Shown: positions 1 to 64,000 of the stretch, piece by piece
Position numbering within the stretch: the stretch's first letter is position 1
Layout of the letters: every line of letters begins with the position of its first letter
Source of the DNA: an uncultured virus (IMG/VR IMGVR_UViG_3300032288_004063)
Lineage: Duplodnaviria; Heunggongvirae; Uroviricota; Caudoviricetes
DNA length: 64,000 nucleotides
Virus record (IMG/VR): IMGVR_UViG_3300032288_004063
Direction: 5' to 3' (one strand)
Notes under the pieces: generated by a model
What the model saw: only the letters and a program-made list of their open reading frames with translations
What the model was told of the DNA's origin: nothing
Databases searched by the model: none
Position numbers and translations under genes: made by a program

Positions 1-1
1 C

Positions 2-1408
2 TTCGCTAGAGCCAATGCTGCTAATTTAATTGCTAATCTAGCATATGATAAAGCCAACACAGCAAACATAACTGCAGATGCTGCTTTCGCTAGAGCTAAC
101 ACAGCAAACATAACTGCAGACGCCGCGTTTACCAAAGCAAACGCAGCATTTCCGTCAACGGGCGGAACTATTTCTGGAGATGTTTTCATTTCAGGTAATT
201 TAACGGTAATAGGTAATTCTACAGTTTTCAATGTATCATCATTAGTCGTCAATGATCCATTAATATTTTTGGCAAATAGCAATTATTCATCGGATTTAGT
301 CGATATTGGTTTTGTTGGGCATTATAATGACGGAACAAATGCACATACTGGATTTGTTAGAGATGCAACTAGCAAAGAATATTTTGTGTTTAATGGATAC
401 ACACCAGAAATATTAGCAAACGACATAATCAATATTGCACATCCATCTTTTGCCTTAACAAATATCAATGCAAATTATTATAAAGGCAATTTAATTGCCA
501 ATACTGTTGTAATTGCAATTTCTTCAACAGTAGCAGGTGTAAATATAGTTCCTACACTTTCTACAATGTTTGATAAAGCCAATAGTGCAAATATAGTTGC
601 ATCATCAGCGTTTGATAGGGCTAACGTAGCTAATATTATTGCTTCTGCAGCATTTAATAAAGCCAATCAGCAAGCAAATATTTCATTCAGCACAATTGTC
701 GCTAATGGCACATCATTAGTAGCAGATTCTAATTCGGATACATTGACAATTAGAACAACTGGCAATGTTGCGATTACTGCTGATGCTGCCGGCGATAACA
801 TGACGTTTGATCTTACAACAACAGGCGTTACAGCAGGTGTTTATGGAAATTCATCAATAATACCTGTATTGACTGTTGATGCAAGAGGACGACTAACATC
901 TGTATCAAATGTTACAATTACTACCTCTGGAGGATCATCGACAAATTCAGTGGTATTTGTTTCCGATACTGCACCATCAGGAATTGCTAATGGAACACTA
1001 TGGTGGAATTCAAATGACGGAACACTATACATCTATTATGCTGATACAGACTCTAGTCAATGGGTTGTTGCTAGTCCATTTATTACAACAAATGCAACTA
1101 GCGGTAGCTCTAGTAATTCATTTACAACAATAAATGCTAACGGAACATCTATTGTTGCCAATTCTACTACAGATACATTGACAATATTGACCACTGGTAA
1201 CGTTTCGATTACTGCAGATGCTGCCGGCGATAATATAACATTTGATCTAACAACAACGGGTGTTACGGCGGGTGTTTATGGAAATTCATCAACAATACCT
1301 GTATTGACTGTTGATGCAAGAGGACGACTAACATCTGTATCAAATACAACAAGTTCAGGAATAACAACAGGTAAAGCCATTGCAATGGCAATAGTTTTCG
1401 GAGGATAA
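2..1408 (+). CDS. Tail fibre-like structural protein (5'-truncated by window)
   Basis: The frame of ORF 269..1408 is open back to position 2 (FARANAANLIANLAYDKAN...). It is A/N/T/S-rich, has 14-aa AFxxAN repeats and duplicated GVTAGVYG...LTVDARGRLT fibre modules, and lies upstream of the neck genes. Confidence 0.65.
   Translation, partial: FARANAANLIANLAYDKANTANITADAAFARANTANITADAAFTKANAAFPSTGGTISGDVFISGNLTVIGNSTVFNVSSLVVNDPLIFLANSNYSSDLVDIGFVGHYNDGTNAHTGFVRDATSKEYFVFNGYTPEILANDIINIAHPSFALTNINANYYKGNLIANTVVIAISSTVAGVNIVPTLSTMFDKANSANIVASSAFDRANVANIIASAAFNKANQQANISFSTIVANGTSLVADSNSDTLTIRTTGNVAITADAAGDNMTFDLTTTGVTAGVYGNSSIIPVLTVDARGRLTSVSNVTITTSGGSSTNSVVFVSDTAPSGIANGTLWWNSNDGTLYIYYADTDSSQWVVASPFITTNATSGSSSNSFTTINANGTSIVANSTTDTLTILTTGNVSITADAAGDNITFDLTTTGVTAGVYGNSSTIPVLTVDARGRLTSVSNTTSSGITTGKAIAMAIVFGG
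56..120 (+). repeat. 42-bp-period tandem repeat (14-aa unit ANTANITADAAFAR)
   Basis: aacacagcaaacataactgcaga occurs at 56-78 and 98-120. Confidence 0.85.
683..1345 (+). repeat. Internal duplication of a ~76-aa fibre module (683-910 and 1118-1345)
   Basis: Offset is 435 bp; the last 75 bp (836-910 vs 1271-1345) differ at one base. Confidence 0.9.
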
Positions 1409-1411
1409 TTT

Positions 1412-1771
1412 ATGGCTGCGCCAAATATAGTTAATGTCGTAACAATTACAGGCAAAACTGCTGTACAAAACGTCACAACAGTTGCTACAGATATAGTAAC
1501 AAATAGTGCTGCTAGTGGAAAAGTATACAAAATAAATTCTCTAATTATTTCAAATGTTGATGGAACAAATGCCTCCGACATTACAGTTGATTTATATAGA
1601 AATTCAATTCCATATAGAATTGCATATACAATTACTGTTCCTGCAGACACCAGTTTTACTGCAATAACAAAAGATGCTACACTCTATTTGGAAGAAGGAG
1701 ATTCACTAAGATGTGCAGCAAGTGCAAATAATGATTTAGAAGCTATTTGTAGCTATGAGGAAATAAGCTAA
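1412..1771 (+). CDS. Hypothetical virion structural protein
   Basis: 119-aa beta-rich ORF with GGAG/GGA RBS, located in the fibre gene cluster. Confidence 0.5.
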   Translation: MAAPNIVNVVTITGKTAVQNVTTVATDIVTNSAASGKVYKINSLIISNVDGTNASDITVDLYRNSIPYRIAYTITVPADTSFTAITKDATLYLEEGDSLRCAASANNDLEAICSYEEIS

Positions 1772-1772
1772 A

Positions 1773-4088
1773 ATGAGTTGGTTAGATAACGGTGGGATTT
1801 TAGGAAAAAAATTAGATTTGAATAGTAAGGAATCATATTTGATTTCTTCTACTGGATCAGGAAGTCTTGAATTTGTTGGAGCTGTAAATGCAGCTATATT
1901 GGGAACAACTACGACAACTTCAGTAACCTTGAATCTTACTGGCGGAATTGATAGTAGACCATCTGCAAATGATTTAGTTATTGCTTCTTATGCAATTTCA
2001 CTTCCAATTGCAACTATTGATCCTGGTTTATTCAGTAGTAATACTTCAACAGCTTCAGACGCCGCCGTCGCCGCAACACTAGCATTAAAACCAATAAGCG
2101 GCCAATCGCCCTCATATATTGCAGGAACAACACAAGCTATTGTTGGAGGAAATACAACTTCGACATCTGTAAATCTACCTGTAGGAACAAGTGCAAATGA
2201 TTTAGTCATAATCGGTTATGGAATTGGTTCTGCTGTTGATAGAAGAGCAAATCTAACATCAGGAATGGTGACACAAGGTTATACTATTACTGCAAACATA
2301 ACAACTCTCGACACATTTGATGCAAACTTGGGCGTATTCTTTAAAATTATGGGGGCAACACCAGATACAACAGTTACAATTCCAAATACAGGCGCGGTTG
2401 GAGACGGCGGCGCTGTAGCCATACAAGTTTGGAGAAACATTGATACTACAACACCTCTAGATGTTGTAACGACAGTTTCTGCAAATCCAAATAGCAGATT
2501 ACCAAATCCTGCAGCAATAAGTCCAATTACAAAAAATGCTGCAATTGTAATTGTTGGTTCCGGGTCTTATTCCGGCACCGCTGATACTTTTACTGGACCC
2601 ACAGGCTATACAACAGATTTTCAATCAATAAATCGTGATGATACTTCCGTAGATGTTCTTGTTGGTATGGGTTATAGAACAGCTCTATTTGATCCTGAAA
2701 TAGATTATGTTAACGGAATACTATCAAGGGCTAACGGCATTGGTTCGGGATATACTTCAATTGCAAATAATTGGGCTATAGGCGCAGCTGCAGGAACAGC
2801 AGGAACTGGTGTTTACGGAAGTAGTCCTTTAGTTCTATCACATTCTGTTGCATATAAAATTATGGGAACAACTCCTGACACGACAATTACATTTCCAGCA
2901 ACGGGAGATGTTGCATATGGTGGAGCATATTCAGTTCAAGTTTGGAGATATGCAAATACAACATCTCCTCTAGATGTTGCAACAGTTACATACACACAAT
3001 CTAATGGCTCAAGTAATGGAGCAACAACATCAACAACAGGAACACGACAGCCCGATCCACAATCTATTACCCCGACGACGACAGGTTCAATAATTATTGC
3101 TACAGGTGGAGTAGCAACAACAGGTGGTGCTGCATTTACTAATTCGGGATTATCTGGTTTTCGTACAAATTATTCAGATGATACATCTGGCGATGCTATC
3201 ATGGGTATGTATTATGATACATGGACAAGCGGTGCATATGACCCAGTCGCATTCACTGTTGCAACTAATTCTCTTGCTGGTGCAGCAAGTTCGTTTACGC
3301 TTGCGATTAAACCAGTATCCAATGTTCCAATAACTACCATTGGTAATAAAGTATACTCTGGTAATTGGAATAATGCTGCTAAGTTCTTATCAAAGGCTAG
3401 AGATGTAGAAATCGCTAAAGTTGTTTCATATACAACGGCATATACAACTGCTGCAGCAACTAGCGTCAATATAGTTCTTCCTGAAGATATAAAATCAGAT
3501 GATCTTATTTTGATTTTTGCTGGAACACGAGCGCAACAAACGCAACCGGCATTCGATAATGTTACATATAAACCCACTGGATATACACTCATCAAAACTT
3601 CTAATGCTGGGGCTGGAGATTGTCAGTTTGGTGCTTTTTATAAAATCTCAAATGGAACGGAATCTGGCACAACATTAAATATCCCACAAAATGCAACATC
3701 TCATATGTCTGTAATTGCAGTTATAGTTCGCGGAACTTTAACTAGTAGTCCTATTGGAAATATTGGTGCTAATGTAGAATCGGGTTCTGCAGTAACTACA
3801 TATAACGTTCCTGGAATAATTACATCAAGAAATCGTAGTATAGTTTTTGTTACTACTGCAATAGATGGATCAGATACTTTGCCTATTATATTATCACCTA
3901 CTAATGGTTGGATATATGGCAATAATTCTATTCAGGTTGGTTCTAGTGGAACTACCGTTGGTGTTGCAACTATAGTTTCTTGGAAGACTGTAGAAACTGC
4001 TAATGGTAGTTCCGGGTATACTGGATTCACATGGTCTGTCGCAGATGGCGCAACTGGTTTTCAATTTGAAGTAGAAAGTGTCAATTAA
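1773..4088 (+). CDS. Large T/G/S-rich structural protein with repeated beta-sandwich-like modules (possible receptor-binding/fibre protein)
   Basis: 771 aa with repeated motifs SANDLVI, KIMGxTPDTTxTxPxTG, QVWRxxxTTxPLDV and TLAxKP; followed by a chaperone-like gene. Confidence 0.55.
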   Translation: MSWLDNGGILGKKLDLNSKESYLISSTGSGSLEFVGAVNAAILGTTTTTSVTLNLTGGIDSRPSANDLVIASYAISLPIATIDPGLFSSNTSTASDAAVAATLALKPISGQSPSYIAGTTQAIVGGNTTSTSVNLPVGTSANDLVIIGYGIGSAVDRRANLTSGMVTQGYTITANITTLDTFDANLGVFFKIMGATPDTTVTIPNTGAVGDGGAVAIQVWRNIDTTTPLDVVTTVSANPNSRLPNPAAISPITKNAAIVIVGSGSYSGTADTFTGPTGYTTDFQSINRDDTSVDVLVGMGYRTALFDPEIDYVNGILSRANGIGSGYTSIANNWAIGAAAGTAGTGVYGSSPLVLSHSVAYKIMGTTPDTTITFPATGDVAYGGAYSVQVWRYANTTSPLDVATVTYTQSNGSSNGATTSTTGTRQPDPQSITPTTTGSIIIATGGVATTGGAAFTNSGLSGFRTNYSDDTSGDAIMGMYYDTWTSGAYDPVAFTVATNSLAGAASSFTLAIKPVSNVPITTIGNKVYSGNWNNAAKFLSKARDVEIAKVVSYTTAYTTAAATSVNIVLPEDIKSDDLILIFAGTRAQQTQPAFDNVTYKPTGYTLIKTSNAGAGDCQFGAFYKISNGTESGTTLNIPQNATSHMSVIAVIVRGTLTSSPIGNIGANVESGSAVTTYNVPGIITSRNRSIVFVTTAIDGSDTLPIILSPTNGWIYGNNSIQVGSSGTTVGVATIVSWKTVETANGSSGYTGFTWSVADGATGFQFEVESVN

Positions 4089-4099
4089 GGAATAAACAC

Positions 4100-4522
4100 A
4101 TGCTTTATAGCTACAAAAATCAATATCCAAAATCTATTCCGGAAAGAATTACACTTTCAAACGGTATAAAAAGAACAGATTCTTCTACATTTACAGAAGA
4201 AGAACTTAATGATGCCGGCTATAGATTGATTCCAAATCCACCGCTTGTTGAAAATAGTCAAAAAGTGGAATGGAACGGAGAAAATTGGAATATAATAGAT
4301 AAAAATGAGGCTGACAAACAACAGGAATGGAGATTAATTCAAGAAATCTGTTTGAAGATCTTGAAAGATACTGATTTCAAAGTTATCAAGGCATACGAAA
4401 CAGGTATTCCAATAAATCCAGAGCTAGTGATATATAGACAAGCAATTCGAGATTTATTCAACAATGTAAATAGTGTTGATCCGTGGAATGTTGTTTGGCC
4501 AATAAAACCAGAGTTAGAATAA
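4100..4522 (+). CDS. Tail fibre assembly chaperone-like protein
   Basis: C-terminal pattern LKDTDFKV...YRQAIRDL...VVWP is typical of phage tail assembly chaperones; AAGGA RBS. Confidence 0.6.
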   Translation: MLYSYKNQYPKSIPERITLSNGIKRTDSSTFTEEELNDAGYRLIPNPPLVENSQKVEWNGENWNIIDKNEADKQQEWRLIQEICLKILKDTDFKVIKAYETGIPINPELVIYRQAIRDLFNNVNSVDPWNVVWPIKPELE

Positions 4523-4523
4523 A

Positions 4524-5501
4524 ATGGCATTAAATTTCCCAGCAAGTCCTGTTGATGGACAAATTTTTACTTCGGGCGGTCTAATCTATCAATGGAATAG
4601 CGCCTCTTCGATTTGGATTTCTAATATTTCATCAAACAATTTTGTGTTCAAGACTGGTAGTACAATGACTGGCAATCTTGTCATGTCATCCGCAAATATA
4701 GCATTTGCAAATGCAACAAATTCAGGCATATATTGGTCAAGAACATCGTTTATACATTCGCCCGTCGCCAACACACTTGTGTTCGGAACATCTTTAACTG
4801 AAGATATGCGCGTTGATCCTAGTGGTAACGTCGGCATTGGAACAAGCTCACCTTTAGCAACTCTACATGTATCTCCAAATAGTTCAACACTTGATGAAAT
4901 TGCACGCTTTGAAAGTAATAGTAGTGGAGCTTTAGTCAATTTTTATAGAAAGGGTGTAAGATGGGGATATCTATACACACCCGGTTCAAGTTATATGGAA
5001 CTTTCTTCCGCAGGTAGCGGAATAACACCATATGATTTAAGATTTTCTGCTTATTCTTTTTCAAATATAACATTTTTTACAAATTCTACACAACGTATGG
5101 TAATTGATCAAAATGGTTTAGTTGGTATTGGTATTGCGTCTCCTGCAGCAACATTAGATATCGTTGGATCTGTAACTGATGCAAAAGCAAATGTTCTCTC
5201 TCAAACTTTAACTGACGGCGCTTCAATTGCATGGAATGCCTCTTTAGGTCGAATTGCCACAGTTACATTAAATGGAGCAAGAACATTATCTAATGCGACA
5301 AATCTTCGTGTTGGAACTTATATTCTACATGTTCTTCAAAATACTTCTGGAAATAGCACCTTGACGTTTTCAAATCAATATAAATTTACCGCTAACATTC
5401 AACCGTCTTTGACATCAAATGCGAATGCAAGAGATATGTTCTCGTTTGTATCGGATGGCACAAACATGTATGGTGCAATGATACCTGATGTTAGATCATA
5501 A
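4524..5501 (+). CDS. Tail fibre-related protein
   Basis: MALNFPASP start and repeated GNVGIGTSSP/GLVGIGIASP fibre motifs. Confidence 0.6.
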   Translation: MALNFPASPVDGQIFTSGGLIYQWNSASSIWISNISSNNFVFKTGSTMTGNLVMSSANIAFANATNSGIYWSRTSFIHSPVANTLVFGTSLTEDMRVDPSGNVGIGTSSPLATLHVSPNSSTLDEIARFESNSSGALVNFYRKGVRWGYLYTPGSSYMELSSAGSGITPYDLRFSAYSFSNITFFTNSTQRMVIDQNGLVGIGIASPAATLDIVGSVTDAKANVLSQTLTDGASIAWNASLGRIATVTLNGARTLSNATNLRVGTYILHVLQNTSGNSTLTFSNQYKFTANIQPSLTSNANARDMFSFVSDGTNMYGAMIPDVRS

Positions 5502-5504
5502 ATA
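5497..5504 (+). promoter_or_regulatory. T4-type late promoter variant (CATAAATA)
   Basis: Near match to the TATAAATA gp55 consensus just upstream of gp13. Confidence 0.55.
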
Positions 5505-5530
5505 AAAATAGTCTAGTTAAGGAATAAAAA

Positions 5531-6490
5531 ATGGCTGTACCAAGTTCTAGAGAAAATCTAATAGACTATTGCAAGCGTCGTCTTGGTTTTCCAGTAATTG
5601 ACATAAATGTTGACGATGATCAAGTAGAAGATCGCATTGATGATGCTCTTCAATTCTATCAAGACTATCACTATGATGCAATTCAAAAAATCTATCTAAA
5701 GCACCTAGTGACGCAAACCGACGTTGATCGTCAATATATTGATATGACTCAAGCTTCTGGAGCTGCTACAGTTGTTTCCGGAAATGCTACGGTTACTGGA
5801 TCAGGAACTAATTTTGCTGCCGAATTTGCAGCTGGAGTTACTCAGTTGACCATAAATGGAGAAACAAAAACTGTCTTGTCAATTAATGACAAGGGTTCAA
5901 TGGTTATGAATTCGACATATTCTTCAAGTGCAAATACAGTTCCAATAAATGTCGTAGGTGCAGCAGATTCGATTACTGGTGTTACAAGAATATTTTCTTT
6001 ATCATCGACAAATGCTACAGTAAATATGTTTGATCTTCGCTATCAGTTGCGACTGCATGAACTATATGACTTTACTTCAACATCATATGTCAATTTCGTG
6101 TTGACACAGCAACATCTACGCACATTGGACATGTTGTTCTCTGGTGAACAACCAATTAGATTCAATAGACATCAAAATAGATTGTATGTTGATTTGCAGT
6201 GGGGTACAGATATTCAAGCCGGTGAGTATTTGATCGTTGAGGGATATAAGATTATTGATCCAAATTCATATACGGACGTATACAATGATCGTTGGTTGAA
6301 GAGATATGCTACTGCGCTTATCAAGCGTCAATGGGGACTAAATCTAAAGAAGTTTAGTGGTATTCAGCTTCCTGGCGGTGTTCAGCTAAATGGACAGCAA
6401 ATCTTTGAAGAAGCCGAAAGTGAAATATCCGAACTTGAAGAAGAAATGCAGAGCAAGTACGAACTTCCTCCAGAATTTATTTTGGGCTGA
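5531..6490 (+). CDS. gp13: Neck protein gp13
   Basis: SRENLIDYCKRRLGFPVIDINVDDDQVEDRIDDALQF start, WLKRYATALIKRQWG motif, T4 synteny. Confidence 0.92.
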   Translation: MAVPSSRENLIDYCKRRLGFPVIDINVDDDQVEDRIDDALQFYQDYHYDAIQKIYLKHLVTQTDVDRQYIDMTQASGAATVVSGNATVTGSGTNFAAEFAAGVTQLTINGETKTVLSINDKGSMVMNSTYSSSANTVPINVVGAADSITGVTRIFSLSSTNATVNMFDLRYQLRLHELYDFTSTSYVNFVLTQQHLRTLDMLFSGEQPIRFNRHQNRLYVDLQWGTDIQAGEYLIVEGYKIIDPNSYTDVYNDRWLKRYATALIKRQWGLNLKKFSGIQLPGGVQLNGQQIFEEAESEISELEEEMQSKYELPPEFILG

Positions 6491-6553
6491 GACACTCGGT
6501 TTGTCCAGGAACTCAATGGGTTAAAGGTAAAATAAATAAAAAAAGTATAAAAA

Positions 6554-7438
6554 ATGGCAGTAAATCACTACTTCAATAATTTTCCAGGTGTAGTTACGCA
6601 AGAACAACTTCTTGCCGAAGATCTTATCATCGAATCCATAAGACAATATGGTGCTGATGTATATTACGTACCAAGAAAATCTTTAAGCGATGAAGATTTG
6701 ATTTACGGCGAAGATCCTGTAAAGCTTTATAATGCTGCATATTCGATGGAAATGTACATTCAATCAGTTGCTGGATTTGAAGGTCCTGGTGAATTCTTTA
6801 GCAAGTTTGGTCTAGAAATTCGCGACTCCATTAGGGTGGTTGTTGCTCGTCGCACATACGAAAAGTATGTTCCTGTTGCAACATATCCAAGACCTCGTGA
6901 AGGAGATCTTGTTTATATTCCAGCTTTAGCCAATTTATACGAAATCAAGTATGTAGAAGAAGAAAGAAACTTCTATACTCTTGGTCGTCGTCCTCCACTA
7001 TTTTATTACTATGAATTGAGTATGGAATTGTACAAATTTTCAAATGAAAGATTTGCAACGGGCGTCAAGGAAATTGATGATGTTGGTCGCGCATATTCGT
7101 ATACCCAAAACATGGCAATGGTCGCTGGAGGAACTGGCGCATACAAGAGAGAAGAGATTGTGTATCAGGGTTCAAGCCTAGCATCAGCAACATCGACTGC
7201 GATAGTTAAAAATTGGTTCCCATCAAACAATATGCTACAATTGATCAATATCAAGGGTACTTTTTCTACAGGAGCTAATGTTATTGGGTCAACATCAAAT
7301 GCAAACTTTACATTGACTACGTTCAATAGACAAGATTTCAATGGTGTCTCCGACGAATTGACAAACAACCTTGAGATACAAACTGATGCAAATGGTATCA
7401 TTGATTTCACCGAAACTAATCCATTCGGAGAACCTTGA
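6554..7438 (+). CDS. gp14: Neck protein gp14
   Basis: EQLLAEDLIIESIRQYGADVYYVPR, SKFGLEIRD, RPREGDLVY, NPFGE end; synteny. Confidence 0.92.
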   Translation: MAVNHYFNNFPGVVTQEQLLAEDLIIESIRQYGADVYYVPRKSLSDEDLIYGEDPVKLYNAAYSMEMYIQSVAGFEGPGEFFSKFGLEIRDSIRVVVARRTYEKYVPVATYPRPREGDLVYIPALANLYEIKYVEEERNFYTLGRRPPLFYYYELSMELYKFSNERFATGVKEIDDVGRAYSYTQNMAMVAGGTGAYKREEIVYQGSSLASATSTAIVKNWFPSNNMLQLINIKGTFSTGANVIGSTSNANFTLTTFNRQDFNGVSDELTNNLEIQTDANGIIDFTETNPFGEP

Positions 7439-8496
7439 TGTCAGGAATATTTGGCAATCATTTCTATCATCGTATCACACGAAAAATTGTTGTTGCATTT
7501 GGATCACTATTCAATGAAATTCAACTTGTACGATACAATAAAGCAGGAACAACGGAACTTGAACGTGTTCTTGTCCCTATAGTATATGCACAGAAAGAGA
7601 AATTTTATAATCGTATAAAGGGTGATCCAAATCTACTAAAAAGCATTCAGGTTACATTGCCTAGAATGTCTTTTGAAATTGTCGGGGTTGAGTACGATCC
7701 TATAAGAAAGCAAAATAGCTTGATAAGAAATACAAATCTTACAACGGCTACAAGCACGACACAAAAAACTCAATATATGGGTGTTCCATATAATTATGAT
7801 TTTAGTCTTTCAATATATGTTCGTAACATTGAAGATGGATGGCAGATAGTAGAGCAAATATTGCCAATTTTTAATCCGGATTATACGTTAACTCTGGATT
7901 TAGTTAGTGCTATGGGAATAAAAAGAGATGTTCCTATTATATTGAATTCAGTAGGATATACAGTTGACTATGAAAGTTCTCATGATGATGACGCTACTCG
8001 TGTTGTCATTTTTGATTTGCTATTTACAGTTAAGGCAATGATATTTGGTCCAATTACAGATTCAAAAATTATTAAAAAAGCAAATACAAACATATATGGA
8101 TCATTTACTAGCGGTAATTCAGGTGGAGAAGATATATTTGTTCTTGATTTACAAAATGGAGGATTTAATACATACAAAGTTGGCGAATTAATTTGGCAAG
8201 GCGGATCTTATGAATTCCCAGATGCAAAGGCAGAAGTTGTCGAACACGATACACTTAATAAAAAGTTATACATAAAAGATGTTTATGGATCGAAAAACGG
8301 ATTTGGTGCATTTACAAAAAATGTAGATGTGATAGGTGCATCAACAGGAGCAACATGGAATGTTGCAAGTTCTTATGTTTCAAATGTCAAATTAGTTATT
8401 GGTACAGTAGTTCCTGATCCAATAACCGCAAACGTAAACAGTGACTTTGGATTTACGGAAACGATAATAGAATTTCCAAACACATTAGGATTATAA
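7435..8496 (+). CDS. gp15: Tail sheath stabiliser/terminator gp15
   Basis: FYHRITRKIVVAFGSLFN, LPRMSFE, QIVEQILPIFNP motifs; synteny. Confidence 0.92.
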   Translation: MMSGIFGNHFYHRITRKIVVAFGSLFNEIQLVRYNKAGTTELERVLVPIVYAQKEKFYNRIKGDPNLLKSIQVTLPRMSFEIVGVEYDPIRKQNSLIRNTNLTTATSTTQKTQYMGVPYNYDFSLSIYVRNIEDGWQIVEQILPIFNPDYTLTLDLVSAMGIKRDVPIILNSVGYTVDYESSHDDDATRVVIFDLLFTVKAMIFGPITDSKIIKKANTNIYGSFTSGNSGGEDIFVLDLQNGGFNTYKVGELIWQGGSYEFPDAKAEVVEHDTLNKKLYIKDVYGSKNGFGAFTKNVDVIGASTGATWNVASSYVSNVKLVIGTVVPDPITANVNSDFGFTETIIEFPNTLGL

Positions 8497-8909
8497 TGAG
8501 CAAGATTGATGATAACTTGAGTGAGATATTGAATATCGAACCAGTAAGGAAACAGGAAGTAGTTCCTGTTCAAGTAGAATCTCAAAATGATACGCAAACG
8601 GATTACGATTTAAGTCGTCAGACCATTCGCAATCTTGTTCGAAAAGGTGAAGAAGCACTTGATGAATTGCTCTTTGTTGCAAAACAGAGTGAAAGTCCAA
8701 GAGCATATGAAGTTGTTGCTGGTATGATAAAGAACATATCAGAAGTAACAAAAGAATTGATTGATCTACAAAAGAAAATGAAAGAATTGAATGAAGATAC
8801 ACCAAAATCTTCTAGCGGCGTAAATGTGCAAAATGCAGTATTTGTAGGATCAACAGCAGAACTTCAAAAATTACTAAGACAAAATAAAGAACAACAAACC
8901 GATGGCTGA
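8496..8909 (+). CDS. gp16: Terminase small subunit gp16
   Basis: DYDLSR, ESPRAYEV, NAVFVGSTAELQKLL motifs. Confidence 0.92.
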   Translation: MSKIDDNLSEILNIEPVRKQEVVPVQVESQNDTQTDYDLSRQTIRNLVRKGEEALDELLFVAKQSESPRAYEVVAGMIKNISEVTKELIDLQKKMKELNEDTPKSSSGVNVQNAVFVGSTAELQKLLRQNKEQQTDG

Positions 8910-10569
8910 TACTATTGCATATATGTCTAACCCCAATCTAAAACGCGCAGGCGTCAAGATTGAATGGACTGAAGATCAAGTCAAGGAATATGTGAGATGT
9001 TCCGAAGATCCTGTTTACTTTGCATTGAACTACATCAGAATCGTCAACGTTGACGAAGGTCTTGTGCCTTTCAAGATGTGGAAATTTCAGAAACACATGC
9101 TTGAAACATTTCACAAGAATCGTTTTGTCGTTTGCAAAATGCCTAGACAGGTTGGTAAATCTACAACAATCATTGCATATCTTCTACATCAGATTCTATT
9201 TCGTGACAACACAAGCGTAGCGATGCTTGCAAACAAAGGATCGACGGCTCGTGAACTATTGAGCCGTCTGCAGCTTGCATATGAAAATCTACCTATTTGG
9301 TTGCAACAAGGAATTGTGACCTGGAACAAAGGTAATATTGAACTTGAAAATGGATCAAAAGTTCTAGCTGCTGCAACATCATCAAGCGCAGTTCGTGGTG
9401 GATCATATAACATTCTGTTCCTTGACGAATATGCGTTCGTTCCAAACAATCAAGCCGATCAATTCTTCAATTCGGTATATCCTACGATTTCTTCTGGTAA
9501 GACATCTCAGGTTCTTGTAGTTTCTACACCAAACGGATTGAATCATTTCTATCGTATGTGGGCGGATGCAACTAGCAAGAGAAGCAATTATGTTCCGATT
9601 GAAGTCCATTGGTCCGAAGTTCCGGGTCGTGATGAAAGATGGAAAGAAGAGACAATAAGAAATACATCCGTTGATCAGTTTAGAGTCGAATTTGAAACTG
9701 AATTTGTTGGGTCTTCTCACACATTGATATCGGGTTCTAAGCTCAAGACGCTGGTATTCAATAATCCAATACGTCAAGATGGTAGATTGGATATAATCGA
9801 AGAGCCACAAAAAGATCATGCCTATGTGGTTACTGTCGATGTGGCTAGAGGTCAGGGTCTTGATTATTCTGCTTTTTCGGTCATAGATGTTACAACTATT
9901 CCTTATAAACAAGTAGCAAAGTTTAGAGATAAAGAGATATCTCCTTTACTATTTCCAACTATAGTTTTCAATGCAGGAACTGCTTATAACAACGCATATG
10001 TTCTTGTAGAAATCAATGATATAGGTCAACAAATAGCTGATATTATACATCATGAATTGGAATATGACAATCTTGTCAAGATACAAATCAAGCCTCGACA
10101 AGGTCAGCAAATGTCATTTGGGCACACAAAGAAGATACAATTTGGTGTCAAGACATCTGTGGCTACAAAGAGAATTGGTTGCTCAAACTTGAAAACCCTA
10201 ATTGAAAGTGACAAGTTGCTAATCATGGATTCAGATACCATCATGGAATTGATGACTTTTGTTGCGACTCGCGAATCTTTTGCTGCGGAAGAAGGTAGTC
10301 ATGACGATTTAGCTATGACTCTAGTGCTTTTTGCTTGGTTTATAGCTCAAAGAAACTTTAGAGAGTCTTTAAGCGGCGACATTCGTACTGTTCTTCAAAA
10401 AGAGCAACTAAATATATCACAAGAAGACTTGGTACCATTTGGTATTATTGATGATGGTATAAACGATAGAAATATGGAAGTAGCAGACATTGAACGCAGT
10501 TGGTTAGAAGAACGTAAATTGAAAGCCCCATTAGATAGTTATGAGTATGACTGGAGAAGTCGGATTTGA
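8902..10569 (+). CDS. gp17: Terminase large subunit gp17
   Basis: Walker A PRQVGKST, Walker B LFLDEYAF, STPNG coupling motif, nuclease motifs VDVARG and HDDLAM. Confidence 0.97.
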   Translation: MADTIAYMSNPNLKRAGVKIEWTEDQVKEYVRCSEDPVYFALNYIRIVNVDEGLVPFKMWKFQKHMLETFHKNRFVVCKMPRQVGKSTTIIAYLLHQILFRDNTSVAMLANKGSTARELLSRLQLAYENLPIWLQQGIVTWNKGNIELENGSKVLAAATSSSAVRGGSYNILFLDEYAFVPNNQADQFFNSVYPTISSGKTSQVLVVSTPNGLNHFYRMWADATSKRSNYVPIEVHWSEVPGRDERWKEETIRNTSVDQFRVEFETEFVGSSHTLISGSKLKTLVFNNPIRQDGRLDIIEEPQKDHAYVVTVDVARGQGLDYSAFSVIDVTTIPYKQVAKFRDKEISPLLFPTIVFNAGTAYNNAYVLVEINDIGQQIADIIHHELEYDNLVKIQIKPRQGQQMSFGHTKKIQFGVKTSVATKRIGCSNLKTLIESDKLLIMDSDTIMELMTFVATRESFAAEEGSHDDLAMTLVLFAWFIAQRNFRESLSGDIRTVLQKEQLNISQEDLVPFGIIDDGINDRNMEVADIERSWLEERKLKAPLDSYEYDWRSRI

Positions 10570-10582
10570 AAAATCTGGTTTC

Positions 10583-10590
10583 TATAAATA
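10583..10590 (+). promoter_or_regulatory. T4-type late promoter TATAAATA
   Basis: Exact consensus in the intergenic gap upstream of gp18. Confidence 0.8.
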
Positions 10591-10636
10591 ATACTATACG
10601 TTTATCAAAGTTCTCTACTTCTGAAAGGAGTAAACA

Positions 10637-12388
10637 ATGGCTTTTCAATTGAGTCCGGGCGTAGTTACAACTGAAATTGATCTAACGACTGTAATTCCTG
10701 CAGTTTCGACAACAAACGGCGGTTTTGTCGGCGATTTTAGTTGGGGTCCAGCAAATACAGTAATTACTGTAGATAGCGAAAATACTCTTGCATCATTTTT
10801 TGGTAAACCAGATAATACTTCATTTATTTCCTTTTTTACTGCAGCAAGCTTTTTGGCTTATGGAAATAATCTTAGACTGGTTCGTGCAATCAATTCATCA
10901 TCAAAAAATGCAACGGCAAATGGAACAGGACTATTAATTGAAAACAACGATCAATGGTTTAACAATTATAGAGCAACAACGACATCAAATACAGGTTGGG
11001 GTAACACAAATTTCATAGGCGTAGCTGCGCGTTATGCTGGTACACTAGGGAATTCAATTAAAGTTGCATATCTTCCGGCCGGTAATGCAAGTTTGTTTTC
11101 AAATTGGGCATATAGTTCTTTCTTTGATTCTGCACCAGGAACATCTCAATATGCTGCTTCAAGAGGAGCGGCAAATGATGAAATTCACGTTGTAGTAATC
11201 GATGCGACTGGTCTAATTGCTACCGGAGGCACTCCTGCAGGTACAAATGCTGCCGGATCTGTTCTTGAAACATTTAAAAATCTTTCTGTTTCTTCTGATG
11301 CAAAAAATTGGGACGGATCAAGCTTATTCTATCCTGATGTTATTGCTTCTCAATCAAATTACATTCACTGGCTTTCTCACCCAGCAAATACTACAAATTG
11401 GGGAACTGCAGCAACAAGCGGCGTAACTTACGTTGGTGTTGGTGGCTTGAGTGCAGGGGTAGCAAATGGCACAACTCTTTCTGGTGGTGCATACACAACA
11501 GCCTCTGATGCGAACAAACAGACTGCATGGGATAGACTAAAGAATGCTGATGAAGTAGATGTTTCTCTACTAATTACGGGTGATGCAAGTGCAACTGTTG
11601 CTCAATATGTAATTGATAACATTGCCGAATATAGAAAAGATTGCGTTGCATTTATATCTCCGGCTTCTGCAAACGTTGTTAATAATCCTAGTGGCGAAGT
11701 AACTGCAATAACAGCACAAAAGAACACGAATATCAATCGCTCTTCTTCTTACGCAGTATTTGATTCTGCATGGAAATACATGTTTGACAAATACAACAAC
11801 GTCTATCGCTGGATTCCTCTAAACGGAGACATTGCTGGACTATGCGTTCGTACAGATTCTACTCGCGATCCTTGGTTCTCGCCAGCTGGTTTAAATCGCG
11901 GACAAATAAAGAATGTAGTAAAACTATCTTGGAATCCAAACAAGACCAATAGGGATGATCTATACAAGATTGGTGTAAATCCAGTTGTCTCCTTCCCCGG
12001 AGAAGGTACTGTGTTGTTTGGCGATAAGACAATGCTTTCAAAGCCTTCCGCATTTGATAGAATAAACGTTCGTCGTCTATTCATCGTGCTTGAAAAAGCT
12101 ATAGCTACTGCTGCAAAGTATTCTCTATTCGAATTCAATGACGAATTTACAAGAGCACAATTCGTTTCTCTTGTAGATCCATTCCTAAGAGATGTTCAAG
12201 GTCGTCGTGGTATCTATGACTATAGAGTAGTCTGTGATGAAACAAACAATACACCTGAAGTAATTGATCGTAACGAATTTGTGGGTGATATTTACATTAA
12301 GCCTGCACGTTCAATCAACTTCATTCAGTTAAACTTTGTTGCTGTTAGAACTGGTGTGGCGTTTGACGAAATTGTTGGAAGATTCTAA
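10637..12388 (+). CDS. gp18: Tail sheath protein gp18
   Basis: MAFQLSPGV start, PWFSPAG, AFDRINVRRLF, IKPARSINFI motifs. Confidence 0.97.
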   Translation: MAFQLSPGVVTTEIDLTTVIPAVSTTNGGFVGDFSWGPANTVITVDSENTLASFFGKPDNTSFISFFTAASFLAYGNNLRLVRAINSSSKNATANGTGLLIENNDQWFNNYRATTTSNTGWGNTNFIGVAARYAGTLGNSIKVAYLPAGNASLFSNWAYSSFFDSAPGTSQYAASRGAANDEIHVVVIDATGLIATGGTPAGTNAAGSVLETFKNLSVSSDAKNWDGSSLFYPDVIASQSNYIHWLSHPANTTNWGTAATSGVTYVGVGGLSAGVANGTTLSGGAYTTASDANKQTAWDRLKNADEVDVSLLITGDASATVAQYVIDNIAEYRKDCVAFISPASANVVNNPSGEVTAITAQKNTNINRSSSYAVFDSAWKYMFDKYNNVYRWIPLNGDIAGLCVRTDSTRDPWFSPAGLNRGQIKNVVKLSWNPNKTNRDDLYKIGVNPVVSFPGEGTVLFGDKTMLSKPSAFDRINVRRLFIVLEKAIATAAKYSLFEFNDEFTRAQFVSLVDPFLRDVQGRRGIYDYRVVCDETNNTPEVIDRNEFVGDIYIKPARSINFIQLNFVAVRTGVAFDEIVGRF

Positions 12389-12416
12389 TAAATAGAAAGA
12401 AATAGGAGTACTCTAG

Positions 12417-13016
12417 ATGCCTTTCAATATAACAGATTTTCGTGCTAGACTAACTGGAGATGGTGCAAGACCAAATCTATTTGAAGTTAGAATGGCATTC
12501 CCAGCCATAGCCGGAGGAACTGCGGATTCTACACTACTAACTTTTACATGTAGAGCTGCTCAACTTCCGGGATCTTCAATCGGTTCTGTAATTGTTCCTT
12601 ACTTTGGTCGTGAAGTTAAGCTTGCTGGAAATAGAACTTTCCCAGATTGGACAATGACAATCATCAATGATGAAAACTTTAAAGTAAGAAATGCTTTTGA
12701 GAAATGGATGCAGGGAATTAATGCTAACTTCTCAAATAGAAGAAATTCTACATTTGCTACACCTGCCTCTTATTCAAGACCAGCAACAGTAATTCAGTAT
12801 GGCAAAAGAGGTCAAATCATAAAAAACTATCAACTTGTTGGGGCATTCCCAATTGACATCTCACCTATTGATCTTGATTGGGGTGCAAACGACACTATTG
12901 AAGAATATGCGGTTACACTTCAATATCAATACTGGGAGTCTGATACAACAACTCCTAGAGCTTCAACTGTTTCTGTGCCTACCACTTCAACAGAAACTTC
13001 CGGACCAGTTGGATAA
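12417..13016 (+). CDS. gp19: Tail tube protein gp19
   Basis: GARPNLFEV, VPYFGREVKLAGNRTF, FPIDISPIDLDW motifs; AATAAATA late-promoter-like site at 12387. Confidence 0.95.
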   Translation: MPFNITDFRARLTGDGARPNLFEVRMAFPAIAGGTADSTLLTFTCRAAQLPGSSIGSVIVPYFGREVKLAGNRTFPDWTMTIINDENFKVRNAFEKWMQGINANFSNRRNSTFATPASYSRPATVIQYGKRGQIIKNYQLVGAFPIDISPIDLDWGANDTIEEYAVTLQYQYWESDTTTPRASTVSVPTTSTETSGPVG

Positions 13017-13061
13017 TAGTAGACTACTCTTATATCATGATCTTTTTGAAGGGAAAAGTAA

Positions 13062-14798
13062 ATGGCTAATTGGAAGTTATTTGGATTTCAAATAACAAAT
13101 GAAAAAACCAAGAAGCAGGAAGAGCAACAGGATGTAAAGAATATAACTGAAAAATCCTTTGCTCTTCCTCAAAACGACGACGGTGCCGTTACGCTACAAA
13201 CTGGAGCGTATTTTGGCACCTATGTCGATTTGGAAGGCGTTGTTCGAAATGAAATTGAACTCATCACACGCTATCGTGAAATGGCAATGCAGCCAGAACT
13301 TGAAACTGCAATTGATGACATCGTCAATGAAGCAATTGTCATGCAGGGTCATGAAGAACCTCTAACAATCAATCTTGATGATCTACAAGTATCCGATACT
13401 ATAAAAAAGAGAATTCGCGAAGAATTTGAAAATATTCTTAGAATGTTGAACTTTGGTAATATGGGTTCAGAACTATTTCGTCGTTGGTACATTGACGGAA
13501 GAATGTTCTACCATGTCGTCATTGATGAAACTAGACCAAGAGATGGTATCAAGGAACTAAGATATATCGACCCAAGACGTATTCGTAAAGTTCGCGAAAT
13601 TCAAAAAATGAAAGATCCTGCAACAGGCGGCGATATCATCAAGACAGCTCGCGAATATTATCTCTATAATGAACGTGGTATTATTGGCGCACATTCAAAT
13701 CTTGGTATGAGAATTGCGCCAGACGCAATTGTCAACGTGAATTCTGGTTTGATGGATTCTCGTCGTGCAATGGTTCTATCATATTTGCACAAAGCCATCA
13801 AGCCACTAAATCAGTTGCGTATGGTCGAAGACGCAACTGTCATTTATCGTCTATCTCGCGCACCAGAACGTCGCGTATTCTACATCGACGTAGGTAACTT
13901 ACCCAAGGTCAAGGCTGAACAATATCTTCGCGACATCATGGTCAAGTATCGTAACAAGCTTGTGTATGACTCAAGTACGGGCGAAATTAGAGATGATCGC
14001 AAGCATCTATCAATGCTTGAAGACTTTTGGCTACCTCGCCGTGAAGGTGGTAAAGGTACAGAAATTCAGACTCTTCCCGGCGGTCAGAATCTTGGTGAAA
14101 TGGAAGATGTCAAGTACTTTGAACGCAAGCTATACAAGTCTCTTGGCATTCCAATTTCTCGTTTGGAAATGCAACAAGGTTTCTCTATTGGTAGAGCGTC
14201 TGAAATTACAAGAGACGAATTGAAGTTCTCAAAGTTCGTGTTTAGACTTCGCAACAAGTTTTCAACTTTGTTTGATGAAGCTTTGCGTGTGCAGCTATCG
14301 TTGAAGGGGATTTGCACCGTCGAAGAGTGGGATTATTTCAAAGAAGATATCTATTACGATTTTATAACGGACAATAATTTTGAAGAGCTAAAGAAAGCAG
14401 AATTGATTCAGAATCGAATTGGTGTTTTACAGTTGGCAGATCCTTATATTGGTAAGTATTTTTCAATCGAATGGGTTCGTAAAAACATATTGAACCAAAC
14501 AGATGACGAAATTGAAGAAATTAAAAGTCAAATTGAAAAAGAGCAAGAAGAGATGGAAAAAATGCAGCAAGCACAACAAGCTGCAATGGGAGTGGATCAA
14601 CAACAAGATCCTAACAACTTAGAAACCTCACAAGAAGATCAATCTCAGAAAATAGATGTTGATAGTGGATTTGAAAATGCAACACAGCCCGAACAAAATT
14701 CCTTAGACAACATGGTGAAAACTGGGCTAAAAATGGAAAATAAATCCAATCTAAATAATATACTAAGAATCATTAAAGATCGGAGAAATGTCATATGA
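13062..14798 (+). CDS. gp20: Portal protein gp20
   Basis: RWYIDGR, YRLSRAPERRVFYIDVGNLP, EDFWLPRREGGKGTEI motifs. Confidence 0.97.
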   Translation: MANWKLFGFQITNEKTKKQEEQQDVKNITEKSFALPQNDDGAVTLQTGAYFGTYVDLEGVVRNEIELITRYREMAMQPELETAIDDIVNEAIVMQGHEEPLTINLDDLQVSDTIKKRIREEFENILRMLNFGNMGSELFRRWYIDGRMFYHVVIDETRPRDGIKELRYIDPRRIRKVREIQKMKDPATGGDIIKTAREYYLYNERGIIGAHSNLGMRIAPDAIVNVNSGLMDSRRAMVLSYLHKAIKPLNQLRMVEDATVIYRLSRAPERRVFYIDVGNLPKVKAEQYLRDIMVKYRNKLVYDSSTGEIRDDRKHLSMLEDFWLPRREGGKGTEIQTLPGGQNLGEMEDVKYFERKLYKSLGIPISRLEMQQGFSIGRASEITRDELKFSKFVFRLRNKFSTLFDEALRVQLSLKGICTVEEWDYFKEDIYYDFITDNNFEELKKAELIQNRIGVLQLADPYIGKYFSIEWVRKNILNQTDDEIEEIKSQIEKEQEEMEKMQQAQQAAMGVDQQQDPNNLETSQEDQSQKIDVDSGFENATQPEQNSLDNMVKTGLKMENKSNLNNILRIIKDRRNVI

Positions 14799-14953
14799 GC
14801 AAAGACATTGTAAAAAACATTGTAGAAAATATTTACAATGATCAATTTAATACTTTAAAAGAAGATGTTGCAACTGCTATCTCAAAAAAAGCTGTTGATC
14901 TTCTTGAAAATAAAAAAATTGTAGTTGGTAAAAAGTTTTTTGAAAACAAGTAA
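14795..14953 (+). CDS. gp67: Small prohead core protein (gp67-like), 52 aa, below the ORF-track cutoff
   Basis: ATGA overlap with the portal stop; MSKDIVKNIVENIYNDQFNTLKEDVATAISKKAVDLLENKKIVVGKKFFENK; occupies the gp67 position. Confidence 0.6.
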   Translation: MSKDIVKNIVENIYNDQFNTLKEDVATAISKKAVDLLENKKIVVGKKFFENK

Positions 14954-14964
14954 TTATAATTAAA

Positions 14965-15453
14965 ATGAAAACATTAAGCACTTTTCTTTTAGAGGCAAAA
15001 AAATTTAACGATGACGAAATCATCGTCGAGGCTGCATCTTTTAAAAGTGATCCGCCAAATATGATTGTCTTAAAACGTAAAGCTATTCGTATTTTTCCAG
15101 ATGGAAGAAAAGTTGCTTTATATCATGCAGACAAGATTGACAAATATGTTTCTATTCCATATTCAGATATGACACAAAAGAATGTTATGCAGGTTCATGA
15201 GGCATGGATGCCTAAAGGAAATATAGGCTTACTAATGCAAATTGTTTCTTCCGGAGAACCTGACATAATTACATTTCAAGATAGTCTTAGTATGAAAATT
15301 GATGTATTGACTGCTCAGTCCATTGTTAATCTTTACAATAGCGTCAATGCATCAAATAAAACAAAAATTGAAAAAATGGTAAACAAAGATAAAATTAATT
15401 TTGCAAAAGTTGCAGCCTTTTCTCATGGCGCACACACAGATTTGGGGCAATAA
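14965..15453 (+). CDS. Hypothetical head-region protein
   Basis: 162-aa ORF between the portal and the protease. Confidence 0.6.
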   Translation: MKTLSTFLLEAKKFNDDEIIVEAASFKSDPPNMIVLKRKAIRIFPDGRKVALYHADKIDKYVSIPYSDMTQKNVMQVHEAWMPKGNIGLLMQIVSSGEPDIITFQDSLSMKIDVLTAQSIVNLYNSVNASNKTKIEKMVNKDKINFAKVAAFSHGAHTDLGQ

Positions 15454-15456
15454 AAA

Positions 15457-15930
15457 ATGGCAAATACATCACAAAAACTAATTGATTCTGAAAGAAGAGT
15501 CGTTTATAAGTGGACAGGAAATACAGCCGAAGCAGCAGTAATTAAAATTGATGCCGGAGCCCTTAATTTTTCATTAAATGCAAATAATCAACTTCTTGGA
15601 TCAGGAACTGATCGCAAATCAATTTATCGTCTAGCACTAAAAAAGGTAATCTACGATATTGCTCCAGGTCAAGCTGCGGGAAATGGGTATGTTGAACTTT
15701 ATTGGGCGGGTACGCCAAATCAAACAATAATATCATTGTCTGGTTGTGGACAAATGGACTTTGCAGAGGGTGGAGACGGTATTGTTATCACAAACAATGC
15801 GTCTGGAGCTGGAGCTAACGGAAATGTTGGACTACAGACAATAAACTTTGCTTCGACCGGCTGCTCATATACAATTATTGCCGACTTTAGAAAGCAATCA
15901 GACGATTATTCTACATTCGATAGGAATTAA
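15457..15930 (+). CDS. Hypothetical virion protein
   Basis: 157-aa ORF in the head cluster. Confidence 0.55.
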   Translation: MANTSQKLIDSERRVVYKWTGNTAEAAVIKIDAGALNFSLNANNQLLGSGTDRKSIYRLALKKVIYDIAPGQAAGNGYVELYWAGTPNQTIISLSGCGQMDFAEGGDGIVITNNASGAGANGNVGLQTINFASTGCSYTIIADFRKQSDDYSTFDRN

Positions 15931-15934
15931 TAAA

Positions 15935-16393
15935 ATGTCATCTACAAAAAAATTAGTAGAATCAATTTTTACAGAAGATCTAAATCAGGCATCTGAAAAT
16001 CTTTCTGAATCGTTTATGGAAATTCTAAAACAAAAACTAGTAGAAGCAAAAAAAATTGTTGCCGCAAAGTATGATGTTGCTGAACTTTCCGAAGCTTTGA
16101 AAAACATTGAAGAAGTTGAACAAGTTGATGAATCAAATGTTGTTCGTATGGGTCGTCTAAAAATGATTAGAGCCCGTATTCGCGGTGGAAAAGTTCAACG
16201 TCGTGTGAAAAAATCGGCTGTTCCTGGAATGAGAATTTCTGGCGGTAAACTTGTTCGTATGTCTCCCGCAGAAAAACGTAAACGTAAATTGGGCGCTCGT
16301 CGTGCAAAAATCAAGCGTCGTGCTAAATTAGCTCGCGCTCTTATAAAGCGTAGACGTTCATTGATGAAAAGAAAGGCTCTAGGTTTAAGATGA
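15935..16393 (+). CDS. gp68: Prohead core protein (gp68-like)
   Basis: Likely start MSSTKKLVES at 15935; very basic C-terminus (RKLGARRAKIKRR...RKALGL) directly before gp21. Confidence 0.7.
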   Translation: MSSTKKLVESIFTEDLNQASENLSESFMEILKQKLVEAKKIVAAKYDVAELSEALKNIEEVEQVDESNVVRMGRLKMIRARIRGGKVQRRVKKSAVPGMRISGGKLVRMSPAEKRKRKLGARRAKIKRRAKLARALIKRRRSLMKRKALGLR

Positions 16394-17037
16394 AACTTAT
16401 CAAAGAAGTTGTAGAAGAAGTTCGTTATCTTACTGAAGAAAATCCAATGGGCCAAAAAGAACACTACATTGAAGGAGTGTTTCTTCAAGCTGAACGTCAG
16501 AACAGAAATGGTAGAGTATATCCAATGGATATTCTACAAAGAGAAGTTCAGAGATATACTTCTAATTACATAATGCAAAATCGTGCGTTTGGTGAACTTG
16601 GTCATCCAGACACGCCAACAATCAATCTTGATCGTGTATCTCACATGATCAAGGATTTGAGACAAGAGGGTACAAATTATATTGGTAAAGCAAAAATTTT
16701 GGATACTCCTTATGGAAAGATTGTGAAAAATTTGATAGATGAGGGCGCTCGTTTAGGCGTATCTTCTAGAGGACTTGGTTCGCTAAAAGCCAGAAACGGT
16801 GTGAATATGGTACAAGATGATTTTTATTTGGCTACAGCTGCCGATATTGTTGCAGATCCTTCAGCTCCAGATGCCTTTGTAAGAGGTATTATGGAAGGCA
16901 AAGAATGGGTTATCGAAAATGGTCAATGGAAAGAGATTGACTATGATCATGCAAAGAAAGCTTTGAATGAAGCAAGTAGACGAGACTATGAAGAAGTCAA
17001 GCTTCGCGAATTCAAAAATTTCCTTTCAAAACTTTAA
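16390..17037 (+). CDS. gp21: Prohead protease gp21
   Basis: IEGVFLQAE, NRNGRVYP, GELGHP, GVSSRGLGS, DIVADPSAPDA motifs. Confidence 0.97.
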   Translation: MKLIKEVVEEVRYLTEENPMGQKEHYIEGVFLQAERQNRNGRVYPMDILQREVQRYTSNYIMQNRAFGELGHPDTPTINLDRVSHMIKDLRQEGTNYIGKAKILDTPYGKIVKNLIDEGARLGVSSRGLGSLKARNGVNMVQDDFYLATAADIVADPSAPDAFVRGIMEGKEWVIENGQWKEIDYDHAKKALNEASRRDYEEVKLREFKNFLSKL

Positions 17038-17041
17038 TTAT

Positions 17042-17049
17042 TATAAATA
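17042..17049 (+). promoter_or_regulatory. T4-type late promoter TATAAATA
   Basis: Exact consensus upstream of gp22-gp23. Confidence 0.85.
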
Positions 17050-17074
17050 GTCTAATATAAAGGAGCAAAAATAA

Positions 17075-18244
17075 ATGGCAAAGAAAAATCTAGCTGAAGC
17101 AGCTGCTGCTATTCTTTCAGGCAACATGGCTTCTCTAAAACCAATGTCAAAAGATGCTGAATCTTTTGGTCAAGCTGGCGAAACACCAGCTGTCGCAACA
17201 CCGGGACAAGGTGGAACACCAGAAACAGTTCAACCTGCTATTGCATCTGCTGCTGAAGCTGGCGTCGAAAAGGCCATTGGAGCAGCTCCAACAGCAACTC
17301 CTCCAGGAGCAAAGCCATCACCGGCTTCTAAGGATCCTATGGCAAAAGCTTCTTATCAAGTAAATGAGGAAGAAGACGAAAAAGATGAAGATAAAGCTTC
17401 AAAAGAAGACGAAAAAGAACATGAAGACGAAGAAGAAGATGACGAAAAGAAAGCCATGAAGGAAGAAGAAGACGAAAAGAAAGCCATGAAGGAAGACCTT
17501 GATGCTCTTTTCAATGGTGAAAATCTTTCTGAAGATTTCATGAAGAAGGCTGCAACAATTTTTGAAGCTGCTGTAACTGCAAGAGCTAATAAGATTGAAG
17601 AAAAGCTACAGGAACAGTATGCCGAAATCCTTGAAGAAGTTACGGAACAACTCAAGGAAGAAATGACTGAAAAAGTAGACGACTATCTAAACTATGTCGT
17701 TGAAGAATGGGTCAAGGAAAATGAACTAGCAATTGAGTCTGGTCTTCGTTCTGAATTGACAGAAGACTTTATTGCTGGTCTACGCAATCTGTTCACAGAG
17801 CATTATATTGATATTCCAGAAGACAAAGTCAATGTTGTCGAAGAGATGACAGCACAAGTTGTTGAATTGGAAAATAAGCTTAACGAACAGATCTCTTCTG
17901 CAGTTGAAATGAAGAAGCAATTGAATGAGTACGCAAAGAGAGAAGCGTTCTACGAAATTTGCGAAGGACTAACATCTACTCAAGTAGAAAAGATGAAGTC
18001 TCTGTCTGAAGGTGTTGAATTTACATCACTTGAAGACTATGCAGAAAGTCTCAAGACTCTCCGCGAAAACTATTTCTCAACAAAAACATCATCAAAGTCA
18101 AATAACGAAAAACTTGATGAAGAAACAGATGTTGTGGAACAAGCCCAGAGTCTTGCAGAACAAAAACAAAAAGAAAACAAGACAGGTGCAGATCCAATCA
18201 TGGACGCATATGTCAAGTCAATTAGTCGCACAGTTTTAAAATAA
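17075..18244 (+). CDS. gp22: Prohead scaffolding protein gp22
   Basis: Acidic coiled coil with LSEDFMKKAATIFEAAV and VDDYLNYVVEEW motifs; contains a 30-bp duplication at 17441-17496. Confidence 0.93.
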   Translation: MAKKNLAEAAAAILSGNMASLKPMSKDAESFGQAGETPAVATPGQGGTPETVQPAIASAAEAGVEKAIGAAPTATPPGAKPSPASKDPMAKASYQVNEEEDEKDEDKASKEDEKEHEDEEEDDEKKAMKEEEDEKKAMKEDLDALFNGENLSEDFMKKAATIFEAAVTARANKIEEKLQEQYAEILEEVTEQLKEEMTEKVDDYLNYVVEEWVKENELAIESGLRSELTEDFIAGLRNLFTEHYIDIPEDKVNVVEEMTAQVVELENKLNEQISSAVEMKKQLNEYAKREAFYEICEGLTSTQVEKMKSLSEGVEFTSLEDYAESLKTLRENYFSTKTSSKSNNEKLDEETDVVEQAQSLAEQKQKENKTGADPIMDAYVKSISRTVLK

Positions 18245-18268
18245 TAATTCAAAAGGAGTTTACTAAAA

Positions 18269-19603
18269 ATGCAACTTACTGAACAACTAGTCAACAAGTG
18301 GGGTCCTGTTCTGGATCATCCAGAACTTCCAAAGATCGCGGATCCTTACAAGAGAGCTGTTACAGCTATGGTTCTTGAAAACCAGCAGATTGCTTCTTCT
18401 CAGCAAGCAGCATTCATGGGTGGTGATCGTTCATTCCTATCTGAATCAGCTCCAACAAACGCAACTGGCTCTTCAATCAGCAACTACGATCCGATCTTGA
18501 TCTCGCTGGTTCGTCGTGCCCTTCCAAACTTGATCGCATACGACATCTGCGGCGTTCAGCCAATGACAGGTCCAACAGGCTTGATCTTCGCAATGCGTTC
18601 AAAGTATGACTCACAGACTGGAACAGAAGCTCTCTTCAACGAAGCTAACACAAAGTTCTCAGCTGCAAACAAGCTTGGTGCAAACGGTGCATCACAGAAT
18701 CATCAGACTTCTACACCAGGAATTGAAGACTATACTCTTGCCAACACTGGTAACGGTATGTCAACAGCTCAGGGTGAAGCTCTTGGTGACTCTGGTACAA
18801 ACCTATTTGCTGAAATGGCATTCTCAATCGAAAAAGTTACAGTAACTGCTCGCGAGCGTGCATTGAAGGCAGAATACACTCTAGAACTTGCTCAGGACTT
18901 GAAGGCAATTCATGGTCTTGATGCAGAAACTGAGTTGGCAAACATTCTGTCAACCGAAATTCTTGCAGAAATCAACCGTGAAGTAATCCGTACAGTGTAT
19001 TCTACAGCTGTGCTTGGTTGCTCAGCTGGTACAACAACAGCAGGAACATTCGACCTAGACACCGACTCAAATGGTCGTTGGTCAGTTGAAAAGTTCAAGG
19101 GTCTGATCTTCCAGATCGAACGCGAAGCAAACGTAATCGCTCGTGCAACCCGTCGTGGTAAGGGTAACCTAGTAATCTGCTCATCTGACGTTGCTTCTGC
19201 AATGGCAATGGCAGGCGTACTACAGTATACCCCAGCACTTCAGGCTGATCTACAGGTAGACGACACAGGTAACACATTTGCTGGTCTTCTACACAACCGT
19301 ATCAAGGTCTACATCGATCCTTACTACGGTTCAACAACAGCAGGAACAAACACATCTGAACTAGTAACAGTTGGCTATAAGGGTACATCACCTTATGACG
19401 CTGGTCTGTTCTACTGCCCATATGTTCCTCTACAGATGGTTCGTGCAATCGGACAAGACACATTCCAGCCACGTATCGGATTCAAGACACGTTACGGAAT
19501 GGTCGCAAATCCATTTGCTGAAGGTACAACAGCAGGTCTTGGACGCCTATCAAATCGTTCAAACGTCTACTATCGTATCTTCAAGGTTTCAAACCTTCTG
19601 TGA
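18269..19603 (+). CDS. gp23: Major capsid protein gp23
   Basis: LIAYDICGVQPMTGPTGLIFAMR, RALKAEYTLELAQDLKAIHGLDAE, FQPRIGFKTRYG motifs. Confidence 0.98.
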   Translation: MQLTEQLVNKWGPVLDHPELPKIADPYKRAVTAMVLENQQIASSQQAAFMGGDRSFLSESAPTNATGSSISNYDPILISLVRRALPNLIAYDICGVQPMTGPTGLIFAMRSKYDSQTGTEALFNEANTKFSAANKLGANGASQNHQTSTPGIEDYTLANTGNGMSTAQGEALGDSGTNLFAEMAFSIEKVTVTARERALKAEYTLELAQDLKAIHGLDAETELANILSTEILAEINREVIRTVYSTAVLGCSAGTTTAGTFDLDTDSNGRWSVEKFKGLIFQIEREANVIARATRRGKGNLVICSSDVASAMAMAGVLQYTPALQADLQVDDTGNTFAGLLHNRIKVYIDPYYGSTTAGTNTSELVTVGYKGTSPYDAGLFYCPYVPLQMVRAIGQDTFQPRIGFKTRYGMVANPFAEGTTAGLGRLSNRSNVYYRIFKVSNLL

Positions 19604-19637
19604 TCTGAAGAACAATAAGAAAGCGTTACTACAACTT

Positions 19638-19666
19638 GAGGGGGAACTTCGGTTCCCCCTCTTTTT
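19638..19666 (+). terminator. Rho-independent terminator after gp23
   Basis: GAGGGGGAAC-TTCG-GTTCCCCCTC-TTTTT: perfect 10-bp stem with a UUCG loop. Confidence 0.92.
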
Positions 19667-19692
19667 GTTCATAAATACTACAGAGGTAAGTT

Positions 19693-20211
19693 ATGGCAAA
19701 ATTAAATCAACAACCAACAAATACAAGTTTTCTTCAACCAACAAAGTTTCAATTGACATTTACAAGAATGCCAAATTTAACTTATTTTTGTCAAACTTTT
19801 AATTTACCTGGACTATCGATGTCTGAAATAATTAGAAATACCCCGTTTGTTGATTTATATGTTCATGGTGATAAGGCTCAATATGAGCCTTTAGATATAA
19901 CGTTTATGGTAGATGAAGATCTTAGGGCTTGGTTAGAAATGCATAATTGGATAACGGGGTTGACATTTCCAAAAGAATTTGATCAATATCGTCGTCTTTT
20001 AAAAGACAATACAGATTACGGCGGAACAGTATCCGATGCGGTCATGACAGTAATGTCAAATAAAAATACTCCAAATATTCGTATCACTTTTAAAGATTGT
20101 TTTCCTATTACAGTGTCTTCAATTGCTTTTGACTATACCATGGATGCAAATATGACTCTAACAGCTTCTGCTACATTTAGATATAATTATTTTGATGTTG
20201 ACATTCTTTGA
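19693..20211 (+). CDS. gp3: Tail completion/tube terminator gp3
   Basis: FLQPTKFQL...YFCQTFNLPGLS, FMVDEDLRAWLEMHNW, FKDCFPI motifs; CATAAATA site at 19670. Confidence 0.85.
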   Translation: MAKLNQQPTNTSFLQPTKFQLTFTRMPNLTYFCQTFNLPGLSMSEIIRNTPFVDLYVHGDKAQYEPLDITFMVDEDLRAWLEMHNWITGLTFPKEFDQYRRLLKDNTDYGGTVSDAVMTVMSNKNTPNIRITFKDCFPITVSSIAFDYTMDANMTLTASATFRYNYFDVDIL

Positions 20212-20226
20212 GTTTTAGTGTATATT
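20198..20226 (+). promoter_or_regulatory. Sigma70-type promoter for uvsY-uvsW
   Basis: TTGACA-17bp-TATATT. Confidence 0.7.
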
Positions 20227-20253
20227 GCACTAATATTCCAAGGAATTTATATC

Positions 20254-20697
20254 ATGATCAAGAACATAGATGACCTAATGGAGTCGTGGAAAAAAGACTC
20301 ACAGATCGATAGTACGGAACTTGGTACAGAATCCATTCGCCTATCGTCCCTGCATTCAAAGTACATAGAAGTGTACAAGACGCAAAAGATGCGTTGTCAA
20401 AAGCTTCAATTTGATCTCAATAAACTGACCAAATTGAAGTGGAGATATTACGACGGTAAGCTAAACGGAACAGATGAACTGACTGAACTTGGTTGGGAGC
20501 CAATGCGTGAAAAGTATCTTCGCGCAGACATAAGCACAATGATATCTGGCGATGATGATGTGCTAGAAATCCAAACTAAATTAAACTATACGGAACTTTT
20601 CGTAGATTGTTGCGAGAAGATCATCAAGGAAATCCACCAGCGAAGCTTCAATCTGAAGAACGCTATAGAATGGCAGAAGTTTACACAAGGTGTCTGA
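20254..20697 (+). CDS. uvsY: Recombination mediator UvsY
   Basis: WKKDSQID...LHSKY, YYDGK, RSFNLKNAIEWQKF motifs; upstream of uvsW; start set at the ATG after AAGGA. Confidence 0.88.
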   Translation: MIKNIDDLMESWKKDSQIDSTELGTESIRLSSLHSKYIEVYKTQKMRCQKLQFDLNKLTKLKWRYYDGKLNGTDELTELGWEPMREKYLRADISTMISGDDDVLEIQTKLNYTELFVDCCEKIIKEIHQRSFNLKNAIEWQKFTQGV

Positions 20698-22177
20698 AAA
20701 AATAATCGTAGCAAAAAAAGATGAAGCATACATAATGATCTCTTGCGAGCGCGGCGTCGCTCGCGAAATATCAGAATATTTTACATTCTATGTTCCAGGA
20801 TATCAATTTACTCCAGCATTCAAAAGTAGAGTGTGGGATGGCAAGATACGTTTGTATGATACTAGAACATCCACACTGTACTACGGACTCATAACACATC
20901 TTGAGTCATTCGCTAAGGAAAGAAAATACACCCTTGTCTATGATGATAAGGTTCTTCAAACGACATCCTTCTCCCTTCACGAAGCAAAGGAATATGCCGA
21001 CTCCCTGCATATACAAAGTCGTAACAAAGATATTGACGCTCGCGACTATCAGATTGAAGCGTTCGCGTACTCTATACGTAATCGTAGACAAATGCTTATA
21101 TCTCCAACAGCATCAGGCAAATCATTAATAGCATATCTTATCACAAGATACATGACCGATCAAGACAAAAAAGGTCTAATTATCGTACCAACGACATCTC
21201 TTGTCGAGCAGCTATATTCAGATTTCCAAGATTACTCTACAAAGAATGGCTGGAGTGTAGAAGAAAATATCCACAGAATTTATTCTGGTCGTGAAAAGTT
21301 TTCCGACAAACTTGTCACAATCTCAACATGGCAATCTTTGTATACACTACCCAAGCACTACTTCAACTATGAATGGGTAATAGGAGACGAAGCGCACAAC
21401 TTCAAAGCCAAGTCATTGACAACGATCATGACAAACTTGGATAAAGCGTCTCTACGAATTGGTATGACAGGTACGCTCGACGGAACAAAGACGCACAAGC
21501 TTGTCCTCGAAGGTCTTTTTGGACCAGTGCGAAAGACCGTGACCACAAAAGAACTAATCGACAAGAAACAGCTCTCGGACTTTGAGATCAAGTGTCTTGT
21601 GCTAAAATATCCGGAAGAGATTTGTCGTCTTCTAAAAGATGCCAAATATATCGATGAGATGAAGTATCTTGTTACCAGCGATGCGCGAAACAAGTTCATT
21701 CGCAATCTGGTTCTCTCTCTAGAAGGAAACACATTGATTCTTTTCCAATATGTCGATAATCATGGAAAAGGATTGCACAAGTTGATTGAAGAAAAAGCTG
21801 ATGGAAGAAAAGTCTTTTTCGTTCATGGTGGAACGGAAACTGAGACCAGAGAAGATATTCGTGCGATTGTCGAGAAAGAAAACAATGCAATCATTGTTGC
21901 GTCTTATGGAACATTCTCTACAGGCATCAACGTTCGCAATCTACACAATATCATATTTGCCTCTCCATCAAAGAGTCGAATTAGAAATCTGCAATCAATT
22001 GGTAGAGGTCTTCGACTAGGAGACAACAAGAAAAAAGCTGTGCTTTTTGATATTGCGGATGATCTAAGATACAAGAAACATGAGAATTTTACCTTGAAAC
22101 ATTTCCAAGAACGTGTTAGAATATACTCTGAAGAACGTTTTGAGTTCAAACTATATAATATAGAAATCAAGGTATAA
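20690..22177 (+). CDS. uvsW: SF2 DNA helicase UvsW
   Basis: WDGKIRL, SPTASGKS, GDEAH, QSIGRGLR motifs. Confidence 0.96.
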   Translation: MSEKIIVAKKDEAYIMISCERGVAREISEYFTFYVPGYQFTPAFKSRVWDGKIRLYDTRTSTLYYGLITHLESFAKERKYTLVYDDKVLQTTSFSLHEAKEYADSLHIQSRNKDIDARDYQIEAFAYSIRNRRQMLISPTASGKSLIAYLITRYMTDQDKKGLIIVPTTSLVEQLYSDFQDYSTKNGWSVEENIHRIYSGREKFSDKLVTISTWQSLYTLPKHYFNYEWVIGDEAHNFKAKSLTTIMTNLDKASLRIGMTGTLDGTKTHKLVLEGLFGPVRKTVTTKELIDKKQLSDFEIKCLVLKYPEEICRLLKDAKYIDEMKYLVTSDARNKFIRNLVLSLEGNTLILFQYVDNHGKGLHKLIEEKADGRKVFFVHGGTETETREDIRAIVEKENNAIIVASYGTFSTGINVRNLHNIIFASPSKSRIRNLQSIGRGLRLGDNKKKAVLFDIADDLRYKKHENFTLKHFQERVRIYSEERFEFKLYNIEIKV

Positions 22178-22179
22178 AA

Positions 22180-22557
22180 ATGGAAATACTCTACATAAAG
22201 TTAAAGAATGGAACTGACATCATCTCCAATACTTCCATTGAAGGTAATGATGTCACTCTAGAGAATCCAATGGCAATTAGACAGTATGCAGATCCTACCG
22301 GACGTATTCTATTGTCGTTTCAGGAGTGGGTACCATCAGATTTTGTCGAGACTAGTTCCTTTGTCATTAGCAAGGAAGAGACTATCGTGATTTCAAGTAC
22401 ATCTCTTCGCACTAAGGAATTCTATAAAGAGTGTCTTCAAAAGAATGAAGCGAGTGATATGGATTCAGATCACGATGATGAGGAAGACGAAGAAGCATCA
22501 GATGCATATTCAAGTCTCATCAAGCTACTAAACAATCAAAAGAGATTATTGCATTGA
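22180..22557 (+). CDS. Hypothetical protein (Sm-like fold suspected)
   Basis: YIKLKNGTDIIS N-terminus; lies between uvsW and gp55. Confidence 0.55.
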   Translation: MEILYIKLKNGTDIISNTSIEGNDVTLENPMAIRQYADPTGRILLSFQEWVPSDFVETSSFVISKEETIVISSTSLRTKEFYKECLQKNEASDMDSDHDDEEDEEASDAYSSLIKLLNNQKRLLH

Positions 22558-22570
22558 GCTGAACACTAGA

Positions 22571-22599
22571 AGTGTATCGCTTTGTCAAGTGAAAGTCAA
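22571..22599 (-). promoter_or_regulatory. Putative antisense sigma70 promoter
   Basis: Minus strand TTGACT-17bp-TACACT. Confidence 0.45.
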
Positions 22600-22610
22600 G
22601 GAAAATCGTC

Positions 22611-23186
22611 ATGAAAAAAACCCCATCTAATCATTATGTTAATAACGAAGAATTCCTATCCGTCCTCATCAAATATCAAAAGGCGGTTAGGAAAGCAAAA
22701 CGAAACAAGGAAGAGAAGCCCCCCATACCAAACTACATAGGGGAATGCTTCATGAAGATTGCCGAGCATCTATCATATAGACCAAACTTTGCAAACTACT
22801 CATACCGAGACGAAATGATTGCCGATGCAATCGAGAATTGTCTCATGTATTTCGAGAATTTTGATCCAAAGAAATCGAAGAATCCGTTTGCATATTTCAC
22901 TCAAATAGTGTATTATGCTTTCATTCGTAGAATCTCTAAAGAAAAGAAACAACAATACGTCAAATACAAGTCTCTGGAGAATTCAAGAATATTTGATGAC
23001 ATTACTGGTGAAGATCTTGAACTTTTGGGTACAGAGATTAAATCTAGCGTTGTCAAAGGTCAGGAAATATACGACAACATGGCCGAGTTCATTGAAAATT
23101 TTGAACAGAGTCGAAAGGTAAAGAAAGAAAAGTCTACCAAAAAAACAGGAATAGAAAAGTTTTACGAAGGAGATACAAATGGCTGA
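22611..23186 (+). CDS. gp55: Late-transcription sigma factor gp55
   Basis: HYVNNEEF, IPNYIGECFMKIAEHLSYRPNF, NPFAYFTQIVYYAFIRRI motifs. Confidence 0.96.
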   Translation: MKKTPSNHYVNNEEFLSVLIKYQKAVRKAKRNKEEKPPIPNYIGECFMKIAEHLSYRPNFANYSYRDEMIADAIENCLMYFENFDPKKSKNPFAYFTQIVYYAFIRRISKEKKQQYVKYKSLENSRIFDDITGEDLELLGTEIKSSVVKGQEIYDNMAEFIENFEQSRKVKKEKSTKKTGIEKFYEGDTNG

Positions 23187-23385
23187 ACAAGAGCCTCTAC
23201 CAAGTCAGATTGAATACTTGATGAAAAACATGTTGGATCAATCGCAAGATGTTTGGAAAAGAAACAACTTTCGTCAGCGTCTTGCTCGCATTCGTGATTT
23301 GATGAATGACAAGATTGCAAAATATGATTCGGAATATGCCAAAGCCAATCGCAATGTAACTCCTTTCAAGAGAGCGTCCAAGTGA
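23179..23385 (+). CDS. Hypothetical protein
   Basis: 68 aa, AAGGAG RBS, overlaps both neighbours. Confidence 0.6.
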   Translation: MAEQEPLPSQIEYLMKNMLDQSQDVWKRNNFRQRLARIRDLMNDKIAKYDSEYAKANRNVTPFKRASK

Positions 23386-24449
23386 AGATTGCTCTCATTA
23401 ACGATACTCATGCTGGCGCAAGAAATGATTCTCTTGCGTTTGATGATTATTTTTTTCGTTTCTGGGACAATGTCTTCTTTCCATATCTCAAGGAAAACAA
23501 CATAGACACAGTCATTCATCTTGGTGATATCGTTGATCGTCGCAAGTTCATCAACTATGTCATCCTCAATCGTTGGAGAAACAAGTTCTTTGGTCGTCTA
23601 AAGGAGATGAATGTAAAGCTGCATGTATTGGTAGGAAACCATGATGTTCCATACAAGAATACAAACGATATCAATGCGATTGAAGAACTTTTTGAGCAGA
23701 GTGATACCATCCAAGTTTATAAGGAACCTTGCGACATCTCTATTGATAATTTTGACATTTGCCTGTTACCTTGGATTAACGTCGAAAATCAGCAAAGAAC
23801 TCTCGACCACATCAAGGCAAGCAGAGCACAGGTAGCATTTGGTCATCTTGAGATAGCCGGATTTGAAATGGATCGCGGAAACGTTTGTCGCGATGGAATG
23901 AATCGTTCGGTGTTTGACAAGTTTGAAATGGTTCTTTCTGGTCACTTTCATCACAAGTCTACAGATGGTCACATCGTATACTTGGGTAATCAATATCAAA
24001 TGACATGGGCAGACTATGATGATAAGCGTGGATTCCACGTGTTTGATACAGATACAAGGGAACTGGCATTCGTTGAAAATCCATATCAAATGTTCTTCAA
24101 GATCACATACGATGACAAGAACGATTTGGACTTCGATAAGTTGAAAAAGCTTGATTTCAGCGAGTACACAGGAACATATGTGAAGATTTTGGTTTTGCAC
24201 AAGACCAATCCATTCTTGTTTGAGCGATTCATGCAAAAGTTGATCGATGCTGCTCCTTTGGACATAAGCATCGTGGAAGACTTTTCCGATTTGACAAATA
24301 AGGACGATAGTGATATCATAGATGAAGGTGAAGATACCATGACCATACTTGATAAGTATGTCGATGGTCTTCAAATGGATTCTGCCGATAAGCTTAAATC
24401 GATTCTCAGAGAACTTTATCTGGAAGCAATAAATTTGGAAAAAGTATGA
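23382..24449 (+). CDS. gp47: Recombination nuclease gp47 (Mre11/SbcD-like)
   Basis: Metallophosphoesterase motifs DTH, GDIVD, GNHD, SGHFH. Confidence 0.95.
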   Translation: MKIALINDTHAGARNDSLAFDDYFFRFWDNVFFPYLKENNIDTVIHLGDIVDRRKFINYVILNRWRNKFFGRLKEMNVKLHVLVGNHDVPYKNTNDINAIEELFEQSDTIQVYKEPCDISIDNFDICLLPWINVENQQRTLDHIKASRAQVAFGHLEIAGFEMDRGNVCRDGMNRSVFDKFEMVLSGHFHHKSTDGHIVYLGNQYQMTWADYDDKRGFHVFDTDTRELAFVENPYQMFFKITYDDKNDLDFDKLKKLDFSEYTGTYVKILVLHKTNPFLFERFMQKLIDAAPLDISIVEDFSDLTNKDDSDIIDEGEDTMTILDKYVDGLQMDSADKLKSILRELYLEAINLEKV

Positions 24450-26176
24450 TACTCTTTGAAAAAGTTCGTTGGAGAAACTTTCTTTCTACAGGAAATGACT
24501 TCACGGAGATTACACTAAACAAATCTCCTACAACCTTAATCGTAGGAAACAATGGAAGCGGAAAGTCAACACTCTTGGATGCGTTGACTTTCGCTCTATT
24601 TGGTAAACCATTTCGCGGTATCAATAAGCCAGGGCTATTGAATAGCGTCAATGAAAAAGACTGCGTTGTCGAGATAGAGTTCATCATAGGTAAGAAATCC
24701 TACAAGATCCTTCGCGGAATCAAGCCGGGCAAGTTTGAAATCTATTGTGACAATGAACTAGTCAATCAAGATGCGTCTTCGCGAGATTACCAAGAGTATC
24801 TTGAAAAGTTCATTCTCAAGATGAACTACAAGTCTTTTACCCAGATCGTCGTTCTTGGTTCATCTACCTTTGTTCCGTTCATGCAGTTGTCTGCTGCGGA
24901 TCGTCGTGCAATCATAGAAGATCTTTTGGACATACAAATCTTTTCGTCCATGAATGTTGTATTGAAGCAAAAGCTTCAAGCAATCAAGGATGAGATGAGT
25001 GACGTTTCTCATCGTCGGGAAGTTGTAAAGGTCAAGATCGAATCAACGAAAAAGTTGATCAACGAGATTGCCAATACAAAAACTCTTCATATTGAAAAGA
25101 CACAAAGAGACATTGCAAACAGCAAATCTCAAATAGTTACTTTGGAAAAAGAAAAGGCATCTCTTGATCAAGAGATCGTTAAGCTTCAATCTGAAGTCGT
25201 CGGGGAGAAGAAGCTAGTTGGCAAGTCCAACAAGCTAAACAGTCTCATCGTCAAGATACAAGACAATGCCGAGAAGGCACAGAGCGAAATTAATTTCTAT
25301 GAAACCAATGATGATTGCCCGACATGTCGTCAATCAATTAGCGAAGATTTCAAGAAAACCCAGATTCAGACATTTCAAGACAAGATTGCAGAATACGGCA
25401 ATGGTCTTAAGGAAATAGATAATGAATTGGAGAAGATCAATACGCAAATTGCTCAGATCCAAAAGACTTTGAAAAAGATAAAGGACAAGACATTCAAGTC
25501 TCAGGAAAAAAATGCAACTATTACTGCAGTCAATGGTTATATCCAGAAGCTACAAAAAGAAATTGATACCATTGAGCAGAACAAGACAATAGACACAACG
25601 CATACTGATGATCTAAAAGCACTTGAAAAGCAACTGAATGATCTTGTTGAAGACGAGAAGAGATTGGTCAATGATAAGCATCATCATGAACAAGTTTCTA
25701 TTCTACTGAAAGATACTGGTATCAAGACCAAGATCATAAAGCAATATCTTCCAGTCATGAACAAGCTAATCAACAAGTATTTGAGTAGCATGGAGTTCTA
25801 TGTCAACTTCAATATCAATGAAAGCTTTGAGGAGGTCATCAAGTCTCGCCATCGTGATGAATTTGCCTATGAGAATTTTTCTGAAGGCGAAAAGCAAAAG
25901 ATCGATCTGGCATTGCTGTTCACTTGGAGAGCAATTGCCAAGATGAAGAATAGCGTGAATACGAATTTGCTGATACTGGATGAAATCTTTGATAGCTCAT
26001 TGGACTCAAATGGCACGGAAGAACTGTTGAAGATTTTGAACTCCATAAGTAGTGATACCAATGTTTTTGTTATTAGTCACAAGGGTGCATTGCTACAGGA
26101 TAAATTCAAAAGCACAATTGCATTTGTAAAGCACAACAATTTCTCAAGAATTTCTACTGAGGCTAGTTCCTTTTAG
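24446..26176 (+). CDS. gp46: Recombination ATPase gp46 (Rad50/SbcC-like)
   Basis: Walker [10 protein letters not shown], zinc hook CPTC, FSEGEK signature, LILDE, ISHK motifs. Confidence 0.96.
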
Positions 26177-26741
26177 TTCCTTTTAGACCATTATCATGTC
26201 GTCCCGGTTTGAAACCGAATGGTATAGAATCATCTATTAATATCTGTTTTGATTCTATACCGTTTGTTATCCATTTTCTCTTTTGACCTTTTTTAGGGGA
26301 AACAAACATACCTTTTAATCCTAAATTCCAAGGTTTTTTGTTGTACATGGGATTTTTCTTACCTAATTTTGATAGGCGAATATTTTCTGCGTGTTTTTTT
26401 GTTTTTTTAACACCTAAAGTTTTTAGTCTTATTTTATTTCGCGTTGATTCTTTGATTGATAGAGCGCAACCACCAACGCCTCCCACTTTTAGATTATAAG
26501 TATCTTTTCTTTTAACAAAATCCTCATTCACAAGTTCTTTTTCTTTTCGATAAGCGTCATTTTTATGCATAAATATGTACAATATATCTTTGATAAAATT
26601 GTCTATACCATATTTACCTATAGCACGTTTCAGATATATACTTGATCCCATATAATCATCGTATATATTTGATGTTTTATGGACACCAATATAAATTTTG
26701 CCGTTGACTTTATTAGTGATTTGATATATAATGTAATACAT
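26163..26741 (-). mobile_element. Free-standing GIY-YIG (Seg-like) homing endonuclease with NUMOD3-like DNA-binding repeats
   Basis: [30 protein letters not shown], then ESTRNKIR...[13 protein letters not shown]-rich; the only credible minus-strand gene in the window. Confidence 0.88.
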
Positions 26742-26802
26742 TGCTGATAGCTCCTATTAAGCTGTTAGAGTGGATGGGTGTGCCCACACCGCGATCCACA
26801 AC

Positions 26803-26810
26803 TATTTATA
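26803..26810 (-). promoter_or_regulatory. T4-type late promoter driving the homing endonuclease
   Basis: + strand TATTTATA reads TATAAATA on the minus strand, ~60 nt upstream of the ATG at 26741. Confidence 0.75.
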
Positions 26811-26813
26811 GGT

Positions 26814-26867
26814 CAAAAAGTTATAAAGTTTGAAAAGATCAATAATTTTTCAAGGATTGTGAAATGA
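26814..26867 (+). pseudogene. Stranded duplicate gp46 C-terminus (QKVIKFEKINNFSRIVK*)
   Basis: Aligns without gaps to gp46 [15 protein letters not shown] (26108-26152); its TGA overlaps the next ATG. Confidence 0.8.
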
Positions 26868-27160
26868 TGTATAATGATGATTCTTCCAATGTTCAAACGC
26901 ATGCAGTAAAAACCAAGATTGTGACGGTACAACATACTGTAACAGAATTTTGGTTAGAAAATATGTCGATAGACAAGAAGCAGATCTTCGAAGATCTCAT
27001 AAAAGAAAAACTAGCCAACGAAATGGCTAGAACATTGTTGAAGGAAAATCTTGTACTATTTACAAAAGAATCTCATCCGGATAAATTTGATACGATCTAT
27101 CGTGCCAGATGTTATTTGGCTGATAAAGAAGATGTGGCTTTGATTGCAAATATCAAGTGA
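26864..27160 (+). CDS. Hypothetical protein
   Basis: 98-aa ORF. Confidence 0.55.
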   Translation: MMYNDDSSNVQTHAVKTKIVTVQHTVTEFWLENMSIDKKQIFEDLIKEKLANEMARTLLKENLVLFTKESHPDKFDTIYRARCYLADKEDVALIANIK

Positions 27161-27167
27161 GGATAAG

Positions 27168-27740
27168 ATGATAGAAAACGGAATGCTAAAGATCAATACG
27201 GCGGCGCAAACAATAAGACCGTATGAAATATATGATCTAGTCAAATCTACGGATCCAGTATTGAAGCAAGTTTGCAAGCCATTTGATTTTGCAAATCCGC
27301 CAATTGATCCAATTCATCTTGCGTCATCTCTTTTCGAGACGATGTTCAAGCATAGTGGTCTTGGTTTGGCTGCGCCGCAAGTTGGCATACCTTATCGTGT
27401 ATTTGTCGTTGGATATGACAATACGAACAAGCAGGTATTCTTCAATCCAGAAATCATTGAAAGATCTCAAAGAGAAGATGATCATCTTGAAGGCTGCTTG
27501 ACGTTCAAACGTCTATTCTTTAAAGTTTCTCGCCCACAAGAAATCAAGATCAAGTATCAACACGTTAGTGGTGAATGGAAAGAAGACAAGTTTACTGGTC
27601 TTACCGCTCGTTGCATTCAGCACGAATATGATCATCTTGATGGCATTTGCTTTACCGAGAGAGTTGGTAAAACTACTCTGATGATGGCAAGAGAAAAAGA
27701 ACGCAAGATGCGTATCAAAATGACGCGAAATGCTGTATAG
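27168..27740 (+). CDS. def: Peptide deformylase
   Basis: Three PDF motifs GLGLAAPQVG, EGCLT, QHEYDHLDG; start after GAGGA RBS. Confidence 0.95.
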   Translation: MIENGMLKINTAAQTIRPYEIYDLVKSTDPVLKQVCKPFDFANPPIDPIHLASSLFETMFKHSGLGLAAPQVGIPYRVFVVGYDNTNKQVFFNPEIIERSQREDDHLEGCLTFKRLFFKVSRPQEIKIKYQHVSGEWKEDKFTGLTARCIQHEYDHLDGICFTERVGKTTLMMAREKERKMRIKMTRNAV

Positions 27741-27939
27741 TGAATTTATGTATTGGGAGAATCCCATGATGAGTGATAGTGATTTTTTGCATTGGCTTCG
27801 CGATAGACTAATCAATGTTCACGGCGAAGACAATATGAGTGATCATATGATTAGACTATATAAGATTGCAAGGAAATTGGAAGATGATGATTCATATTGG
27901 AACGAAATAACGAAAAATAAGTATAGAGAAACCGATTGA
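27730..27939 (+). CDS. Hypothetical protein
   Basis: Short ORF (FLHWLRDRLINVHGED); the true start may be the internal ATG after GGGAG. Confidence 0.5.
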   Translation: MLYSEFMYWENPMMSDSDFLHWLRDRLINVHGEDNMSDHMIRLYKIARKLEDDDSYWNEITKNKYRETD

Positions 27940-27971
27940 TTTGATGTATAATACGTTTTTTATGGGATGAT

Positions 27972-29210
27972 ATGATGTACCAGAAATATACTGTTGCCGA
28001 TGTAAAAGAGTCTTCAGCGAGAAGACTGTTCAACGTCATTTCCACATTTGCAGGTGGCGGTGGATCTTCCACCGGCTATCGTCTTGCGGGTGGAAATATC
28101 ATTGCAATCAACGAATTCGTTGAAGAAGCAATCAAGACATACTCGACAAATTTTCCAGATACAAAGATCATTCCCGGAGACATCAAGAAATTGACAGGTA
28201 AGGACTTTCTAGAGACGGCTGGTCTAAAGCCAGGCGAACTTGATATACTCGATGGATCCCCTCCATGCTCTGCATTTTCTGTTGCTGGCAAGAGAGAAAA
28301 AGGTTGGGCTGGATATGTCAAAGATACACGCAATTCATATTTTGACGACGAAGGCAATGTCATTGAAGAAGGTGATATTGAAGTTCAAGAGGGTGTAAAG
28401 AAATACTCGGACGGAAAGACTGTCGAGAGTATTGAAAACCTGTTTCTTGAATTCATTCGCATCGCCGAAGAAATCAAGCCAAAGGTAATTGTTGCCGAGA
28501 ACGTCAAGGGTATCACTTTTGGTGAAGCTAAAGAAAAGCTGTATGAGTTCATCAACTCGTTTGAAAAGATTGGCTATCAAGTAACATATCAAGTCTTGAA
28601 TGCCGCAGACTTTGGAGTTCCGCAAGGTAGAGAGCGCACTCTTTTCGTATGCATTCGTGAAGATGTTTGTGATGCTCTAGATTTGAACTTTCTAAATATG
28701 CATTCAACCGTGTTTCCTAATCCAACACATACAAAGCATGTGACGCTTCGCCAAGCTATCGAAGACGTAGAAAACGATCCAAATGAGATTCAAGAACTCA
28801 AGGACTATGTCATGGGGGGATTTCAAAAAGATTGGATCACGAAACTTCCATTCAATCCTACAAGACACACAAAGCCTTCCGACAAGGAATACCGCGATTG
28901 GAATCCAAAGGCATCATGTTTCAACATGATTCGTCCATGTCCAGATCTTCCATGTCCTACGTTGACACAACGTGGACAACAGAAATCTGTCTCAGGTGTA
29001 TTTCACTATGCCGAAAATAGAAAGTTCACGATCAAGGAATTGAAGCGTATCATGAGTCTTCCTGAGGACTTTGTTCTTACTGGCAATTTTGATCAACAAG
29101 CCGAACGTATCGGTCGAATGGTTGCGCCCAAGATGATGGCTGCATTGGCAAGCAGCATTTATGAGAATGTTTTGAAACCATATAATGATAGACAAAATAC
29201 TATGCGATGA
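27972..29210 (+). CDS. dcm: C5 cytosine DNA methyltransferase family; predicted carboxymethyltransferase
   Basis: Motif I FAGGGG, IV DGSPPC, VI ENV, VIII QGRER; motif X reads IGRMVAP (R in place of canonical N). Confidence 0.9.
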   Translation: MMYQKYTVADVKESSARRLFNVISTFAGGGGSSTGYRLAGGNIIAINEFVEEAIKTYSTNFPDTKIIPGDIKKLTGKDFLETAGLKPGELDILDGSPPCSAFSVAGKREKGWAGYVKDTRNSYFDDEGNVIEEGDIEVQEGVKKYSDGKTVESIENLFLEFIRIAEEIKPKVIVAENVKGITFGEAKEKLYEFINSFEKIGYQVTYQVLNAADFGVPQGRERTLFVCIREDVCDALDLNFLNMHSTVFPNPTHTKHVTLRQAIEDVENDPNEIQELKDYVMGGFQKDWITKLPFNPTRHTKPSDKEYRDWNPKASCFNMIRPCPDLPCPTLTQRGQQKSVSGVFHYAENRKFTIKELKRIMSLPEDFVLTGNFDQQAERIGRMVAPKMMAALASSIYENVLKPYNDRQNTMR

Positions 29211-29976
29211 ACTAGAAAAATCTTCAAAGGATGTCAACGTCGCTGTACTCTTATCCGGCGGCGTTGATAGCATTTCTGTGGCTCTTGCCGCTCATAGGCT
29301 GGGCAAGAAGATCACAGCGTATACTTTTCATCTAAAAGATCAACCAACATATGATGCACGAAAAGCAAATGAAATATGCAACATCATGGGTTGGTCATGC
29401 AAGACAATAGAAGTTCCAACTGACAACGTATCAAATGATTTCATGCGTCTTCGTCGTGAAATTGAATGTGTAAAGAAGACACACTATGAATGTTGTTTTC
29501 CATTTCTATATGTGTATCCACAAATAGAAGAGACCGAAGTTTTGAGTGGATGGGCAGCTGATGGTTACTATGGCGTATCGAAGAAAGCAAACATACACTA
29601 TAAGCATACGATGGAAAAATTCAACGAGTTTAGAGAAGACTATTTCAAGATTGATCATCGTGCAGGACATCTTTGGCACAAGAGAATTGCCGATAGTCAC
29701 AACAAGACATTCATAACTCCATATCTCACGGATCCAGTAAAAGAATTCTTTTGGAGCAAAGATTGGTACGAACTCAATCAACCATACCAAAAGCATCATG
29801 TAGTAGAAGCATTTGTCGAGTTTGCACAGTTTGGTGGTGTCAAGAAGCATATTAATCTGCAACTGGGATCTGGAATAGATAAATTGTTTGACTCTGTTCT
29901 GATACCTGATATAATGATCAACTATCGTAAAAGAAAACGTATCATGGACATTTGCAAGGATTGGAGCAATAGATGA
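29185..29976 (+). CDS. Asparagine-synthetase-like ATP-dependent amide ligase (synthetase domain only)
   Basis: PP-loop LLSGGVDS and SGWAADGYYG (compare AsnB SGEGADE); 263 aa with no N-terminal glutaminase domain. Confidence 0.8.
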   Translation: MIDKILCDELEKSSKDVNVAVLLSGGVDSISVALAAHRLGKKITAYTFHLKDQPTYDARKANEICNIMGWSCKTIEVPTDNVSNDFMRLRREIECVKKTHYECCFPFLYVYPQIEETEVLSGWAADGYYGVSKKANIHYKHTMEKFNEFREDYFKIDHRAGHLWHKRIADSHNKTFITPYLTDPVKEFFWSKDWYELNQPYQKHHVVEAFVEFAQFGGVKKHINLQLGSGIDKLFDSVLIPDIMINYRKRKRIMDICKDWSNR

Positions 29977-30671
29977 CACAGAAATTTACCTTTGCCCAGC
30001 GCGAAGAGGGCTTTGATAATCACATTAGTCAGTCAATTCGTGGGTACAATGATCTAATTGGTGATGTCATCAATCTTTCGCAGTACTTTGTTGAAAACGA
30101 TACCATTGTGTACGATATTGGTTGTTCGACGGGCAAGATGCTCAAGGCAATGATTGAACAGAACAAGACTATTGCTCAGAAAGCCCAATATATTGGCATT
30201 GAAATCGAAGAAGATTTCTATCCGCATTTTCAAGAATCTGAAAACAATAGCATTCCATCAAATCTTGGTTTTTTCTGCGGCGATGTTCGCGAGGTCGAAT
30301 TTTCAGCCAAGACTTCATTGGTGACATCAATCTTTACCTTGCAATTCATGCCAAGGCAAGATCGTCAAAATGTCATAAACCAAATTTATGACAGTCTAAT
30401 TCCTGGTGGAGCATTCATCTTTGCTGAAAAGACTTTGTCGAATCATTCCCTAATTCAGGAGATGAGAACCTTCACATACTATGACTTCAAACGTCGGAGT
30501 TTTGAGTATGATGATATCATGACCAAGGAAAAGAAGCTTCGTTCCATGTTGAAGGCAAATACCAGAGATGAATTGATCAATATGTGCATTGAGGCAGGAT
30601 TCAACAAGAATTCAATTGATACATTCTGGCAAAACTATGCATTTACTGGATTCATTGCCATCAAGGACTAA
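29973..30671 (+). CDS. cmoA: CmoA-like carboxy-S-adenosylmethionine synthase
   Basis: FDNHISQSIRGY, VYDIGCSTG, FTLQF, LIPGGAFIFAEK, YDFKR, AGF...FWQNYAF match the CmoA motif order and length. Confidence 0.82.
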   Translation: MTQKFTFAQREEGFDNHISQSIRGYNDLIGDVINLSQYFVENDTIVYDIGCSTGKMLKAMIEQNKTIAQKAQYIGIEIEEDFYPHFQESENNSIPSNLGFFCGDVREVEFSAKTSLVTSIFTLQFMPRQDRQNVINQIYDSLIPGGAFIFAEKTLSNHSLIQEMRTFTYYDFKRRSFEYDDIMTKEKKLRSMLKANTRDELINMCIEAGFNKNSIDTFWQNYAFTGFIAIKD

Positions 30672-30713
30672 TTGGCAATTCCAATATAGATATGTGGTGG
30701 ACTAAAAAAGTCC

Positions 30714-30742
30714 TTGTCTTTACCAAAACAGCAGAGTATACT
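30714..30742 (+). promoter_or_regulatory. Sigma70-type early promoter (predicted leaderless transcript)
   Basis: TTGTCT-17bp-TATACT; ATG begins 7 nt after the -10. Confidence 0.7.
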
Positions 30743-30748
30743 AACCAC

Positions 30749-33091
30749 ATGATGACAGAAAACAGCAACTCCCAAATTCATAGGGAAGCCAAGAGTCAGC
30801 TTGCGCGTCTCATGGCAAACGAAAACCTGACCGTCGAGCATCGTGCGGTTCGTACGGCGTATTTTGATGTTGAGAAGCGTCTTCTTGTCCTTCCAATTTG
30901 GAAGAACATGACTGGCAACATCTATGATACGCTCGTCGGACACGAGGTCGGTCACGCTCTTGACACTCCGCCGTCAGCGGATATTCTAAAGAATGCCATC
31001 GAATCGATTGATGCCAAGAACCCTCGCGGTTCCAAGATGTTTTTGAATGTGATCGAAGACGGTCGCATTGAGAAGCTTGTGCGTCGTCGTTATCCTGGTA
31101 TGCGTCGTTCCTTCTCCCTTGGCTATAAGGATTTGCTGGATCGCAATTTCTTTGGCACCGCTGGACGTAGCATCAAGTCTTACGGTCTGATTGACCGCAT
31201 CAATCTTCATTTGAAGCTTGGTTCTGCAATCATCATCGACTTCACTCCGGCTGAGAAGAAGCTGGTTGAAATGGCTGAGAATTGCGAAAGCTTTGACGAC
31301 GTTGTCAAGGCTGCTCAGGCAATCTATACTTATTGTAAAGAACATAAGGAAGATCAGCCTGAGAATGACGAGGAAAACTATTACGACGATTCGGAGTTCT
31401 ACCCCGATGAGAGTGGTGAGTTTTCCATGCCGTATGAAGACGAGTCTGGCGAGGAGTCTGGCGAGGAGTCTGGTGAAGAATCTGATGAGGCTGACGATTC
31501 TTCATCGGAAGATTCCGATGACTCAGATGAGACTGATAAGTCTGACGGCAAGACTTCGGATGAAGGTTCTGCTGGTGAATCCGGCAAGGACGATGAAGAT
31601 GAGGATTCTTCTGATTCCGAAGATGATGATTCGGAGATCAGTTCTTCCGACGAAGATGAAATTTCCGATCAGGAGACCAAGTCTCCTCTTGATGAGGGAT
31701 TTAGACAGAATCCGACTTCCGAGACTCAGGAGTCTTGGGAATCCAAGAAGGATGAACTCGTTAGGGAAGGGACCAAGGGCTATGTTTATGTAAACATTCC
31801 CGAGGTCAACGGTCATAATTGGATTGTGCCTTACAAGCAGGTTCATGATGGTGGCAATGGCTTCGTCGGTCTTTCTGAGGTGGCTCGTCGCGGCGACATA
31901 TATGGATTTATTCCTGGTCATACCAAGGAGCAGGTTCTTGCAGAGTGCATCAAGTTCCGTTCGGAGAACGCTGCGATAATTTCATACATGGTCAAGGAAT
32001 TTGAGATGCGAAAGGCGGCTGATACCTATTCTCGCTCGTCAATTTCGAAGACTGGTGTGATCAATACCAACAAGCTGCATACCTACAAGTATAATGATGA
32101 CCTGTTCAAGCGCATCACCAATGTGCCTACCGGAAAGAATCATGGACTTGTAATGTTCATTGATTGGTCTGGATCGATGACAACTTCAATTTCTGGATTG
32201 ATTGAGCAGCTTGTAAATATGGTCATGTTCTGCAAGCGTGTTCAGATTCCGTTTGACGTTTATGCATTTTCAAATGTATATGGACATAAGAATATGTCCG
32301 CCGAAGAGATCAGTGCTATCGAAGCACGTCAGCATTCATACAAGGATGGTGATTTGCTTATCAATTCAAGCTTGTATCTGCTTCAGTTGCTGTCTTCAAG
32401 GATGAAGGAAGGCGAGTTCAATCAGGCTATCGGTAATCTTCTGATGCTATGCAAGTTCTTTAGGAAAATGAATGCTGCTGTAGATATCAGGCCTTTTACT
32501 TTCGGTTCTACTCCTTTGGATGCGACTATTGTTTGTGCGACAAGCATTGTCAATGCTTTTCGTGCAAAGCATAAGCTTCAGATCGTCAACACCGTCATTC
32601 TTACCGATGGCGAGGATACAGACAGTATTGAGGTTAAGAACAAGGGCTATAATCCATATACTCAAGATGTGGTTCTTCGTGATACCGTCACCAAGAGTGA
32701 AGCTGTTGTTGATAATCTGTGGGATAATTCTGCCACAACGGCAATCTTCTTGAATCGTCTGCGTGAGAGAACTGGAACGAATGTGATTGGATACTATATA
32801 AATTCCGGTCGAGTGAATTCCATGTCTTTCTCACAGTATTCAGCAGATCCAAATCAGGTCGAGAAGCTGTATAAGGACTATGTAAAGAACAAGTACATTG
32901 AAGTTACCAATCGTGGTTATTCTGTGTACTACATTCTCAAGGCTGAGGAGATGAACATTCAGACCACCGAACTTAATCTTGGTAAGGCAACTACAGCAAA
33001 GAGCATTGCGAAGGTATTTGCCAAGTATTCCAAGAACAAGTTGGACAATCGTATTGTTCTTTCTCGGTTCATTGAGAAAATTAGTGCTTGA
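30749..33091 (+). CDS. CobT-like protein: HExxH metallopeptidase-like domain + acidic linker + VWA domain
   Basis: HEVGHA, NVIEDGRIE, D/E/S-rich linker, MIDAS DWSGS, TPL, LTDGED; adjacent to an AAA ATPase; start set at MMTENS. Confidence 0.8.
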   Translation: MMTENSNSQIHREAKSQLARLMANENLTVEHRAVRTAYFDVEKRLLVLPIWKNMTGNIYDTLVGHEVGHALDTPPSADILKNAIESIDAKNPRGSKMFLNVIEDGRIEKLVRRRYPGMRRSFSLGYKDLLDRNFFGTAGRSIKSYGLIDRINLHLKLGSAIIIDFTPAEKKLVEMAENCESFDDVVKAAQAIYTYCKEHKEDQPENDEENYYDDSEFYPDESGEFSMPYEDESGEESGEESGEESDEADDSSSEDSDDSDETDKSDGKTSDEGSAGESGKDDEDEDSSDSEDDDSEISSSDEDEISDQETKSPLDEGFRQNPTSETQESWESKKDELVREGTKGYVYVNIPEVNGHNWIVPYKQVHDGGNGFVGLSEVARRGDIYGFIPGHTKEQVLAECIKFRSENAAIISYMVKEFEMRKAADTYSRSSISKTGVINTNKLHTYKYNDDLFKRITNVPTGKNHGLVMFIDWSGSMTTSISGLIEQLVNMVMFCKRVQIPFDVYAFSNVYGHKNMSAEEISAIEARQHSYKDGDLLINSSLYLLQLLSSRMKEGEFNQAIGNLLMLCKFFRKMNAAVDIRPFTFGSTPLDATIVCATSIVNAFRAKHKLQIVNTVILTDGEDTDSIEVKNKGYNPYTQDVVLRDTVTKSEAVVDNLWDNSATTAIFLNRLRERTGTNVIGYYINSGRVNSMSFSQYSADPNQVEKLYKDYVKNKYIEVTNRGYSVYYILKAEEMNIQTTELNLGKATTAKSIAKVFAKYSKNKLDNRIVLSRFIEKISA
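31442..31489 (+). repeat. 12-bp tandem repeat (ESGE units) in the acidic linker
   Basis: gagtctggcgag x2, gagtctggtgaa, gaatctgatgag. Confidence 0.85.
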
Positions 33092-33116
33092 TTATACCAA
33101 TCATATATCGTATACT
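33088..33116 (+). promoter_or_regulatory. Sigma70-type promoter
   Basis: TTGATT-17bp-TATACT upstream of the cobS-like gene. Confidence 0.65.
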
Positions 33117-33141
33117 AAATCATAACTTGATAGAGGAAAAT

Positions 33142-34335
33142 ATGTCGCTTACGGAAAAGCAGATTGCTTTCATTCGACTGGCTAACCAGAACGGGTATAT
33201 GACTACCATTTCCCGCAAGGATGCCAAGGAACTTTGTCGCGCTCATAACTTCAAGTGGCCTAGGTGGATCGTGATTGACGATCAGTATCGTCACTCTCGC
33301 GGTGTCTACAAGCTTCCCAGTATTGGTGCTGTAGAAACTCCTATACCTTCTGTTTCGGAAACTCCTATGCCACAGGCAACTACGATGAATCTTCAGACTA
33401 TTGGTACAAACATCTCGGAGTCTTTGATTCCGACTCCCAATAAGAATTACGTTCCCTTTGGTAACTTCTCGGATGTTGAGTCGATCATCTCATCCAAGAT
33501 GTTCTATCCAGTCTATATCACCGGTCTGTCTGGCAATGGCAAGACCATGATGGTCGAGCAGGCTTGTGCCAAGGCTCGCCGCGAGATGGTTCGCGTGAAC
33601 ATCACGGCTGAGACTGACGAGGACGACCTGATTGGTGGTTTCCGTCTTGTCGATGGTCAGACTGTGTGGCATAATGGTCCCGTTGTGATGGCGATGGAGC
33701 GTGGTGCGGTTCTTCTTCTGGACGAGGTTGACCTTGGCACCATCAAGCTTATGTGTCTTCAGCCCGTGCTTGAAGGTAAGTCGGTCTTCATCAAGAAGAT
33801 CAACAAGCTGGTCCAGCCTGCTCGTGGTTTTACCGTAATCGCTACTGCAAATACCAAGGGTCGTGGTTCTGACGATGGCCGCTTCATCGGCACTAACGTC
33901 ATGAACGAGGCGTTTCTGGAACGCTTCTCTATCACGATGGAGCAGGAGTATCCGCCTGCCGTAACCGAGAAGAAGATTCTACATAATCTTCTGGATCGCA
34001 CGGAGGATGACAAGACCTTTGTTGAGCTGCTTATCAAGTGGGCAGACGCAATTCGTCGTACCTATTACGATGGCGGCACGACCGAGATTATTTCCACTCG
34101 TCGTCTTGTGCATATTTGCGACGCATACAAGATCTTCAGTCGTGATCGCATGAAGGCAATTCGTCTGTGTCTAAATCGTTTTGATGTTGACACCAAGACT
34201 TCGTTCATGGATCTGTATACAAAGATTGATGCAGAGGCTAATGCTCCTGTTGTTGCTAATACGGAAACGTCTACAGCAACGACGGATGCATCTCTTGAAG
34301 AAAAGATCAAGCAGGCTAACGAGATTGTGTTTTAA
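33142..34335 (+). CDS. cobS: CobS/MoxR-like AAA+ ATPase
   Basis: GLSGNGKT, ETDEDDLIGG, LLLDEVD, ATANTKG, NEAFLERF, ISTRRL motifs; start after GAGGA. Confidence 0.88.
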   Translation: MSLTEKQIAFIRLANQNGYMTTISRKDAKELCRAHNFKWPRWIVIDDQYRHSRGVYKLPSIGAVETPIPSVSETPMPQATTMNLQTIGTNISESLIPTPNKNYVPFGNFSDVESIISSKMFYPVYITGLSGNGKTMMVEQACAKARREMVRVNITAETDEDDLIGGFRLVDGQTVWHNGPVVMAMERGAVLLLDEVDLGTIKLMCLQPVLEGKSVFIKKINKLVQPARGFTVIATANTKGRGSDDGRFIGTNVMNEAFLERFSITMEQEYPPAVTEKKILHNLLDRTEDDKTFVELLIKWADAIRRTYYDGGTTEIISTRRLVHICDAYKIFSRDRMKAIRLCLNRFDVDTKTSFMDLYTKIDAEANAPVVANTETSTATTDASLEEKIKQANEIVF

Positions 34336-34338
34336 TGC

Positions 34339-34367
34339 TTGACAAACCAATTCGGTATTGATATAAT
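34339..34367 (+). promoter_or_regulatory. Consensus sigma70 promoter
   Basis: TTGACA-17bp-TATAAT, exact. Confidence 0.88.
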
Positions 34368-34377
34368 ACTGAATAAT

Positions 34378-34414
34378 GGAGCGGCGTATTTGGTTGCTCG
34401 CCGCTCCGTTTTTT
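34378..34414 (+). terminator. GC-rich hairpin + U tract immediately downstream of the promoter (terminator/attenuator)
   Basis: GGAGCGGCG-12nt-CGCCGCTCC-G-TTTTTT. Confidence 0.65.
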
Positions 34415-34445
34415 CGATGCAACCTTTTGTTATGGAGTGTTATAT

Positions 34446-34715
34446 ATGGCTAAGATTTCTGCTAAGGCTCGTATGCTTTCGGTTCTGAAGGGCAACTCAT
34501 CGTACAATACTTTTTCGGTTGCACAGGGTCGCAATCGTTTTGGTATCAAGAACGTTGCGCAGCGCATTCATGAGCTGCGTCAGGACGGTCACGCAATCTA
34601 CACGAACCTGAAGCGTCGTGGCGATGGCAGCACTGTTCGCGTTTATCGTCTTGGTACTCCTACCAAGGCCATGAAGGCTGCTGCTCGCAAGACCAAGACT
34701 CGTCGTTCTGCCTGA
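34446..34715 (+). CDS. Small basic winged-HTH DNA-binding protein
   Basis: NVAQRIHELRQDGHAIYT...VYRLG wHTH pattern, K/R-rich tail, GGAG RBS. Confidence 0.7.
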   Translation: MAKISAKARMLSVLKGNSSYNTFSVAQGRNRFGIKNVAQRIHELRQDGHAIYTNLKRRGDGSTVRVYRLGTPTKAMKAAARKTKTRRSA

Positions 34716-34738
34716 GTCTAGTATAGGTTGAGCCTATT

Positions 34739-34767
34739 GAAGGGGAAGAGAAATCTTCCCCTTCTTT
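34739..34767 (+). terminator. Rho-independent terminator
   Basis: GAAGGGGAAGA-GAAA-TCTTCCCCTTC-TTT. Confidence 0.85.
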
Positions 34768-34826
34768 ATATTTGCTAACTAAATAGGAGTATGGTTTAGT
34801 AATTATCTTTTTGAGTGGAGTATACT

Positions 34827-35642
34827 ATGGAAATTTCTATATCAGTTGACGAACTAAGAAAAAGAAAATTGTTTATCGCCACACCAATGTACGGTGGTAT
34901 GGCAAATGGACTTTACATGAAGTCCTGCTTGGATCTACAAGCTATTCTAAATCAATATGGCGTTGAAGCCAAGTTTTCATTTCTATTCAATGAGTCTTTG
35001 ATTACGCGCGCAAGAAATTATCTTACTGATGAATTTCTTCGTAATGAAGGATTTACGCATCTCTTGTTTTTGGATTCTGACATTCATTTCAATCCACAAG
35101 ATGTTGTAACTCTTCTTGCTCTAGATAAAGAAATTATTGGTGGACCATATCCCAAGAAGTCGATTAATTGGGGTAATGTCGCACAGGCCGTTAAGAACAA
35201 GCCTGATATTTCTCCGGGCGAACTTGATGGATTGATTGGTGAATTCGTTTTCAATCCAGTAGCCGGAACAAAGCAGTTTTCAATTACTGAACCTCTTGAA
35301 GTCATGGAAATCGGTACAGGTTTCATGATGATCAAGCGTGAAGTCTTCAAGAAATTTGAAGACGCATTTCCAGAATATCGTTATAAGCCAGATCATGTCG
35401 GTCAAAAGCACTTTGACGGATCTCGCTACATTCATGCGTATTTTGATACGATCATTGATCGTGGTCCAAATGCACCAGGATCATCGGAGAGATATTTGTC
35501 GGAAGATTATTTCTTCTGTCAGATGTCTCGCAAGATCGGTATCAAGATTTGGCTGTGTCCTTGGATGAAGACACAACATGTCGGAACATTTGCGTTTACT
35601 GGCGACCTATCTAAGATTGCTCAGTATACAGGACGCATATGA
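34827..35642 (+). CDS. GT-A-fold glycosyltransferase-like protein
   Basis: LFIATPMYGG, ESLITRARN, LLFLDSDI (DxD), IGTGFMMIKR, LSEDYFFC; ACTAAATA late-promoter-like site at 34778. Confidence 0.7.
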   Translation: MEISISVDELRKRKLFIATPMYGGMANGLYMKSCLDLQAILNQYGVEAKFSFLFNESLITRARNYLTDEFLRNEGFTHLLFLDSDIHFNPQDVVTLLALDKEIIGGPYPKKSINWGNVAQAVKNKPDISPGELDGLIGEFVFNPVAGTKQFSITEPLEVMEIGTGFMMIKREVFKKFEDAFPEYRYKPDHVGQKHFDGSRYIHAYFDTIIDRGPNAPGSSERYLSEDYFFCQMSRKIGIKIWLCPWMKTQHVGTFAFTGDLSKIAQYTGRI

Positions 35643-36247
35643 TCATAGGATTCGTTGGTACCATTGGCTCAGGCAAAGGTACTGCGGGTGAAATATTGGC
35701 GCAGCGAGGATTCTTCACCGAATCTTTCGCTGCTCCTCTTAAGGACATTACCGCAAGTCTATTTGGCTGGCCTCGTCATTTATTGGAAGGCGATACACAA
35801 GAGTCTAGGGAGTTTCGCGAAAGTAAAGATCCATGGTGGTCTGAAAGGTTTGGTAAAGATATAACACCAAGATACATTCTACAAATAATAGGAACTGAAT
35901 GTATGCGCGATTGCATTCATACAGATTTCTGGGTTGCTTGTTTGGAAAAAAGAATAAAACTAAATCGTGATTATGTAATCACAGATGTAAGATTTCCAAA
36001 CGAAATTGACTCCATTCACAAGATGGGCGGCAAGATTGTAGAAATACAAAGAGGCGCAATACCAGAATGGTATATTCATGCAACAATGTATAATAATGGT
36101 GATTCTGGAATAAAACCAGATGTTCATTATTCAGAATGGGCGTGGATGGGATATAAGACTGATTATACCATTAGTAACAATGGAACAAAGGAAAATCTAG
36201 AAGAAGAGATTGAATTGATGTTGGAGTGCTTGACTCCACCAAACTAA
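35639..36247 (+). CDS. gp1: Deoxynucleoside monophosphate kinase gp1
   Basis: IIGFVGTIGSGKGT, SFAAPLK, TPRYILQIIGTE, VITDVRFPNE, HYSE motifs. Confidence 0.9.
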   Translation: MIIGFVGTIGSGKGTAGEILAQRGFFTESFAAPLKDITASLFGWPRHLLEGDTQESREFRESKDPWWSERFGKDITPRYILQIIGTECMRDCIHTDFWVACLEKRIKLNRDYVITDVRFPNEIDSIHKMGGKIVEIQRGAIPEWYIHATMYNNGDSGIKPDVHYSEWAWMGYKTDYTISNNGTKENLEEEIELMLECLTPPN

Positions 36248-36258
36248 TGTGATACTAT
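36230..36258 (+). promoter_or_regulatory. Sigma70-type promoter for gp45
   Basis: TTGACT-17bp-TACTAT. Confidence 0.6.
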
Positions 36259-36285
36259 TGTCTTCATACATTGAAGGAGTTTATT

Positions 36286-36951
36286 ATGAAAATTTCTCAG
36301 GATACAATCAACATTCTAAAGAACTTCTCCCAAATCAATCAGGGGATTTTCTTCAAGAAGGGCGACACAATTTCAACAATTTCGCCTCAGAAAAACATTC
36401 TAGTAGAAGCCACGGTCAAGGAATCGTTTCCAAATGACTTTGGTATCTATGATCTTCCAAATTTCCTGAGTGTTCTTTCACTCAGCAAGGATGATCCAGA
36501 ATTGTCTTTCTATGACAAGCATCTGACATTGTCGGGTCACAATGGACGTTCAACGATAACCTATCGTTATACAGATGCATCCATGATCGTATGTCCACCA
36601 GATAAGAAGCTGACTGTACCTAGTGCAGTTGCTACTTTTGATCTGGATGAAAATGATCTATCATGGATTTCTCGTTGCGTTGCAATTCTTCAGCAACCAA
36701 ACATGAGCATTGAGAGTGATGGTGATGCAATTAATATCACTACATTTGATGCCACGAATGACTCGTCACATACACAGAAGTTGCAGATCGCTAAGGGTAA
36801 TGGTGAAAGCTTCAAGTTTGTTCTTCGTACCGAGAACATCAAGTTGATCTCGACCAATTATACTGTAGCTGCAACAAAGGGAATCGTTACTTTCACTGGC
36901 AAGAATATTCCAATCAAGTATTGGATTGCAACTGAAAAGATGAAGGAGTGA
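36286..36951 (+). CDS. gp45: Sliding clamp gp45
   Basis: MKISQDTINILKNFSQINQ, FGIYDLPNFLS, YWIATE motifs. Confidence 0.95.
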   Translation: MKISQDTINILKNFSQINQGIFFKKGDTISTISPQKNILVEATVKESFPNDFGIYDLPNFLSVLSLSKDDPELSFYDKHLTLSGHNGRSTITYRYTDASMIVCPPDKKLTVPSAVATFDLDENDLSWISRCVAILQQPNMSIESDGDAINITTFDATNDSSHTQKLQIAKGNGESFKFVLRTENIKLISTNYTVAATKGIVTFTGKNIPIKYWIATEKMKE

Positions 36952-36955
36952 TAAT

Positions 36956-37237
36956 ATGTCAACAATTGGTAACAATAGTGGCGTTCCTGCAATGTCGCCA
37001 GAAGAAATCAGAAAGGTTGCTGACGCTATTGAGGTGCTAAACGATAGCATGACCCGTGTTGCTGCTGAACGTGATCTTGTCAAGGAAACGGTAAACAAGT
37101 TGCACGAGGAAATTGGCTTTCCGAAGAGACTTCTTCGCCGTCTTGCAAAGACACACTACAATAGATCTTTCGAAATGGACACTCAAGAGAACCGCGATTT
37201 CGAGAGCGCATACGAGACTGTTACAAGTAAGAAATAA
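36956..37237 (+). CDS. dsbA: T4 DsbA-like double-stranded DNA-binding protein
   Basis: SMTRVAAERDLVKE...LLRRLAKTHYNRSF pattern and size. Confidence 0.7.
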   Translation: MSTIGNNSGVPAMSPEEIRKVADAIEVLNDSMTRVAAERDLVKETVNKLHEEIGFPKRLLRRLAKTHYNRSFEMDTQENRDFESAYETVTSKK

Positions 37238-37243
37238 TCTTCT

Positions 37244-37663
37244 ATGGCTCGCAAAAGATATGCAACATGTGCTTGTGAACTTTGTTATGTTAGAGTTCCA
37301 AAAAACGAGGCTTTTTGTGAGCAAGTAACAGAAGAAACGGGCGGCTGGGAAGGCGAGGGTGGAGGATCAAGTAGCTCAAATTCTTGGACAACCGGAAACT
37401 ATAGATCTTCAAATAGAAGTTATAGTTCAAGTAGAACGCATTATAGACATCGTACGGTCTGGTTTTGTGCGGATTGTTACGGAAAACTACAATTGTTTAG
37501 ACAAGAACAAGAACGTATTAGACTTGAAGAAGAAAAACTAAAAGAAGAACGAAGAAGATTGGCGAGAGAGCAGAGAAAGCCTCTTGTTATATTCTTCTGG
37601 ATCGTCGTTGTTCCTTTAATTCTTGCAATGTGTTCAATTAGTAGTTATACTGGTGTGAAGTAA
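37244..37663 (+). CDS. Hypothetical protein with Cys pairs, coiled coil and C-terminal TM helix
   Basis: CACELC ... CADC, E/R-rich helix, LVIFFWIVVVPLILAMC. Confidence 0.55.
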   Translation: MARKRYATCACELCYVRVPKNEAFCEQVTEETGGWEGEGGGSSSSNSWTTGNYRSSNRSYSSSRTHYRHRTVWFCADCYGKLQLFRQEQERIRLEEEKLKEERRRLAREQRKPLVIFFWIVVVPLILAMCSISSYTGVK

Positions 37664-37677
37664 AAAGGAGATTTGTA

Positions 37678-38619
37678 ATGGCAAATAATGATCAATTTCT
37701 GTGGACCGAGAGGTATCGACCACAGAAAGTTTCTGATTGCATTCTTCCCGAAAATATCAAGAGTGCATTCCAAGAATATGTGAATCAAAAGAACATTCCA
37801 AATCTTCTTCTTACAGGTGGTCCTGGCGTAGGTAAGACTACAATTGCCAAGGCCATGTGCAATGAAGTGGGTTGTGATTTCATGGTGATCAATGGTTCAG
37901 ATGAACGTGGTATTGACGTTCTTCGTACCAAGATCAAGTCATATGCCTCGTCAATGAGTTTTTCTGGTGGTAGAAAAGTCGTTATCATTGACGAGGCAGA
38001 CTATCTGACACCAGAAGCACAGGCAGCAATGAGAGCAGCAATCGAAGAGTTTTCGGCAAACTGCTCTTTCATCTTTACTTGCAATTACAAGGCGCGACTG
38101 ATTGATGCGATTCATTCACGCTGCTCTGTGATTGAATTCAAAATCAAGAATGGAAACAAGGTCAAGATGGCTGCTGGATTTTTAAAAAGAATCCAGCACA
38201 TCCTCGATATCGAAAAAGTAAAGTACGATAATACCGTTCTTGTTCAAATCATACAAAAGCACTTTCCTGACTATCGTCGTGTATTGAATGAGCTACAGAG
38301 ATATTCGGTAAAGGGTGAAATCGACACGGGTGTATTAGCACAAGTTGCTGATGTCAATCTCAAGGATCTTGTCTCGCATCTTAAAGAAAAAGACTTTACA
38401 TCCATGCGTAAGTGGGTGGGTGTGAATAATGATGCAGATCAAGTCAAGATTTTCCGTTTGATCTATGACTCATTATATGATATTCTACAGCCACAGTCTA
38501 TTCCTCAGGCTGTCGTAATTCTTGCTGATTATCAATATAAGTCGGCATTTGTTGCGGATCAGGAAATCAATATGGTTGCGTGTTTGACCACGATCATGAT
38601 GGAGTGTTCATTCAAATGA
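37678..38619 (+). CDS. gp44: Clamp loader large subunit gp44
   Basis: LWTERYRP, GGPGVGKTT, INGSDE, IIDEAD, SRC motifs. Confidence 0.96.
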   Translation: MANNDQFLWTERYRPQKVSDCILPENIKSAFQEYVNQKNIPNLLLTGGPGVGKTTIAKAMCNEVGCDFMVINGSDERGIDVLRTKIKSYASSMSFSGGRKVVIIDEADYLTPEAQAAMRAAIEEFSANCSFIFTCNYKARLIDAIHSRCSVIEFKIKNGNKVKMAAGFLKRIQHILDIEKVKYDNTVLVQIIQKHFPDYRRVLNELQRYSVKGEIDTGVLAQVADVNLKDLVSHLKEKDFTSMRKWVGVNNDADQVKIFRLIYDSLYDILQPQSIPQAVVILADYQYKSAFVADQEINMVACLTTIMMECSFK

Positions 38620-39071
38620 AAACTCGTGAAAGAGACATTGATATTCTTGGTAGAATTGGTGAAAAGATAATCATCAATATGCTAAGTAGTCAAGGCAAGA
38701 TTGTTCAGGAGTCGATTGATCCTTATGATCGCGAGAAGGACATGGCATGTGATGGTCAAACGATTGAGGTGAAGACGCAAGTTCCGTTTATTCTTGAGAA
38801 AGCATTTACATTCAAACCAAATCAATTGAACAAATGTAGAAATGTTGACGTTCTATATTTCATATCGGTTCCTGCGCCACGACATAAATTCAAGTGGGAT
38901 GGGTATATTTTTGAGGCAAATCCACAATCTTTTAAAACAAGAAAGAGGACTACGAAAGATGGTAGAACAATGATTCTAGTCAACATTGAACAGGATGCTA
39001 TAAAACCAGTCAAAAAGCTTACGAAAGAAGAAGCTGATACTTTAAGAAAATATACTGTATCTGAGTATTGA
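38616..39071 (+). CDS. Putative PD-(D/E)xK nuclease-fold protein
   Basis: GRIGE...KD(x8)EVKTQ catalytic-like spacing; ATGA-coupled to gp44. Confidence 0.5.
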   Translation: MKTRERDIDILGRIGEKIIINMLSSQGKIVQESIDPYDREKDMACDGQTIEVKTQVPFILEKAFTFKPNQLNKCRNVDVLYFISVPAPRHKFKWDGYIFEANPQSFKTRKRTTKDGRTMILVNIEQDAIKPVKKLTKEEADTLRKYTVSEY

Positions 39072-39072
39072 A

Positions 39073-39501
39073 ATGGATCTATTCAAAGATATATTGCCTG
39101 CAATTCAAAAGACGAAGAAGGATCTATCGAATGAGCCATACTTTGAGAAATCGTATAATGCATTTGTGGTCAATCGTGCGCTATCATATCACGTTGATTC
39201 TATATTACATGCCAATGAAATGAACTTGAGACACGGTTTGGACGAAAAGCTACAATTCCAATATTATCTAAATAGTATTAGATCTATGAAACGCAAGTTT
39301 CAGCCGTGGGTCAAGAAAGAGAAGAATGATATTCTGGATGCTATCAAAGAATACTACCAGTGTTCAAGCGCAAAAGCACTAGAAGCAATGCGAATCCTCT
39401 CCTCTGATCAGGTTGATCATATAATAACTATAACAAAAAAAGGTGGAGTGGGTAATGTGGAGCGTAGAAGACATGGTGGAGGTGACGCTAAAAGAGCGTG
39501 A
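39073..39501 (+). CDS. gp62: Clamp loader small subunit gp62
   Basis: YNAFVVNRALS, ANEMN, LQFQYYLNSIR, IKEYY, KGG motifs. Confidence 0.92.
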   Translation: MDLFKDILPAIQKTKKDLSNEPYFEKSYNAFVVNRALSYHVDSILHANEMNLRHGLDEKLQFQYYLNSIRSMKRKFQPWVKKEKNDILDAIKEYYQCSSAKALEAMRILSSDQVDHIITITKKGGVGNVERRRHGGGDAKRA

Positions 39502-39862
39502 TGACTTCCTCAAAGTCAAAGAAACATTGACTAGAATTGGCGTAGCTTCAAAGAAAGATCAGACACTCTATCAGTCTTGTCACATTCTTCACAAGCAGGG
39601 AAAATACTATATCGCACATTTCAAGGAATTGTTTGCACTTGACGGTAAACCAACTAACTTTTCAGAAAGCGATATAGGTAGACGTAATTCAATCGCCAAT
39701 CTTCTTGCTGAGTGGGAGCTAATTGCTCTAGTCAAGCCGGAGAAAACAGCAGAACCTATTTGCCCACTAAATCAAATCAAGATATTGGCATTCAAGGACA
39801 AGAACGATTGGCAACTAGTAGCAAAGTATAATATTGGTAAAAAGAAAATTGAAACTGAATAA
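39455..39862 (+). CDS. regA: Translational repressor RegA
   Basis: DDFLKVKETLTRIGVAS, LYQSCHILHKQGKYYIAHFKELFALDG motifs. Confidence 0.96.
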   Translation: MWSVEDMVEVTLKERDDFLKVKETLTRIGVASKKDQTLYQSCHILHKQGKYYIAHFKELFALDGKPTNFSESDIGRRNSIANLLAEWELIALVKPEKTAEPICPLNQIKILAFKDKNDWQLVAKYNIGKKKIETE

Positions 39863-39879
39863 ATCATGGAGATTTTGTT

Positions 39880-40425
39880 ATGGCAATCAAATTGAAATTC
39901 CACAAGCTACATCCCGAAGCACAAGCACCTGTATATTCAACAACAGATGCCGCTTGTTTTGACATCTCCCTATGCACATATGGAAAGATGGCATTCAAAG
40001 GTTATGATGAGTCGGGTAAAGAGTTTACAAGACTATTGACTACTGATGGTGGCGTTCTATTATGTCCAAAAGATAGAGTTCTTGCACCAACTGGACTCAT
40101 TTTCGACATTCCTAAAGAATACTCTATTCGCATTCACCCTCGTTCTGGTCTTTCTTTGAAAGAGGGATTGACACTTGCAAATGCACAAGGTGTCATTGAT
40201 TCAGATTATATGGAAGAAACATTTGTCATGCTAACGAATCTTTCTTCAAGAAATATCAACATCCCTAATTTAAGCAGAATTTGTCAAGGTGAACTTGTAA
40301 AGAACAATAGAGCCTCTTTCGAGGAGATTAAGGAAAGACCGACGCGCGATAATACAAATCGCAAGGGTGGATTCGGTTCTACGGGCACGAAAGCCCTTGA
40401 CAAACCGTCAGCAAATACTATATAA
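39880..40425 (+). CDS. dut: Trimeric dUTPase
   Basis: ACFDI, PRSGL, GVIDSDY, RICQ, RKGGFGSTG motifs. Confidence 0.93.
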   Translation: MAIKLKFHKLHPEAQAPVYSTTDAACFDISLCTYGKMAFKGYDESGKEFTRLLTTDGGVLLCPKDRVLAPTGLIFDIPKEYSIRIHPRSGLSLKEGLTLANAQGVIDSDYMEETFVMLTNLSSRNINIPNLSRICQGELVKNNRASFEEIKERPTRDNTNRKGGFGSTGTKALDKPSANTI

Positions 40426-40426
40426 T
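40397..40426 (+). promoter_or_regulatory. Sigma70-type promoter for hsp20
   Basis: TTGACA-18bp-TATAAT. Confidence 0.7.
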
Positions 40427-40462
40427 ACACATACTAGAGCCATACTGGGCTAGTATGTTTTC

Positions 40463-40481
40463 AACTTGCTTAAAAGGAGTT
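40463..40481 (+). promoter_or_regulatory. ROSE-like RNA thermometer hairpin
   Basis: AACUU(G)CU-UAAA-AGGAGUU: UUGCU pairs with the AGGAG SD around a bulged G, ending 4 nt before the hsp20 AUG. Confidence 0.65.
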
Positions 40482-40485
40482 AAAC

Positions 40486-40950
40486 ATGACATTCGCATAC
40501 GGACGTAATCTGCTTCCATCGACTGTTGGGTTTGATAGACTTCTATCTACCCTGGACGAAGCACTAAATATTCCCGACAAGGTTCTAACGTCATTTCCAC
40601 CATACAATATCGCAAAGATTAGCGAAGATAAGTATGTGATTGAGCTAGCAGTTGCTGGTTTCAAGAGAGAAGAAATCGACATTACCTTGGAAGACAACAA
40701 ACTAACAGTTCAAGGGAACGCAAAGAAAGATGAGGACAACGGCAAAACTTATTACCATCGTGGCATTGCTCTTCGTAATTTTACCCGTGTATTTACTCTC
40801 GCTGACACGGTAGTAGTAAAGTCCGCTGATCTTGTTGACGGAATGCTTGTGATTGAACTTGAAAATGTGATTCCGGAAAATAAGAAGCCTCGCAAGATTC
40901 TTCTGAACGACAAGAACTTTACAACCGAAAAAGTTCTCGCTTCAAAATAA
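40486..40950 (+). CDS. hsp20: Small heat-shock protein Hsp20 (IbpA-like)
   Basis: VGFDRL, FPPYNI, IELAVAGF, HRGIALRNFTRVFTLA, PENKKPRKI motifs. Confidence 0.95.
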   Translation: MTFAYGRNLLPSTVGFDRLLSTLDEALNIPDKVLTSFPPYNIAKISEDKYVIELAVAGFKREEIDITLEDNKLTVQGNAKKDEDNGKTYYHRGIALRNFTRVFTLADTVVVKSADLVDGMLVIELENVIPENKKPRKILLNDKNFTTEKVLASK

Positions 40951-40990
40951 TTTCTGACTAAATAATCTCACTTAATCTTAACATCTAACC

Positions 40991-41026
40991 AGTCACCGTG
41001 GGTATTGTACTCACGGTGACTTTCTT
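40991..41026 (+). terminator. Hairpin/terminator between hsp20 and the speD pair
   Basis: AGTCACCGTGGGTA-TTG-TACTCACGGTGACT-TTCTT. Confidence 0.6.
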
Positions 41027-41043
41027 CTAGAAAGGATACTTTG

Positions 41044-41400
41044 ATGGAACAATACTGGGGTTATCACGCAATGCTTGATTGTCGCGCCTGCGATATTGAA
41101 TTAATCAAGAGTTATGATAATGTTTATAATTTTGCAAAGAGTCTTGTGAATGCTATTGATATGAAAGCCTTTGGAGAACCTCAGATTGTTCATTTTGGCG
41201 AAGGAAATAAAGCTGGATTTACTCTCGTTCAACTCATCGAAACAAGTAATATCTGTGCTCATTTCTGCAATGATACAGGTGACGCATACATTGATGTGTT
41301 TTCCTGCAAACCCTATGATCGCGATGTGGTAAGAGATCAGATCATTCAATTCTTCAATCCACGACAGATCACAGTCAACTACATTGAACGTCAGGCATGA
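41044..41400 (+). CDS. speD: Pyruvoyl-dependent AdoMet decarboxylase homologue (divergent, ETSN type)
   Basis: GYHAMLD, GFTLVQLIETSNICAHF, YIDVFSCK motifs. Confidence 0.8.
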   Translation: MEQYWGYHAMLDCRACDIELIKSYDNVYNFAKSLVNAIDMKAFGEPQIVHFGEGNKAGFTLVQLIETSNICAHFCNDTGDAYIDVFSCKPYDRDVVRDQIIQFFNPRQITVNYIERQA

Positions 41401-41403
41401 GAG

Positions 41404-41748
41404 ATGACTGTATCATACATGGGTCGGCATGTTATTGCTGATTTGCATGATGTATCTGCGGAACTTCTTGGCTCAATTGATTTTTGGAAAGAAATCCTAA
41501 TTGATGGAGCCAAGAAGTCTGGCGCAACAGTACTAAGCGATCACTTTCATCACTTTGGTGATGGATATGGTCTTACTGGTGTAATCGTTCTTGCAGAGAG
41601 TCATATCAGCATTCACACATGGCCAGAAAAAAACTACGCGGCAATCGATGTATTCATGTGCGGGAAATGTGATCCTGAAGTTGCAGTAGATCATATTACA
41701 AGCAGGCTAAATAGTATTGTCAAAAAAGACTTGATTTATCGAAAGTAA
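41404..41748 (+). CDS. speD: S-adenosylmethionine decarboxylase proenzyme (canonical ESH type)
   Basis: GRHVIADL, GLTGVIVLAESHISIHTWPE, AIDVFMCG motifs. Confidence 0.92.
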   Translation: MTVSYMGRHVIADLHDVSAELLGSIDFWKEILIDGAKKSGATVLSDHFHHFGDGYGLTGVIVLAESHISIHTWPEKNYAAIDVFMCGKCDPEVAVDHITSRLNSIVKKDLIYRK

Positions 41749-41759
41749 TTTGATATACT
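41731..41759 (+). promoter_or_regulatory. Sigma70-type promoter heading the sugar gene cluster
   Basis: TTGATT-17bp-TATACT. Confidence 0.6.
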
Positions 41760-41784
41760 TGCTTGATAATTGGGAGATTATATT

Positions 41785-42108
41785 ATGAGATATATTGGCT
41801 ATTCAGTCTCTCGCTGTGTGCGTGATATCGTAAAGAAGCGTGTGAATATTTTAGCAATTGAAGTCGTCATTGGCCGCACAATGATTGAGAATGAGCAACA
41901 CATTGCCGAAGTTTCTCGTGGCTATCATTCACTACCAAAATCTGATTATAGATCATGGGCTGATCTAGATCTTGACGCTTGTCAGAAAGTATTGCTTGAA
42001 CTATATCGTGATGGCAAGCTTCATCAGCCAAGACTATATGGCAAATATCCTATTCGCATGGATAATCATTGGGGTGTGATTGCTCCATTTCCCATGAGCG
42101 CCTTCTAA
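41785..42108 (+). CDS. Hypothetical protein
   Basis: IGYSVSRCVRDI...GKLHQPR; GGGAG RBS. Confidence 0.55.
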   Translation: MRYIGYSVSRCVRDIVKKRVNILAIEVVIGRTMIENEQHIAEVSRGYHSLPKSDYRSWADLDLDACQKVLLELYRDGKLHQPRLYGKYPIRMDNHWGVIAPFPMSAF

Positions 42109-42824
42109 TGAAGGTTGTAGTTATTATTCCAACTACAGGCGACAACAAAGTTCTGCGGGCAATCAAGAGCGTAGAAAATCAAACATATGAAAACACAAGT
42201 TATCTTCTTGTTGTTGATGGAAATAAATTCAAACCAAGATTTGATGATCTATTCGTAAATAGCGATCCATATGTGCCACCAAAAGATGTCGTATATTTAA
42301 AGCACAATACTGGCGCCGATGGATTCTATGGTCATCGCATATACGCAGGTTTCTCCCATCTTGTTAACGAAGACATCGTGCTATTTCTTGATCAGGATAA
42401 TTGGTTTGAACCCGATCATGTTGAAAAGCTTGTAAAGACATTACAAGATAGCAATCTAGCATGGGCGTATAGTCTAAGAAACATATATGACAAAGATGAT
42501 AATTTTCTTTGTCGCGACGATTGCGAAAATCTAGGAAAATATCCTGTGTGGAATGGCATGCACTATCACGTTGATACTAGTGCATATGCGTTTCGTCGTG
42601 AGTTTCTAATTCGCGTTGCTTCGGTGTGGCATTCTGGCTATGCCGGAGATAGACGCTTTTTCAACACAATAAAAGATCTTGCTCCATTTGATACAAGCGG
42701 AGCATATACATTGAATTATAGATTGGATGGCAATCCTAATTCCGCATCGCCTGAATTTTTCATTCATGGAAACAAGATTAATGAGCAAAAATATAATGGT
42801 AATTATCCTTGGAGAAAATCATGA
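42108..42824 (+). CDS. Glycosyltransferase family 2
   Basis: VVVIIPT, AIKSVENQTY, VVDG, FLDQDNWF motifs. Confidence 0.85.
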   Translation: MKVVVIIPTTGDNKVLRAIKSVENQTYENTSYLLVVDGNKFKPRFDDLFVNSDPYVPPKDVVYLKHNTGADGFYGHRIYAGFSHLVNEDIVLFLDQDNWFEPDHVEKLVKTLQDSNLAWAYSLRNIYDKDDNFLCRDDCENLGKYPVWNGMHYHVDTSAYAFRREFLIRVASVWHSGYAGDRRFFNTIKDLAPFDTSGAYTLNYRLDGNPNSASPEFFIHGNKINEQKYNGNYPWRKS

Positions 42825-43399
42825 GCAACATTAAAATTGAGTATATGCAAAAATATGGTTCGGGCAAAATCTTTGTAGAGACTGGGACTTATCTTGGTGA
42901 TACAGTTCAGCTTGCTCTTGATGCGGGATTTGATCTTGTTCATACAATTGAAGTTGATCAAGGTATGTTTGACAAATGTCACGCTCGTTTCAAGGATAAT
43001 TCAAACGTAAAATTGTGGTTTGGTGACTCTGTAGATATAATTCCTCAAATTGCAGATCAACTAGTAGAGCCAGCCACATTTTGGCTTGACGCTCATGCAA
43101 GCGGTCCACTTCAGGGCGGTCGTTATGCTCCGTGTCCTCTTGTTCTGGAACTTGAGTCGATCTATGGAAAAAAGAAATTGCGTTTTACTGAAAACGGTTC
43201 AGAAATGTATCGTGAAAAGTCATCTATTGACACGCACACAATCATGATCGATGATCGTCGTTTGCTTGGATCAGCTGAATGGGGATTCGTGCAGGAAAAG
43301 CAAATCATGGATCTTCTTTTTGCAATCAATCCAAATTATAAGATCGTTTATCTCGATGGCCATCAGGCAAACGATATCATTTGTGCTACGGTAAAATGA
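42821..43399 (+). CDS. Class I SAM methyltransferase-like protein
   Basis: FVETGTYLGDT, TIE, GDS, FWLDAH, IDD motifs. Confidence 0.65.
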   Translation: MSNIKIEYMQKYGSGKIFVETGTYLGDTVQLALDAGFDLVHTIEVDQGMFDKCHARFKDNSNVKLWFGDSVDIIPQIADQLVEPATFWLDAHASGPLQGGRYAPCPLVLELESIYGKKKLRFTENGSEMYREKSSIDTHTIMIDDRRLLGSAEWGFVQEKQIMDLLFAINPNYKIVYLDGHQANDIICATVK

Positions 43400-43400
43400 C

Positions 43401-44270
43401 ATGAAGAAAGATCTAATTCTTGGTTGTATCACAAATTATACTTTTGACAAAGTTGCAAATTGGGCAAATTCAATTGATCGTTCAGGATTTGATGGTCATA
43501 AGCTTGTCATAGCATATAATGTCGGATTTGATATTGTTGATGAACTGACAAAAAGAAACTTTACTGTAGTCACATTCAATCGTGATGACGCAAACAAGAA
43601 ATTTACATATCGCGAAAATTTCAATATCGTCGTTGATCGTTTCTATCATTCTTGGAAAGTATTGAATGATATTGAAGATCAAGTAAGATACGTTATTGCT
43701 ACTGATGTTCGCGATGTTGTATTTCAGACTAATCCTACTGAATTCTTGAACAGTCATATGGGACCTCAGTTTTTTACAAAGATAATTGCTTCTACTGAGG
43801 GCATTCGTTACAAAAATGAGACTTGGGGAAACAACAATATGAAGTTGAGTTTTCCTTTCATTCATGAATATATGTCGAATCATGTAATCTACAATGCTGG
43901 AGTAATGGCAGGTTCTATTGATACAATCAAGGATCTATTTCTCAATATTTACATGATATGTGCAAATATGCCACACACGATTCCTGGTGGTGGTGGACCA
44001 GATCAGGCAGCATACAATGCACTACTATCAATGAACAACTATTCCAATTTCACTATGTTCACAACTGCTAAACAGGCGTGGGCAGCTCAGTTAGGAACAG
44101 TTGCTGATCCAAGCAAGATAAATCAATATAGACCGTATCTAACAGATCATGAACCCATAATTGAGAATGGTGAAGTGTTTAACAATGAGGGTCAAAAATA
44201 TTGCATCGTCCATCAGTACGATAGGGTTCCTAGTCTTTTACCTTTAATCAATCTTAAGTATGGGAAGTGA
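43401..44270 (+). CDS. GT-A-like glycosyltransferase
   Basis: TDVRDVVFQTNP, NAGVMAG, DQAAYN, IVHQYDR motifs. Confidence 0.65.
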   Translation: MKKDLILGCITNYTFDKVANWANSIDRSGFDGHKLVIAYNVGFDIVDELTKRNFTVVTFNRDDANKKFTYRENFNIVVDRFYHSWKVLNDIEDQVRYVIATDVRDVVFQTNPTEFLNSHMGPQFFTKIIASTEGIRYKNETWGNNNMKLSFPFIHEYMSNHVIYNAGVMAGSIDTIKDLFLNIYMICANMPHTIPGGGGPDQAAYNALLSMNNYSNFTMFTTAKQAWAAQLGTVADPSKINQYRPYLTDHEPIIENGEVFNNEGQKYCIVHQYDRVPSLLPLINLKYGK

Positions 44271-44907
44271 CATGAGTGATATCATCAAAATAAACACAAA
44301 AACAAATCAATTTCAAAAAGTAGAACAGCCCCTTACAATAGCTGAATATAAAGAGCAAGGAAAGTGGCCATTCGATTTCATTACTGCAAAAGGTCTTGTT
44401 AGTGTAATTAATGATCTTTCTACTCGTTTGAATAGAAATGTTGTTGGACTTGAAATTGGAGTCTGCAAGGGAGAAAATATCGTTCATTTTCTTGAGCAGA
44501 CGAATAGAATAGATAAGATTCATTGCATTGATCCATATCTTCCATATATGGATTGGATTGGTCCTGTAACTCAGGAAGATGTGAATTTGCATTATGAAAT
44601 TACGATGAAGAACTTTGAGCCGCATAAAGACAAGATCGTATTCTATAAGGATATGTCAGATAATTGTGTAAGCAAGTTTAGCAATGAACAGTTTGACTAC
44701 GTGTTCATTGATGGTGATCACTCTTACGAAGGCGTCAAGAAAGACTTGAATAACTATTACAGTAAAGTCAAAACTGGTGGAATATTTTCTGGACACGACA
44801 TAAATCTACAGTCAGTACAGCAGGCAGTTCGTGAATTTAGAGAGCAAAATTTGATCACAAATCAAATTCAGTTTACTGACGTAAACGTTTGGTATTGGGT
44901 AAAGTGA
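44260..44907 (+). CDS. SAM-dependent methyltransferase (Methyltransf_24-like)
   Basis: LEIGVCKG, CIDPY, FIDGDHSYEGV, GGIFSGHD motifs. Confidence 0.82.
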   Translation: MGSDMSDIIKINTKTNQFQKVEQPLTIAEYKEQGKWPFDFITAKGLVSVINDLSTRLNRNVVGLEIGVCKGENIVHFLEQTNRIDKIHCIDPYLPYMDWIGPVTQEDVNLHYEITMKNFEPHKDKIVFYKDMSDNCVSKFSNEQFDYVFIDGDHSYEGVKKDLNNYYSKVKTGGIFSGHDINLQSVQQAVREFREQNLITNQIQFTDVNVWYWVK

Positions 44908-45773
44908 TGCAAAAAAAGCCACTAAAAATAGGATTTGCTGATGTCTGCACATCCGAATTCTATGAGACTATTCTAAGTCAAAGATATGAATTGACTATTG
45001 ATAATGAAAATCCAGACTTTCTTTTCTTTGGCGATGAAAATTTTGGAACAAGAAATCTTCAATATTCAAAAGATAAGTGCATAAAGATATTTCATACTGG
45101 CGAAAATCGTAGACCAGAAAACTATGATTGTCATTATGCGATGACATTTGATCACAATCCAAATCCTTGGCACTATAGATTGCCGGGCTGGGCATTGGTT
45201 CCATTCTTCTACAAGAAGTATGATTTCACGCATATTTTCAATGCACATACGATCAAGCATGAAAAGACAAAGTTTTGTGTTTTCATTCATAGAAATCCAA
45301 GCAACAATATTCGAAACGTTGTATTTCATGAATTATGTAAGTACAAAAAAGTAGATAGCGCAGGTCCTCTGTTCAATAACATTGGACATGTTATTAGTCC
45401 CGAATATGACGCAAAGCTTGATTTCATCAAAAACTATAAGTTTGTTCTTTCTTTTGAAAATAGTCCGCATCCAGGATATGTTACTGAAAAAATCATGGAC
45501 GGATTCTATGTGAATTCTGTTCCAATTTATTGGGGATCTGCTACTGTCGACCTGGACTTCAATGAAAATAGTTTTATCAATGCAGGCAAGTTTAATAATA
45601 TAAAAGAGTTGATTGATGAAATCATTCGAATTGATAACGATGATCAGCTGTATAATAGCATCATTTTACAAACAAAATTCAAACACAACATTCCACCTTC
45701 TTGCATGATCTATGATAATTTTCTAAATTGGTTTGATGCGATTGTGTATAACAAATTAAACATGAGAACTTAA
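44907..45773 (+). CDS. Alpha-1,3/4-fucosyltransferase (GT10)
   Basis: GT10 motif YKFVLSFENS-x3-YVTEKI...VPIYWG; TGEN and VDSAG motifs. Confidence 0.88.
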   Translation: MQKKPLKIGFADVCTSEFYETILSQRYELTIDNENPDFLFFGDENFGTRNLQYSKDKCIKIFHTGENRRPENYDCHYAMTFDHNPNPWHYRLPGWALVPFFYKKYDFTHIFNAHTIKHEKTKFCVFIHRNPSNNIRNVVFHELCKYKKVDSAGPLFNNIGHVISPEYDAKLDFIKNYKFVLSFENSPHPGYVTEKIMDGFYVNSVPIYWGSATVDLDFNENSFINAGKFNNIKELIDEIIRIDNDDQLYNSIILQTKFKHNIPPSCMIYDNFLNWFDAIVYNKLNMRT

Positions 45774-45775
45774 TC

Positions 45776-46402
45776 GTGTCAGATTTTTCAACCACTGTAC
45801 TGAAAGATGTAGAAATTGATGGTGAAAAGAATTGGCACTATTATCATGAACGTGACAATCAATGGGATCATCTAGTAGACTGTTGGCAAAATACGAAAGA
45901 GTCCTATCTTAAACACATAAAAAACAAGAATGTAATGGTTTGTGCGGGTGGTCATGTGGGAATCTATGCACGATTTTACATGAGATTGTTCAAGACTGTA
46001 TATGTCTTTGAACCGGATTCACAAAGTTTTGTTTGCTTGGTAAACAATACATCAAATAGTAACGTCATCAAGATACAGGCTGCACTAGGTTCAAAAAATC
46101 AGTTGATAAGTTTGCATGGTCCTGCTAAAATGGCTTTATATGCTGTAGATGATAGTGATGGATTTATACCAACTTTCACAATTGATAGTCTTAATTTAAA
46201 TTCGTGTGATGCTATTCAATTGGACATAGAGAATGCTGAACATGATGCTTTGATTGGAGCGGAACAGACTATAAACAAATTTAAACCAACCATAATTCTA
46301 GAAAACGGTGAAACACAAAAAATTCTAGAATTAATGGCTTCAAAAGATTATGTTATTGCCGAAAAAGTACAATATGATACAATTTGGATACCAAAAGAAT
46401 GA
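45776..46402 (+). CDS. FkbM-family methyltransferase
   Basis: AGGHVG, VFEP, AALG, TIDSL, LDIENAE, KPTIILE motifs. Confidence 0.82.
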   Translation: MSDFSTTVLKDVEIDGEKNWHYYHERDNQWDHLVDCWQNTKESYLKHIKNKNVMVCAGGHVGIYARFYMRLFKTVYVFEPDSQSFVCLVNNTSNSNVIKIQAALGSKNQLISLHGPAKMALYAVDDSDGFIPTFTIDSLNLNSCDAIQLDIENAEHDALIGAEQTINKFKPTIILENGETQKILELMASKDYVIAEKVQYDTIWIPKE

Positions 46403-47376
46403 AAAAGCATAAAAAGATAATAGTGTGGGGTGCAAAGTATGATACCGGTCATACACACGCATTCACGCATTCTGCATTCGTAAAAGGTGCTCAATATCTT
46501 GGAGAAGAAGTCTATTGGCTTGATGATCGTGACAATGTTGATCCATCATTCTTTGACGATGCAATAATCTTGTCCGAGCATTGGATTGCAACGACACATC
46601 CAGCAAGTCATAGATTGCCACTAAGAAAGTCTTCGACATATATCATGAACTATCTTGGAAACAAGAAAGGAACTGATAATCCCGGTGCATATTATTATCT
46701 TGGTCGTGTTGGTAGAATAATCGATTTTCGATTTGCAAATGATTGGTCCGACAAATATTGGGAATACAAATACGAACCTGAGAAATATACTCCAATAAAT
46801 GATGGTATATCGCATCTTGAAAAAGGTGAAGAATACGATAACTTCTATAGCATGTGGGCAACAGATCTCATGCCAAATGAAATCAATTTTGATGATAGGT
46901 TTGTGCCATGGCAAGAACCAAAACATGCGTTTTTCTCTGGTACTATTCGTGAAGATAATCATGATCAGTTTGAACCATTCATTCGTGCTTGCAATGAAAA
47001 CAACATGCAGTTTCGATTCAACAATGTTTGGCAGCAAGTTTTGACCATTGATTCAGTAAAGAAACTATCGCTTGATGCATTTCTTGCTCTTGAACTTCGT
47101 CCAAGATTTCATGTGAACAATGGATACAAGTCGTGTCGAGCATTCAAGGTGATTAGTTACGGTCAGCTTGGTATGACAAATTCTCGCGCAGTCTATGATT
47201 ATTTTGATCAAGAGATAGCGTTTCATGAAGATCCATATCAATTGTTTCATGTTGCATCACAGATGAGAAATGATCCCAAGACGAAAGATCTAATTCTAAA
47301 TCAAATGAAGAAGGTTAAAGAAAAGCATACATATGCTAGTAGAATGAAGGATATTATTACAGCTTGTGAAATGTGA
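46399..47376 (+). CDS. Putative glycosyltransferase (GT-B-like)
   Basis: FFSGT, CRAFKVISYG and KEKHTYASR resemble GT-B/CgeB-like C-termini; cluster context. Confidence 0.5.
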   Translation: MKKHKKIIVWGAKYDTGHTHAFTHSAFVKGAQYLGEEVYWLDDRDNVDPSFFDDAIILSEHWIATTHPASHRLPLRKSSTYIMNYLGNKKGTDNPGAYYYLGRVGRIIDFRFANDWSDKYWEYKYEPEKYTPINDGISHLEKGEEYDNFYSMWATDLMPNEINFDDRFVPWQEPKHAFFSGTIREDNHDQFEPFIRACNENNMQFRFNNVWQQVLTIDSVKKLSLDAFLALELRPRFHVNNGYKSCRAFKVISYGQLGMTNSRAVYDYFDQEIAFHEDPYQLFHVASQMRNDPKTKDLILNQMKKVKEKHTYASRMKDIITACEM

Positions 47377-47384
47377 GGTTTATT

Positions 47385-48326
47385 ATGGGCACTATTTTAG
47401 TTACTGGCGGTGCAGGATACATTGGTAGCATTTTCGTAGAGAAGTTGCTACAGCTTGACGGGCATAGGGTTTGTGTTCTTGACAATCTATACTACAATAA
47501 TCAATCATCTCTAAATCATCTAATGCATGACACGCGCCTTGAAGTTAGACGCGGAGATGTTCGTAAACCAAGTGATATTGATCCTCTACTTAGAAAAGCA
47601 GATATCATATTCCCACTAGCTGCCCTTGTAGGAGCTCCTATTTGCAATAGGGATCCTATCGCAGCATCATCAACAAACAAAGATGCTATTTTTTACATGT
47701 TGGACAAGATTAGTCCAAATCAAACGGTAATTATGCCTACGACAAATAGTGCATATGGATCGGGCGATAAAGATAATTTTTGCACGGAGGAGTCGTCTTT
47801 AAATCCAATTTCTCTTTATGCTCGCGATAAAGTTGAAGTTGAAAAAAGATTGATGCAACATCCAAATGCAATTAGCTTTAGACTTGCAACTGTATTTGGA
47901 ATGTCTCCTCGTATGCGTATTGATTTGCTTGTGAACGATTTTACATATCGTGCAGTTCATGATGGATTTGTCGTTTTGTTTGAGAGTCATTTCAAGCGCA
48001 ATTATATTCATGTTCGCGATGTGTGTAATGCATTCATTCATGGAATCAATAATTATCAAAAGATGAATGGTCAAATCTACAATGTTGGTCTTTCTAATGC
48101 GAACATATCAAAACTAGAACTTTGCAAAATGATCCAAACATTTATTCCAAAATTTACTTTCATGGAAGCACCTTACGGTCAAGATCCAGATCAACGAAAC
48201 TACATAGTATCAAATGCCAAAATTGAGGCTACAGGATTCAAGCCAGAATTTTCACTTCAAGATGGCATCGTTGAATTGATCAAGGGTTACGAATTACTTC
48301 GTAATACTCGCCATGGAAATGTATGA
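47385..48326 (+). CDS. NAD-dependent nucleotide-sugar epimerase/dehydratase
   Basis: LVTGGAGYIGS, YARDK (YxxxK), RNYIHVRD motifs. Confidence 0.9.
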   Translation: MGTILVTGGAGYIGSIFVEKLLQLDGHRVCVLDNLYYNNQSSLNHLMHDTRLEVRRGDVRKPSDIDPLLRKADIIFPLAALVGAPICNRDPIAASSTNKDAIFYMLDKISPNQTVIMPTTNSAYGSGDKDNFCTEESSLNPISLYARDKVEVEKRLMQHPNAISFRLATVFGMSPRMRIDLLVNDFTYRAVHDGFVVLFESHFKRNYIHVRDVCNAFIHGINNYQKMNGQIYNVGLSNANISKLELCKMIQTFIPKFTFMEAPYGQDPDQRNYIVSNAKIEATGFKPEFSLQDGIVELIKGYELLRNTRHGNV

Positions 48327-49309
48327 TGATTATCATTAGAACTCCGTATAGAATTTCATTTTTTGGTGGCGGCACAGACTATCCGGCATGGTATCGCGAG
48401 CACGGCGGCTGTGTTTTGTCCACCTCCATAAACAAATGCAGTTTTCTTGTTCTTAGAAAACTGCCAGAGATATTTGATTATCGTTACAAGATTCGCTACT
48501 TCAATGATGAAGTAACGAAGTCGGTAGACGATATCCAAATGCCGACCATTCGTGAAGCGATAAAATACATGAACTTTGAAGAAGGTCTTGATATCACGCA
48601 TCACGGAGATCTGCCTAATCGCACGGGAATTGGATCAAGTTCAAGCTTTACAGTTTCCTTGATTCATGGTCTATCGACTTTGAAAAACGAACAAATTACT
48701 AAAAGAGATCTTGCAAGAAAAGCGATCTATTTGGAGCAAAACATATTGCGTGAATCAGTAGGATCACAAGATCAAGTTGCTGCAGCATTTGGTGGATTCA
48801 ATCGAATTGAATTTGGTGGATATACTGAATTTACAGTTCTTTCATTGCATATCAAGAAAGAAATCTTGCAGGAACTTGAATCGTGGGTTCAATTGTTCTT
48901 TACAGAAAAGCTTCGCAATTCATTTGATATTGCCGAGAAAAAGATAACAAACATTAGTTCAAAAAAGATAGATCTGAATATCATGAAGGATCTTACGCAT
49001 GAAGCCGAGCGTGTTCTCTTCGAACATAGAATATATGATTTCGCAAATCTTCTCAATGATCAATGGAAATTGAAAAAGAGCATGGAGTCATCAATCACGA
49101 ATACTGAAATAGATGATATCTATGATAAAGGAATTCAAGCAGGAGCCGTGGGCGGAAAGCTACTTGGTGCGGGTGGTGGTGGATTTATTCTATTTCTTAC
49201 TCCACCGCATATGCAAAAGAAAGTTGCAGAAAAGTTGAAGTTGAGACAAGTTCCTTTAAACTTCGACTATTTGGGAAGTCAATTGATTTATCACGATTAT
49301 CAGAATTGA
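48323..49309 (+). CDS. GHMP-family sugar kinase (HddA heptose-7-phosphate kinase-like)
   Basis: PYRISFFGGGTD, GIGSSS, GSQDQ, KLLGAGGGGF motifs. Confidence 0.88.
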   Translation: MMIIIRTPYRISFFGGGTDYPAWYREHGGCVLSTSINKCSFLVLRKLPEIFDYRYKIRYFNDEVTKSVDDIQMPTIREAIKYMNFEEGLDITHHGDLPNRTGIGSSSSFTVSLIHGLSTLKNEQITKRDLARKAIYLEQNILRESVGSQDQVAAAFGGFNRIEFGGYTEFTVLSLHIKKEILQELESWVQLFFTEKLRNSFDIAEKKITNISSKKIDLNIMKDLTHEAERVLFEHRIYDFANLLNDQWKLKKSMESSITNTEIDDIYDKGIQAGAVGGKLLGAGGGGFILFLTPPHMQKKVAEKLKLRQVPLNFDYLGSQLIYHDYQN

Positions 49310-49316
49310 GGTTATA

Positions 49317-50267
49317 ATGAAAAAGATATATGTTGCAGGTCATAGCGGTCTCGTCGGATCGGCTATCGTAAGAGTGTTGCGTCAGCAGGGTGAAATGAAT
49401 ATCGTTACCCGTACATCAAAGGAATTGGATCTTACTAATCCTATCGCCGTTGAGAAATTCTTTGAACAAGAAAAACCAACTGAAGTTTATCTAGCAGCTG
49501 CGAAGGTCGGCGGTATCGTTGCTAATAATACTTTTCCCGCAGACATGATCAATGTCAATCTTCGAATTCAGACAAATGTAATAGACACAGCATATAGATA
49601 TGGTGTTCAAAAACTCTTGTTCTTGGGTTCGACATGCATTTATCCAAGAGAATGTCCGCAACCAATTAGGGAAGAGTATTTGCTAACTGGGCATCTTGAG
49701 ATTACAAATGATGCATATGCAATCGCAAAGATTGCTGGTATAAAGATGTGTCAGGCATATAATCGTCAACATGGTACAGATTATCGTGCAGTGATGCCAA
49801 GCAACGTATATGGTCCGGGCGATAATTTTCATCCAGAAAATAATCATCTTGCCGCTGGATTGATGCGTAAATTTCATGAAGCAAAGATCAATGGCACAAA
49901 GGCAGTCTTATGGGGAACAGGAACACCTCGTCGTGAATTCCTATATTGCGAAGATCTTGCTCGCGGATGTATTCATGTATTGAATGCGTCAAAGGAAGAT
50001 TTTGCAAAGACTGGTGGGTTTGTAAATCTTGGACCCGGATATGATCTCGAAATTCGCGATTTTGCAGAGATTCTCGCAAAAGTAGTTGGATATAATGATG
50101 ATTTTCTTTATGACTCTTCGCGCCCAGATGGAACAATGCGTAAGTTGACCGATGTGTCAAAAGCTACAGGATTGGGATGGAAACCTCAGATTTCTCTTGA
50201 GGAAGGTTTGAAAAGAATGTATAATTGGTACACTCAAGGCTTGAAAGATGGAACTGTGAGAATATGA
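49317..50267 (+). CDS. fcl: GDP-L-fucose synthase
   Basis: VAGHSGLVGSA, AAAKVGGI, LGSTCIYP, YAIAK, WGTGTPRREF, PDGTMRK motifs. Confidence 0.92.
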   Translation: MKKIYVAGHSGLVGSAIVRVLRQQGEMNIVTRTSKELDLTNPIAVEKFFEQEKPTEVYLAAAKVGGIVANNTFPADMINVNLRIQTNVIDTAYRYGVQKLLFLGSTCIYPRECPQPIREEYLLTGHLEITNDAYAIAKIAGIKMCQAYNRQHGTDYRAVMPSNVYGPGDNFHPENNHLAAGLMRKFHEAKINGTKAVLWGTGTPRREFLYCEDLARGCIHVLNASKEDFAKTGGFVNLGPGYDLEIRDFAEILAKVVGYNDDFLYDSSRPDGTMRKLTDVSKATGLGWKPQISLEEGLKRMYNWYTQGLKDGTVRI

Positions 50268-51235
50268 GATATCTTGTAACTGGTGGTGCCGGATACATCG
50301 GAAGTCACATTGTAGATGCATTGCTATCCCGTAGACATGAAGTTATCGTTGTAGACAACATGTCTACGGGACAAGAGAAGTTCATTGAACATAACAAGGG
50401 AAACAAGAACTTTCAATTTATCAAGTGTGATTTAAACGATGATCTACCGATGATGGAAGGTGTTGATGGCGTTTATCATTTTGCAGCACACGCTGATATT
50501 AGAAAAGGATTTCTTAATCCAAAAATAGATATTCGCAACAATATTCTTGCGACATCAAACTTGTTGGAATCAATGCGAAAGCATAATGTACGAAAGTTGG
50601 TATTTGCATCTACAAGTGCTGTGCTTGGTGAAGTTGATAGAGCTATGCTTCCTGCATGGGAAACAATTCCGATGCCCGAGCAGACATCACTTTATGGTGC
50701 ATCAAAGCTTGCTGGTGAAGGATTGATTTCTGCTTATTGTGAGGGATATGATCTTGAAGCATATGCGTTTCGCTTTGTTACTGTACTTGGGCCAAGATAT
50801 CCTCACGGTTTTGCATTTGATTTTGTCAAGAAGCTATTGAATAATCCGTATCGCCTTGATGTTCTTGGCGATGGTCGTGGAGTCAAAAGTTCAATTCATG
50901 TCTCTGATGTCGTAAATGCAGTAACGATGATCAGTGAAGACATTCGTCCTGCAAGAAACAAAAAGAGAAAGTATGAAGTTTTCAATATTGGTAACGATAT
51001 GACATATCAGGTTTCCGATGCAGCGAAATGGGTTGCCGATGCGATGGGATTGAAACCTGAAATCGTATATGGCGATACTATCAAAGGATGGCCAGGGGAC
51101 ATTCCTTACATTCATTTGAATACTACGAAGATAAAACAGTATGATTGGAGAGCAAATCATACTCCCAAAAAGTCGATATATGAGACTGTAGATTGGCTAT
51201 TAAACAATCGTTGGATATATGAGGTAAGACAATGA
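50264..51235 (+). CDS. NAD-dependent epimerase (GalE-like)
   Basis: LVTGGAGYIGSH, HFAA, YGASK motifs. Confidence 0.88.
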   Translation: MRYLVTGGAGYIGSHIVDALLSRRHEVIVVDNMSTGQEKFIEHNKGNKNFQFIKCDLNDDLPMMEGVDGVYHFAAHADIRKGFLNPKIDIRNNILATSNLLESMRKHNVRKLVFASTSAVLGEVDRAMLPAWETIPMPEQTSLYGASKLAGEGLISAYCEGYDLEAYAFRFVTVLGPRYPHGFAFDFVKKLLNNPYRLDVLGDGRGVKSSIHVSDVVNAVTMISEDIRPARNKKRKYEVFNIGNDMTYQVSDAAKWVADAMGLKPEIVYGDTIKGWPGDIPYIHLNTTKIKQYDWRANHTPKKSIYETVDWLLNNRWIYEVRQ

Positions 51236-51669
51236 AAATTGCGTTAGTCTCTGGTGGATTTGATCCAATTCATTCTGGTCATATTGAATATTTTCGTTGT
51301 GCAAAAATGTTTGCAGATAGATTGATTGTGGGACTCAATTCAGATAAGTGGTTGATTCGTAAAAAAGGTAACTTTTTTCTTTCATTTCAAGAAAGATTTG
51401 AAATTGTAAAGTCTATTAGATGGGTAGACGAAGTTGTTTCATTTAATGATGACGATGATAGTGCTGCTAGTCTGATACGCGATGTTAGAACAAAATATCC
51501 TGACACTCTAATCATATTTGCAAATGGTGGTGATAGAATAGGTGATACAAGACAAAGTAGACTAGAGATGGAAGCTGCAGATGATAGAATGCTTTTTGCA
51601 GTTGGAGTTGGAGGAACAGGAAAGAAAAATTCTTCATCATTGATTCTAGATAGATGGAAAAAACTATGA
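51232..51669 (+). CDS. Cytidylyl/adenylyltransferase (HIGH family)
   Basis: SGGFDPIHSGH, GLNSD, FANGGDR, NSSS motifs. Confidence 0.85.
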   Translation: MKIALVSGGFDPIHSGHIEYFRCAKMFADRLIVGLNSDKWLIRKKGNFFLSFQERFEIVKSIRWVDEVVSFNDDDDSAASLIRDVRTKYPDTLIIFANGGDRIGDTRQSRLEMEAADDRMLFAVGVGGTGKKNSSSLILDRWKKL

Positions 51670-52412
51670 CAAAGAAAGCAATCATTTTTGTTCCTACAGG
51701 AAACTACCCCGACAAGTTCGATGATAGATACGACAAGAATGCACATTGGAGATCAAAGCATCCTGATCGCACATATGAAATTGTAAGTTGTGTGTATAAG
51801 GAGGGATTTGAACCAGATCCTAACACATATGATTATGTCTATCATATTCGTGGTCATAAGTGGCACATGGTTCGCGATGTATTCAATCAGTTTGATTACA
51901 CAAAGTATGATTATGTTGGTTGCATTGATGACGATGAAATCACAGATGTTTGGAACTTGAACAGAGGTCTGGAGATGGCTCGTCGTTTTGATTTTCGTCT
52001 ATGGCAGTTATCGATGGCTGAAGGTTCTGATATATTCTATGATTGCTTGAAGCAGGATAAAAGAATAGATTTTTCGGAGACTAATTTTATTGAAATGGGA
52101 GTTCCTGTATTTAGATCTGATGTTTTTGCAAAAATCCTCAAAGCTTTGAATAACTGGAAAGAGTTTGAAGTTGGATATGGATTGGACAAGGCATATTGTG
52201 ATATTGCTCAGTCTCATGCTCACGTTGTCCATAATGCCTCAATCTATCATCCGCCAAGAAATGCATATTATGATAAGACTAGTTCAATGAAAGAATTAAA
52301 TGATTTCATGACCACTATATATCCTAAGATGGCTCGTGAAGTTTTTGGTCATGATTCGATGATGATTGATCAGCAAGTAACATATCATAGATTTAAAATG
52401 GGGAATTGGTGA
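51666..52412 (+). CDS. Putative glycosyltransferase-like protein (DUF707-like)
   Basis: YDYVGCIDDD, TNFIEMGVPVF, GYGLD motifs. Confidence 0.5.
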   Translation: MTKKAIIFVPTGNYPDKFDDRYDKNAHWRSKHPDRTYEIVSCVYKEGFEPDPNTYDYVYHIRGHKWHMVRDVFNQFDYTKYDYVGCIDDDEITDVWNLNRGLEMARRFDFRLWQLSMAEGSDIFYDCLKQDKRIDFSETNFIEMGVPVFRSDVFAKILKALNNWKEFEVGYGLDKAYCDIAQSHAHVVHNASIYHPPRNAYYDKTSSMKELNDFMTTIYPKMAREVFGHDSMMIDQQVTYHRFKMGNW

Positions 52413-52960
52413 TGATTATTGATCTTGGTTCTGGACCATGGCCTAAGCCAGATGCGACAGTTCGCGTCGATGTAAATCCTTGGCCTCATGTAAATGTACA
52501 ACATGATTTGTCAAAAGTGCCATATCCTTTTGAATCAAATGTTGCTGACAAGATTTACTTTGGGGATGTAATTGAACATCTTTCAAAGTTTATTGTTGAT
52601 GATGTTCTTAAGGAAATTCATCGTGTTTTAAAACCCGGCGGATTCGTGGAAATCACAACTCCAGACATCGAATGGATTGCCGAACGCATCTACAAGAAAG
52701 ATTGGCACATCATGGCCAATGTTGATTGGCTAAACAAGAACAAGGATCCGTTTGAAGATGCAATGGAAGTAATATTTGCAGGATGGTTGCATGAGACCGA
52801 TCACAAGATTCCTGGCATGGGTCATATCAATGGATTCAATGAAGACAAGCTAAGAAAGTATTTGATGCGAGCTGGATTCAAGGAAATGATGCGCGTTCCT
52901 GACATGAGAAACCCAGAACCTGCTCGCGGTAGCGTTCTAAAAATGCTGGCATACAAATGA
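52406..52960 (+). CDS. SAM-dependent methyltransferase (type 11)
   Basis: IDLGSG, VIEHL, EIHRVLKPGG motifs. Confidence 0.85.
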   Translation: MVMIIDLGSGPWPKPDATVRVDVNPWPHVNVQHDLSKVPYPFESNVADKIYFGDVIEHLSKFIVDDVLKEIHRVLKPGGFVEITTPDIEWIAERIYKKDWHIMANVDWLNKNKDPFEDAMEVIFAGWLHETDHKIPGMGHINGFNEDKLRKYLMRAGFKEMMRVPDMRNPEPARGSVLKMLAYK

Positions 52961-53901
52961 AAAAGATTCTTGTCACGGGTGGTGCTGGGTTCATAGGCAT
53001 CAACTTTGTCAAATACATGACAGATGTATCAAACGCACAAATCGTTGTTGTTGACAAGTTCACTTATGCAAGCAACTCGGATGAACTTGTCAACGTAATG
53101 AAAATACCAACTTATTGTGTCGATATATCAGACAAACAAGATCTTGAAGAAGTATTCAAGGAAAATCAATTTTCTTGCATAGTTCATTTTGCTGCAGAAA
53201 GTCATGTTGATAGATCTATTAAGGATTGCTTACCATTTATACAATCAAACATCATAGGTACTATCAATCTACTTGATCTTGCACTAAAGTATAAAGTAGA
53301 AAAATTTGTGCAAATATCAACTGATGAGGTGTTCGGCGAAGTTCCATATCCCGGAAAATTCAATGAATATTCTAACATTTGTCCGCGCAATCCATATTCA
53401 GCCAGCAAAGCAGCGGCTGAACATTTTGTAGAAGCGTATGGTAATACCTATAAACTACCATATATCATAATCAATTCTTCAAATAATTATGGTCCATGGC
53501 AAAATGCCGAGAAGTTCATTCCCCTGACTATTTCTAGGATCATGAAGAATCAAAAGATTCCTGTGTATGGAACCGGAAGTCAAGTGCGTGATTGGATCTA
53601 TGTGAAAGATGCTGTCGAAGCAATATATCTCATAATGCAAAATGGTCAGATGCAACAGAGATATTGCATTGGTGGTGAAAACGAAATAAGAAACATTGAT
53701 CTTGTTCGTCATATTCTAATGAAGATGGGAGCTGATGAATCATTGATTGAATATGTCAATGATCGACCAGGACACGATGCTAGGTATTCCATGTCGATAG
53801 ACATTGTTAAAAGTGAGTTGAAGTGGTCTCCTCGTTATAGTCTCTCTGAGGGACTGGATGAAACTATAAAATGGATGAAAAAAAATGAAGATAGGATTTA
53901 A
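52957..53901 (+). CDS. rfbB: dTDP-glucose 4,6-dehydratase
   Basis: TGGAGFIG, HFAAESHVDRSI, STDEVFG, PYSASK, NNYGP, DRPGHDARY motifs. Confidence 0.95.
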   Translation: MKKILVTGGAGFIGINFVKYMTDVSNAQIVVVDKFTYASNSDELVNVMKIPTYCVDISDKQDLEEVFKENQFSCIVHFAAESHVDRSIKDCLPFIQSNIIGTINLLDLALKYKVEKFVQISTDEVFGEVPYPGKFNEYSNICPRNPYSASKAAAEHFVEAYGNTYKLPYIIINSSNNYGPWQNAEKFIPLTISRIMKNQKIPVYGTGSQVRDWIYVKDAVEAIYLIMQNGQMQQRYCIGGENEIRNIDLVRHILMKMGADESLIEYVNDRPGHDARYSMSIDIVKSELKWSPRYSLSEGLDETIKWMKKNEDRI

Positions 53902-54364
53902 TTGTAGTAGTTTTGATCTGTTACATGCCGGTCATGTGACGATGCTCAAGATGGAAAAGGAATTGTGTGACTATCTAAAGGTTGCACTTCAAGTCGATCC
54001 TACAATTGATAGACCCGGAATCAAGAATAAGCCTATTCAAAGCATTTATGAAAGATATGTTCAATTGCAAGCCTGCAAGTATGTAGATGAAATTCTTGTA
54101 TATGAAACAGAATTTGATCTATTGCAATTGCTAATGACACAGACAATTCACATTAGATTTCTGAGCGATGAATATTTGAATAGAGATTTTACAGGAAAGC
54201 AATGGTGTATTGACAACGGCATCGAATTGCATTATCATAAGAGACAGCACATATATGGTTCTTCGGAATTGAGAAAGAGAACGTATGAAATGGAGAAAAA
54301 GCGTCTTGATGAAATCATTAACAAAGAGATACCACAACATCATCCGGAATTGTTAAAATCATGA
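53885..54364 (+). CDS. Glycerol-3-phosphate cytidylyltransferase-like (TagD-like)
   Basis: FDLLHAGH, KYVDEI, SSELR motifs. Confidence 0.8.
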   Translation: MKIGFNCSSFDLLHAGHVTMLKMEKELCDYLKVALQVDPTIDRPGIKNKPIQSIYERYVQLQACKYVDEILVYETEFDLLQLLMTQTIHIRFLSDEYLNRDFTGKQWCIDNGIELHYHKRQHIYGSSELRKRTYEMEKKRLDEIINKEIPQHHPELLKS

Positions 54365-55143
54365 TTACATTGATTGGGCATGGATATATTGGTCAAGCAA
54401 TTTGGAACAAGCTACAATATCAGAGCTACATTCCGGCTTATTGGTTGAGTCATAATGAAAGTATTCCAAAAGATACAACAATCATTGTAAATGCAGCTGG
54501 CTATACTGGTTCACCTAATGTAGATGCATGTGAAATTCATAAAGAAGATACGATTGCAGGAAACGTATTGTGGCCATTGAAACTTGAGATGGAAAACAAG
54601 AATACACCAATCATTCATATTTCAAGTGGATGTGTATATACGGGATATGAAAAAGATTTTACAGAAGAAGATGAGCCAAATTTTAACTTTGACAATGGCA
54701 GTTTCTATAGTGGGTCAAAGGCACTAGAGCAGAAATTGCTTGCACCATATATGAACAAGTCTTATCTATTGCGTATTCGTATGCCATTTGGATCAGAAAA
54801 ACATCCAAAGAATTTTCTCACAAAGCTGCAAACATATGCAAAGCTAATTGATTTTCGCAATAGCTTGAGTCATGTTGATGATGTAGCTAATGTTGTATTT
54901 GATTTCATCGCGAAAAGACCAAAGACGGGAATCTATAATCTTACAAATGGTGGTAGCAAGACAACGCGCGAAATAGTAGAAATGATGGGCATGAAGAAGG
55001 ATTGGTTTACTGAAGCTGAATTTTTTTCTGCAGTTAAAGCACCAAGATCTAATTGCGTACTTGATAATAACAAGCTAAAGAACATTTTTCCTATTCGTAA
55101 TATAGATGAAGCATTGAAAGATGCTATTGAAAACTACAAATGA
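54361..55143 (+). CDS. NDP-4-keto-6-deoxyglucose epimerase/reductase (RmlD/NRS-ER-like)
   Basis: GHGYIG, NAAGYTGSPNVDACE, SSGCVY, SFYSGSK, LRIRMP, PRSNCVLD motifs. Confidence 0.82.
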   Translation: MITLIGHGYIGQAIWNKLQYQSYIPAYWLSHNESIPKDTTIIVNAAGYTGSPNVDACEIHKEDTIAGNVLWPLKLEMENKNTPIIHISSGCVYTGYEKDFTEEDEPNFNFDNGSFYSGSKALEQKLLAPYMNKSYLLRIRMPFGSEKHPKNFLTKLQTYAKLIDFRNSLSHVDDVANVVFDFIAKRPKTGIYNLTNGGSKTTREIVEMMGMKKDWFTEAEFFSAVKAPRSNCVLDNNKLKNIFPIRNIDEALKDAIENYK

Positions 55144-55358
55144 AATCCGAAAAAATCATCACATCAAGCTTTTCAGAAACCGGCGCGAAAAGCATGGCGA
55201 AGTTGTTGACAACCAAGTACAATTGTACTATAATAGATAATCCAAAATTTGATAAGAATAGTGGTATGTGGATTACCGCTTATCATGATCCGTCGTTAGG
55301 AAAAGATGATGAAACTAAAATTACTAAAAAGCGGATGTCCAAGAAACAAAAATCTTGA
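55140..55358 (+). CDS. Hypothetical protein
   Basis: 72 aa, ATGA-coupled to the previous gene. Confidence 0.5.
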   Translation: MKSEKIITSSFSETGAKSMAKLLTTKYNCTIIDNPKFDKNSGMWITAYHDPSLGKDDETKITKKRMSKKQKS

Positions 55359-55367
55359 TTTGGTAAC

Positions 55368-56051
55368 ATGATTACACATCCTTTGTTTCCGACTCTTGTC
55401 GCAGAATTTCACTATGACAAAAAAGAAGATTTCAAGAATCGCTTCTTCAATCGCGTTCTTCATCATATGGATGATCATGGCTACTCGATGGAAACAACGG
55501 GTAACGTCAACATACATCTGGACGATGAGCTAAGTGATCTATTCGATTTTGCAGCTTCAAATGCATTTCAGTACTTGAAGACAATGGAAGTAAACGATGA
55601 GTTTGATTTGAATCTTGTGAAGACTTGGTTAAACATCATAACAGAGTTTCATACTCCATATCACAATCATCAGGATTCTCATCTATCTTTCGTATATTAT
55701 GTTCAGATTCCAGAAGGAATGGATAAGCCAGTAAACTTTGCTATTCACGAAAAGCCAAATGAATTATTTCATGGCATGACGAATGCAAACATTGTAAAAT
55801 GGAACATGTGGAATAGTCCTACATGGTTCTTCAATCCCGTTGAAGGACAAATGTTCATGTTTCCAGGTAAGCTATATCACTACACATCGGGTTCTGGTTC
55901 TGGGTCTCCCGATATGCCAGTCAAAACGCTGGATGATCTAAAACCTAGACGTATATCAATAGCAGGAGACTTTGTCCTAACTTACAAGAAAAGAATAGGT
56001 AGAGCATATGGTATCATGCCTGTTTCAAATTGGAAAGTTTATAGACAATAA
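55368..56051 (+). CDS. 2OG-Fe(II) oxygenase-like protein
   Basis: HNH...LSFVYYV, FPGKLYH, RISIAG jelly-roll motifs. Confidence 0.78.
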   Translation: MITHPLFPTLVAEFHYDKKEDFKNRFFNRVLHHMDDHGYSMETTGNVNIHLDDELSDLFDFAASNAFQYLKTMEVNDEFDLNLVKTWLNIITEFHTPYHNHQDSHLSFVYYVQIPEGMDKPVNFAIHEKPNELFHGMTNANIVKWNMWNSPTWFFNPVEGQMFMFPGKLYHYTSGSGSGSPDMPVKTLDDLKPRRISIAGDFVLTYKKRIGRAYGIMPVSNWKVYRQ

Positions 56052-56058
56052 GGAGAAT

Positions 56059-56229
56059 ATGATGAATAAAGTTGAATTTACGCAACGCAAGTATGATGGT
56101 AAGTGGGTCATGTGGTCATATGAAGTGGACCCGACCATTGACTTTGAAGACTTTCGTGGTCGTGAAATGCTGATCCCATATCGCTGGGTTCCGCGTGGTG
56201 TTTATGATTATATTGTGGAGTTCGAATAA
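56059..56229 (+). CDS. Hypothetical protein
   Basis: AAGGAG RBS, 56 aa. Confidence 0.55.
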   Translation: MMNKVEFTQRKYDGKWVMWSYEVDPTIDFEDFRGREMLIPYRWVPRGVYDYIVEFE

Positions 56230-56528
56230 TGGCTAATATCAAAATCATCAAGCTTCTAACTGGAGAAGAACTTATCGGAGACATTGAAGATAGGGGCCTC
56301 TCTTATTCCGTAAAGAACGCTGTATTGATTGCACTTGTTCCAAGTCGCACCAATCCACAGCAACCATCGATTGGTTTGGCGCCATGGATGCCATATGCAG
56401 AAAATGAGCCGATCATGATCTCAAAGCAGAGCATCGTATATGAGGCAAAGCCGATCAAGGAGATGATCAATAACTACAATTCAATTTTTGGTGGAATCAT
56501 CACACCACCTAAGACACTTCTTGTTTGA
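56229..56528 (+). CDS. Hypothetical protein (Sm-like fold) preceding gp43
   Basis: IKLLTGEELIG, LAPWMPY, YNSIFGGIITP motifs. Confidence 0.65.
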   Translation: MANIKIIKLLTGEELIGDIEDRGLSYSVKNAVLIALVPSRTNPQQPSIGLAPWMPYAENEPIMISKQSIVYEAKPIKEMINNYNSIFGGIITPPKTLLV

Positions 56529-56549
56529 TCCATCATTCTATGATATCAT
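56521..56549 (+). promoter_or_regulatory. Extended -10 promoter for gp43 (predicted leaderless transcript)
   Basis: TTGTTT-17bp-TATCAT with TGn extension; ATG 7 nt downstream and no SD. Confidence 0.5.
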
Positions 56550-56555
56550 TCAATA

Positions 56556-59102
56556 ATGATGAATGATTTTTACACAAACGTTTCCGTTCTTGGAAACAAT
56601 ATTCTCTATCGTGGTGTAAGAGATGGTAAACGTGTTCGAGGTAAAATCGAATACAGACCGACTCTATATGTGCCATCGAAGAAACCAACAGAATACAGAA
56701 CTCTGCATGGCGACTATGTGGATACTGTTCGTCCTGGTGGTTTGAGAGACTGTCGTGAATTCGTTGACAAGTACAAGGATGTCAGCGGATTCACGATATA
56801 TGGCAATACCAACTATCAATATGCGTTCATATCGGATGCTCATCCGAATGATATTGATTGGGATATTGAAAAGATCAATATTGCTTTTCTTGATATTGAG
56901 GTTGCTTCCGAGAACGGTTTCCCAGATCCTAACGTTGCGAGTGAAGAGATTATTGCAATCACGATCAAGATTGATGGCAGCTACGTTACTCTAGGATGCA
57001 ATGATTTTGATTGTCCAGATGGCGTTGAGTATCTGAAATGTGAAAACGAAATTCAACTTCTCAAGAGATTTCTTGAACTCTGGACTTTGGTCTATCCTGA
57101 TATTGTTACTGGATGGAGTGTCAAGTTCTTTGATATTCCATATCTGGTCAATCGCATTAGCAGATTGCTTGGCGAAAAGGCGATGGCTACGCTATCTCCT
57201 TGGGGTCGCGTAAGCCAGAGAACAAATACAGTCATGGGTCGCGAGAAGGGATTCTATGATATTCTTGGAGTATCTACTCTGGACTATCTTGAACTCTATC
57301 GCTTGCCGTGGCGCGGAGCATCTCAGGAATCATACAAGCTAAATCACATTGCTAACATTGAAGTCGGTGAGAAGAAGATCTCGTATGAAGAATATGACAA
57401 TCTTCATCATTTATATCGCGAGAACTATCAAAAGTTCATAGAGTATAACATTCATGACGTTAAACTTGTTGAAAAGATTGACGACAAGCTAAAGTTAATT
57501 GAACTGGCACTTACTCTCGCATATGTTTCCAAGACGAATTATGAAGATATTTTCTCACAAGTTCGCATGTGGGATACACTCATCTATAATCATCTTCGCA
57601 CAAAAAACATCGTCATTCCGCCAAAGAACGACAATGTAAAGAATGCTGCTTATGAAGGTGCTTTTGTAAAGGATCCGATTATTGGTATGCATAACTGGAT
57701 GGCAAGTTTCGACTTGAACAGTCTATATCCCCATCTAATCATGCAATACAATCTTTCGCCAGAGACTCTTGTTGAACCACACACTTACACACACAAGATG
57801 ATTTCCATTTTATCGCAAAAGATAACAGTGGATCAATTGCTTAATCAAATGGTAAACACATCCGATCTCAAGGAAGAGAAAGTTACTCTAACGCCGAATA
57901 AGCAACTGTTTCGCGTGGACAAATATGGCTTTCTTCCAGAGATGATGCAGAAGATGTATGATGATCGTTCTGTGTACAAGAAGAAGGCAATCGAAGCCAA
58001 GAAAGAACTTGAAACCTGCAAGAATGAAGACGAAAGATACGAGATTGAAAAACGAATTGCCAGATATAACAATCTACAGTTGGCTAAGAAAGTTACGCTA
58101 AACTCATCTTACGGTGCAATGGGCAATCAGTATTTTCGATTCTTTGATATTCGTATTGCTGAAGCAATCACGCTTGCCGGACAATTGTCTATTCGTTGGA
58201 TTGAATTGCGTATCAATGAATACATGAATAAGTTGTTGAAGACGGAGAATGTCGATTATGTCGTTGCATTGGATACAGACAGTATTTACCTTACGCTTGA
58301 CGAAATTGTACGTCGGGCTTTTGCGGACAGTTTTGAAGCAACAGCAGCTTCACGAATCATCGCCTTCATGGATAAGATCTGTGAAAATAAGATTCAACCT
58401 TTTATTGATCAAAGCTATAACAATCTTGCTGACTATGTAAACGCATATGCTCAAAAGATGCAGATGAAGCGAGAAGCATTGGCTGATCGTGGAATTTGGA
58501 CTGCGAAAAAACGCTACATCATGAACGTCTATAACAATGAAGGCGTTCAATATGCAAAGCCAAAGTTGAAGGTGATGGGTCTGGAAATGATCAAGTCATC
58601 GACTCCTTCTGCTATTCGCGAGAAAATGAAGGATGTGATTGAACTTATTCTTCAAGGCACGGAAAGCGATGTCCAGAACTTCATTGAGAATTTTCGCAAG
58701 GAGTTTTCAAAGTTGCCGCCAGAAGAAATCTCTTTTCCTCGTGGCGTCAATGGACTAAAAGAATATTCGGATCCCGCATCCATCTACAAAAAGGGTACGC
58801 CAATTCATGTCAAGGGTGCGTTGATCTATAACAATCTTTTGGACAAGAAGCAGCTATCAAAGAAGTATCCAAAGATACAAGAAGGAGAAAAGCTACGATT
58901 TACATACCTGAAGCTACCAAACATAGTAAACGAAACTGTCATCTCATATCCCGGTCGTCTTCCTCAAGAATTCGATCTACATAGATTCGTAGACTATGAT
59001 ATGCAGTTTGAAAAAGCATTCATTGAACCGATCAAGATCATTCTCGATTGCGTTGGATGGAAGACAGAAGAGGCTTCAGACTTGACATCTTTCTTTAGTT
59101 GA
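56556..59102 (+). CDS. gp43: Family B DNA polymerase gp43
   Basis: Exonuclease DIE and FDIPY; polymerase DLNSLYP, KVTLNSSYG, DTDS, KKRY; C-terminal clamp-binding DLTSFF. Confidence 0.98.
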   Translation: MMNDFYTNVSVLGNNILYRGVRDGKRVRGKIEYRPTLYVPSKKPTEYRTLHGDYVDTVRPGGLRDCREFVDKYKDVSGFTIYGNTNYQYAFISDAHPNDIDWDIEKINIAFLDIEVASENGFPDPNVASEEIIAITIKIDGSYVTLGCNDFDCPDGVEYLKCENEIQLLKRFLELWTLVYPDIVTGWSVKFFDIPYLVNRISRLLGEKAMATLSPWGRVSQRTNTVMGREKGFYDILGVSTLDYLELYRLPWRGASQESYKLNHIANIEVGEKKISYEEYDNLHHLYRENYQKFIEYNIHDVKLVEKIDDKLKLIELALTLAYVSKTNYEDIFSQVRMWDTLIYNHLRTKNIVIPPKNDNVKNAAYEGAFVKDPIIGMHNWMASFDLNSLYPHLIMQYNLSPETLVEPHTYTHKMISILSQKITVDQLLNQMVNTSDLKEEKVTLTPNKQLFRVDKYGFLPEMMQKMYDDRSVYKKKAIEAKKELETCKNEDERYEIEKRIARYNNLQLAKKVTLNSSYGAMGNQYFRFFDIRIAEAITLAGQLSIRWIELRINEYMNKLLKTENVDYVVALDTDSIYLTLDEIVRRAFADSFEATAASRIIAFMDKICENKIQPFIDQSYNNLADYVNAYAQKMQMKREALADRGIWTAKKRYIMNVYNNEGVQYAKPKLKVMGLEMIKSSTPSAIREKMKDVIELILQGTESDVQNFIENFRKEFSKLPPEEISFPRGVNGLKEYSDPASIYKKGTPIHVKGALIYNNLLDKKQLSKKYPKIQEGEKLRFTYLKLPNIVNETVISYPGRLPQEFDLHRFVDYDMQFEKAFIEPIKIILDCVGWKTEEASDLTSFFS

Positions 59103-59110
59103 TATAAAAT
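59082..59110 (+). promoter_or_regulatory. Sigma70-type promoter for uvsX
   Basis: TTGACA-17bp-TAAAAT. Confidence 0.7.
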
Positions 59111-59134
59111 ACAATATATTTGAAGGAGTTTTGA

Positions 59135-60187
59135 ATGAATAACATTTTTTCCGATCTAATCAAAGAAGCTGGTAATGAATATGCAGCTCTCGTTGATGAT
59201 GGCATTGAAGCTGGTGACGTAACAGGATATATCGGCACTGGTTCATATGCACTAAATGCTCTATTGTCCGGCTCAATTTATGGCGGTTTGCCTGACAACA
59301 AGATCATAGCACTTGCTGGTGAACCTGGTACGGGAAAGACATTCTACGCATTGAATGTGGTCAAACAGTTTCTCATCGATAATCCAAACGGCGGAGTAAT
59401 GTATTTTGAGTCTGAATCCGCCTTGACGAAGCAGATGTTCATTGATCGTGATATCGATGCTCGTCGTGTTCATATCATTCCGGTTACGACGATTCAAGAA
59501 TTCCGCACACAATGCGTGAAGATCCTTGACAAGTATATGGAGACGCCAGCTGCTAATCGTCCTCCAATGATCATGGTTCTTGACTCTCTTGGTAATCTTT
59601 CGACCGAGAAAGAAATTGCCGATATCACCGAGGGTAAAGACACGCGAGATATGACGAGAGCGCAGCTTATTCGTGGTGCATTTCGCGTCATTACGTTGAA
59701 GCTTGGTAAAGCCAAGGTAGCTTTGCTGGTCACCAATCATACATATGATGTTGTTGGCTCATATGTGCCAACCAAAAAGATGGGCGGCGGTTCGGGTCTT
59801 GAATATGCAGCATCCACGATTATCTTTTTTTCAAAGAAAAAGGAAAAGGTGGACAACGAGGTTGTTGGTAATATCGTCAAGTGCAAGCTACAAAAGAGCC
59901 GTTTGACGATTGCAGACAAGATTGTCGAGACACTTCTTCGCTATGAGACTGGTGTTGACAAGTACTATGGTCTGTTGGATCTCGCGCTGAAGTTTGGTAT
60001 CATCAAGAAGGTATCTACTCGTCTAGAGCTACCAAATGGAACCAAGTTGTTTGAAAAGAATATTCTAGAAAATCCAGAGAAGTATTTCACGCAAGAGATC
60101 CTTGATCAAATCAACGAACATTGCGCGAATGAATTTTTATATGGCAAGACAAAGGTGACGGAAGATGGTGACGAAAGCGATCAGTAA
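59135..60187 (+). CDS. uvsX: RecA-like recombinase UvsX
   Basis: [38 protein letters not shown] motifs. Confidence 0.96.
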
Positions 60188-60587
60188 GTTATTCAAGAAG
60201 ACTATGGTCATCGACAAGGACTTTGATATTGATCCTGACCATAATAATGAAAACGACGGTAGGATGGTGGCTCTAAAGATTCTTACTGGGAAATACAAGG
60301 GTGTGTCATTTAGATTTGGAAAAGTTAGCGTGGCTGACAAGGAAAATGCAGATGGCACATATACAATTGACTTCGACTATGATATAATAACTCCAGGTAA
60401 ACATGATCCGAATAAACTTCGGGACAATCAAAAATTCACGGATACACTTGGCGCAATCCTGAATGCGATCATAATCGCTGGTATAGAAAGAGAGGCGAAG
60501 GAACATGAAGAGACTGGAGACAACCATATTGAAGAACCTGACACAAAACGAAGAGTACGCAAGAAAGGTTCTACCGTTTCTAAGTGA
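60165..60587 (+). CDS. Hypothetical protein in the gp40 position
   Basis: Lies between uvsX and gp41; [13 protein letters not shown] motif. Confidence 0.5.
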
Positions 60588-61920
60588 TTCATACTTCACC
60601 GATAGATCGGAGAAGCTTGTATTCCAGCATGTAAAGGAATTCATTCTGCAATACAATGCTCTTCCGACTCTAGAGGCTCTTCATATCAACATCAATAATC
60701 TTTCAAATTTGAAAGAGGAAGAACTCAAGTCTGCAATCAATGTAATTGGTAGCATTGAAGACATCAAGGAAGAGAAGAGCGAGCAGCAGTGGTTGGTTGA
60801 CAAGACCGAGAAGTTTTGTCAAGAGAAAGCCATCTATAATGCTGTTCTTGAATCGATTGGTATTCTTGATCAAAACTCCAAGTCTACAAAAGACAAGGGT
60901 GCCATTCCTCAAATTCTTTCCGATGCACTCGCAGTCAGCTTTGATAGTCATGTCGGCCATGATTATTTGAATGACTCGGATGCACGATATGACTTCTATC
61001 ACAAGACGGAAAAGAAGATTCCTTTTGATCTTGATTTCATGAACAAGATTACGAAGGGCGGTCTACCAGCAAAGACTCTAAACATCTTTCTTGCTGGTAC
61101 TGGTGTCGGTAAATCGTTGTTCATGTGCCATGTCGCATCAGCGTGTCTGGTTCAGGGATACAATGTTCTATATGTCACCATGGAAATGGCTGAAGAGAAG
61201 ATTGCGGAACGTATTGATGCAAATCTACTCAACGTAACTCTTGATGATCTATCTTCTCTTCCAAAAGATGTCTATGACAAGAAGGTCGAGAAGGTTCGTC
61301 GCAGTACAGTTGGCAAGTTGATCATCAAGGAATATCCAACTGCTCTTGCTTCCACCACTCATTTCAGAACATTGTTGAATGAGTTGATGCTAAAGAAGAG
61401 TTTTCGTCCAGATATAATATTCATCGACTACTTGAATATTTGCTGTTCAGCCAGAGTGAAACCCGGATCAAATATCAATTCGTATACCTATATCAAGGCG
61501 ATTGCCGAAGAACTTCGTGGTCTGGCAGTCGAGTTCAAGGTTCCTATTGTATCGGCTACGCAGACAACCAGATCTGGCTTTGCTAGCACGGATGTCGAGT
61601 TGACTGATACTTCAGAATCGTTTGGTCTTCCTGCGACAGCAGACTTCATGGCAGCTTTGATTTCTACTGAAGAGTTGGAAGCATTGAACCAGATCATGGT
61701 CAAGCAATTGAAGAATCGATATAATGATCCGACAGCAAACAAGAGATTTGTCTTGGGGATTGATCGTGCAAAGATGCGTTTGTATGATGTTGAACAATCC
61801 GCACAAGATGATATTCAAGATTCGGGACAACGGAAAGGAATCGATGATGCTACTGCAAGCAAGCTAATGAATTCTTCATTTGATAAAAGCAAATTCAAAA
61901 ACTCAGGATTGAAGGTGTAA
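60505..61920 (+). CDS. gp41: Replicative DNA helicase gp41
   Basis: AGTGVGKS, TMEMAEE, IDYL, SATQTTR, SESFGLPATAD, KNRY motifs. Confidence 0.97.
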   Translation: MKRLETTILKNLTQNEEYARKVLPFLSDSYFTDRSEKLVFQHVKEFILQYNALPTLEALHININNLSNLKEEELKSAINVIGSIEDIKEEKSEQQWLVDKTEKFCQEKAIYNAVLESIGILDQNSKSTKDKGAIPQILSDALAVSFDSHVGHDYLNDSDARYDFYHKTEKKIPFDLDFMNKITKGGLPAKTLNIFLAGTGVGKSLFMCHVASACLVQGYNVLYVTMEMAEEKIAERIDANLLNVTLDDLSSLPKDVYDKKVEKVRRSTVGKLIIKEYPTALASTTHFRTLLNELMLKKSFRPDIIFIDYLNICCSARVKPGSNINSYTYIKAIAEELRGLAVEFKVPIVSATQTTRSGFASTDVELTDTSESFGLPATADFMAALISTEELEALNQIMVKQLKNRYNDPTANKRFVLGIDRAKMRLYDVEQSAQDDIQDSGQRKGIDDATASKLMNSSFDKSKFKNSGLKV

Positions 61921-61921
61921 T

Positions 61922-62113
61922 ATGGCAATTGAAAATTACTATTATGAACTTGTTCAGCAGAATGATGATACGTTTACATGGAATGTAATTGAGACGCAAA
62001 CCCAACAGACAATCGCAGCATTCATATTTGAAGACGATGCAATTTCAATGCTCATGCATCTCATGTCTGGTGGAGGCTTTGACGGATTCACGCCTCGCTT
62101 TTTTGTAACATAA
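61922..62113 (+). CDS. Hypothetical protein
   Basis: 63 aa ending GGGFDGFTPRFF. Confidence 0.55.
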   Translation: MAIENYYYELVQQNDDTFTWNVIETQTQQTIAAFIFEDDAISMLMHLMSGGGFDGFTPRFFVT

Positions 62114-62114
62114 C

Positions 62115-62699
62115 ATGTTCATCTTCAATACTCTCATTCTTCTTCTCAATGGCATAGACATACCAAAGGGTACGACAAAAGCCATTGAGTTGAAGAAGAG
62201 AGTATCAAAGTTGTTCGATAACGTAAAATTCAATATTGAAAGAGCTAGTAATCTAGATAATGAAGATTACACTATTGCAGGATTCTATATTGAGGAGCTG
62301 CAAAAGATAGAAATACTATTGATCATACCAAAGAAAAGCAAGGGAATGATCAACATAGAAGATCCAGATCAGTTCAGGTTTTATCTTGCACAAACGATAC
62401 AGCATGAGTACATACACCATCAGCAATACTTGAAGAGAGACGAACTGCCTACCGATTCATTTTCAATGTGTCGAACGGGTAGCAAGGAGAGGCAATATTT
62501 AGCCGAAAGAGATGAAATCGATGCATACTCTTATGACATCGCTATTGAGGTGCATAGATATGGATGGGACAATTCTCAAACATTGAAAATATACAAGAAG
62601 CAATTTGAAAGCCATCATCCCGTGATGAAAAGATTGCTAAAGAAGACATATAAGAATTTGGGAGTATTGAATGGAAAACTTAGAAGAGTTGATGCGTAG
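62115..62699 (+). CDS. Hypothetical HExxH zincin-like protein
   Basis: QHEYIHHQQ followed by YLAERDEIDAY. Confidence 0.5.
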   Translation: MFIFNTLILLLNGIDIPKGTTKAIELKKRVSKLFDNVKFNIERASNLDNEDYTIAGFYIEELQKIEILLIIPKKSKGMINIEDPDQFRFYLAQTIQHEYIHHQQYLKRDELPTDSFSMCRTGSKERQYLAERDEIDAYSYDIAIEVHRYGWDNSQTLKIYKKQFESHHPVMKRLLKKTYKNLGVLNGKLRRVDA

Positions 62700-62877
62700 C
62701 ACGATGGATGAAGCGCATGTTATGTTGAATCGTGCTAAAAGTCGCGAAGAGTTCATGGCTATAAATGGTTCACTTTTAGCTGTGGTTCAAGGCATGTATG
62801 TCAAATTCATGGGAAATCAATCTACGGCTCAGTTGTTTTATTCTATAGCAGATAAGTTGGCTACTACGAAAGACTAA
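62671..62877 (+). CDS. Hypothetical protein
   Basis: 68 aa, GGGAG RBS. Confidence 0.5.
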   Translation: MENLEELMRSTMDEAHVMLNRAKSREEFMAINGSLLAVVQGMYVKFMGNQSTAQLFYSIADKLATTKD

Positions 62878-62902
62878 ATATTGAGTAATCTTGGAGATAT
62901 GG

Positions 62903-64000
62903 ATGACTCAATATAGAATTGATACGCACGAATTTTGGGGTGCGAACAAGACAATATACGAAGTGAATTTGACGACAGACATGTATGGAAATGTCATACC
63001 GGGTGGTAATCCGTCGGGAATGGCAGTAGATGCATTTGGTCGTTCAAGAGTCTCTACTCCACTAACACTATTCGACTCATCTCATAGATACAACGACAAT
63101 GGACTATGGGCGACATCAAACTCCAGCGGAACTACAGTTACGTTTGACGGAAATGCGGGTCTAATCAATTTGGCTTTGCCCACGACTGCGAATGCCGAAA
63201 TTATTCGTGAAACGACGAAAGTATTTTCATATCAGCCAGGAAAGTCTCTTCAGATTTTAAACACGTTTGTCCTTAATCCTGCACAAACAAATTTGCGTCA
63301 GAGGATTGGTTATTTTGGTGCAAACAACGGAATATATCTAGAACTAGACGGATCTAATCTATATTTTGTAGAAAGAAATTATATTAGCGGAACACTAGGC
63401 GAGACGCGAGTTGCACAAGCTGATTGGAATATTGATACACTTCTAGGTAATGTAACGTCGAGTCCATCTAAAATAACGTTAGACATAACTAAAGCGCAAA
63501 TCATGTTCACTGACATCGAATGGCTTGGACTTGGAACTGTACGATGTGGATTTGTCATTGATGGTAGATTTATTCATTGTCATTCATTTCATCATGCAAA
63601 TCTCATAGCATCCACGTACATGACAACAGCATCACTTCCGTTTAGATTGGAAATAAAGAACAATAACGGCGCTACTGCTAATTCAAGTGTAATGAAACAG
63701 GTTTGTTCTTCTGCAATATCTGAAGGTGGGTATGAACTTCGCGGAGCACAGCAAGCAATTTCTATTCCGATAACGGCTCCAACAGATCTACCAACAGCAG
63801 GAACTTATTATCCTGTAATTTCCATACGATTAAAAACATCCCCTAATAGATTGGACGCGATTGTCATTTTGACAGCACTTTCTATTCTAGGTATCACGAA
63901 TAACTGCAATTACAACTGGCAAGTAGTTACTAATGGAACAACTACTGGTGGAACTTGGGTGAGTGCTGGAGCTACTAGTGCTGTTGAATATAACATAACA
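62903..64000 (+). CDS. Putative virion structural protein (3'-truncated, absent from the ORF track)
   Basis: MTQYRIDTHEFWG...DAFGRSRVSTPLTLFDS...YQPGKS..., open to the window end; GGAG RBS; ACTAAATA late-promoter-like site at 62873. Confidence 0.6.
   Translation, partial: MTQYRIDTHEFWGANKTIYEVNLTTDMYGNVIPGGNPSGMAVDAFGRSRVSTPLTLFDSSHRYNDNGLWATSNSSGTTVTFDGNAGLINLALPTTANAEIIRETTKVFSYQPGKSLQILNTFVLNPAQTNLRQRIGYFGANNGIYLELDGSNLYFVERNYISGTLGETRVAQADWNIDTLLGNVTSSPSKITLDITKAQIMFTDIEWLGLGTVRCGFVIDGRFIHCHSFHHANLIASTYMTTASLPFRLEIKNNNGATANSSVMKQVCSSAISEGGYELRGAQQAISIPITAPTDLPTAGTYYPVISIRLKTSPNRLDAIVILTALSILGITNNCNYNWQVVTNGTTTGGTWVSAGATSAVEYNIT

Follow-up and report, generated by a model that had tools for sequence, protein, structure and literature searches.

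Gene organization of the cmoX-cmoY-cmoA locus

We analysed a stretch of 64,000 nucleotides (hereafter the window) from an uncultured T4-like phage, IMG/VR record IMGVR_UViG_3300032288_004063. The locus comprises three consecutive genes, cmoX, cmoY and cmoA, encoded on the same strand (Table 1), and the family matches of the three reading frames are far beyond chance. The ATG of cmoY at 29185 precedes the TGA of cmoX at 29208-29210, so that the two genes overlap by 26 nt, and cmoY and cmoA share an ATGA at 29973-29976 with a GGAG located 7 nt upstream. Such overlaps of 26 and 4 nt fit co-expression of cmoX, cmoY and cmoA. The initial annotation of this DNA had described three genes overlapping in this way and encoding a C5 cytosine methyltransferase, an AsnB-like PP-loop enzyme and a CmoA-like protein; we recovered the coordinates and both overlaps, and the matches to PF00145, PF00733 and TIGR00740 agree with the three assignments.

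Table 1. Genes of the cmo cassette, with positions in the window.
Gene	Position	Strand	Length	Assignment and family match
cmoX	27972-29210	+	412 aa	DNA cytosine C5-carboxymethyltransferase homologue; PF00145, 8YF3 matches
cmoY	29185-29976	+	263 aa	Stand-alone AsnB-type PP-loop synthetase domain; PF00733 match
cmoA	29973-30671	+	232 aa	Carboxy-SAM synthase homologue; TIGR00740 match

A scan of the + strand found no terminator-like site inside 27972-30671, the nearest one being located at 30699-30713, just after cmoA. The scan for promoters and terminators was on the whole uninformative (31 promoter-like sites versus 22.3 +/- 5.6 in shuffles), and a site matching at 10 of 12 positions just upstream of cmoX (27924-27952) was given no weight. 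The cassette occupies a genomic slot with the order gp46-PDF-cmo-CobT-like-CobS. Two SAM decarboxylase-like genes are found elsewhere in the window, at 41041-41748. The major capsid protein (61-66%) is about equally far from those of phages of Stenotrophomonas, Pelagibacter, Methylophilales and Synechococcus.

The absence of CmoB and of tRNA noted in the initial annotation held in our searches. No tRNA genes were found in the window, a tblastn search of the window with E. coli CmoB returned nothing better than E 0.94, and a near-identical 31.9-kb fragment, G001, had no match to TIGR00452. The CmoB search covered the window and this fragment.

Comparison of the three proteins with the S-B43 enzymes

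A pathway built from the same protein families is known from Synechococcus phage S-B43, in which CmoA makes carboxy-SAM (Cx-SAM), CmoX writes 5-carboxymethylcytosine (5cxmC) and CmoY ligates glycine (Yang et al., Nat Commun 2025, PMC12783734). The product of the S-B43 ligase, SpCmoY, is 5gcxmdC (m/z 343.1), with glycine and not ammonia being used; the enzymes target a GC motif, and resistance to HhaI was shown for the 5cxmC intermediate, in SpCmoX-treated DNA (PMC12783734). The paper, which appeared in December 2025, includes a survey of IMG/VR and other sources that yielded 5,615 CmoX candidates. It is the cyanophage report to which the initial annotation had correctly pointed.

CmoX matches PF00145 with E 3.8e-58. 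Its best match in the PDB by phmmer is 8YF3, SpCmoX (E 1.2e-109), to which it is 54% identical, and tblastn against S-B43 gives E 6e-100. Both values exceed the threshold used for the published CmoX network, E 1e-70 or about 50% identity (PMC12783734). The protein harbors the motifs SPPC (S96-P97-P98-C99), ENV (176-178) and QxRxR (218-222), and Arg382 within GRMV. In SpCmoX, the catalytic SPPC corresponds to S95-C98, and R350 replaces HhaI N304, which faces the methyl group of SAM, and contacts the carboxymethyl group of Cx-SAM; the wild-type enzyme takes Cx-SAM only (PMC12783734). Arg382 pairs with R350 in the alignment, and both published CmoX diagnostics are thus present. The canonical motif-X Asn (GN; N304 in HhaI) is missing, Arg382 standing in its place, and all other C5-methyltransferase motifs are present. 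Across the window, 79 related IMG/VR loci, S-B43 and Synechococcus phage S-CRM01, SPPC is kept in all 81 sequences that cover the site (one does not), and the diagnostic Arg in 80 of the 80 CmoX sequences covering it.

Two regions of CmoX depart from SpCmoX. The loop following the catalytic Cys comprises 45 residues versus 26 in S-B43, and the variable, target-recognition region (residues 231-345) is only 33% identical. Because of this divergence and of the 19 additional loop residues, the GC motif of SpCmoX is not transferable to CmoX. Dinucleotide statistics were considered as a clue to the target motif and were uninformative (GC observed/expected 1.10). PADLOC labels CmoX a type II methyltransferase, with only generic methyltransferase matches.

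CmoY matches PF00733 (Asn_synthase) with E 8.5e-12 over residues 14-133, corresponding to the PP-loop part only. Over its full length it is 51% identical to SpCmoY; both proteins begin with MID, and CmoY has SGGVDS at residues 24-29. It is found by tblastn against S-B43 with E 3e-79 and about 50% identity. The protein consists of an AsnB-type synthetase domain, has an SGGxDS PP-loop and lacks a glutaminase domain, like SpCmoY, which is also listed without an amidase domain (PMC12783734, Supplementary Table 1). The SpCmoY residues that bind the carboxylate of glycine are drawn in Supplementary Fig. 8 of that paper. A phmmer search of PDB sequences gave no match at E<=0.01. In a fold search, the AlphaFold2 model (pLDDT 91) resembled the synthetase domain of E. 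coli AsnB (1ct9, TMq 0.80) and the corresponding domains of human ASNS and of the beta-lactam and carbapenam synthetases. AsnB and the beta-lactam and carbapenam synthetases have the synthetase-domain fold (TMq 0.64-0.80) and the PP-loop in common with CmoY, which is 13-16% identical to them in sequence and has no N-terminal glutaminase domain; its carboxylate substrate would be a modified base in duplex DNA. CmoY is predicted to act as an amide ligase on 5cxmC in DNA, using ATP. CmoY also gives weak matches to QueC, MnmA and LarE.

The best NCBIfam match of CmoA is TIGR00740, with E 1.9e-30 and a score of 106.3 bits, below the 193.3-bit cut-off. The validated SpCmoA misses it too, with 115.6 bits versus 455 for E. 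coli CmoA, which indicates that the cut-off excludes the whole phage CmoA clade. Sequence identity of CmoA reaches 48.5% with SpCmoA and 52.8% with the homologue from S-CRM01, and its PDB matches are 1im8 and 4gek (E about 1e-20). E. coli CmoA contacts SAM through Tyr39, Asp62, Gly64, Ser66, Asp89, Asp117 and Phe137 (PMC3663124). The corresponding Tyr25, Asp48, Gly50, Ser52, Asp104 and Phe125 of the phage protein are identical, and Glu77 replaces Asp89. Asn90 and Asn132 of the E. coli enzyme are not kept, the window having Ile and SpCmoA Leu at both positions. The carboxylate-binding residue of E. coli CmoA, Arg199, forms a salt bridge to the cofactor carboxylate (PMC3663124). Its partner in the alignment is Glu186, found without exception in the 52 phage CmoAs compared, SpCmoA among them, and an invariant Arg190 is located four residues further; SpCmoA shares both features. 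The family is labelled 'tRNA methyltransferase' in PHROGs.

Distribution of the cassette and relation to known systems

A megablast search of the locus against 50,697 phage records gave no match, and only protein-level searches were informative. We compared the locus with the 79 related IMG/VR loci, whose CmoX proteins are 62-100% identical to that of the window; some IMG/VR contigs encode an identical CmoX. All three genes are found together in 64 of the 79 loci, in the orders Y-X-A (44 loci), X-Y-A (16) and X-A-Y (4), which bears out the co-occurrence that the initial annotation had proposed to look for. CmoA is encoded in 74 of the 79, the remaining five loci being cut within 1109 nt downstream of cmoX. 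The cassette is carried by an uncultured T4-like lineage in a fixed genomic slot, with internal shuffling into three gene orders. Two small open reading frames upstream of cmoX, orf98 (26864-27160) and orf69 (27730-27939), were considered as parts of the system and rejected: neither has family matches, and both are seen only in X-Y-A loci and absent from Y-X-A and X-A-Y loci.

The closest known system is that of S-B43. Both phages encode the same three protein families, at 48.5-54% identity, with SPPC and the Cx-SAM-binding Arg in CmoX and a CmoY without glutaminase domain, from genes tightly packed on one strand of a T4-like myovirus where CmoB is not found. The two loci differ in gene order, A-Y-X in S-B43 versus X-Y-A here, in the CmoX loop and variable region described above, and in genomic position, the S-B43 genes lying downstream of a gene annotated DNA primase-helicase instead of in the slot between PDF and the CobT-like gene. 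S-CRM01 encodes a CmoX 53% identical to that of the window and the related CmoA mentioned above, from adjacent and overlapping genes, but lacks a CmoY homologue. Among Synechococcus phage records, CmoY matches at E<=1e-5 were obtained for only three (S-B05, RB11-B and S-B43). S-CRM01 presumably stops at 5cxmC or uses another ligase.

Two further systems share single components with the cassette. The E. coli CmoA/CmoB pathway to tRNA cmo5U has the Cx-SAM synthase fold and most SAM-contact residues in common with it. It differs in that the acceptor enzyme here is a DNA C5-methyltransferase homologue and not CmoB, in the Glu186/Arg190 arrangement of the phage CmoA at the Arg199 position, and in the score of the latter below the equivalog cut-off. 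Methylophilales phage Melnitz, a related marine T4-like phage that serves as a negative control, carries a 5mC methyltransferase and TET/JBP dioxygenase module, the methyltransferase of which is 44% identical to CmoX. However, it has Leu at the diagnostic Arg position, a Tet_JBP oxygenase gene adjoins the methyltransferase gene on its 3' side, and CmoA is absent; the chemistry is oxidation of 5mC and not carboxymethyl transfer.

Proposed pathway and alternative explanations

It is highly probable, judging from the sequences, that cmoX-cmoY-cmoA is a translationally coupled cassette for post-replicative hypermodification of the phage's own DNA, with chemistry of the S-B43 type. CmoA would convert SAM and host prephenate to carboxy-SAM. 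CmoX would flip out the target cytosine, Cys99 would attack C6, and the carboxymethyl group would be moved to C5, with Arg382 holding the cofactor carboxylate in place of the Asn of ordinary 5mC methyltransferases. CmoY would then adenylate the new carboxylate with ATP and couple an amine, most likely glycine, as in the mechanism proposed for SpCmoY, in which the carboxylate is adenylated and then attacked by an amine (PMC12783734). The end product would be 5-glycylcarboxymethylcytosine, which may block restriction enzymes. This explanation is weakest on the target motif and on which amine is used, glycine being somewhat favored.

Enzyme activity, targeting of GC, glycine use and HhaI resistance have been demonstrated for the S-B43 homologues only, and from these we infer the same chemistry in the source phage. 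The support from the source phage itself consists of homology (~50% identity), diagnostic residues, the fold of CmoY and gene co-occurrence. Counting against the explanation are the divergence of the CmoX variable region and loop, the sub-threshold TIGR00740 score of CmoA and Glu186 at the position of E. coli Arg199; SpCmoA shares the last two. The initial annotation had proposed that CmoA supplies Cx-SAM, that the methyltransferase writes 5-carboxymethylcytosine and that the ligase converts it to an amide. This chain stands as shown for the S-B43 homologues, which are ~50% identical, but the carbamoylmethyl product (+57 Da) that it had put forward is less likely, since the validated CmoY ligates glycine and not ammonia.

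The cassette is a new example of a known system and not a new system, the pathway being already in print. Its novelty is low, because the December 2025 paper included an IMG/VR survey and IMG/VR contigs encode the identical CmoX. The known chemistry is unchanged by the finding. What it adds is a widespread, uncultured lineage of T4-like phages with the carboxymethylcytosine pathway, so far characterised in a single cultured cyanophage. Natural variants are also available in this clade, both of CmoX, where the recognition region differs and the catalytic loop is longer, and of CmoY; they could help to map sequence specificity and amine scope, both named as open in PMC12783734. Considering the divergent variable region and the 19-residue longer loop of CmoX, there is a minor chance that CmoX writes 5cxmC outside a GC context, or that the amine used by CmoY is not glycine. 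In either case these phages, of a possibly non-cyanobacterial host, would carry a hypermodified cytosine or a modification pattern that has yet to be described.

The best surviving alternative, which we regard as improbable, keeps the same pathway to 5cxmC but has CmoY couple free ammonia (giving 5-carbamoylmethylcytosine), another alpha-amino acid or a polyamine, so that the final base would not be 5gcxmC. CmoY is only 51% identical to SpCmoY, and AsnB-type synthetase domains can accept free ammonia, which counts for this possibility. The SAM decarboxylase-like genes of the window hint at polyamine metabolism, but nothing ties them to the cassette. Against it, the match to SpCmoY is well past the threshold of the published ligase clusters (E 1e-56, about 30%), and CmoY would thus join the SpCmoY cluster, which uses glycine; the paper assigns the use of ammonia to a cluster with a glutaminase domain, which CmoY lacks (PMC12783734).

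Far less probable is a chance neighbourhood, with a methyltransferase that makes ordinary 5mC and with host tRNA as the substrate of both CmoA and the PP-loop enzyme, as in cmo5U formation or a thiolation- or queuosine-like step. The PHROGs label of the CmoA family, the weak QueC, MnmA and LarE matches and the PADLOC call point in this direction. However, the motif-X Asn has given way to Arg, the defining substitution for Cx-SAM use in SpCmoX, CmoB was not found in the window or in fragment G001 nor tRNA in the window, and in 64 of 79 loci the trio has remained linked despite three rearrangements. Moreover, the closely related methyltransferase of Melnitz, which has Leu in place of this Arg, pairs with TET and not with CmoA.

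It is extremely unlikely that CmoA mainly drains host SAM and thereby blunts SAM-dependent defences, with DNA carboxymethylation being secondary. In favor of this idea, which the S-B43 paper puts only as a question in its Discussion, SpCmoA has a kcat tenfold above that of E. coli CmoA (PMC12783734). Against it, every related locus with enough flanking sequence has cmoA linked to cmoX, and this constant linkage argues that CmoA has been selected for supplying cofactor to CmoX. One role does not preclude the other.

Gene families and the S-B43 pathway

Searches of Pfam, NCBIfam and PHROGs assigned the products of cmoX, cmoY and cmoA to the C5 cytosine methyltransferase, AsnB-like PP-loop and CmoA families, confirming the three overlapping plus-strand genes of the initial annotation. 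The cmoX and cmoY genes overlap by 26 nt (cmoY ATG at 29185, cmoX TGA at 29208-29210), and the cmoY stop and cmoA start share an ATGA at 29973-29976, with a GGAG 7 nt upstream. The PF00733 match spans residues 14-133 of CmoY and corresponds to the synthetase part; these databases gave no glutaminase domain. The window contains no tRNA gene, and the E. coli CmoB query found no match better than E 0.94, in agreement with the earlier remark that both are missing there. Nor was a CmoB found in G001, a 31.9-kb IMG/VR fragment 99% identical to the window over 27000-31500.

The pathway that the annotation had inferred, and likened to one in a cyanophage, is already published for Synechococcus phage S-B43 (Yang et al., Nat Commun 2025, PMC12783734). 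According to that paper, SpCmoA, the S-B43 CmoA, converts SAM and prephenate into carboxy-SAM (Cx-SAM). SpCmoX, a C5-methyltransferase homologue (structure 8YF3) that accepts Cx-SAM only, transfers the carboxymethyl group to the cytosine C5 in GC motifs, giving 5-carboxymethylcytosine (5cxmC). SpCmoY, an AsnB homologue devoid of an amidase domain, uses ATP to join glycine to the carboxylate, and S-B43 virion DNA contains 5gcxmdC (m/z 343.1). The same paper lists 5,615 CmoX, 4,257 CmoA and 2,251 ligase candidates from IMG/VR v4, UniProtKB and MGnify-derived phage sequences. Our literature search found no other paper describing such a system.

The window proteins are 54% (CmoX, alignment; tblastn E 6e-100), 51% (CmoY, alignment; tblastn E 3e-79) and 48.5% (CmoA, tblastn; E 6e-61) identical to their S-B43 counterparts. 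Among solved structures, the methyltransferase best matched 8YF3 (E 1.2e-109), followed by HaeIII methylase (4.7e-26). A CmoX 100% identical to that of the window is present on IMG/VR contigs. The cassette is thus a further example of an already published system. Particular to the window are the cmoX-cmoY-cmoA order, a long catalytic loop, a diverged recognition region and the T4-like lineage.

The best explanation, which we consider very probable, is that CmoA would make Cx-SAM, with which CmoX, using Cys99 and Arg382, would write 5cxmC post-replicatively. CmoY would then adenylate the 5cxmC carboxylate and couple an amine, most probably glycine, to yield 5-glycylcarboxymethylcytosine (5gcxmC) and protection against restriction enzymes. 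For the window, this proposal draws on homology, motifs, fold and gene linkage, the activities being those of the S-B43 homologues.

CmoX and CmoY residues and folds

PMC12783734 defines candidate CmoX proteins by an SPPC motif and an arginine equivalent to R350, which in SpCmoX touches the carboxymethyl group of the cofactor and has Asn304 as its HhaI counterpart. Window CmoX carries S96-P97-P98-C99, and its Arg382, within GRMV, aligns with R350. In an alignment of 82 sequences (the window, 79 related loci, S-B43 and S-CRM01), SPPC is kept in all 81 covered sequences and the arginine in 80 of 80. How closely the protein resembles SpCmoX depends on the region, with identities of 68% in the N-terminal cofactor-binding part (residues 1-106), 57% over motifs V-VIII (142-230), 33% in the variable, target-recognition region (231-345) and 56% in the C-terminal motifs (346-402). 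On these sequence grounds, it would be unsafe to transfer the GC specificity of SpCmoX to the window enzyme. The loop from Cys99 to YSDG comprises 45 residues versus 26 in S-B43; since 45-47 residues are found in 65 of the 82 sequences, the long loop is typical of the environmental clade. There is a minor but appreciable chance that enzymes of the window clade yield another modification pattern or another amide.

Window CmoY shares its N-terminus with SpCmoY and has its SGGVDS at residues 24-29. AlphaFold2, given 27 sequences, produced a model (mean pLDDT 91.0, pTM 0.89) that Foldseek matched to the synthetase domain of E. coli AsnB (1ct9, TMq 0.80) and to those of human ASNS, beta-lactam synthetase and carbapenam synthetase, with E values for the AsnB-family domains of about 5e-9 to 4e-8. 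These matches of the predicted fold support a mechanism of adenylation followed by amidation. PMC12783734 states that members of the SpCmoY cluster share the residues binding the glycine carboxylate, and uses a ligase network threshold of E 1e-56. The match between window CmoY and SpCmoY exceeds this threshold, and the protein would therefore join the cluster. We moderately favor glycine as the amine coupled by window CmoY; a different amine, such as would give the carbamoylmethyl product of the initial annotation, seems rather unlikely.

Gene linkage and the phage CmoA clade

Scanning IMG/VR, we obtained 79 distinct loci whose CmoX shares 62-100% identity with that of the window, and scored their gene content and order by tblastn. 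All three genes occur together in 64, ordered Y-X-A in 44, X-Y-A as in the window in 16 and X-A-Y in 4 (X, Y and A standing for cmoX, cmoY and cmoA), which bears out the co-occurrence on which the initial annotation had staked its reading. The others have X and A only (10 loci), Y and X only (3) or X only (2). The last five all end within 1109 nt downstream of cmoX, short of the position at which their closest complete relatives begin cmoA. Hence 74 of the 79 loci have CmoA, and in none can its absence be asserted. Among the X and A loci, four contigs (L039, L055, L075, L076) end less than 100 nt left of cmoX and the right flank of L072 is too short to judge cmoY, while in L015-L018 and L063 no cmoY was found within the available flanks. 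S-B43 has the order A-Y-X, and S-CRM01 has A-X without Y, in contrast to the window. In the phages of L015-L018, L063 and S-CRM01, the pathway may end with 5cxmC or continue with an unrelated ligase. In L016, small ORFs, one encoding a DUF7717 protein, lie between cmoA and the CobT-like gene.

A helpful negative control comes from Methylophilales phage Melnitz (MZ577097.1, 4010-6194), which encodes a methyltransferase 44% identical to window CmoX, with leucine (GLMV) instead of arginine at the diagnostic position. Its gene overlaps that of a Tet_JBP 2OG-Fe(II) dioxygenase lying downstream, and no CmoA was found across 9.2 kb. This locus is a 5mC-oxidation type module of a related T4-like phage; the arginine therefore tracks association with CmoA rather than mere clade membership. 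Its conservation in CmoX and its absence from the Melnitz enzyme argue against an ordinary 5mC methyltransferase. It is highly improbable that the window genes are unrelated neighbors, with such a methyltransferase beside tRNA enzymes.

Window CmoA scores 106.3 bits against TIGR00740, below the 193.3-bit equivalog cut-off (E. coli CmoA, 455). The S-CRM01 protein (119.1 bits) and the validated SpCmoA (115.6 bits) fall short as well, so the low score characterizes the phage clade. Arg199 of E. coli CmoA forms a salt bridge with the cofactor carboxylate, according to Byrne et al. 2013 (PMC3663124). In an alignment of 52 non-redundant phage CmoAs with the E. coli protein, this position is glutamate in all 52 (window Glu186), SpCmoA included, and an arginine four residues downstream (window Arg190) is invariant in the 52, which suggests that the carboxylate-binding arginine is shifted by about one helical turn. 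SpCmoA is reported in PMC12783734 to be more active than E. coli CmoA, so the glutamate is a clade feature and not evidence against function. Of the SAM contacts (E. coli numbering), Tyr39, Asp62, Gly64, Ser66, Asp117 and Phe137 are kept in window CmoA and Asp89 is replaced by glutamate; Asn90 and Asn132 are conserved in neither window CmoA nor SpCmoA. That CmoA acts mainly as a SAM drain is hardly credible.

A 480-507-aa protein with a C-terminal HNH nuclease lies inside or just after the cassette in 13 of the 79 loci (L024, 7340-8776; L029, 3253-4776; L026, L028, L034, L036-L039, L041, L044, L045, L047). It separates X from Y in L024 and A from Y in L028 and L029, and elsewhere it follows A. 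These proteins share a DGGHR motif, which we take to be ParB/DUF262-like. They form two types (23% identical, E 5e-22), one with a weak GmrSD_N match, and none was found in the window (no match better than E 1.3). Candidate roles are a homing endonuclease or a nuclease against other DNA, and they may be the 'ParBc' neighbors mentioned in PMC12783734.

Erwinia jumbo phages (Alexandravirus; pEa_SNUABM_3, NC_061445.1, 12252-17130) carry CmoA-like (about 29% identity) and CmoY-like (34%) genes, separated by genes for a 420-aa protein lacking a Pfam match, a DUF1611 protein and an Ala_racemase_N (PLP) protein. Window CmoX had no match in the Erwinia phage records at E<=1e-30, and this gene set possibly represents another hypermodification cluster based on Cx-SAM.

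Phage lineage and genomic surroundings

Judging from its PHROG family matches, on which T4 gene names are placed as labels, the window derives from a T4-like myovirus. Its genes encode UvsY, a UvsW-like helicase, gp47/46, clamp and clamp loader, DNA polymerase, UvsX, a gp41-like helicase, gp55 and RegA, together with gp13/14/15-like head-tail and tail-sheath proteins, terminase, sheath, tube, portal, prohead protease, scaffold and major capsid. The cassette slot is common to diverged relatives and comprises, in order, gp46, a variable homing endonuclease, orf98, peptide deformylase, orf69, the cmo genes and the CobT-like and CobS-like genes. Major capsid proteins of Stenotrophomonas, Pelagibacter, Methylophilales and Synechococcus phages are all 61-66% identical to that of the window, and no photosynthesis gene was found in the window. 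The host of this lineage is possibly non-cyanobacterial.

Features of the window, with positions in nucleotides
Feature	Position	Strand	Length	Assignment or description
GIY-YIG-type homing endonuclease gene	26163-26741	-		phrog_314, E 5.6e-40
cmoX (ORF1)	27972-29210	+	412 aa	C5 cytosine DNA methyltransferase, PF00145, E 3.8e-58
cmoY (ORF2)	29185-29976	+	263 aa	Asparagine synthase PF00733, PP-loop part, E 8.5e-12
cmoA (ORF3)	29973-30671	+	232 aa	Best family CmoA TIGR00740, E 1.9e-30
CobT-like protein	30692-33091		799 aa	phrog_459 'peptidase', E 6e-202; no Pfam match
CobS-like AAA_5 ATPase	33088-34335			Overlaps CobT-like gene
Sigma-70-like site	34339-34367			Perfect consensus TTGACA, 17 nt, TATAAT, with TG
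Winged-helix protein	34437-34715		92 aa	PF14090; downstream of the sigma-70-like site
Terminator-like hairpin	34739-34764			11 pairs; follows winged-helix gene
SAM decarboxylase-family ORF, first	41041-41400		119 aa	phrog_3125, E 1e-21
SAM decarboxylase-family ORF, second (tandem)	41404-41748		114 aa	phrog_3125, E 6e-27
Sugar-nucleotide block	about 42069-55143		13 kb	Sugar-nucleotide and methyltransferase-like genes
2OG-Fe(II) oxygenase	55368-56051			Follows sugar-nucleotide block

The GIY-YIG endonuclease gene is the sole minus-strand gene among the 79 ORFs called. Of the near-identical IMG/VR loci, L005-L007 have it too, and it was not found in L004 and L008-L011, whose gp46 and orf98 matches start about 700 nt closer together. 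This pattern resembles that of a mobile endonuclease polymorphic for presence or absence. In the CobT-like protein, residues from about 220 to 330 form a long acidic stretch rich in Asp, Glu and Ser, and the CobT-like/CobS-like pair follows the cmo cassette in related loci with a matching downstream flank. The hairpin is the strongest terminator-like one in the scanned region, and the sigma-70-like site, winged-helix gene and hairpin together look like a small transcription unit complete in itself. The two phrog_3125 ORFs appear to be a duplicated SAM-consuming auxiliary gene; CmoA also consumes SAM. Within the sugar-nucleotide block, the nucleotide-sugar epimerase family phrog_540 is represented by six ORFs (one a weak match), two are heptose adenylyltransferase-like (phrog_7878), two are methyltransferase-like (phrog_2675, phrog_8156) and several have no match. 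Candidate purposes of this block are a host surface glycan or other glycosylation.

Follow-up and report, generated by a model that had tools for sequence, protein, structure and literature searches.

A predicted carboxy-SAM-dependent cytosine C5-carboxymethyltransferase with arginine at the motif X asparagine position in an uncultured T4-like phage

Does an arginine at the motif X asparagine position of a phage cytosine C5-methyltransferase homologue, encoded beside a homologue of CmoA, which synthesises carboxy-S-adenosyl-L-methionine (carboxy-SAM, Cx-SAM), mean that the enzyme transfers carboxymethyl rather than methyl groups to DNA? The question is raised by an open reading frame in the window, as we call the whole stretch of DNA analysed here: 64,000 nt of an uncultured T4-like phage, with ~38% G+C. 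Its gp46 homologue shares ~50% identity with the corresponding proteins of Methylophilales phage Melnitz and the marine cyanomyoviruses, and a blastn search of 50,697 phage records returned no close DNA relative, the best match having 19% coverage at 70% identity. A promoter consensus scan found 17 occurrences against a mean of 12.5 in shuffled sequence, nothing clearly over background. The features of the locus are listed in Table 1.

Table 1. Features of the cmoX-cmoY-cmoA locus, in window coordinates.
Feature	Position	Strand	Assignment or basis
cmoX, C5-cytosine methyltransferase homologue, 412 aa	27972..29210	+	predicted Cx-SAM-dependent DNA cytosine C5-carboxymethyltransferase
Codon of catalytic Cys99, SPPC motif	28266..28268	+	aligned to SpCmoX C98
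Motif X AERIGRMVAP, R382 for the canonical Asn	29100..29129	+	translation and alignments
cmoY, asparagine-synthase-like ATP-dependent amide ligase (predicted), 263 aa	29185..29976	+	PF00733; homology to S-B43 CmoY
cmoA, carboxy-S-adenosyl-L-methionine synthase homologue, 232 aa	29973..30671	+	TIGR00740; homology to S-B43 CmoA

The cmoX product matches Pfam family PF00145 (E 3.8e-58; 197.9 bits against a gathering cutoff of 22) and contains FAGGGG (motif I), SPPC with C99 (motif IV), E176-N177-V178 (motif VI) and Q218-G-R220-E-R222 (motif VIII). An earlier note on this DNA had described the catalytic PC, ENV and QxRxR motifs as intact, and all three are read in the translation. The note had also reported an Asn-to-Arg substitution in motif X, GRMVAP with G381 and R382. 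The motif X codons, gcc gaa cgt atc ggt cga atg gtt gcg ccc, encode A377 E378 R379 I380 G381 R382 M383 V384 A385 P386, with ggt (G381) at 29112-29114 and cga (R382) at 29115-29117; the residue numbering in the note is thus exact, and its interval, 29100-29135, also spans K387 and M388.

When PDB sequences were searched with phmmer, the best match to this protein was 8YF3_A (E 1.2e-109), with M.HaeIII as runner-up (E 4.7e-26). Entry 8YF3 is CmoX of Synechococcus phage S-B43 (SpCmoX) bound to Cx-SAM at 1.9 Å, one component of the CmoA-CmoX-CmoY system of that phage (Yang et al., Nat Commun 2025;17:281, December 2025; PMC12783734). The two proteins align over their full length with 50% identity (401 columns, E 5e-129). 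An AlphaFold2 model of the window protein, built on a 30-row alignment of environmental relatives (alignment A1), has a mean pLDDT of 83.6 and a pTM of 0.84, and Foldseek ranks 8yf3 first among PDB structures (E 1.4e-38; TM-score 0.93 when normalised by target length, 0.75 by query length), followed by M.HaeIII and M.HhaI (0.71-0.77 by target length). The window protein is the longer of the two CmoX proteins by 40 residues overall, with ~26 extra residues after the catalytic loop, and the model has low confidence in this region (approximately residues 100-160, pLDDT <60).

By sequence alignment R382 occupies the place of the motif X Asn, as the note had proposed. In the HMMER alignment to M.HhaI, residues 342-399 lie ungapped over chain residues 264-321, which by count puts R382 on N304; against M.HaeIII, 'igrmvap' is placed over 'ignavpv', which matches R382 with the Asn of IGNAVP; and R382 pairs with R350 of SpCmoX in a gap-free block, ERIGRMVAP over ERVGRMVPP. 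The correspondence is based on these sequence alignments and on the published overlay of 8YF3 with 1MHT (PMC12783734). The other cofactor and catalytic residues named in PMC12783734 follow the same pattern: F25, E47, F48, D69 and S95-P96-P97-C98 of SpCmoX are F26, E48, F49, D70 and S96-P97-P98-C99 of the window protein, and all of these are invariant across alignment A1.

The biochemistry of the S-B43 enzymes has been published (PMC12783734). SpCmoA converts SAM and prephenate to Cx-SAM; SpCmoX, with C98 as nucleophile, accepts Cx-SAM as its sole donor and yields 5-carboxymethylcytosine (5cxmC) in GC motifs. R350, in place of N304 of HhaI, is in direct contact with the carboxymethyl group of Cx-SAM, and the natural Arg was called by the authors a mirror of M.MpeI N374K. 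SpCmoY is homologous to asparagine synthetase and couples glycine to 5cxmC in an ATP-dependent reaction, and the glycine amide was found in native S-B43 phage DNA; a CmoB homologue is absent from S-B43 (PMC12783734). When IMG/VR v4, UniProtKB and MGnify phage sequences were screened for both SPPC and R350, 5,615 candidate CmoX proteins were obtained, whose contigs also encode 4,257 CmoA and 2,251 ligases (PMC12783734). Both signatures used in that search, SPPC and the R350-equivalent Arg, are present in the window protein.

We read the window frame as a CmoX orthologue which, together with the coupled cmoY and cmoA, would give this uncultured T4-like phage the three-enzyme hypermodification cassette known from S-B43, and we put the probability of this reading at about 0.9. 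Homology, matching residues, the predicted fold and gene linkage across relatives speak for it; an identity of only ~50% to the characterised enzymes and a CmoA score under the curated NCBIfam cutoff speak against it. The earlier note had argued that a basic motif X residue beside cmoA supports Cx-SAM use. This is published for SpCmoX (PMC12783734) and, at 50% identity with R382 on R350, is likely to hold for the window protein; for the use of Cx-SAM, for what the Arg does and for the ligation of glycine we draw on the biochemistry of the orthologue, and by analogy the window copy would share its donor, GC target and amine with S-B43. The further prediction of the note, that an R382N mutant should revert to methylation, is contradicted by the orthologue, since SpCmoX R350N accepts neither SAM nor Cx-SAM (PMC12783734).

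Overlaps join the three genes into a single translationally coupled unit, in which cmoA is the second gene downstream of cmoX: cmoY starts 26 nt inside the end of cmoX, and in the sequence ATGA the start codon of cmoA overlaps the stop codon of cmoY. The cmoY product matches PF00733 (Asn_synthase) over residues 14-133 (E 8.5e-12), has no glutaminase domain and carries an SGGVDS PP-loop. It aligns end to end with S-B43 CmoY at 50% identity (264 columns, E 4e-94), and a sequence search of the PDB found no solved relative at E 0.01 or better. For the cmoA product the top NCBIfam match is TIGR00740 (CmoA), with E 1.9e-30 over positions 14-239 of 239 and a score of 106.3 bits, below the curated cutoff of 193.3. 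Its full-length matches in the PDB are 1IM8 (YecO) and 4GEK (E. coli CmoA), both with E ~1e-20, and it is 49% identical to S-B43 CmoA (235 columns, E 8e-74).

Scanning IMG/VR with the window transferase gave 79 loci with 62-100% identity, among them contigs that encode a transferase 99.5-99.8% identical to that of the window (100% when rounded). Motif X is readable in 77 of them, two being cut before the motif. Position 382 is Arg in all 77, and position 381 is Gly in 76 and Ala in one; the Arg is not a chance or sequencing variant. GSPPCS is found in the window and in 78 of the 79 relatives, the remaining locus being cut before the motif. These data bear on whether the gene could be an inactive or degenerate methyltransferase relic, a reading for which one could cite the loop after the catalytic Cys, with its low model confidence and its insertion relative to SpCmoX. 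Since the frame is open, the catalytic motifs are intact and the catalytic residues are invariant while identity ranges from 62 to 100% over 79 environmental contigs, we reject a dead relic and consider it extremely improbable.

Arg, cmoA and cmoY were counted in the 79 loci by scripted tblastn within the flanking sequence. A cmoA homologue is present in 74, and all five misses are contig ends: the contigs of L013 and L014 end inside the transferase gene, and those of L079-L081 end 257-1,109 nt past it. In L077 and L078, the closest relatives of L079-L081, cmoA lies 1,164 nt downstream of the transferase. A cmoY homologue accompanies the transferase in 67 of the 79 loci. At least one of the 12 cmoY-negative loci (L016) has the full 6-kb flank on both sides, so some relatives seem to be without a nearby ligase.

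The same linkage is seen in cultured phages. In deposited phage genomes, tblastn detected a transferase homologue in 62 records (E 1e-20 or better) and a CmoA homologue in 66 (E 1e-10 or better); we compared 13 representative transferase loci and four cmoA-anchored loci, and aligned 15 transferases with that of the window using MAFFT. Six cultured lineages are of the Arg type (S-B43, RN05-S, S-CRM01, PaBG, TurkishDelight and Mcat8), and all have a CmoA-like gene near the transferase, at distances from a few hundred bases to 1.4 kb. The cmoA genes of S-B43, RN05-S, S-CRM01 and PaBG were detected by tblastn; for PaBG, TurkishDelight and Mcat8 the top NCBIfam match is TIGR00740 (E 7.6e-38, 2.6e-25 and 2.2e-17, respectively, all under the curated cutoff). 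A custom CmoA profile matches all six, five of which are in its training set, RN05-S being the sole independent match. Seven lineages have another residue at the Asn position: Leu in Melnitz, Asn in CL131, and Met in FPSV-S2, LoVEphage, tooticki6-1, BMBtp14 and phi18:3. In none of the seven does the CmoA profile match an ORF within 6 kb at E 1e-3 or better, and the host genera of these phages are absent among the organisms of the 66 CmoA-positive deposited records.

Melnitz has the nearest non-Arg relative of the window transferase, at 40% identity. A second IMG/VR scan, with the Melnitz transferase as query, gave 80 loci (597 kb in all). Leu is present in all 79 in which the position is readable, 74 of them with ARIGLMVAP. 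No CmoA-like ORF was found in the 80 loci, against 73 of 79 by the same method in the window-like set. The gene downstream of the Melnitz transferase matches Pfam Tet_JBP (PF12851, E 3.6e-11), and a homologue of this oxygenase gene is present in 65 of the 80 Melnitz-like loci. That the GR variant might co-segregate with a neighbouring cmoA, a check put forward in the earlier note, is borne out by these counts, with cmoA in 74 of the 79 window-like IMG/VR loci and in none of the 80 Melnitz-like loci. Sister groups with a near-identical motif X differ at residue 382 and, in parallel, in their partner gene, cmoA in one and TET in the other.

This parallel difference also bears on the reading of the window protein as an ordinary SAM-dependent 5mC methyltransferase in which the Arg is merely tolerated and cmoA serves another role, for example tRNA cmo5U. 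All canonical C5-methyltransferase motifs are indeed present in the window protein, and the classical role of CmoA is in tRNA modification (PMC12783734). However, the orthologue with the same Arg accepts Cx-SAM only (PMC12783734), the Arg is invariant in the readable relatives (77/77) and linked to cmoA, the Leu-type sister clade never occurs with cmoA (0 of 80 loci), and cmoX, cmoY and cmoA are coupled by their overlaps. On the strength of the Cx-SAM-only orthologue, the invariant cmoA-linked Arg and the gene coupling we reject an ordinary 5mC methylase, which we hold to be very unlikely, and retain the assignment as CmoX.

The implication runs from Arg to cmoA and not strictly back. In the Staphylococcus phages SPbeta-like and vB-SscS-F1, cmoA lies at a distance of one or two genes from the gene of an HhaI-like C5-methyltransferase, which by MAFFT alone has Gly at the motif X Asn position; the placement of the Gly is uncertain, because HMMER aligns the SPbeta-like transferase with M.HhaI only as far as a point short of motif X. 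Since these lineages pair cmoA with a Gly-aligned transferase, Arg may not be the sole possible solution. Erwinia phage Y3 and Alcaligenes phage Afa-NA1 carry cmoA, and nothing within 8 kb is annotated as a cytosine-C5 methyltransferase.

Residue 382 is one of several that separate the sister groups. In alignment A1, which holds 24 Arg-type and six Leu-type rows, 27 columns are fixed differently, including R382L, S100P (adjoining the catalytic Cys) and A175C (ahead of ENV), so that more than one residue may take part in the choice of donor. In a maximum-likelihood tree of 45 transferases, whose root is arbitrary, the seven Leu-type rows make up one supported clade and the five Met-type rows another; the window protein falls in a supported clade of three Arg-type rows; the deep forks are open, and PaBG, TurkishDelight, CL131 and Mcat8 sit on long branches. 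We offer as a tentative and, taken as a whole, rather doubtful proposal that position 382 is a natural donor switch in a lineage of GpC-type phage transferases (Arg with cmoA and Cx-SAM versus Leu with TET and SAM), with co-varying sites such as S100P, and that the window cassette might in addition write a base other than 5-glycylcarboxymethylcytosine by way of another amine or motif.

A mechanism for the window cassette can be proposed by analogy with S-B43. CmoA would make carboxy-SAM from SAM and prephenate. CmoX would flip the cytosine out and Cys99 would attack C6, as in ordinary C5-methyltransferases, after which the carbanion at C5 would accept carboxymethyl from Cx-SAM rather than methyl; Arg382, in the motif X Asn position, would pair with the carboxylate and keep plain SAM out. 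CmoY most likely adenylates the carboxyl group of 5-carboxymethylcytosine and then ligates an amine, which is glycine in S-B43. The outcome would be a bulky base that shields the phage DNA from host restriction.

The last steps of this scheme are those on which the window could depart from S-B43. The target-recognition domain of C5-methyltransferases sits between motifs VIII and IX, and this is the least conserved region in the alignment of the window protein with S-B43 CmoX. With a recognition region less conserved than the core and a poorly modelled insertion of ~26 residues, GC specificity of the window enzyme is an extrapolation. Carboxymethylation could thus be the same and the end product or target different, with CmoX reading a non-GC motif or CmoY ligating an amine other than glycine. 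Window CmoY is only 50% identical to SpCmoY, other amines are predicted for ligase clusters with differing pocket residues (PMC12783734), and no cmoY is present in the examined flanks of some close relatives (L015-L018, and also RN05-S and S-CRM01). Against such a departure, 50% identity is well over the ~30% threshold that holds together the largest ligase cluster, to which SpCmoY belongs (PMC12783734). A preference for GpC is also reported for the sister TET-linked phage methyltransferases (PMC8256090), and GC-type specificity therefore seems old in the group. We regard a different amine or motif as unlikely and favour, by extrapolation from S-B43, 5cxmC in GC motifs with glycine as the ligated amine.

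The deduction of Cx-SAM use from the sequence was chemically right but already known; the idea is not new, because a paper of December 2025 had described the Arg signature and what it does in the structure, as well as its association with cmoA and the amide ligase gene downstream (PMC12783734). Judged by its sequence, the window protein is a further member of the CmoX family, at 50% identity and in a different gene order. A modest new piece is the contrast of Arg/cmoA with Leu/TET in sister clades, and this contrast suggests Arg to Leu, rather than Arg to Asn, as the informative mutant for donor selectivity. Engineered carboxymethyltransferases serve in methylation sequencing methods.

Among known systems, M.HhaI and M.HaeIII share the fold and the catalytic motifs I, IV, VI, VIII and X with the window protein, but have Asn at motif X (N304 in HhaI), use SAM as donor and are only ~20% identical to it. 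M.MpeI (4DKJ) is a distant sequence match (E 2.6e-06). Its N374K variant (ref. 21 of PMC12783734) is alike in that a basic side chain in place of the motif X Asn enables transfer from Cx-SAM to cytosine C5; N374K occurs also in PMC12015181 and PMC13288465. The variant differs in being engineered, bacterial and CpG-specific, with Lys rather than Arg, whereas the natural CmoX is reported to use Cx-SAM only and to act on GC (PMC12783734).

The TET/JBP systems are closer in setting. As reported by Burke et al. (PNAS 2021, PMC8256090), a phage C5-methyltransferase and a TET enzyme produce SAM-derived 5mC at GpC and convert it to 5hmC, so that, as in the predicted window pathway, a handle is added to cytosine C5 after replication for further decoration. 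The Melnitz-like loci, which we set beside this system by gene arrangement, come like the window from T4-like marine phages and have a near-identical motif X (ARIGLMVAP versus AERIGRMVAP). They differ in having Leu rather than Arg, no cmoA in 80 loci and a Tet_JBP gene in most of them (65/80), for which reason their handle is presumably methyl and then hydroxymethyl, not carboxymethyl.

The closest counterpart is the CmoA-CmoX-CmoY cassette of S-B43. The gene order there is A-Y-X, against X-Y-A in the window, and S-B43 CmoX is the shorter protein by 40 residues, chiefly through the insertion after the catalytic loop of the window enzyme. The two cassettes agree in having three full-length homologous proteins (50%, 50% and 49% identity), tightly linked genes and a T4-like phage as carrier, and their CmoX proteins agree in SPPC, in having Arg where motif X normally has Asn, and in every cofactor contact named in PMC12783734.

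In Arg-type cassettes, the motif X Asn of the C5-methyltransferases is replaced by Arg (R382 of CmoX in the window). No cmoY homologue was found in the examined flanks of some Arg-type cmoX–cmoA pairs (L015–L018, L002 from phage RN05-S and L003 from S-CRM01); these may make plain 5-carboxymethylcytosine as end product, or may employ a different ligase encoded elsewhere. ParB-like genes precede the more distant cassettes of TurkishDelight, PaBG and Mcat8, and the ligase of TurkishDelight is a 466-aa homologue of glutamine-hydrolysing asparagine synthase. Both features agree with the published account (PMC12783734), which describes an association with ParBc and a cluster of ligases that use ammonia. 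In one locus (L024) the transferase match, 88% identical, has a stop codon within its translation and cmoY lies ∼ 1.5 kb further downstream than in other close relatives; the gene may be a disrupted copy or an insertion may be present.

CmoX of the window and its close relatives carry ∼ 26 extra residues compared with SpCmoX of Synechococcus phage S-B43. They follow the catalytic Cys loop and are predicted, with low confidence (pLDDT < 60), to form short β hairpins. The 799-aa ORF beyond the cassette matched no Pfam family and contains a long acidic tract rich in Ser, Asp and Glu (about residues 215–330). A 192-aa ORF has weak GIY-YIG and SegE-like matches (E-values of 5e-4 and 1e-3, under the Pfam cutoffs), which suggest that it may encode a homing endonuclease.

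Coordinates of the features discussed (L-numbers are fetched loci: cultured-phage records and IMG/VR contigs around transferase or cmoA homologues)
Feature	Position	Strand	Remarks
CmoX extra stretch	window 28290-28400		residues about 107-143
192-aa ORF	window 26163-26741	(-), opposite	between gp46 homologue and downstream genes
799-aa ORF	window 30692-33091	(+)	directly 3' of cmoA
Distant Arg-type cassette	L085:4278-9306		Streptomyces phage TurkishDelight
Distant Arg-type cassette	L087:5066-9029		PaBG
Distant Arg-type cassette	L084:5487-7687		Mcat8
Transferase match with stop codon	L024:6001-7236
cmoA + HhaI-like C5-methyltransferase	L094:7974-9673		Staphylococcus phage SPbeta-like
cmoA + HhaI-like C5-methyltransferase	L095:7950-10468		Staphylococcus phage vB-SscS-F1
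cmoA locus	L093:7935-10526		Erwinia phage vB_EamM_Y3
cmoA locus	L096:7932-8684		Alcaligenes phage Afa-NA1
Met-type transferases	L086, L089, L090, L091, L092		Flavobacterium, Bacteroides, Bacillus, Cellulophaga phages
Leu-type transferase locus	L083:4010-6194		Methylophilales phage Melnitz-3; IMG/VR counterparts L097-L176

cmoA also occurs apart from Arg-type transferases. The two Staphylococcus phages encode an HhaI-like C5-methyltransferase (E-value of 3e-26 against M.HhaI) one or two genes from cmoA, and in vB-SscS-F1 an Asn-synthase-like gene sits between the two. In the MAFFT alignment, which is uncertain at motif X, these transferases carry Gly (VGGV) instead of Arg in place of the Asn; judged from sequence, they may represent a second, Arg-less route to Cx-SAM use. 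Within 8 kb of cmoA in Y3 and Afa-NA1 there is no annotated cytosine-C5 methyltransferase, and no Cx-SAM consumer is evident. The Y3 gene, of a kind found in 48 Erwinia phage records, is accompanied by genes for an Asn-synthase-like protein and for a 2OG-Fe(II) oxygenase.

The phage C5-methyltransferases whose Asn position is occupied by Met (GMSVPP) group as one supported clade, and none has cmoA within 6 kb. Nearest to the window's enzyme among the non-Arg transferases are those of Melnitz-3 and its counterparts, whose motif X mostly reads ARIGLMVAP, with Leu at the Asn position in all 79 readable loci. None of the 80 loci contains cmoA, and the clade provides a natural contrast for the Arg/cmoA clade. 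Downstream of the transferase, 65 of the 80 carry a homologue of a gene with a match to Tet_JBP (Pfam, E-value of 3.6e-11), and the locus looks like the phage C5-methyltransferase/TET arrangement described in PMC8256090.
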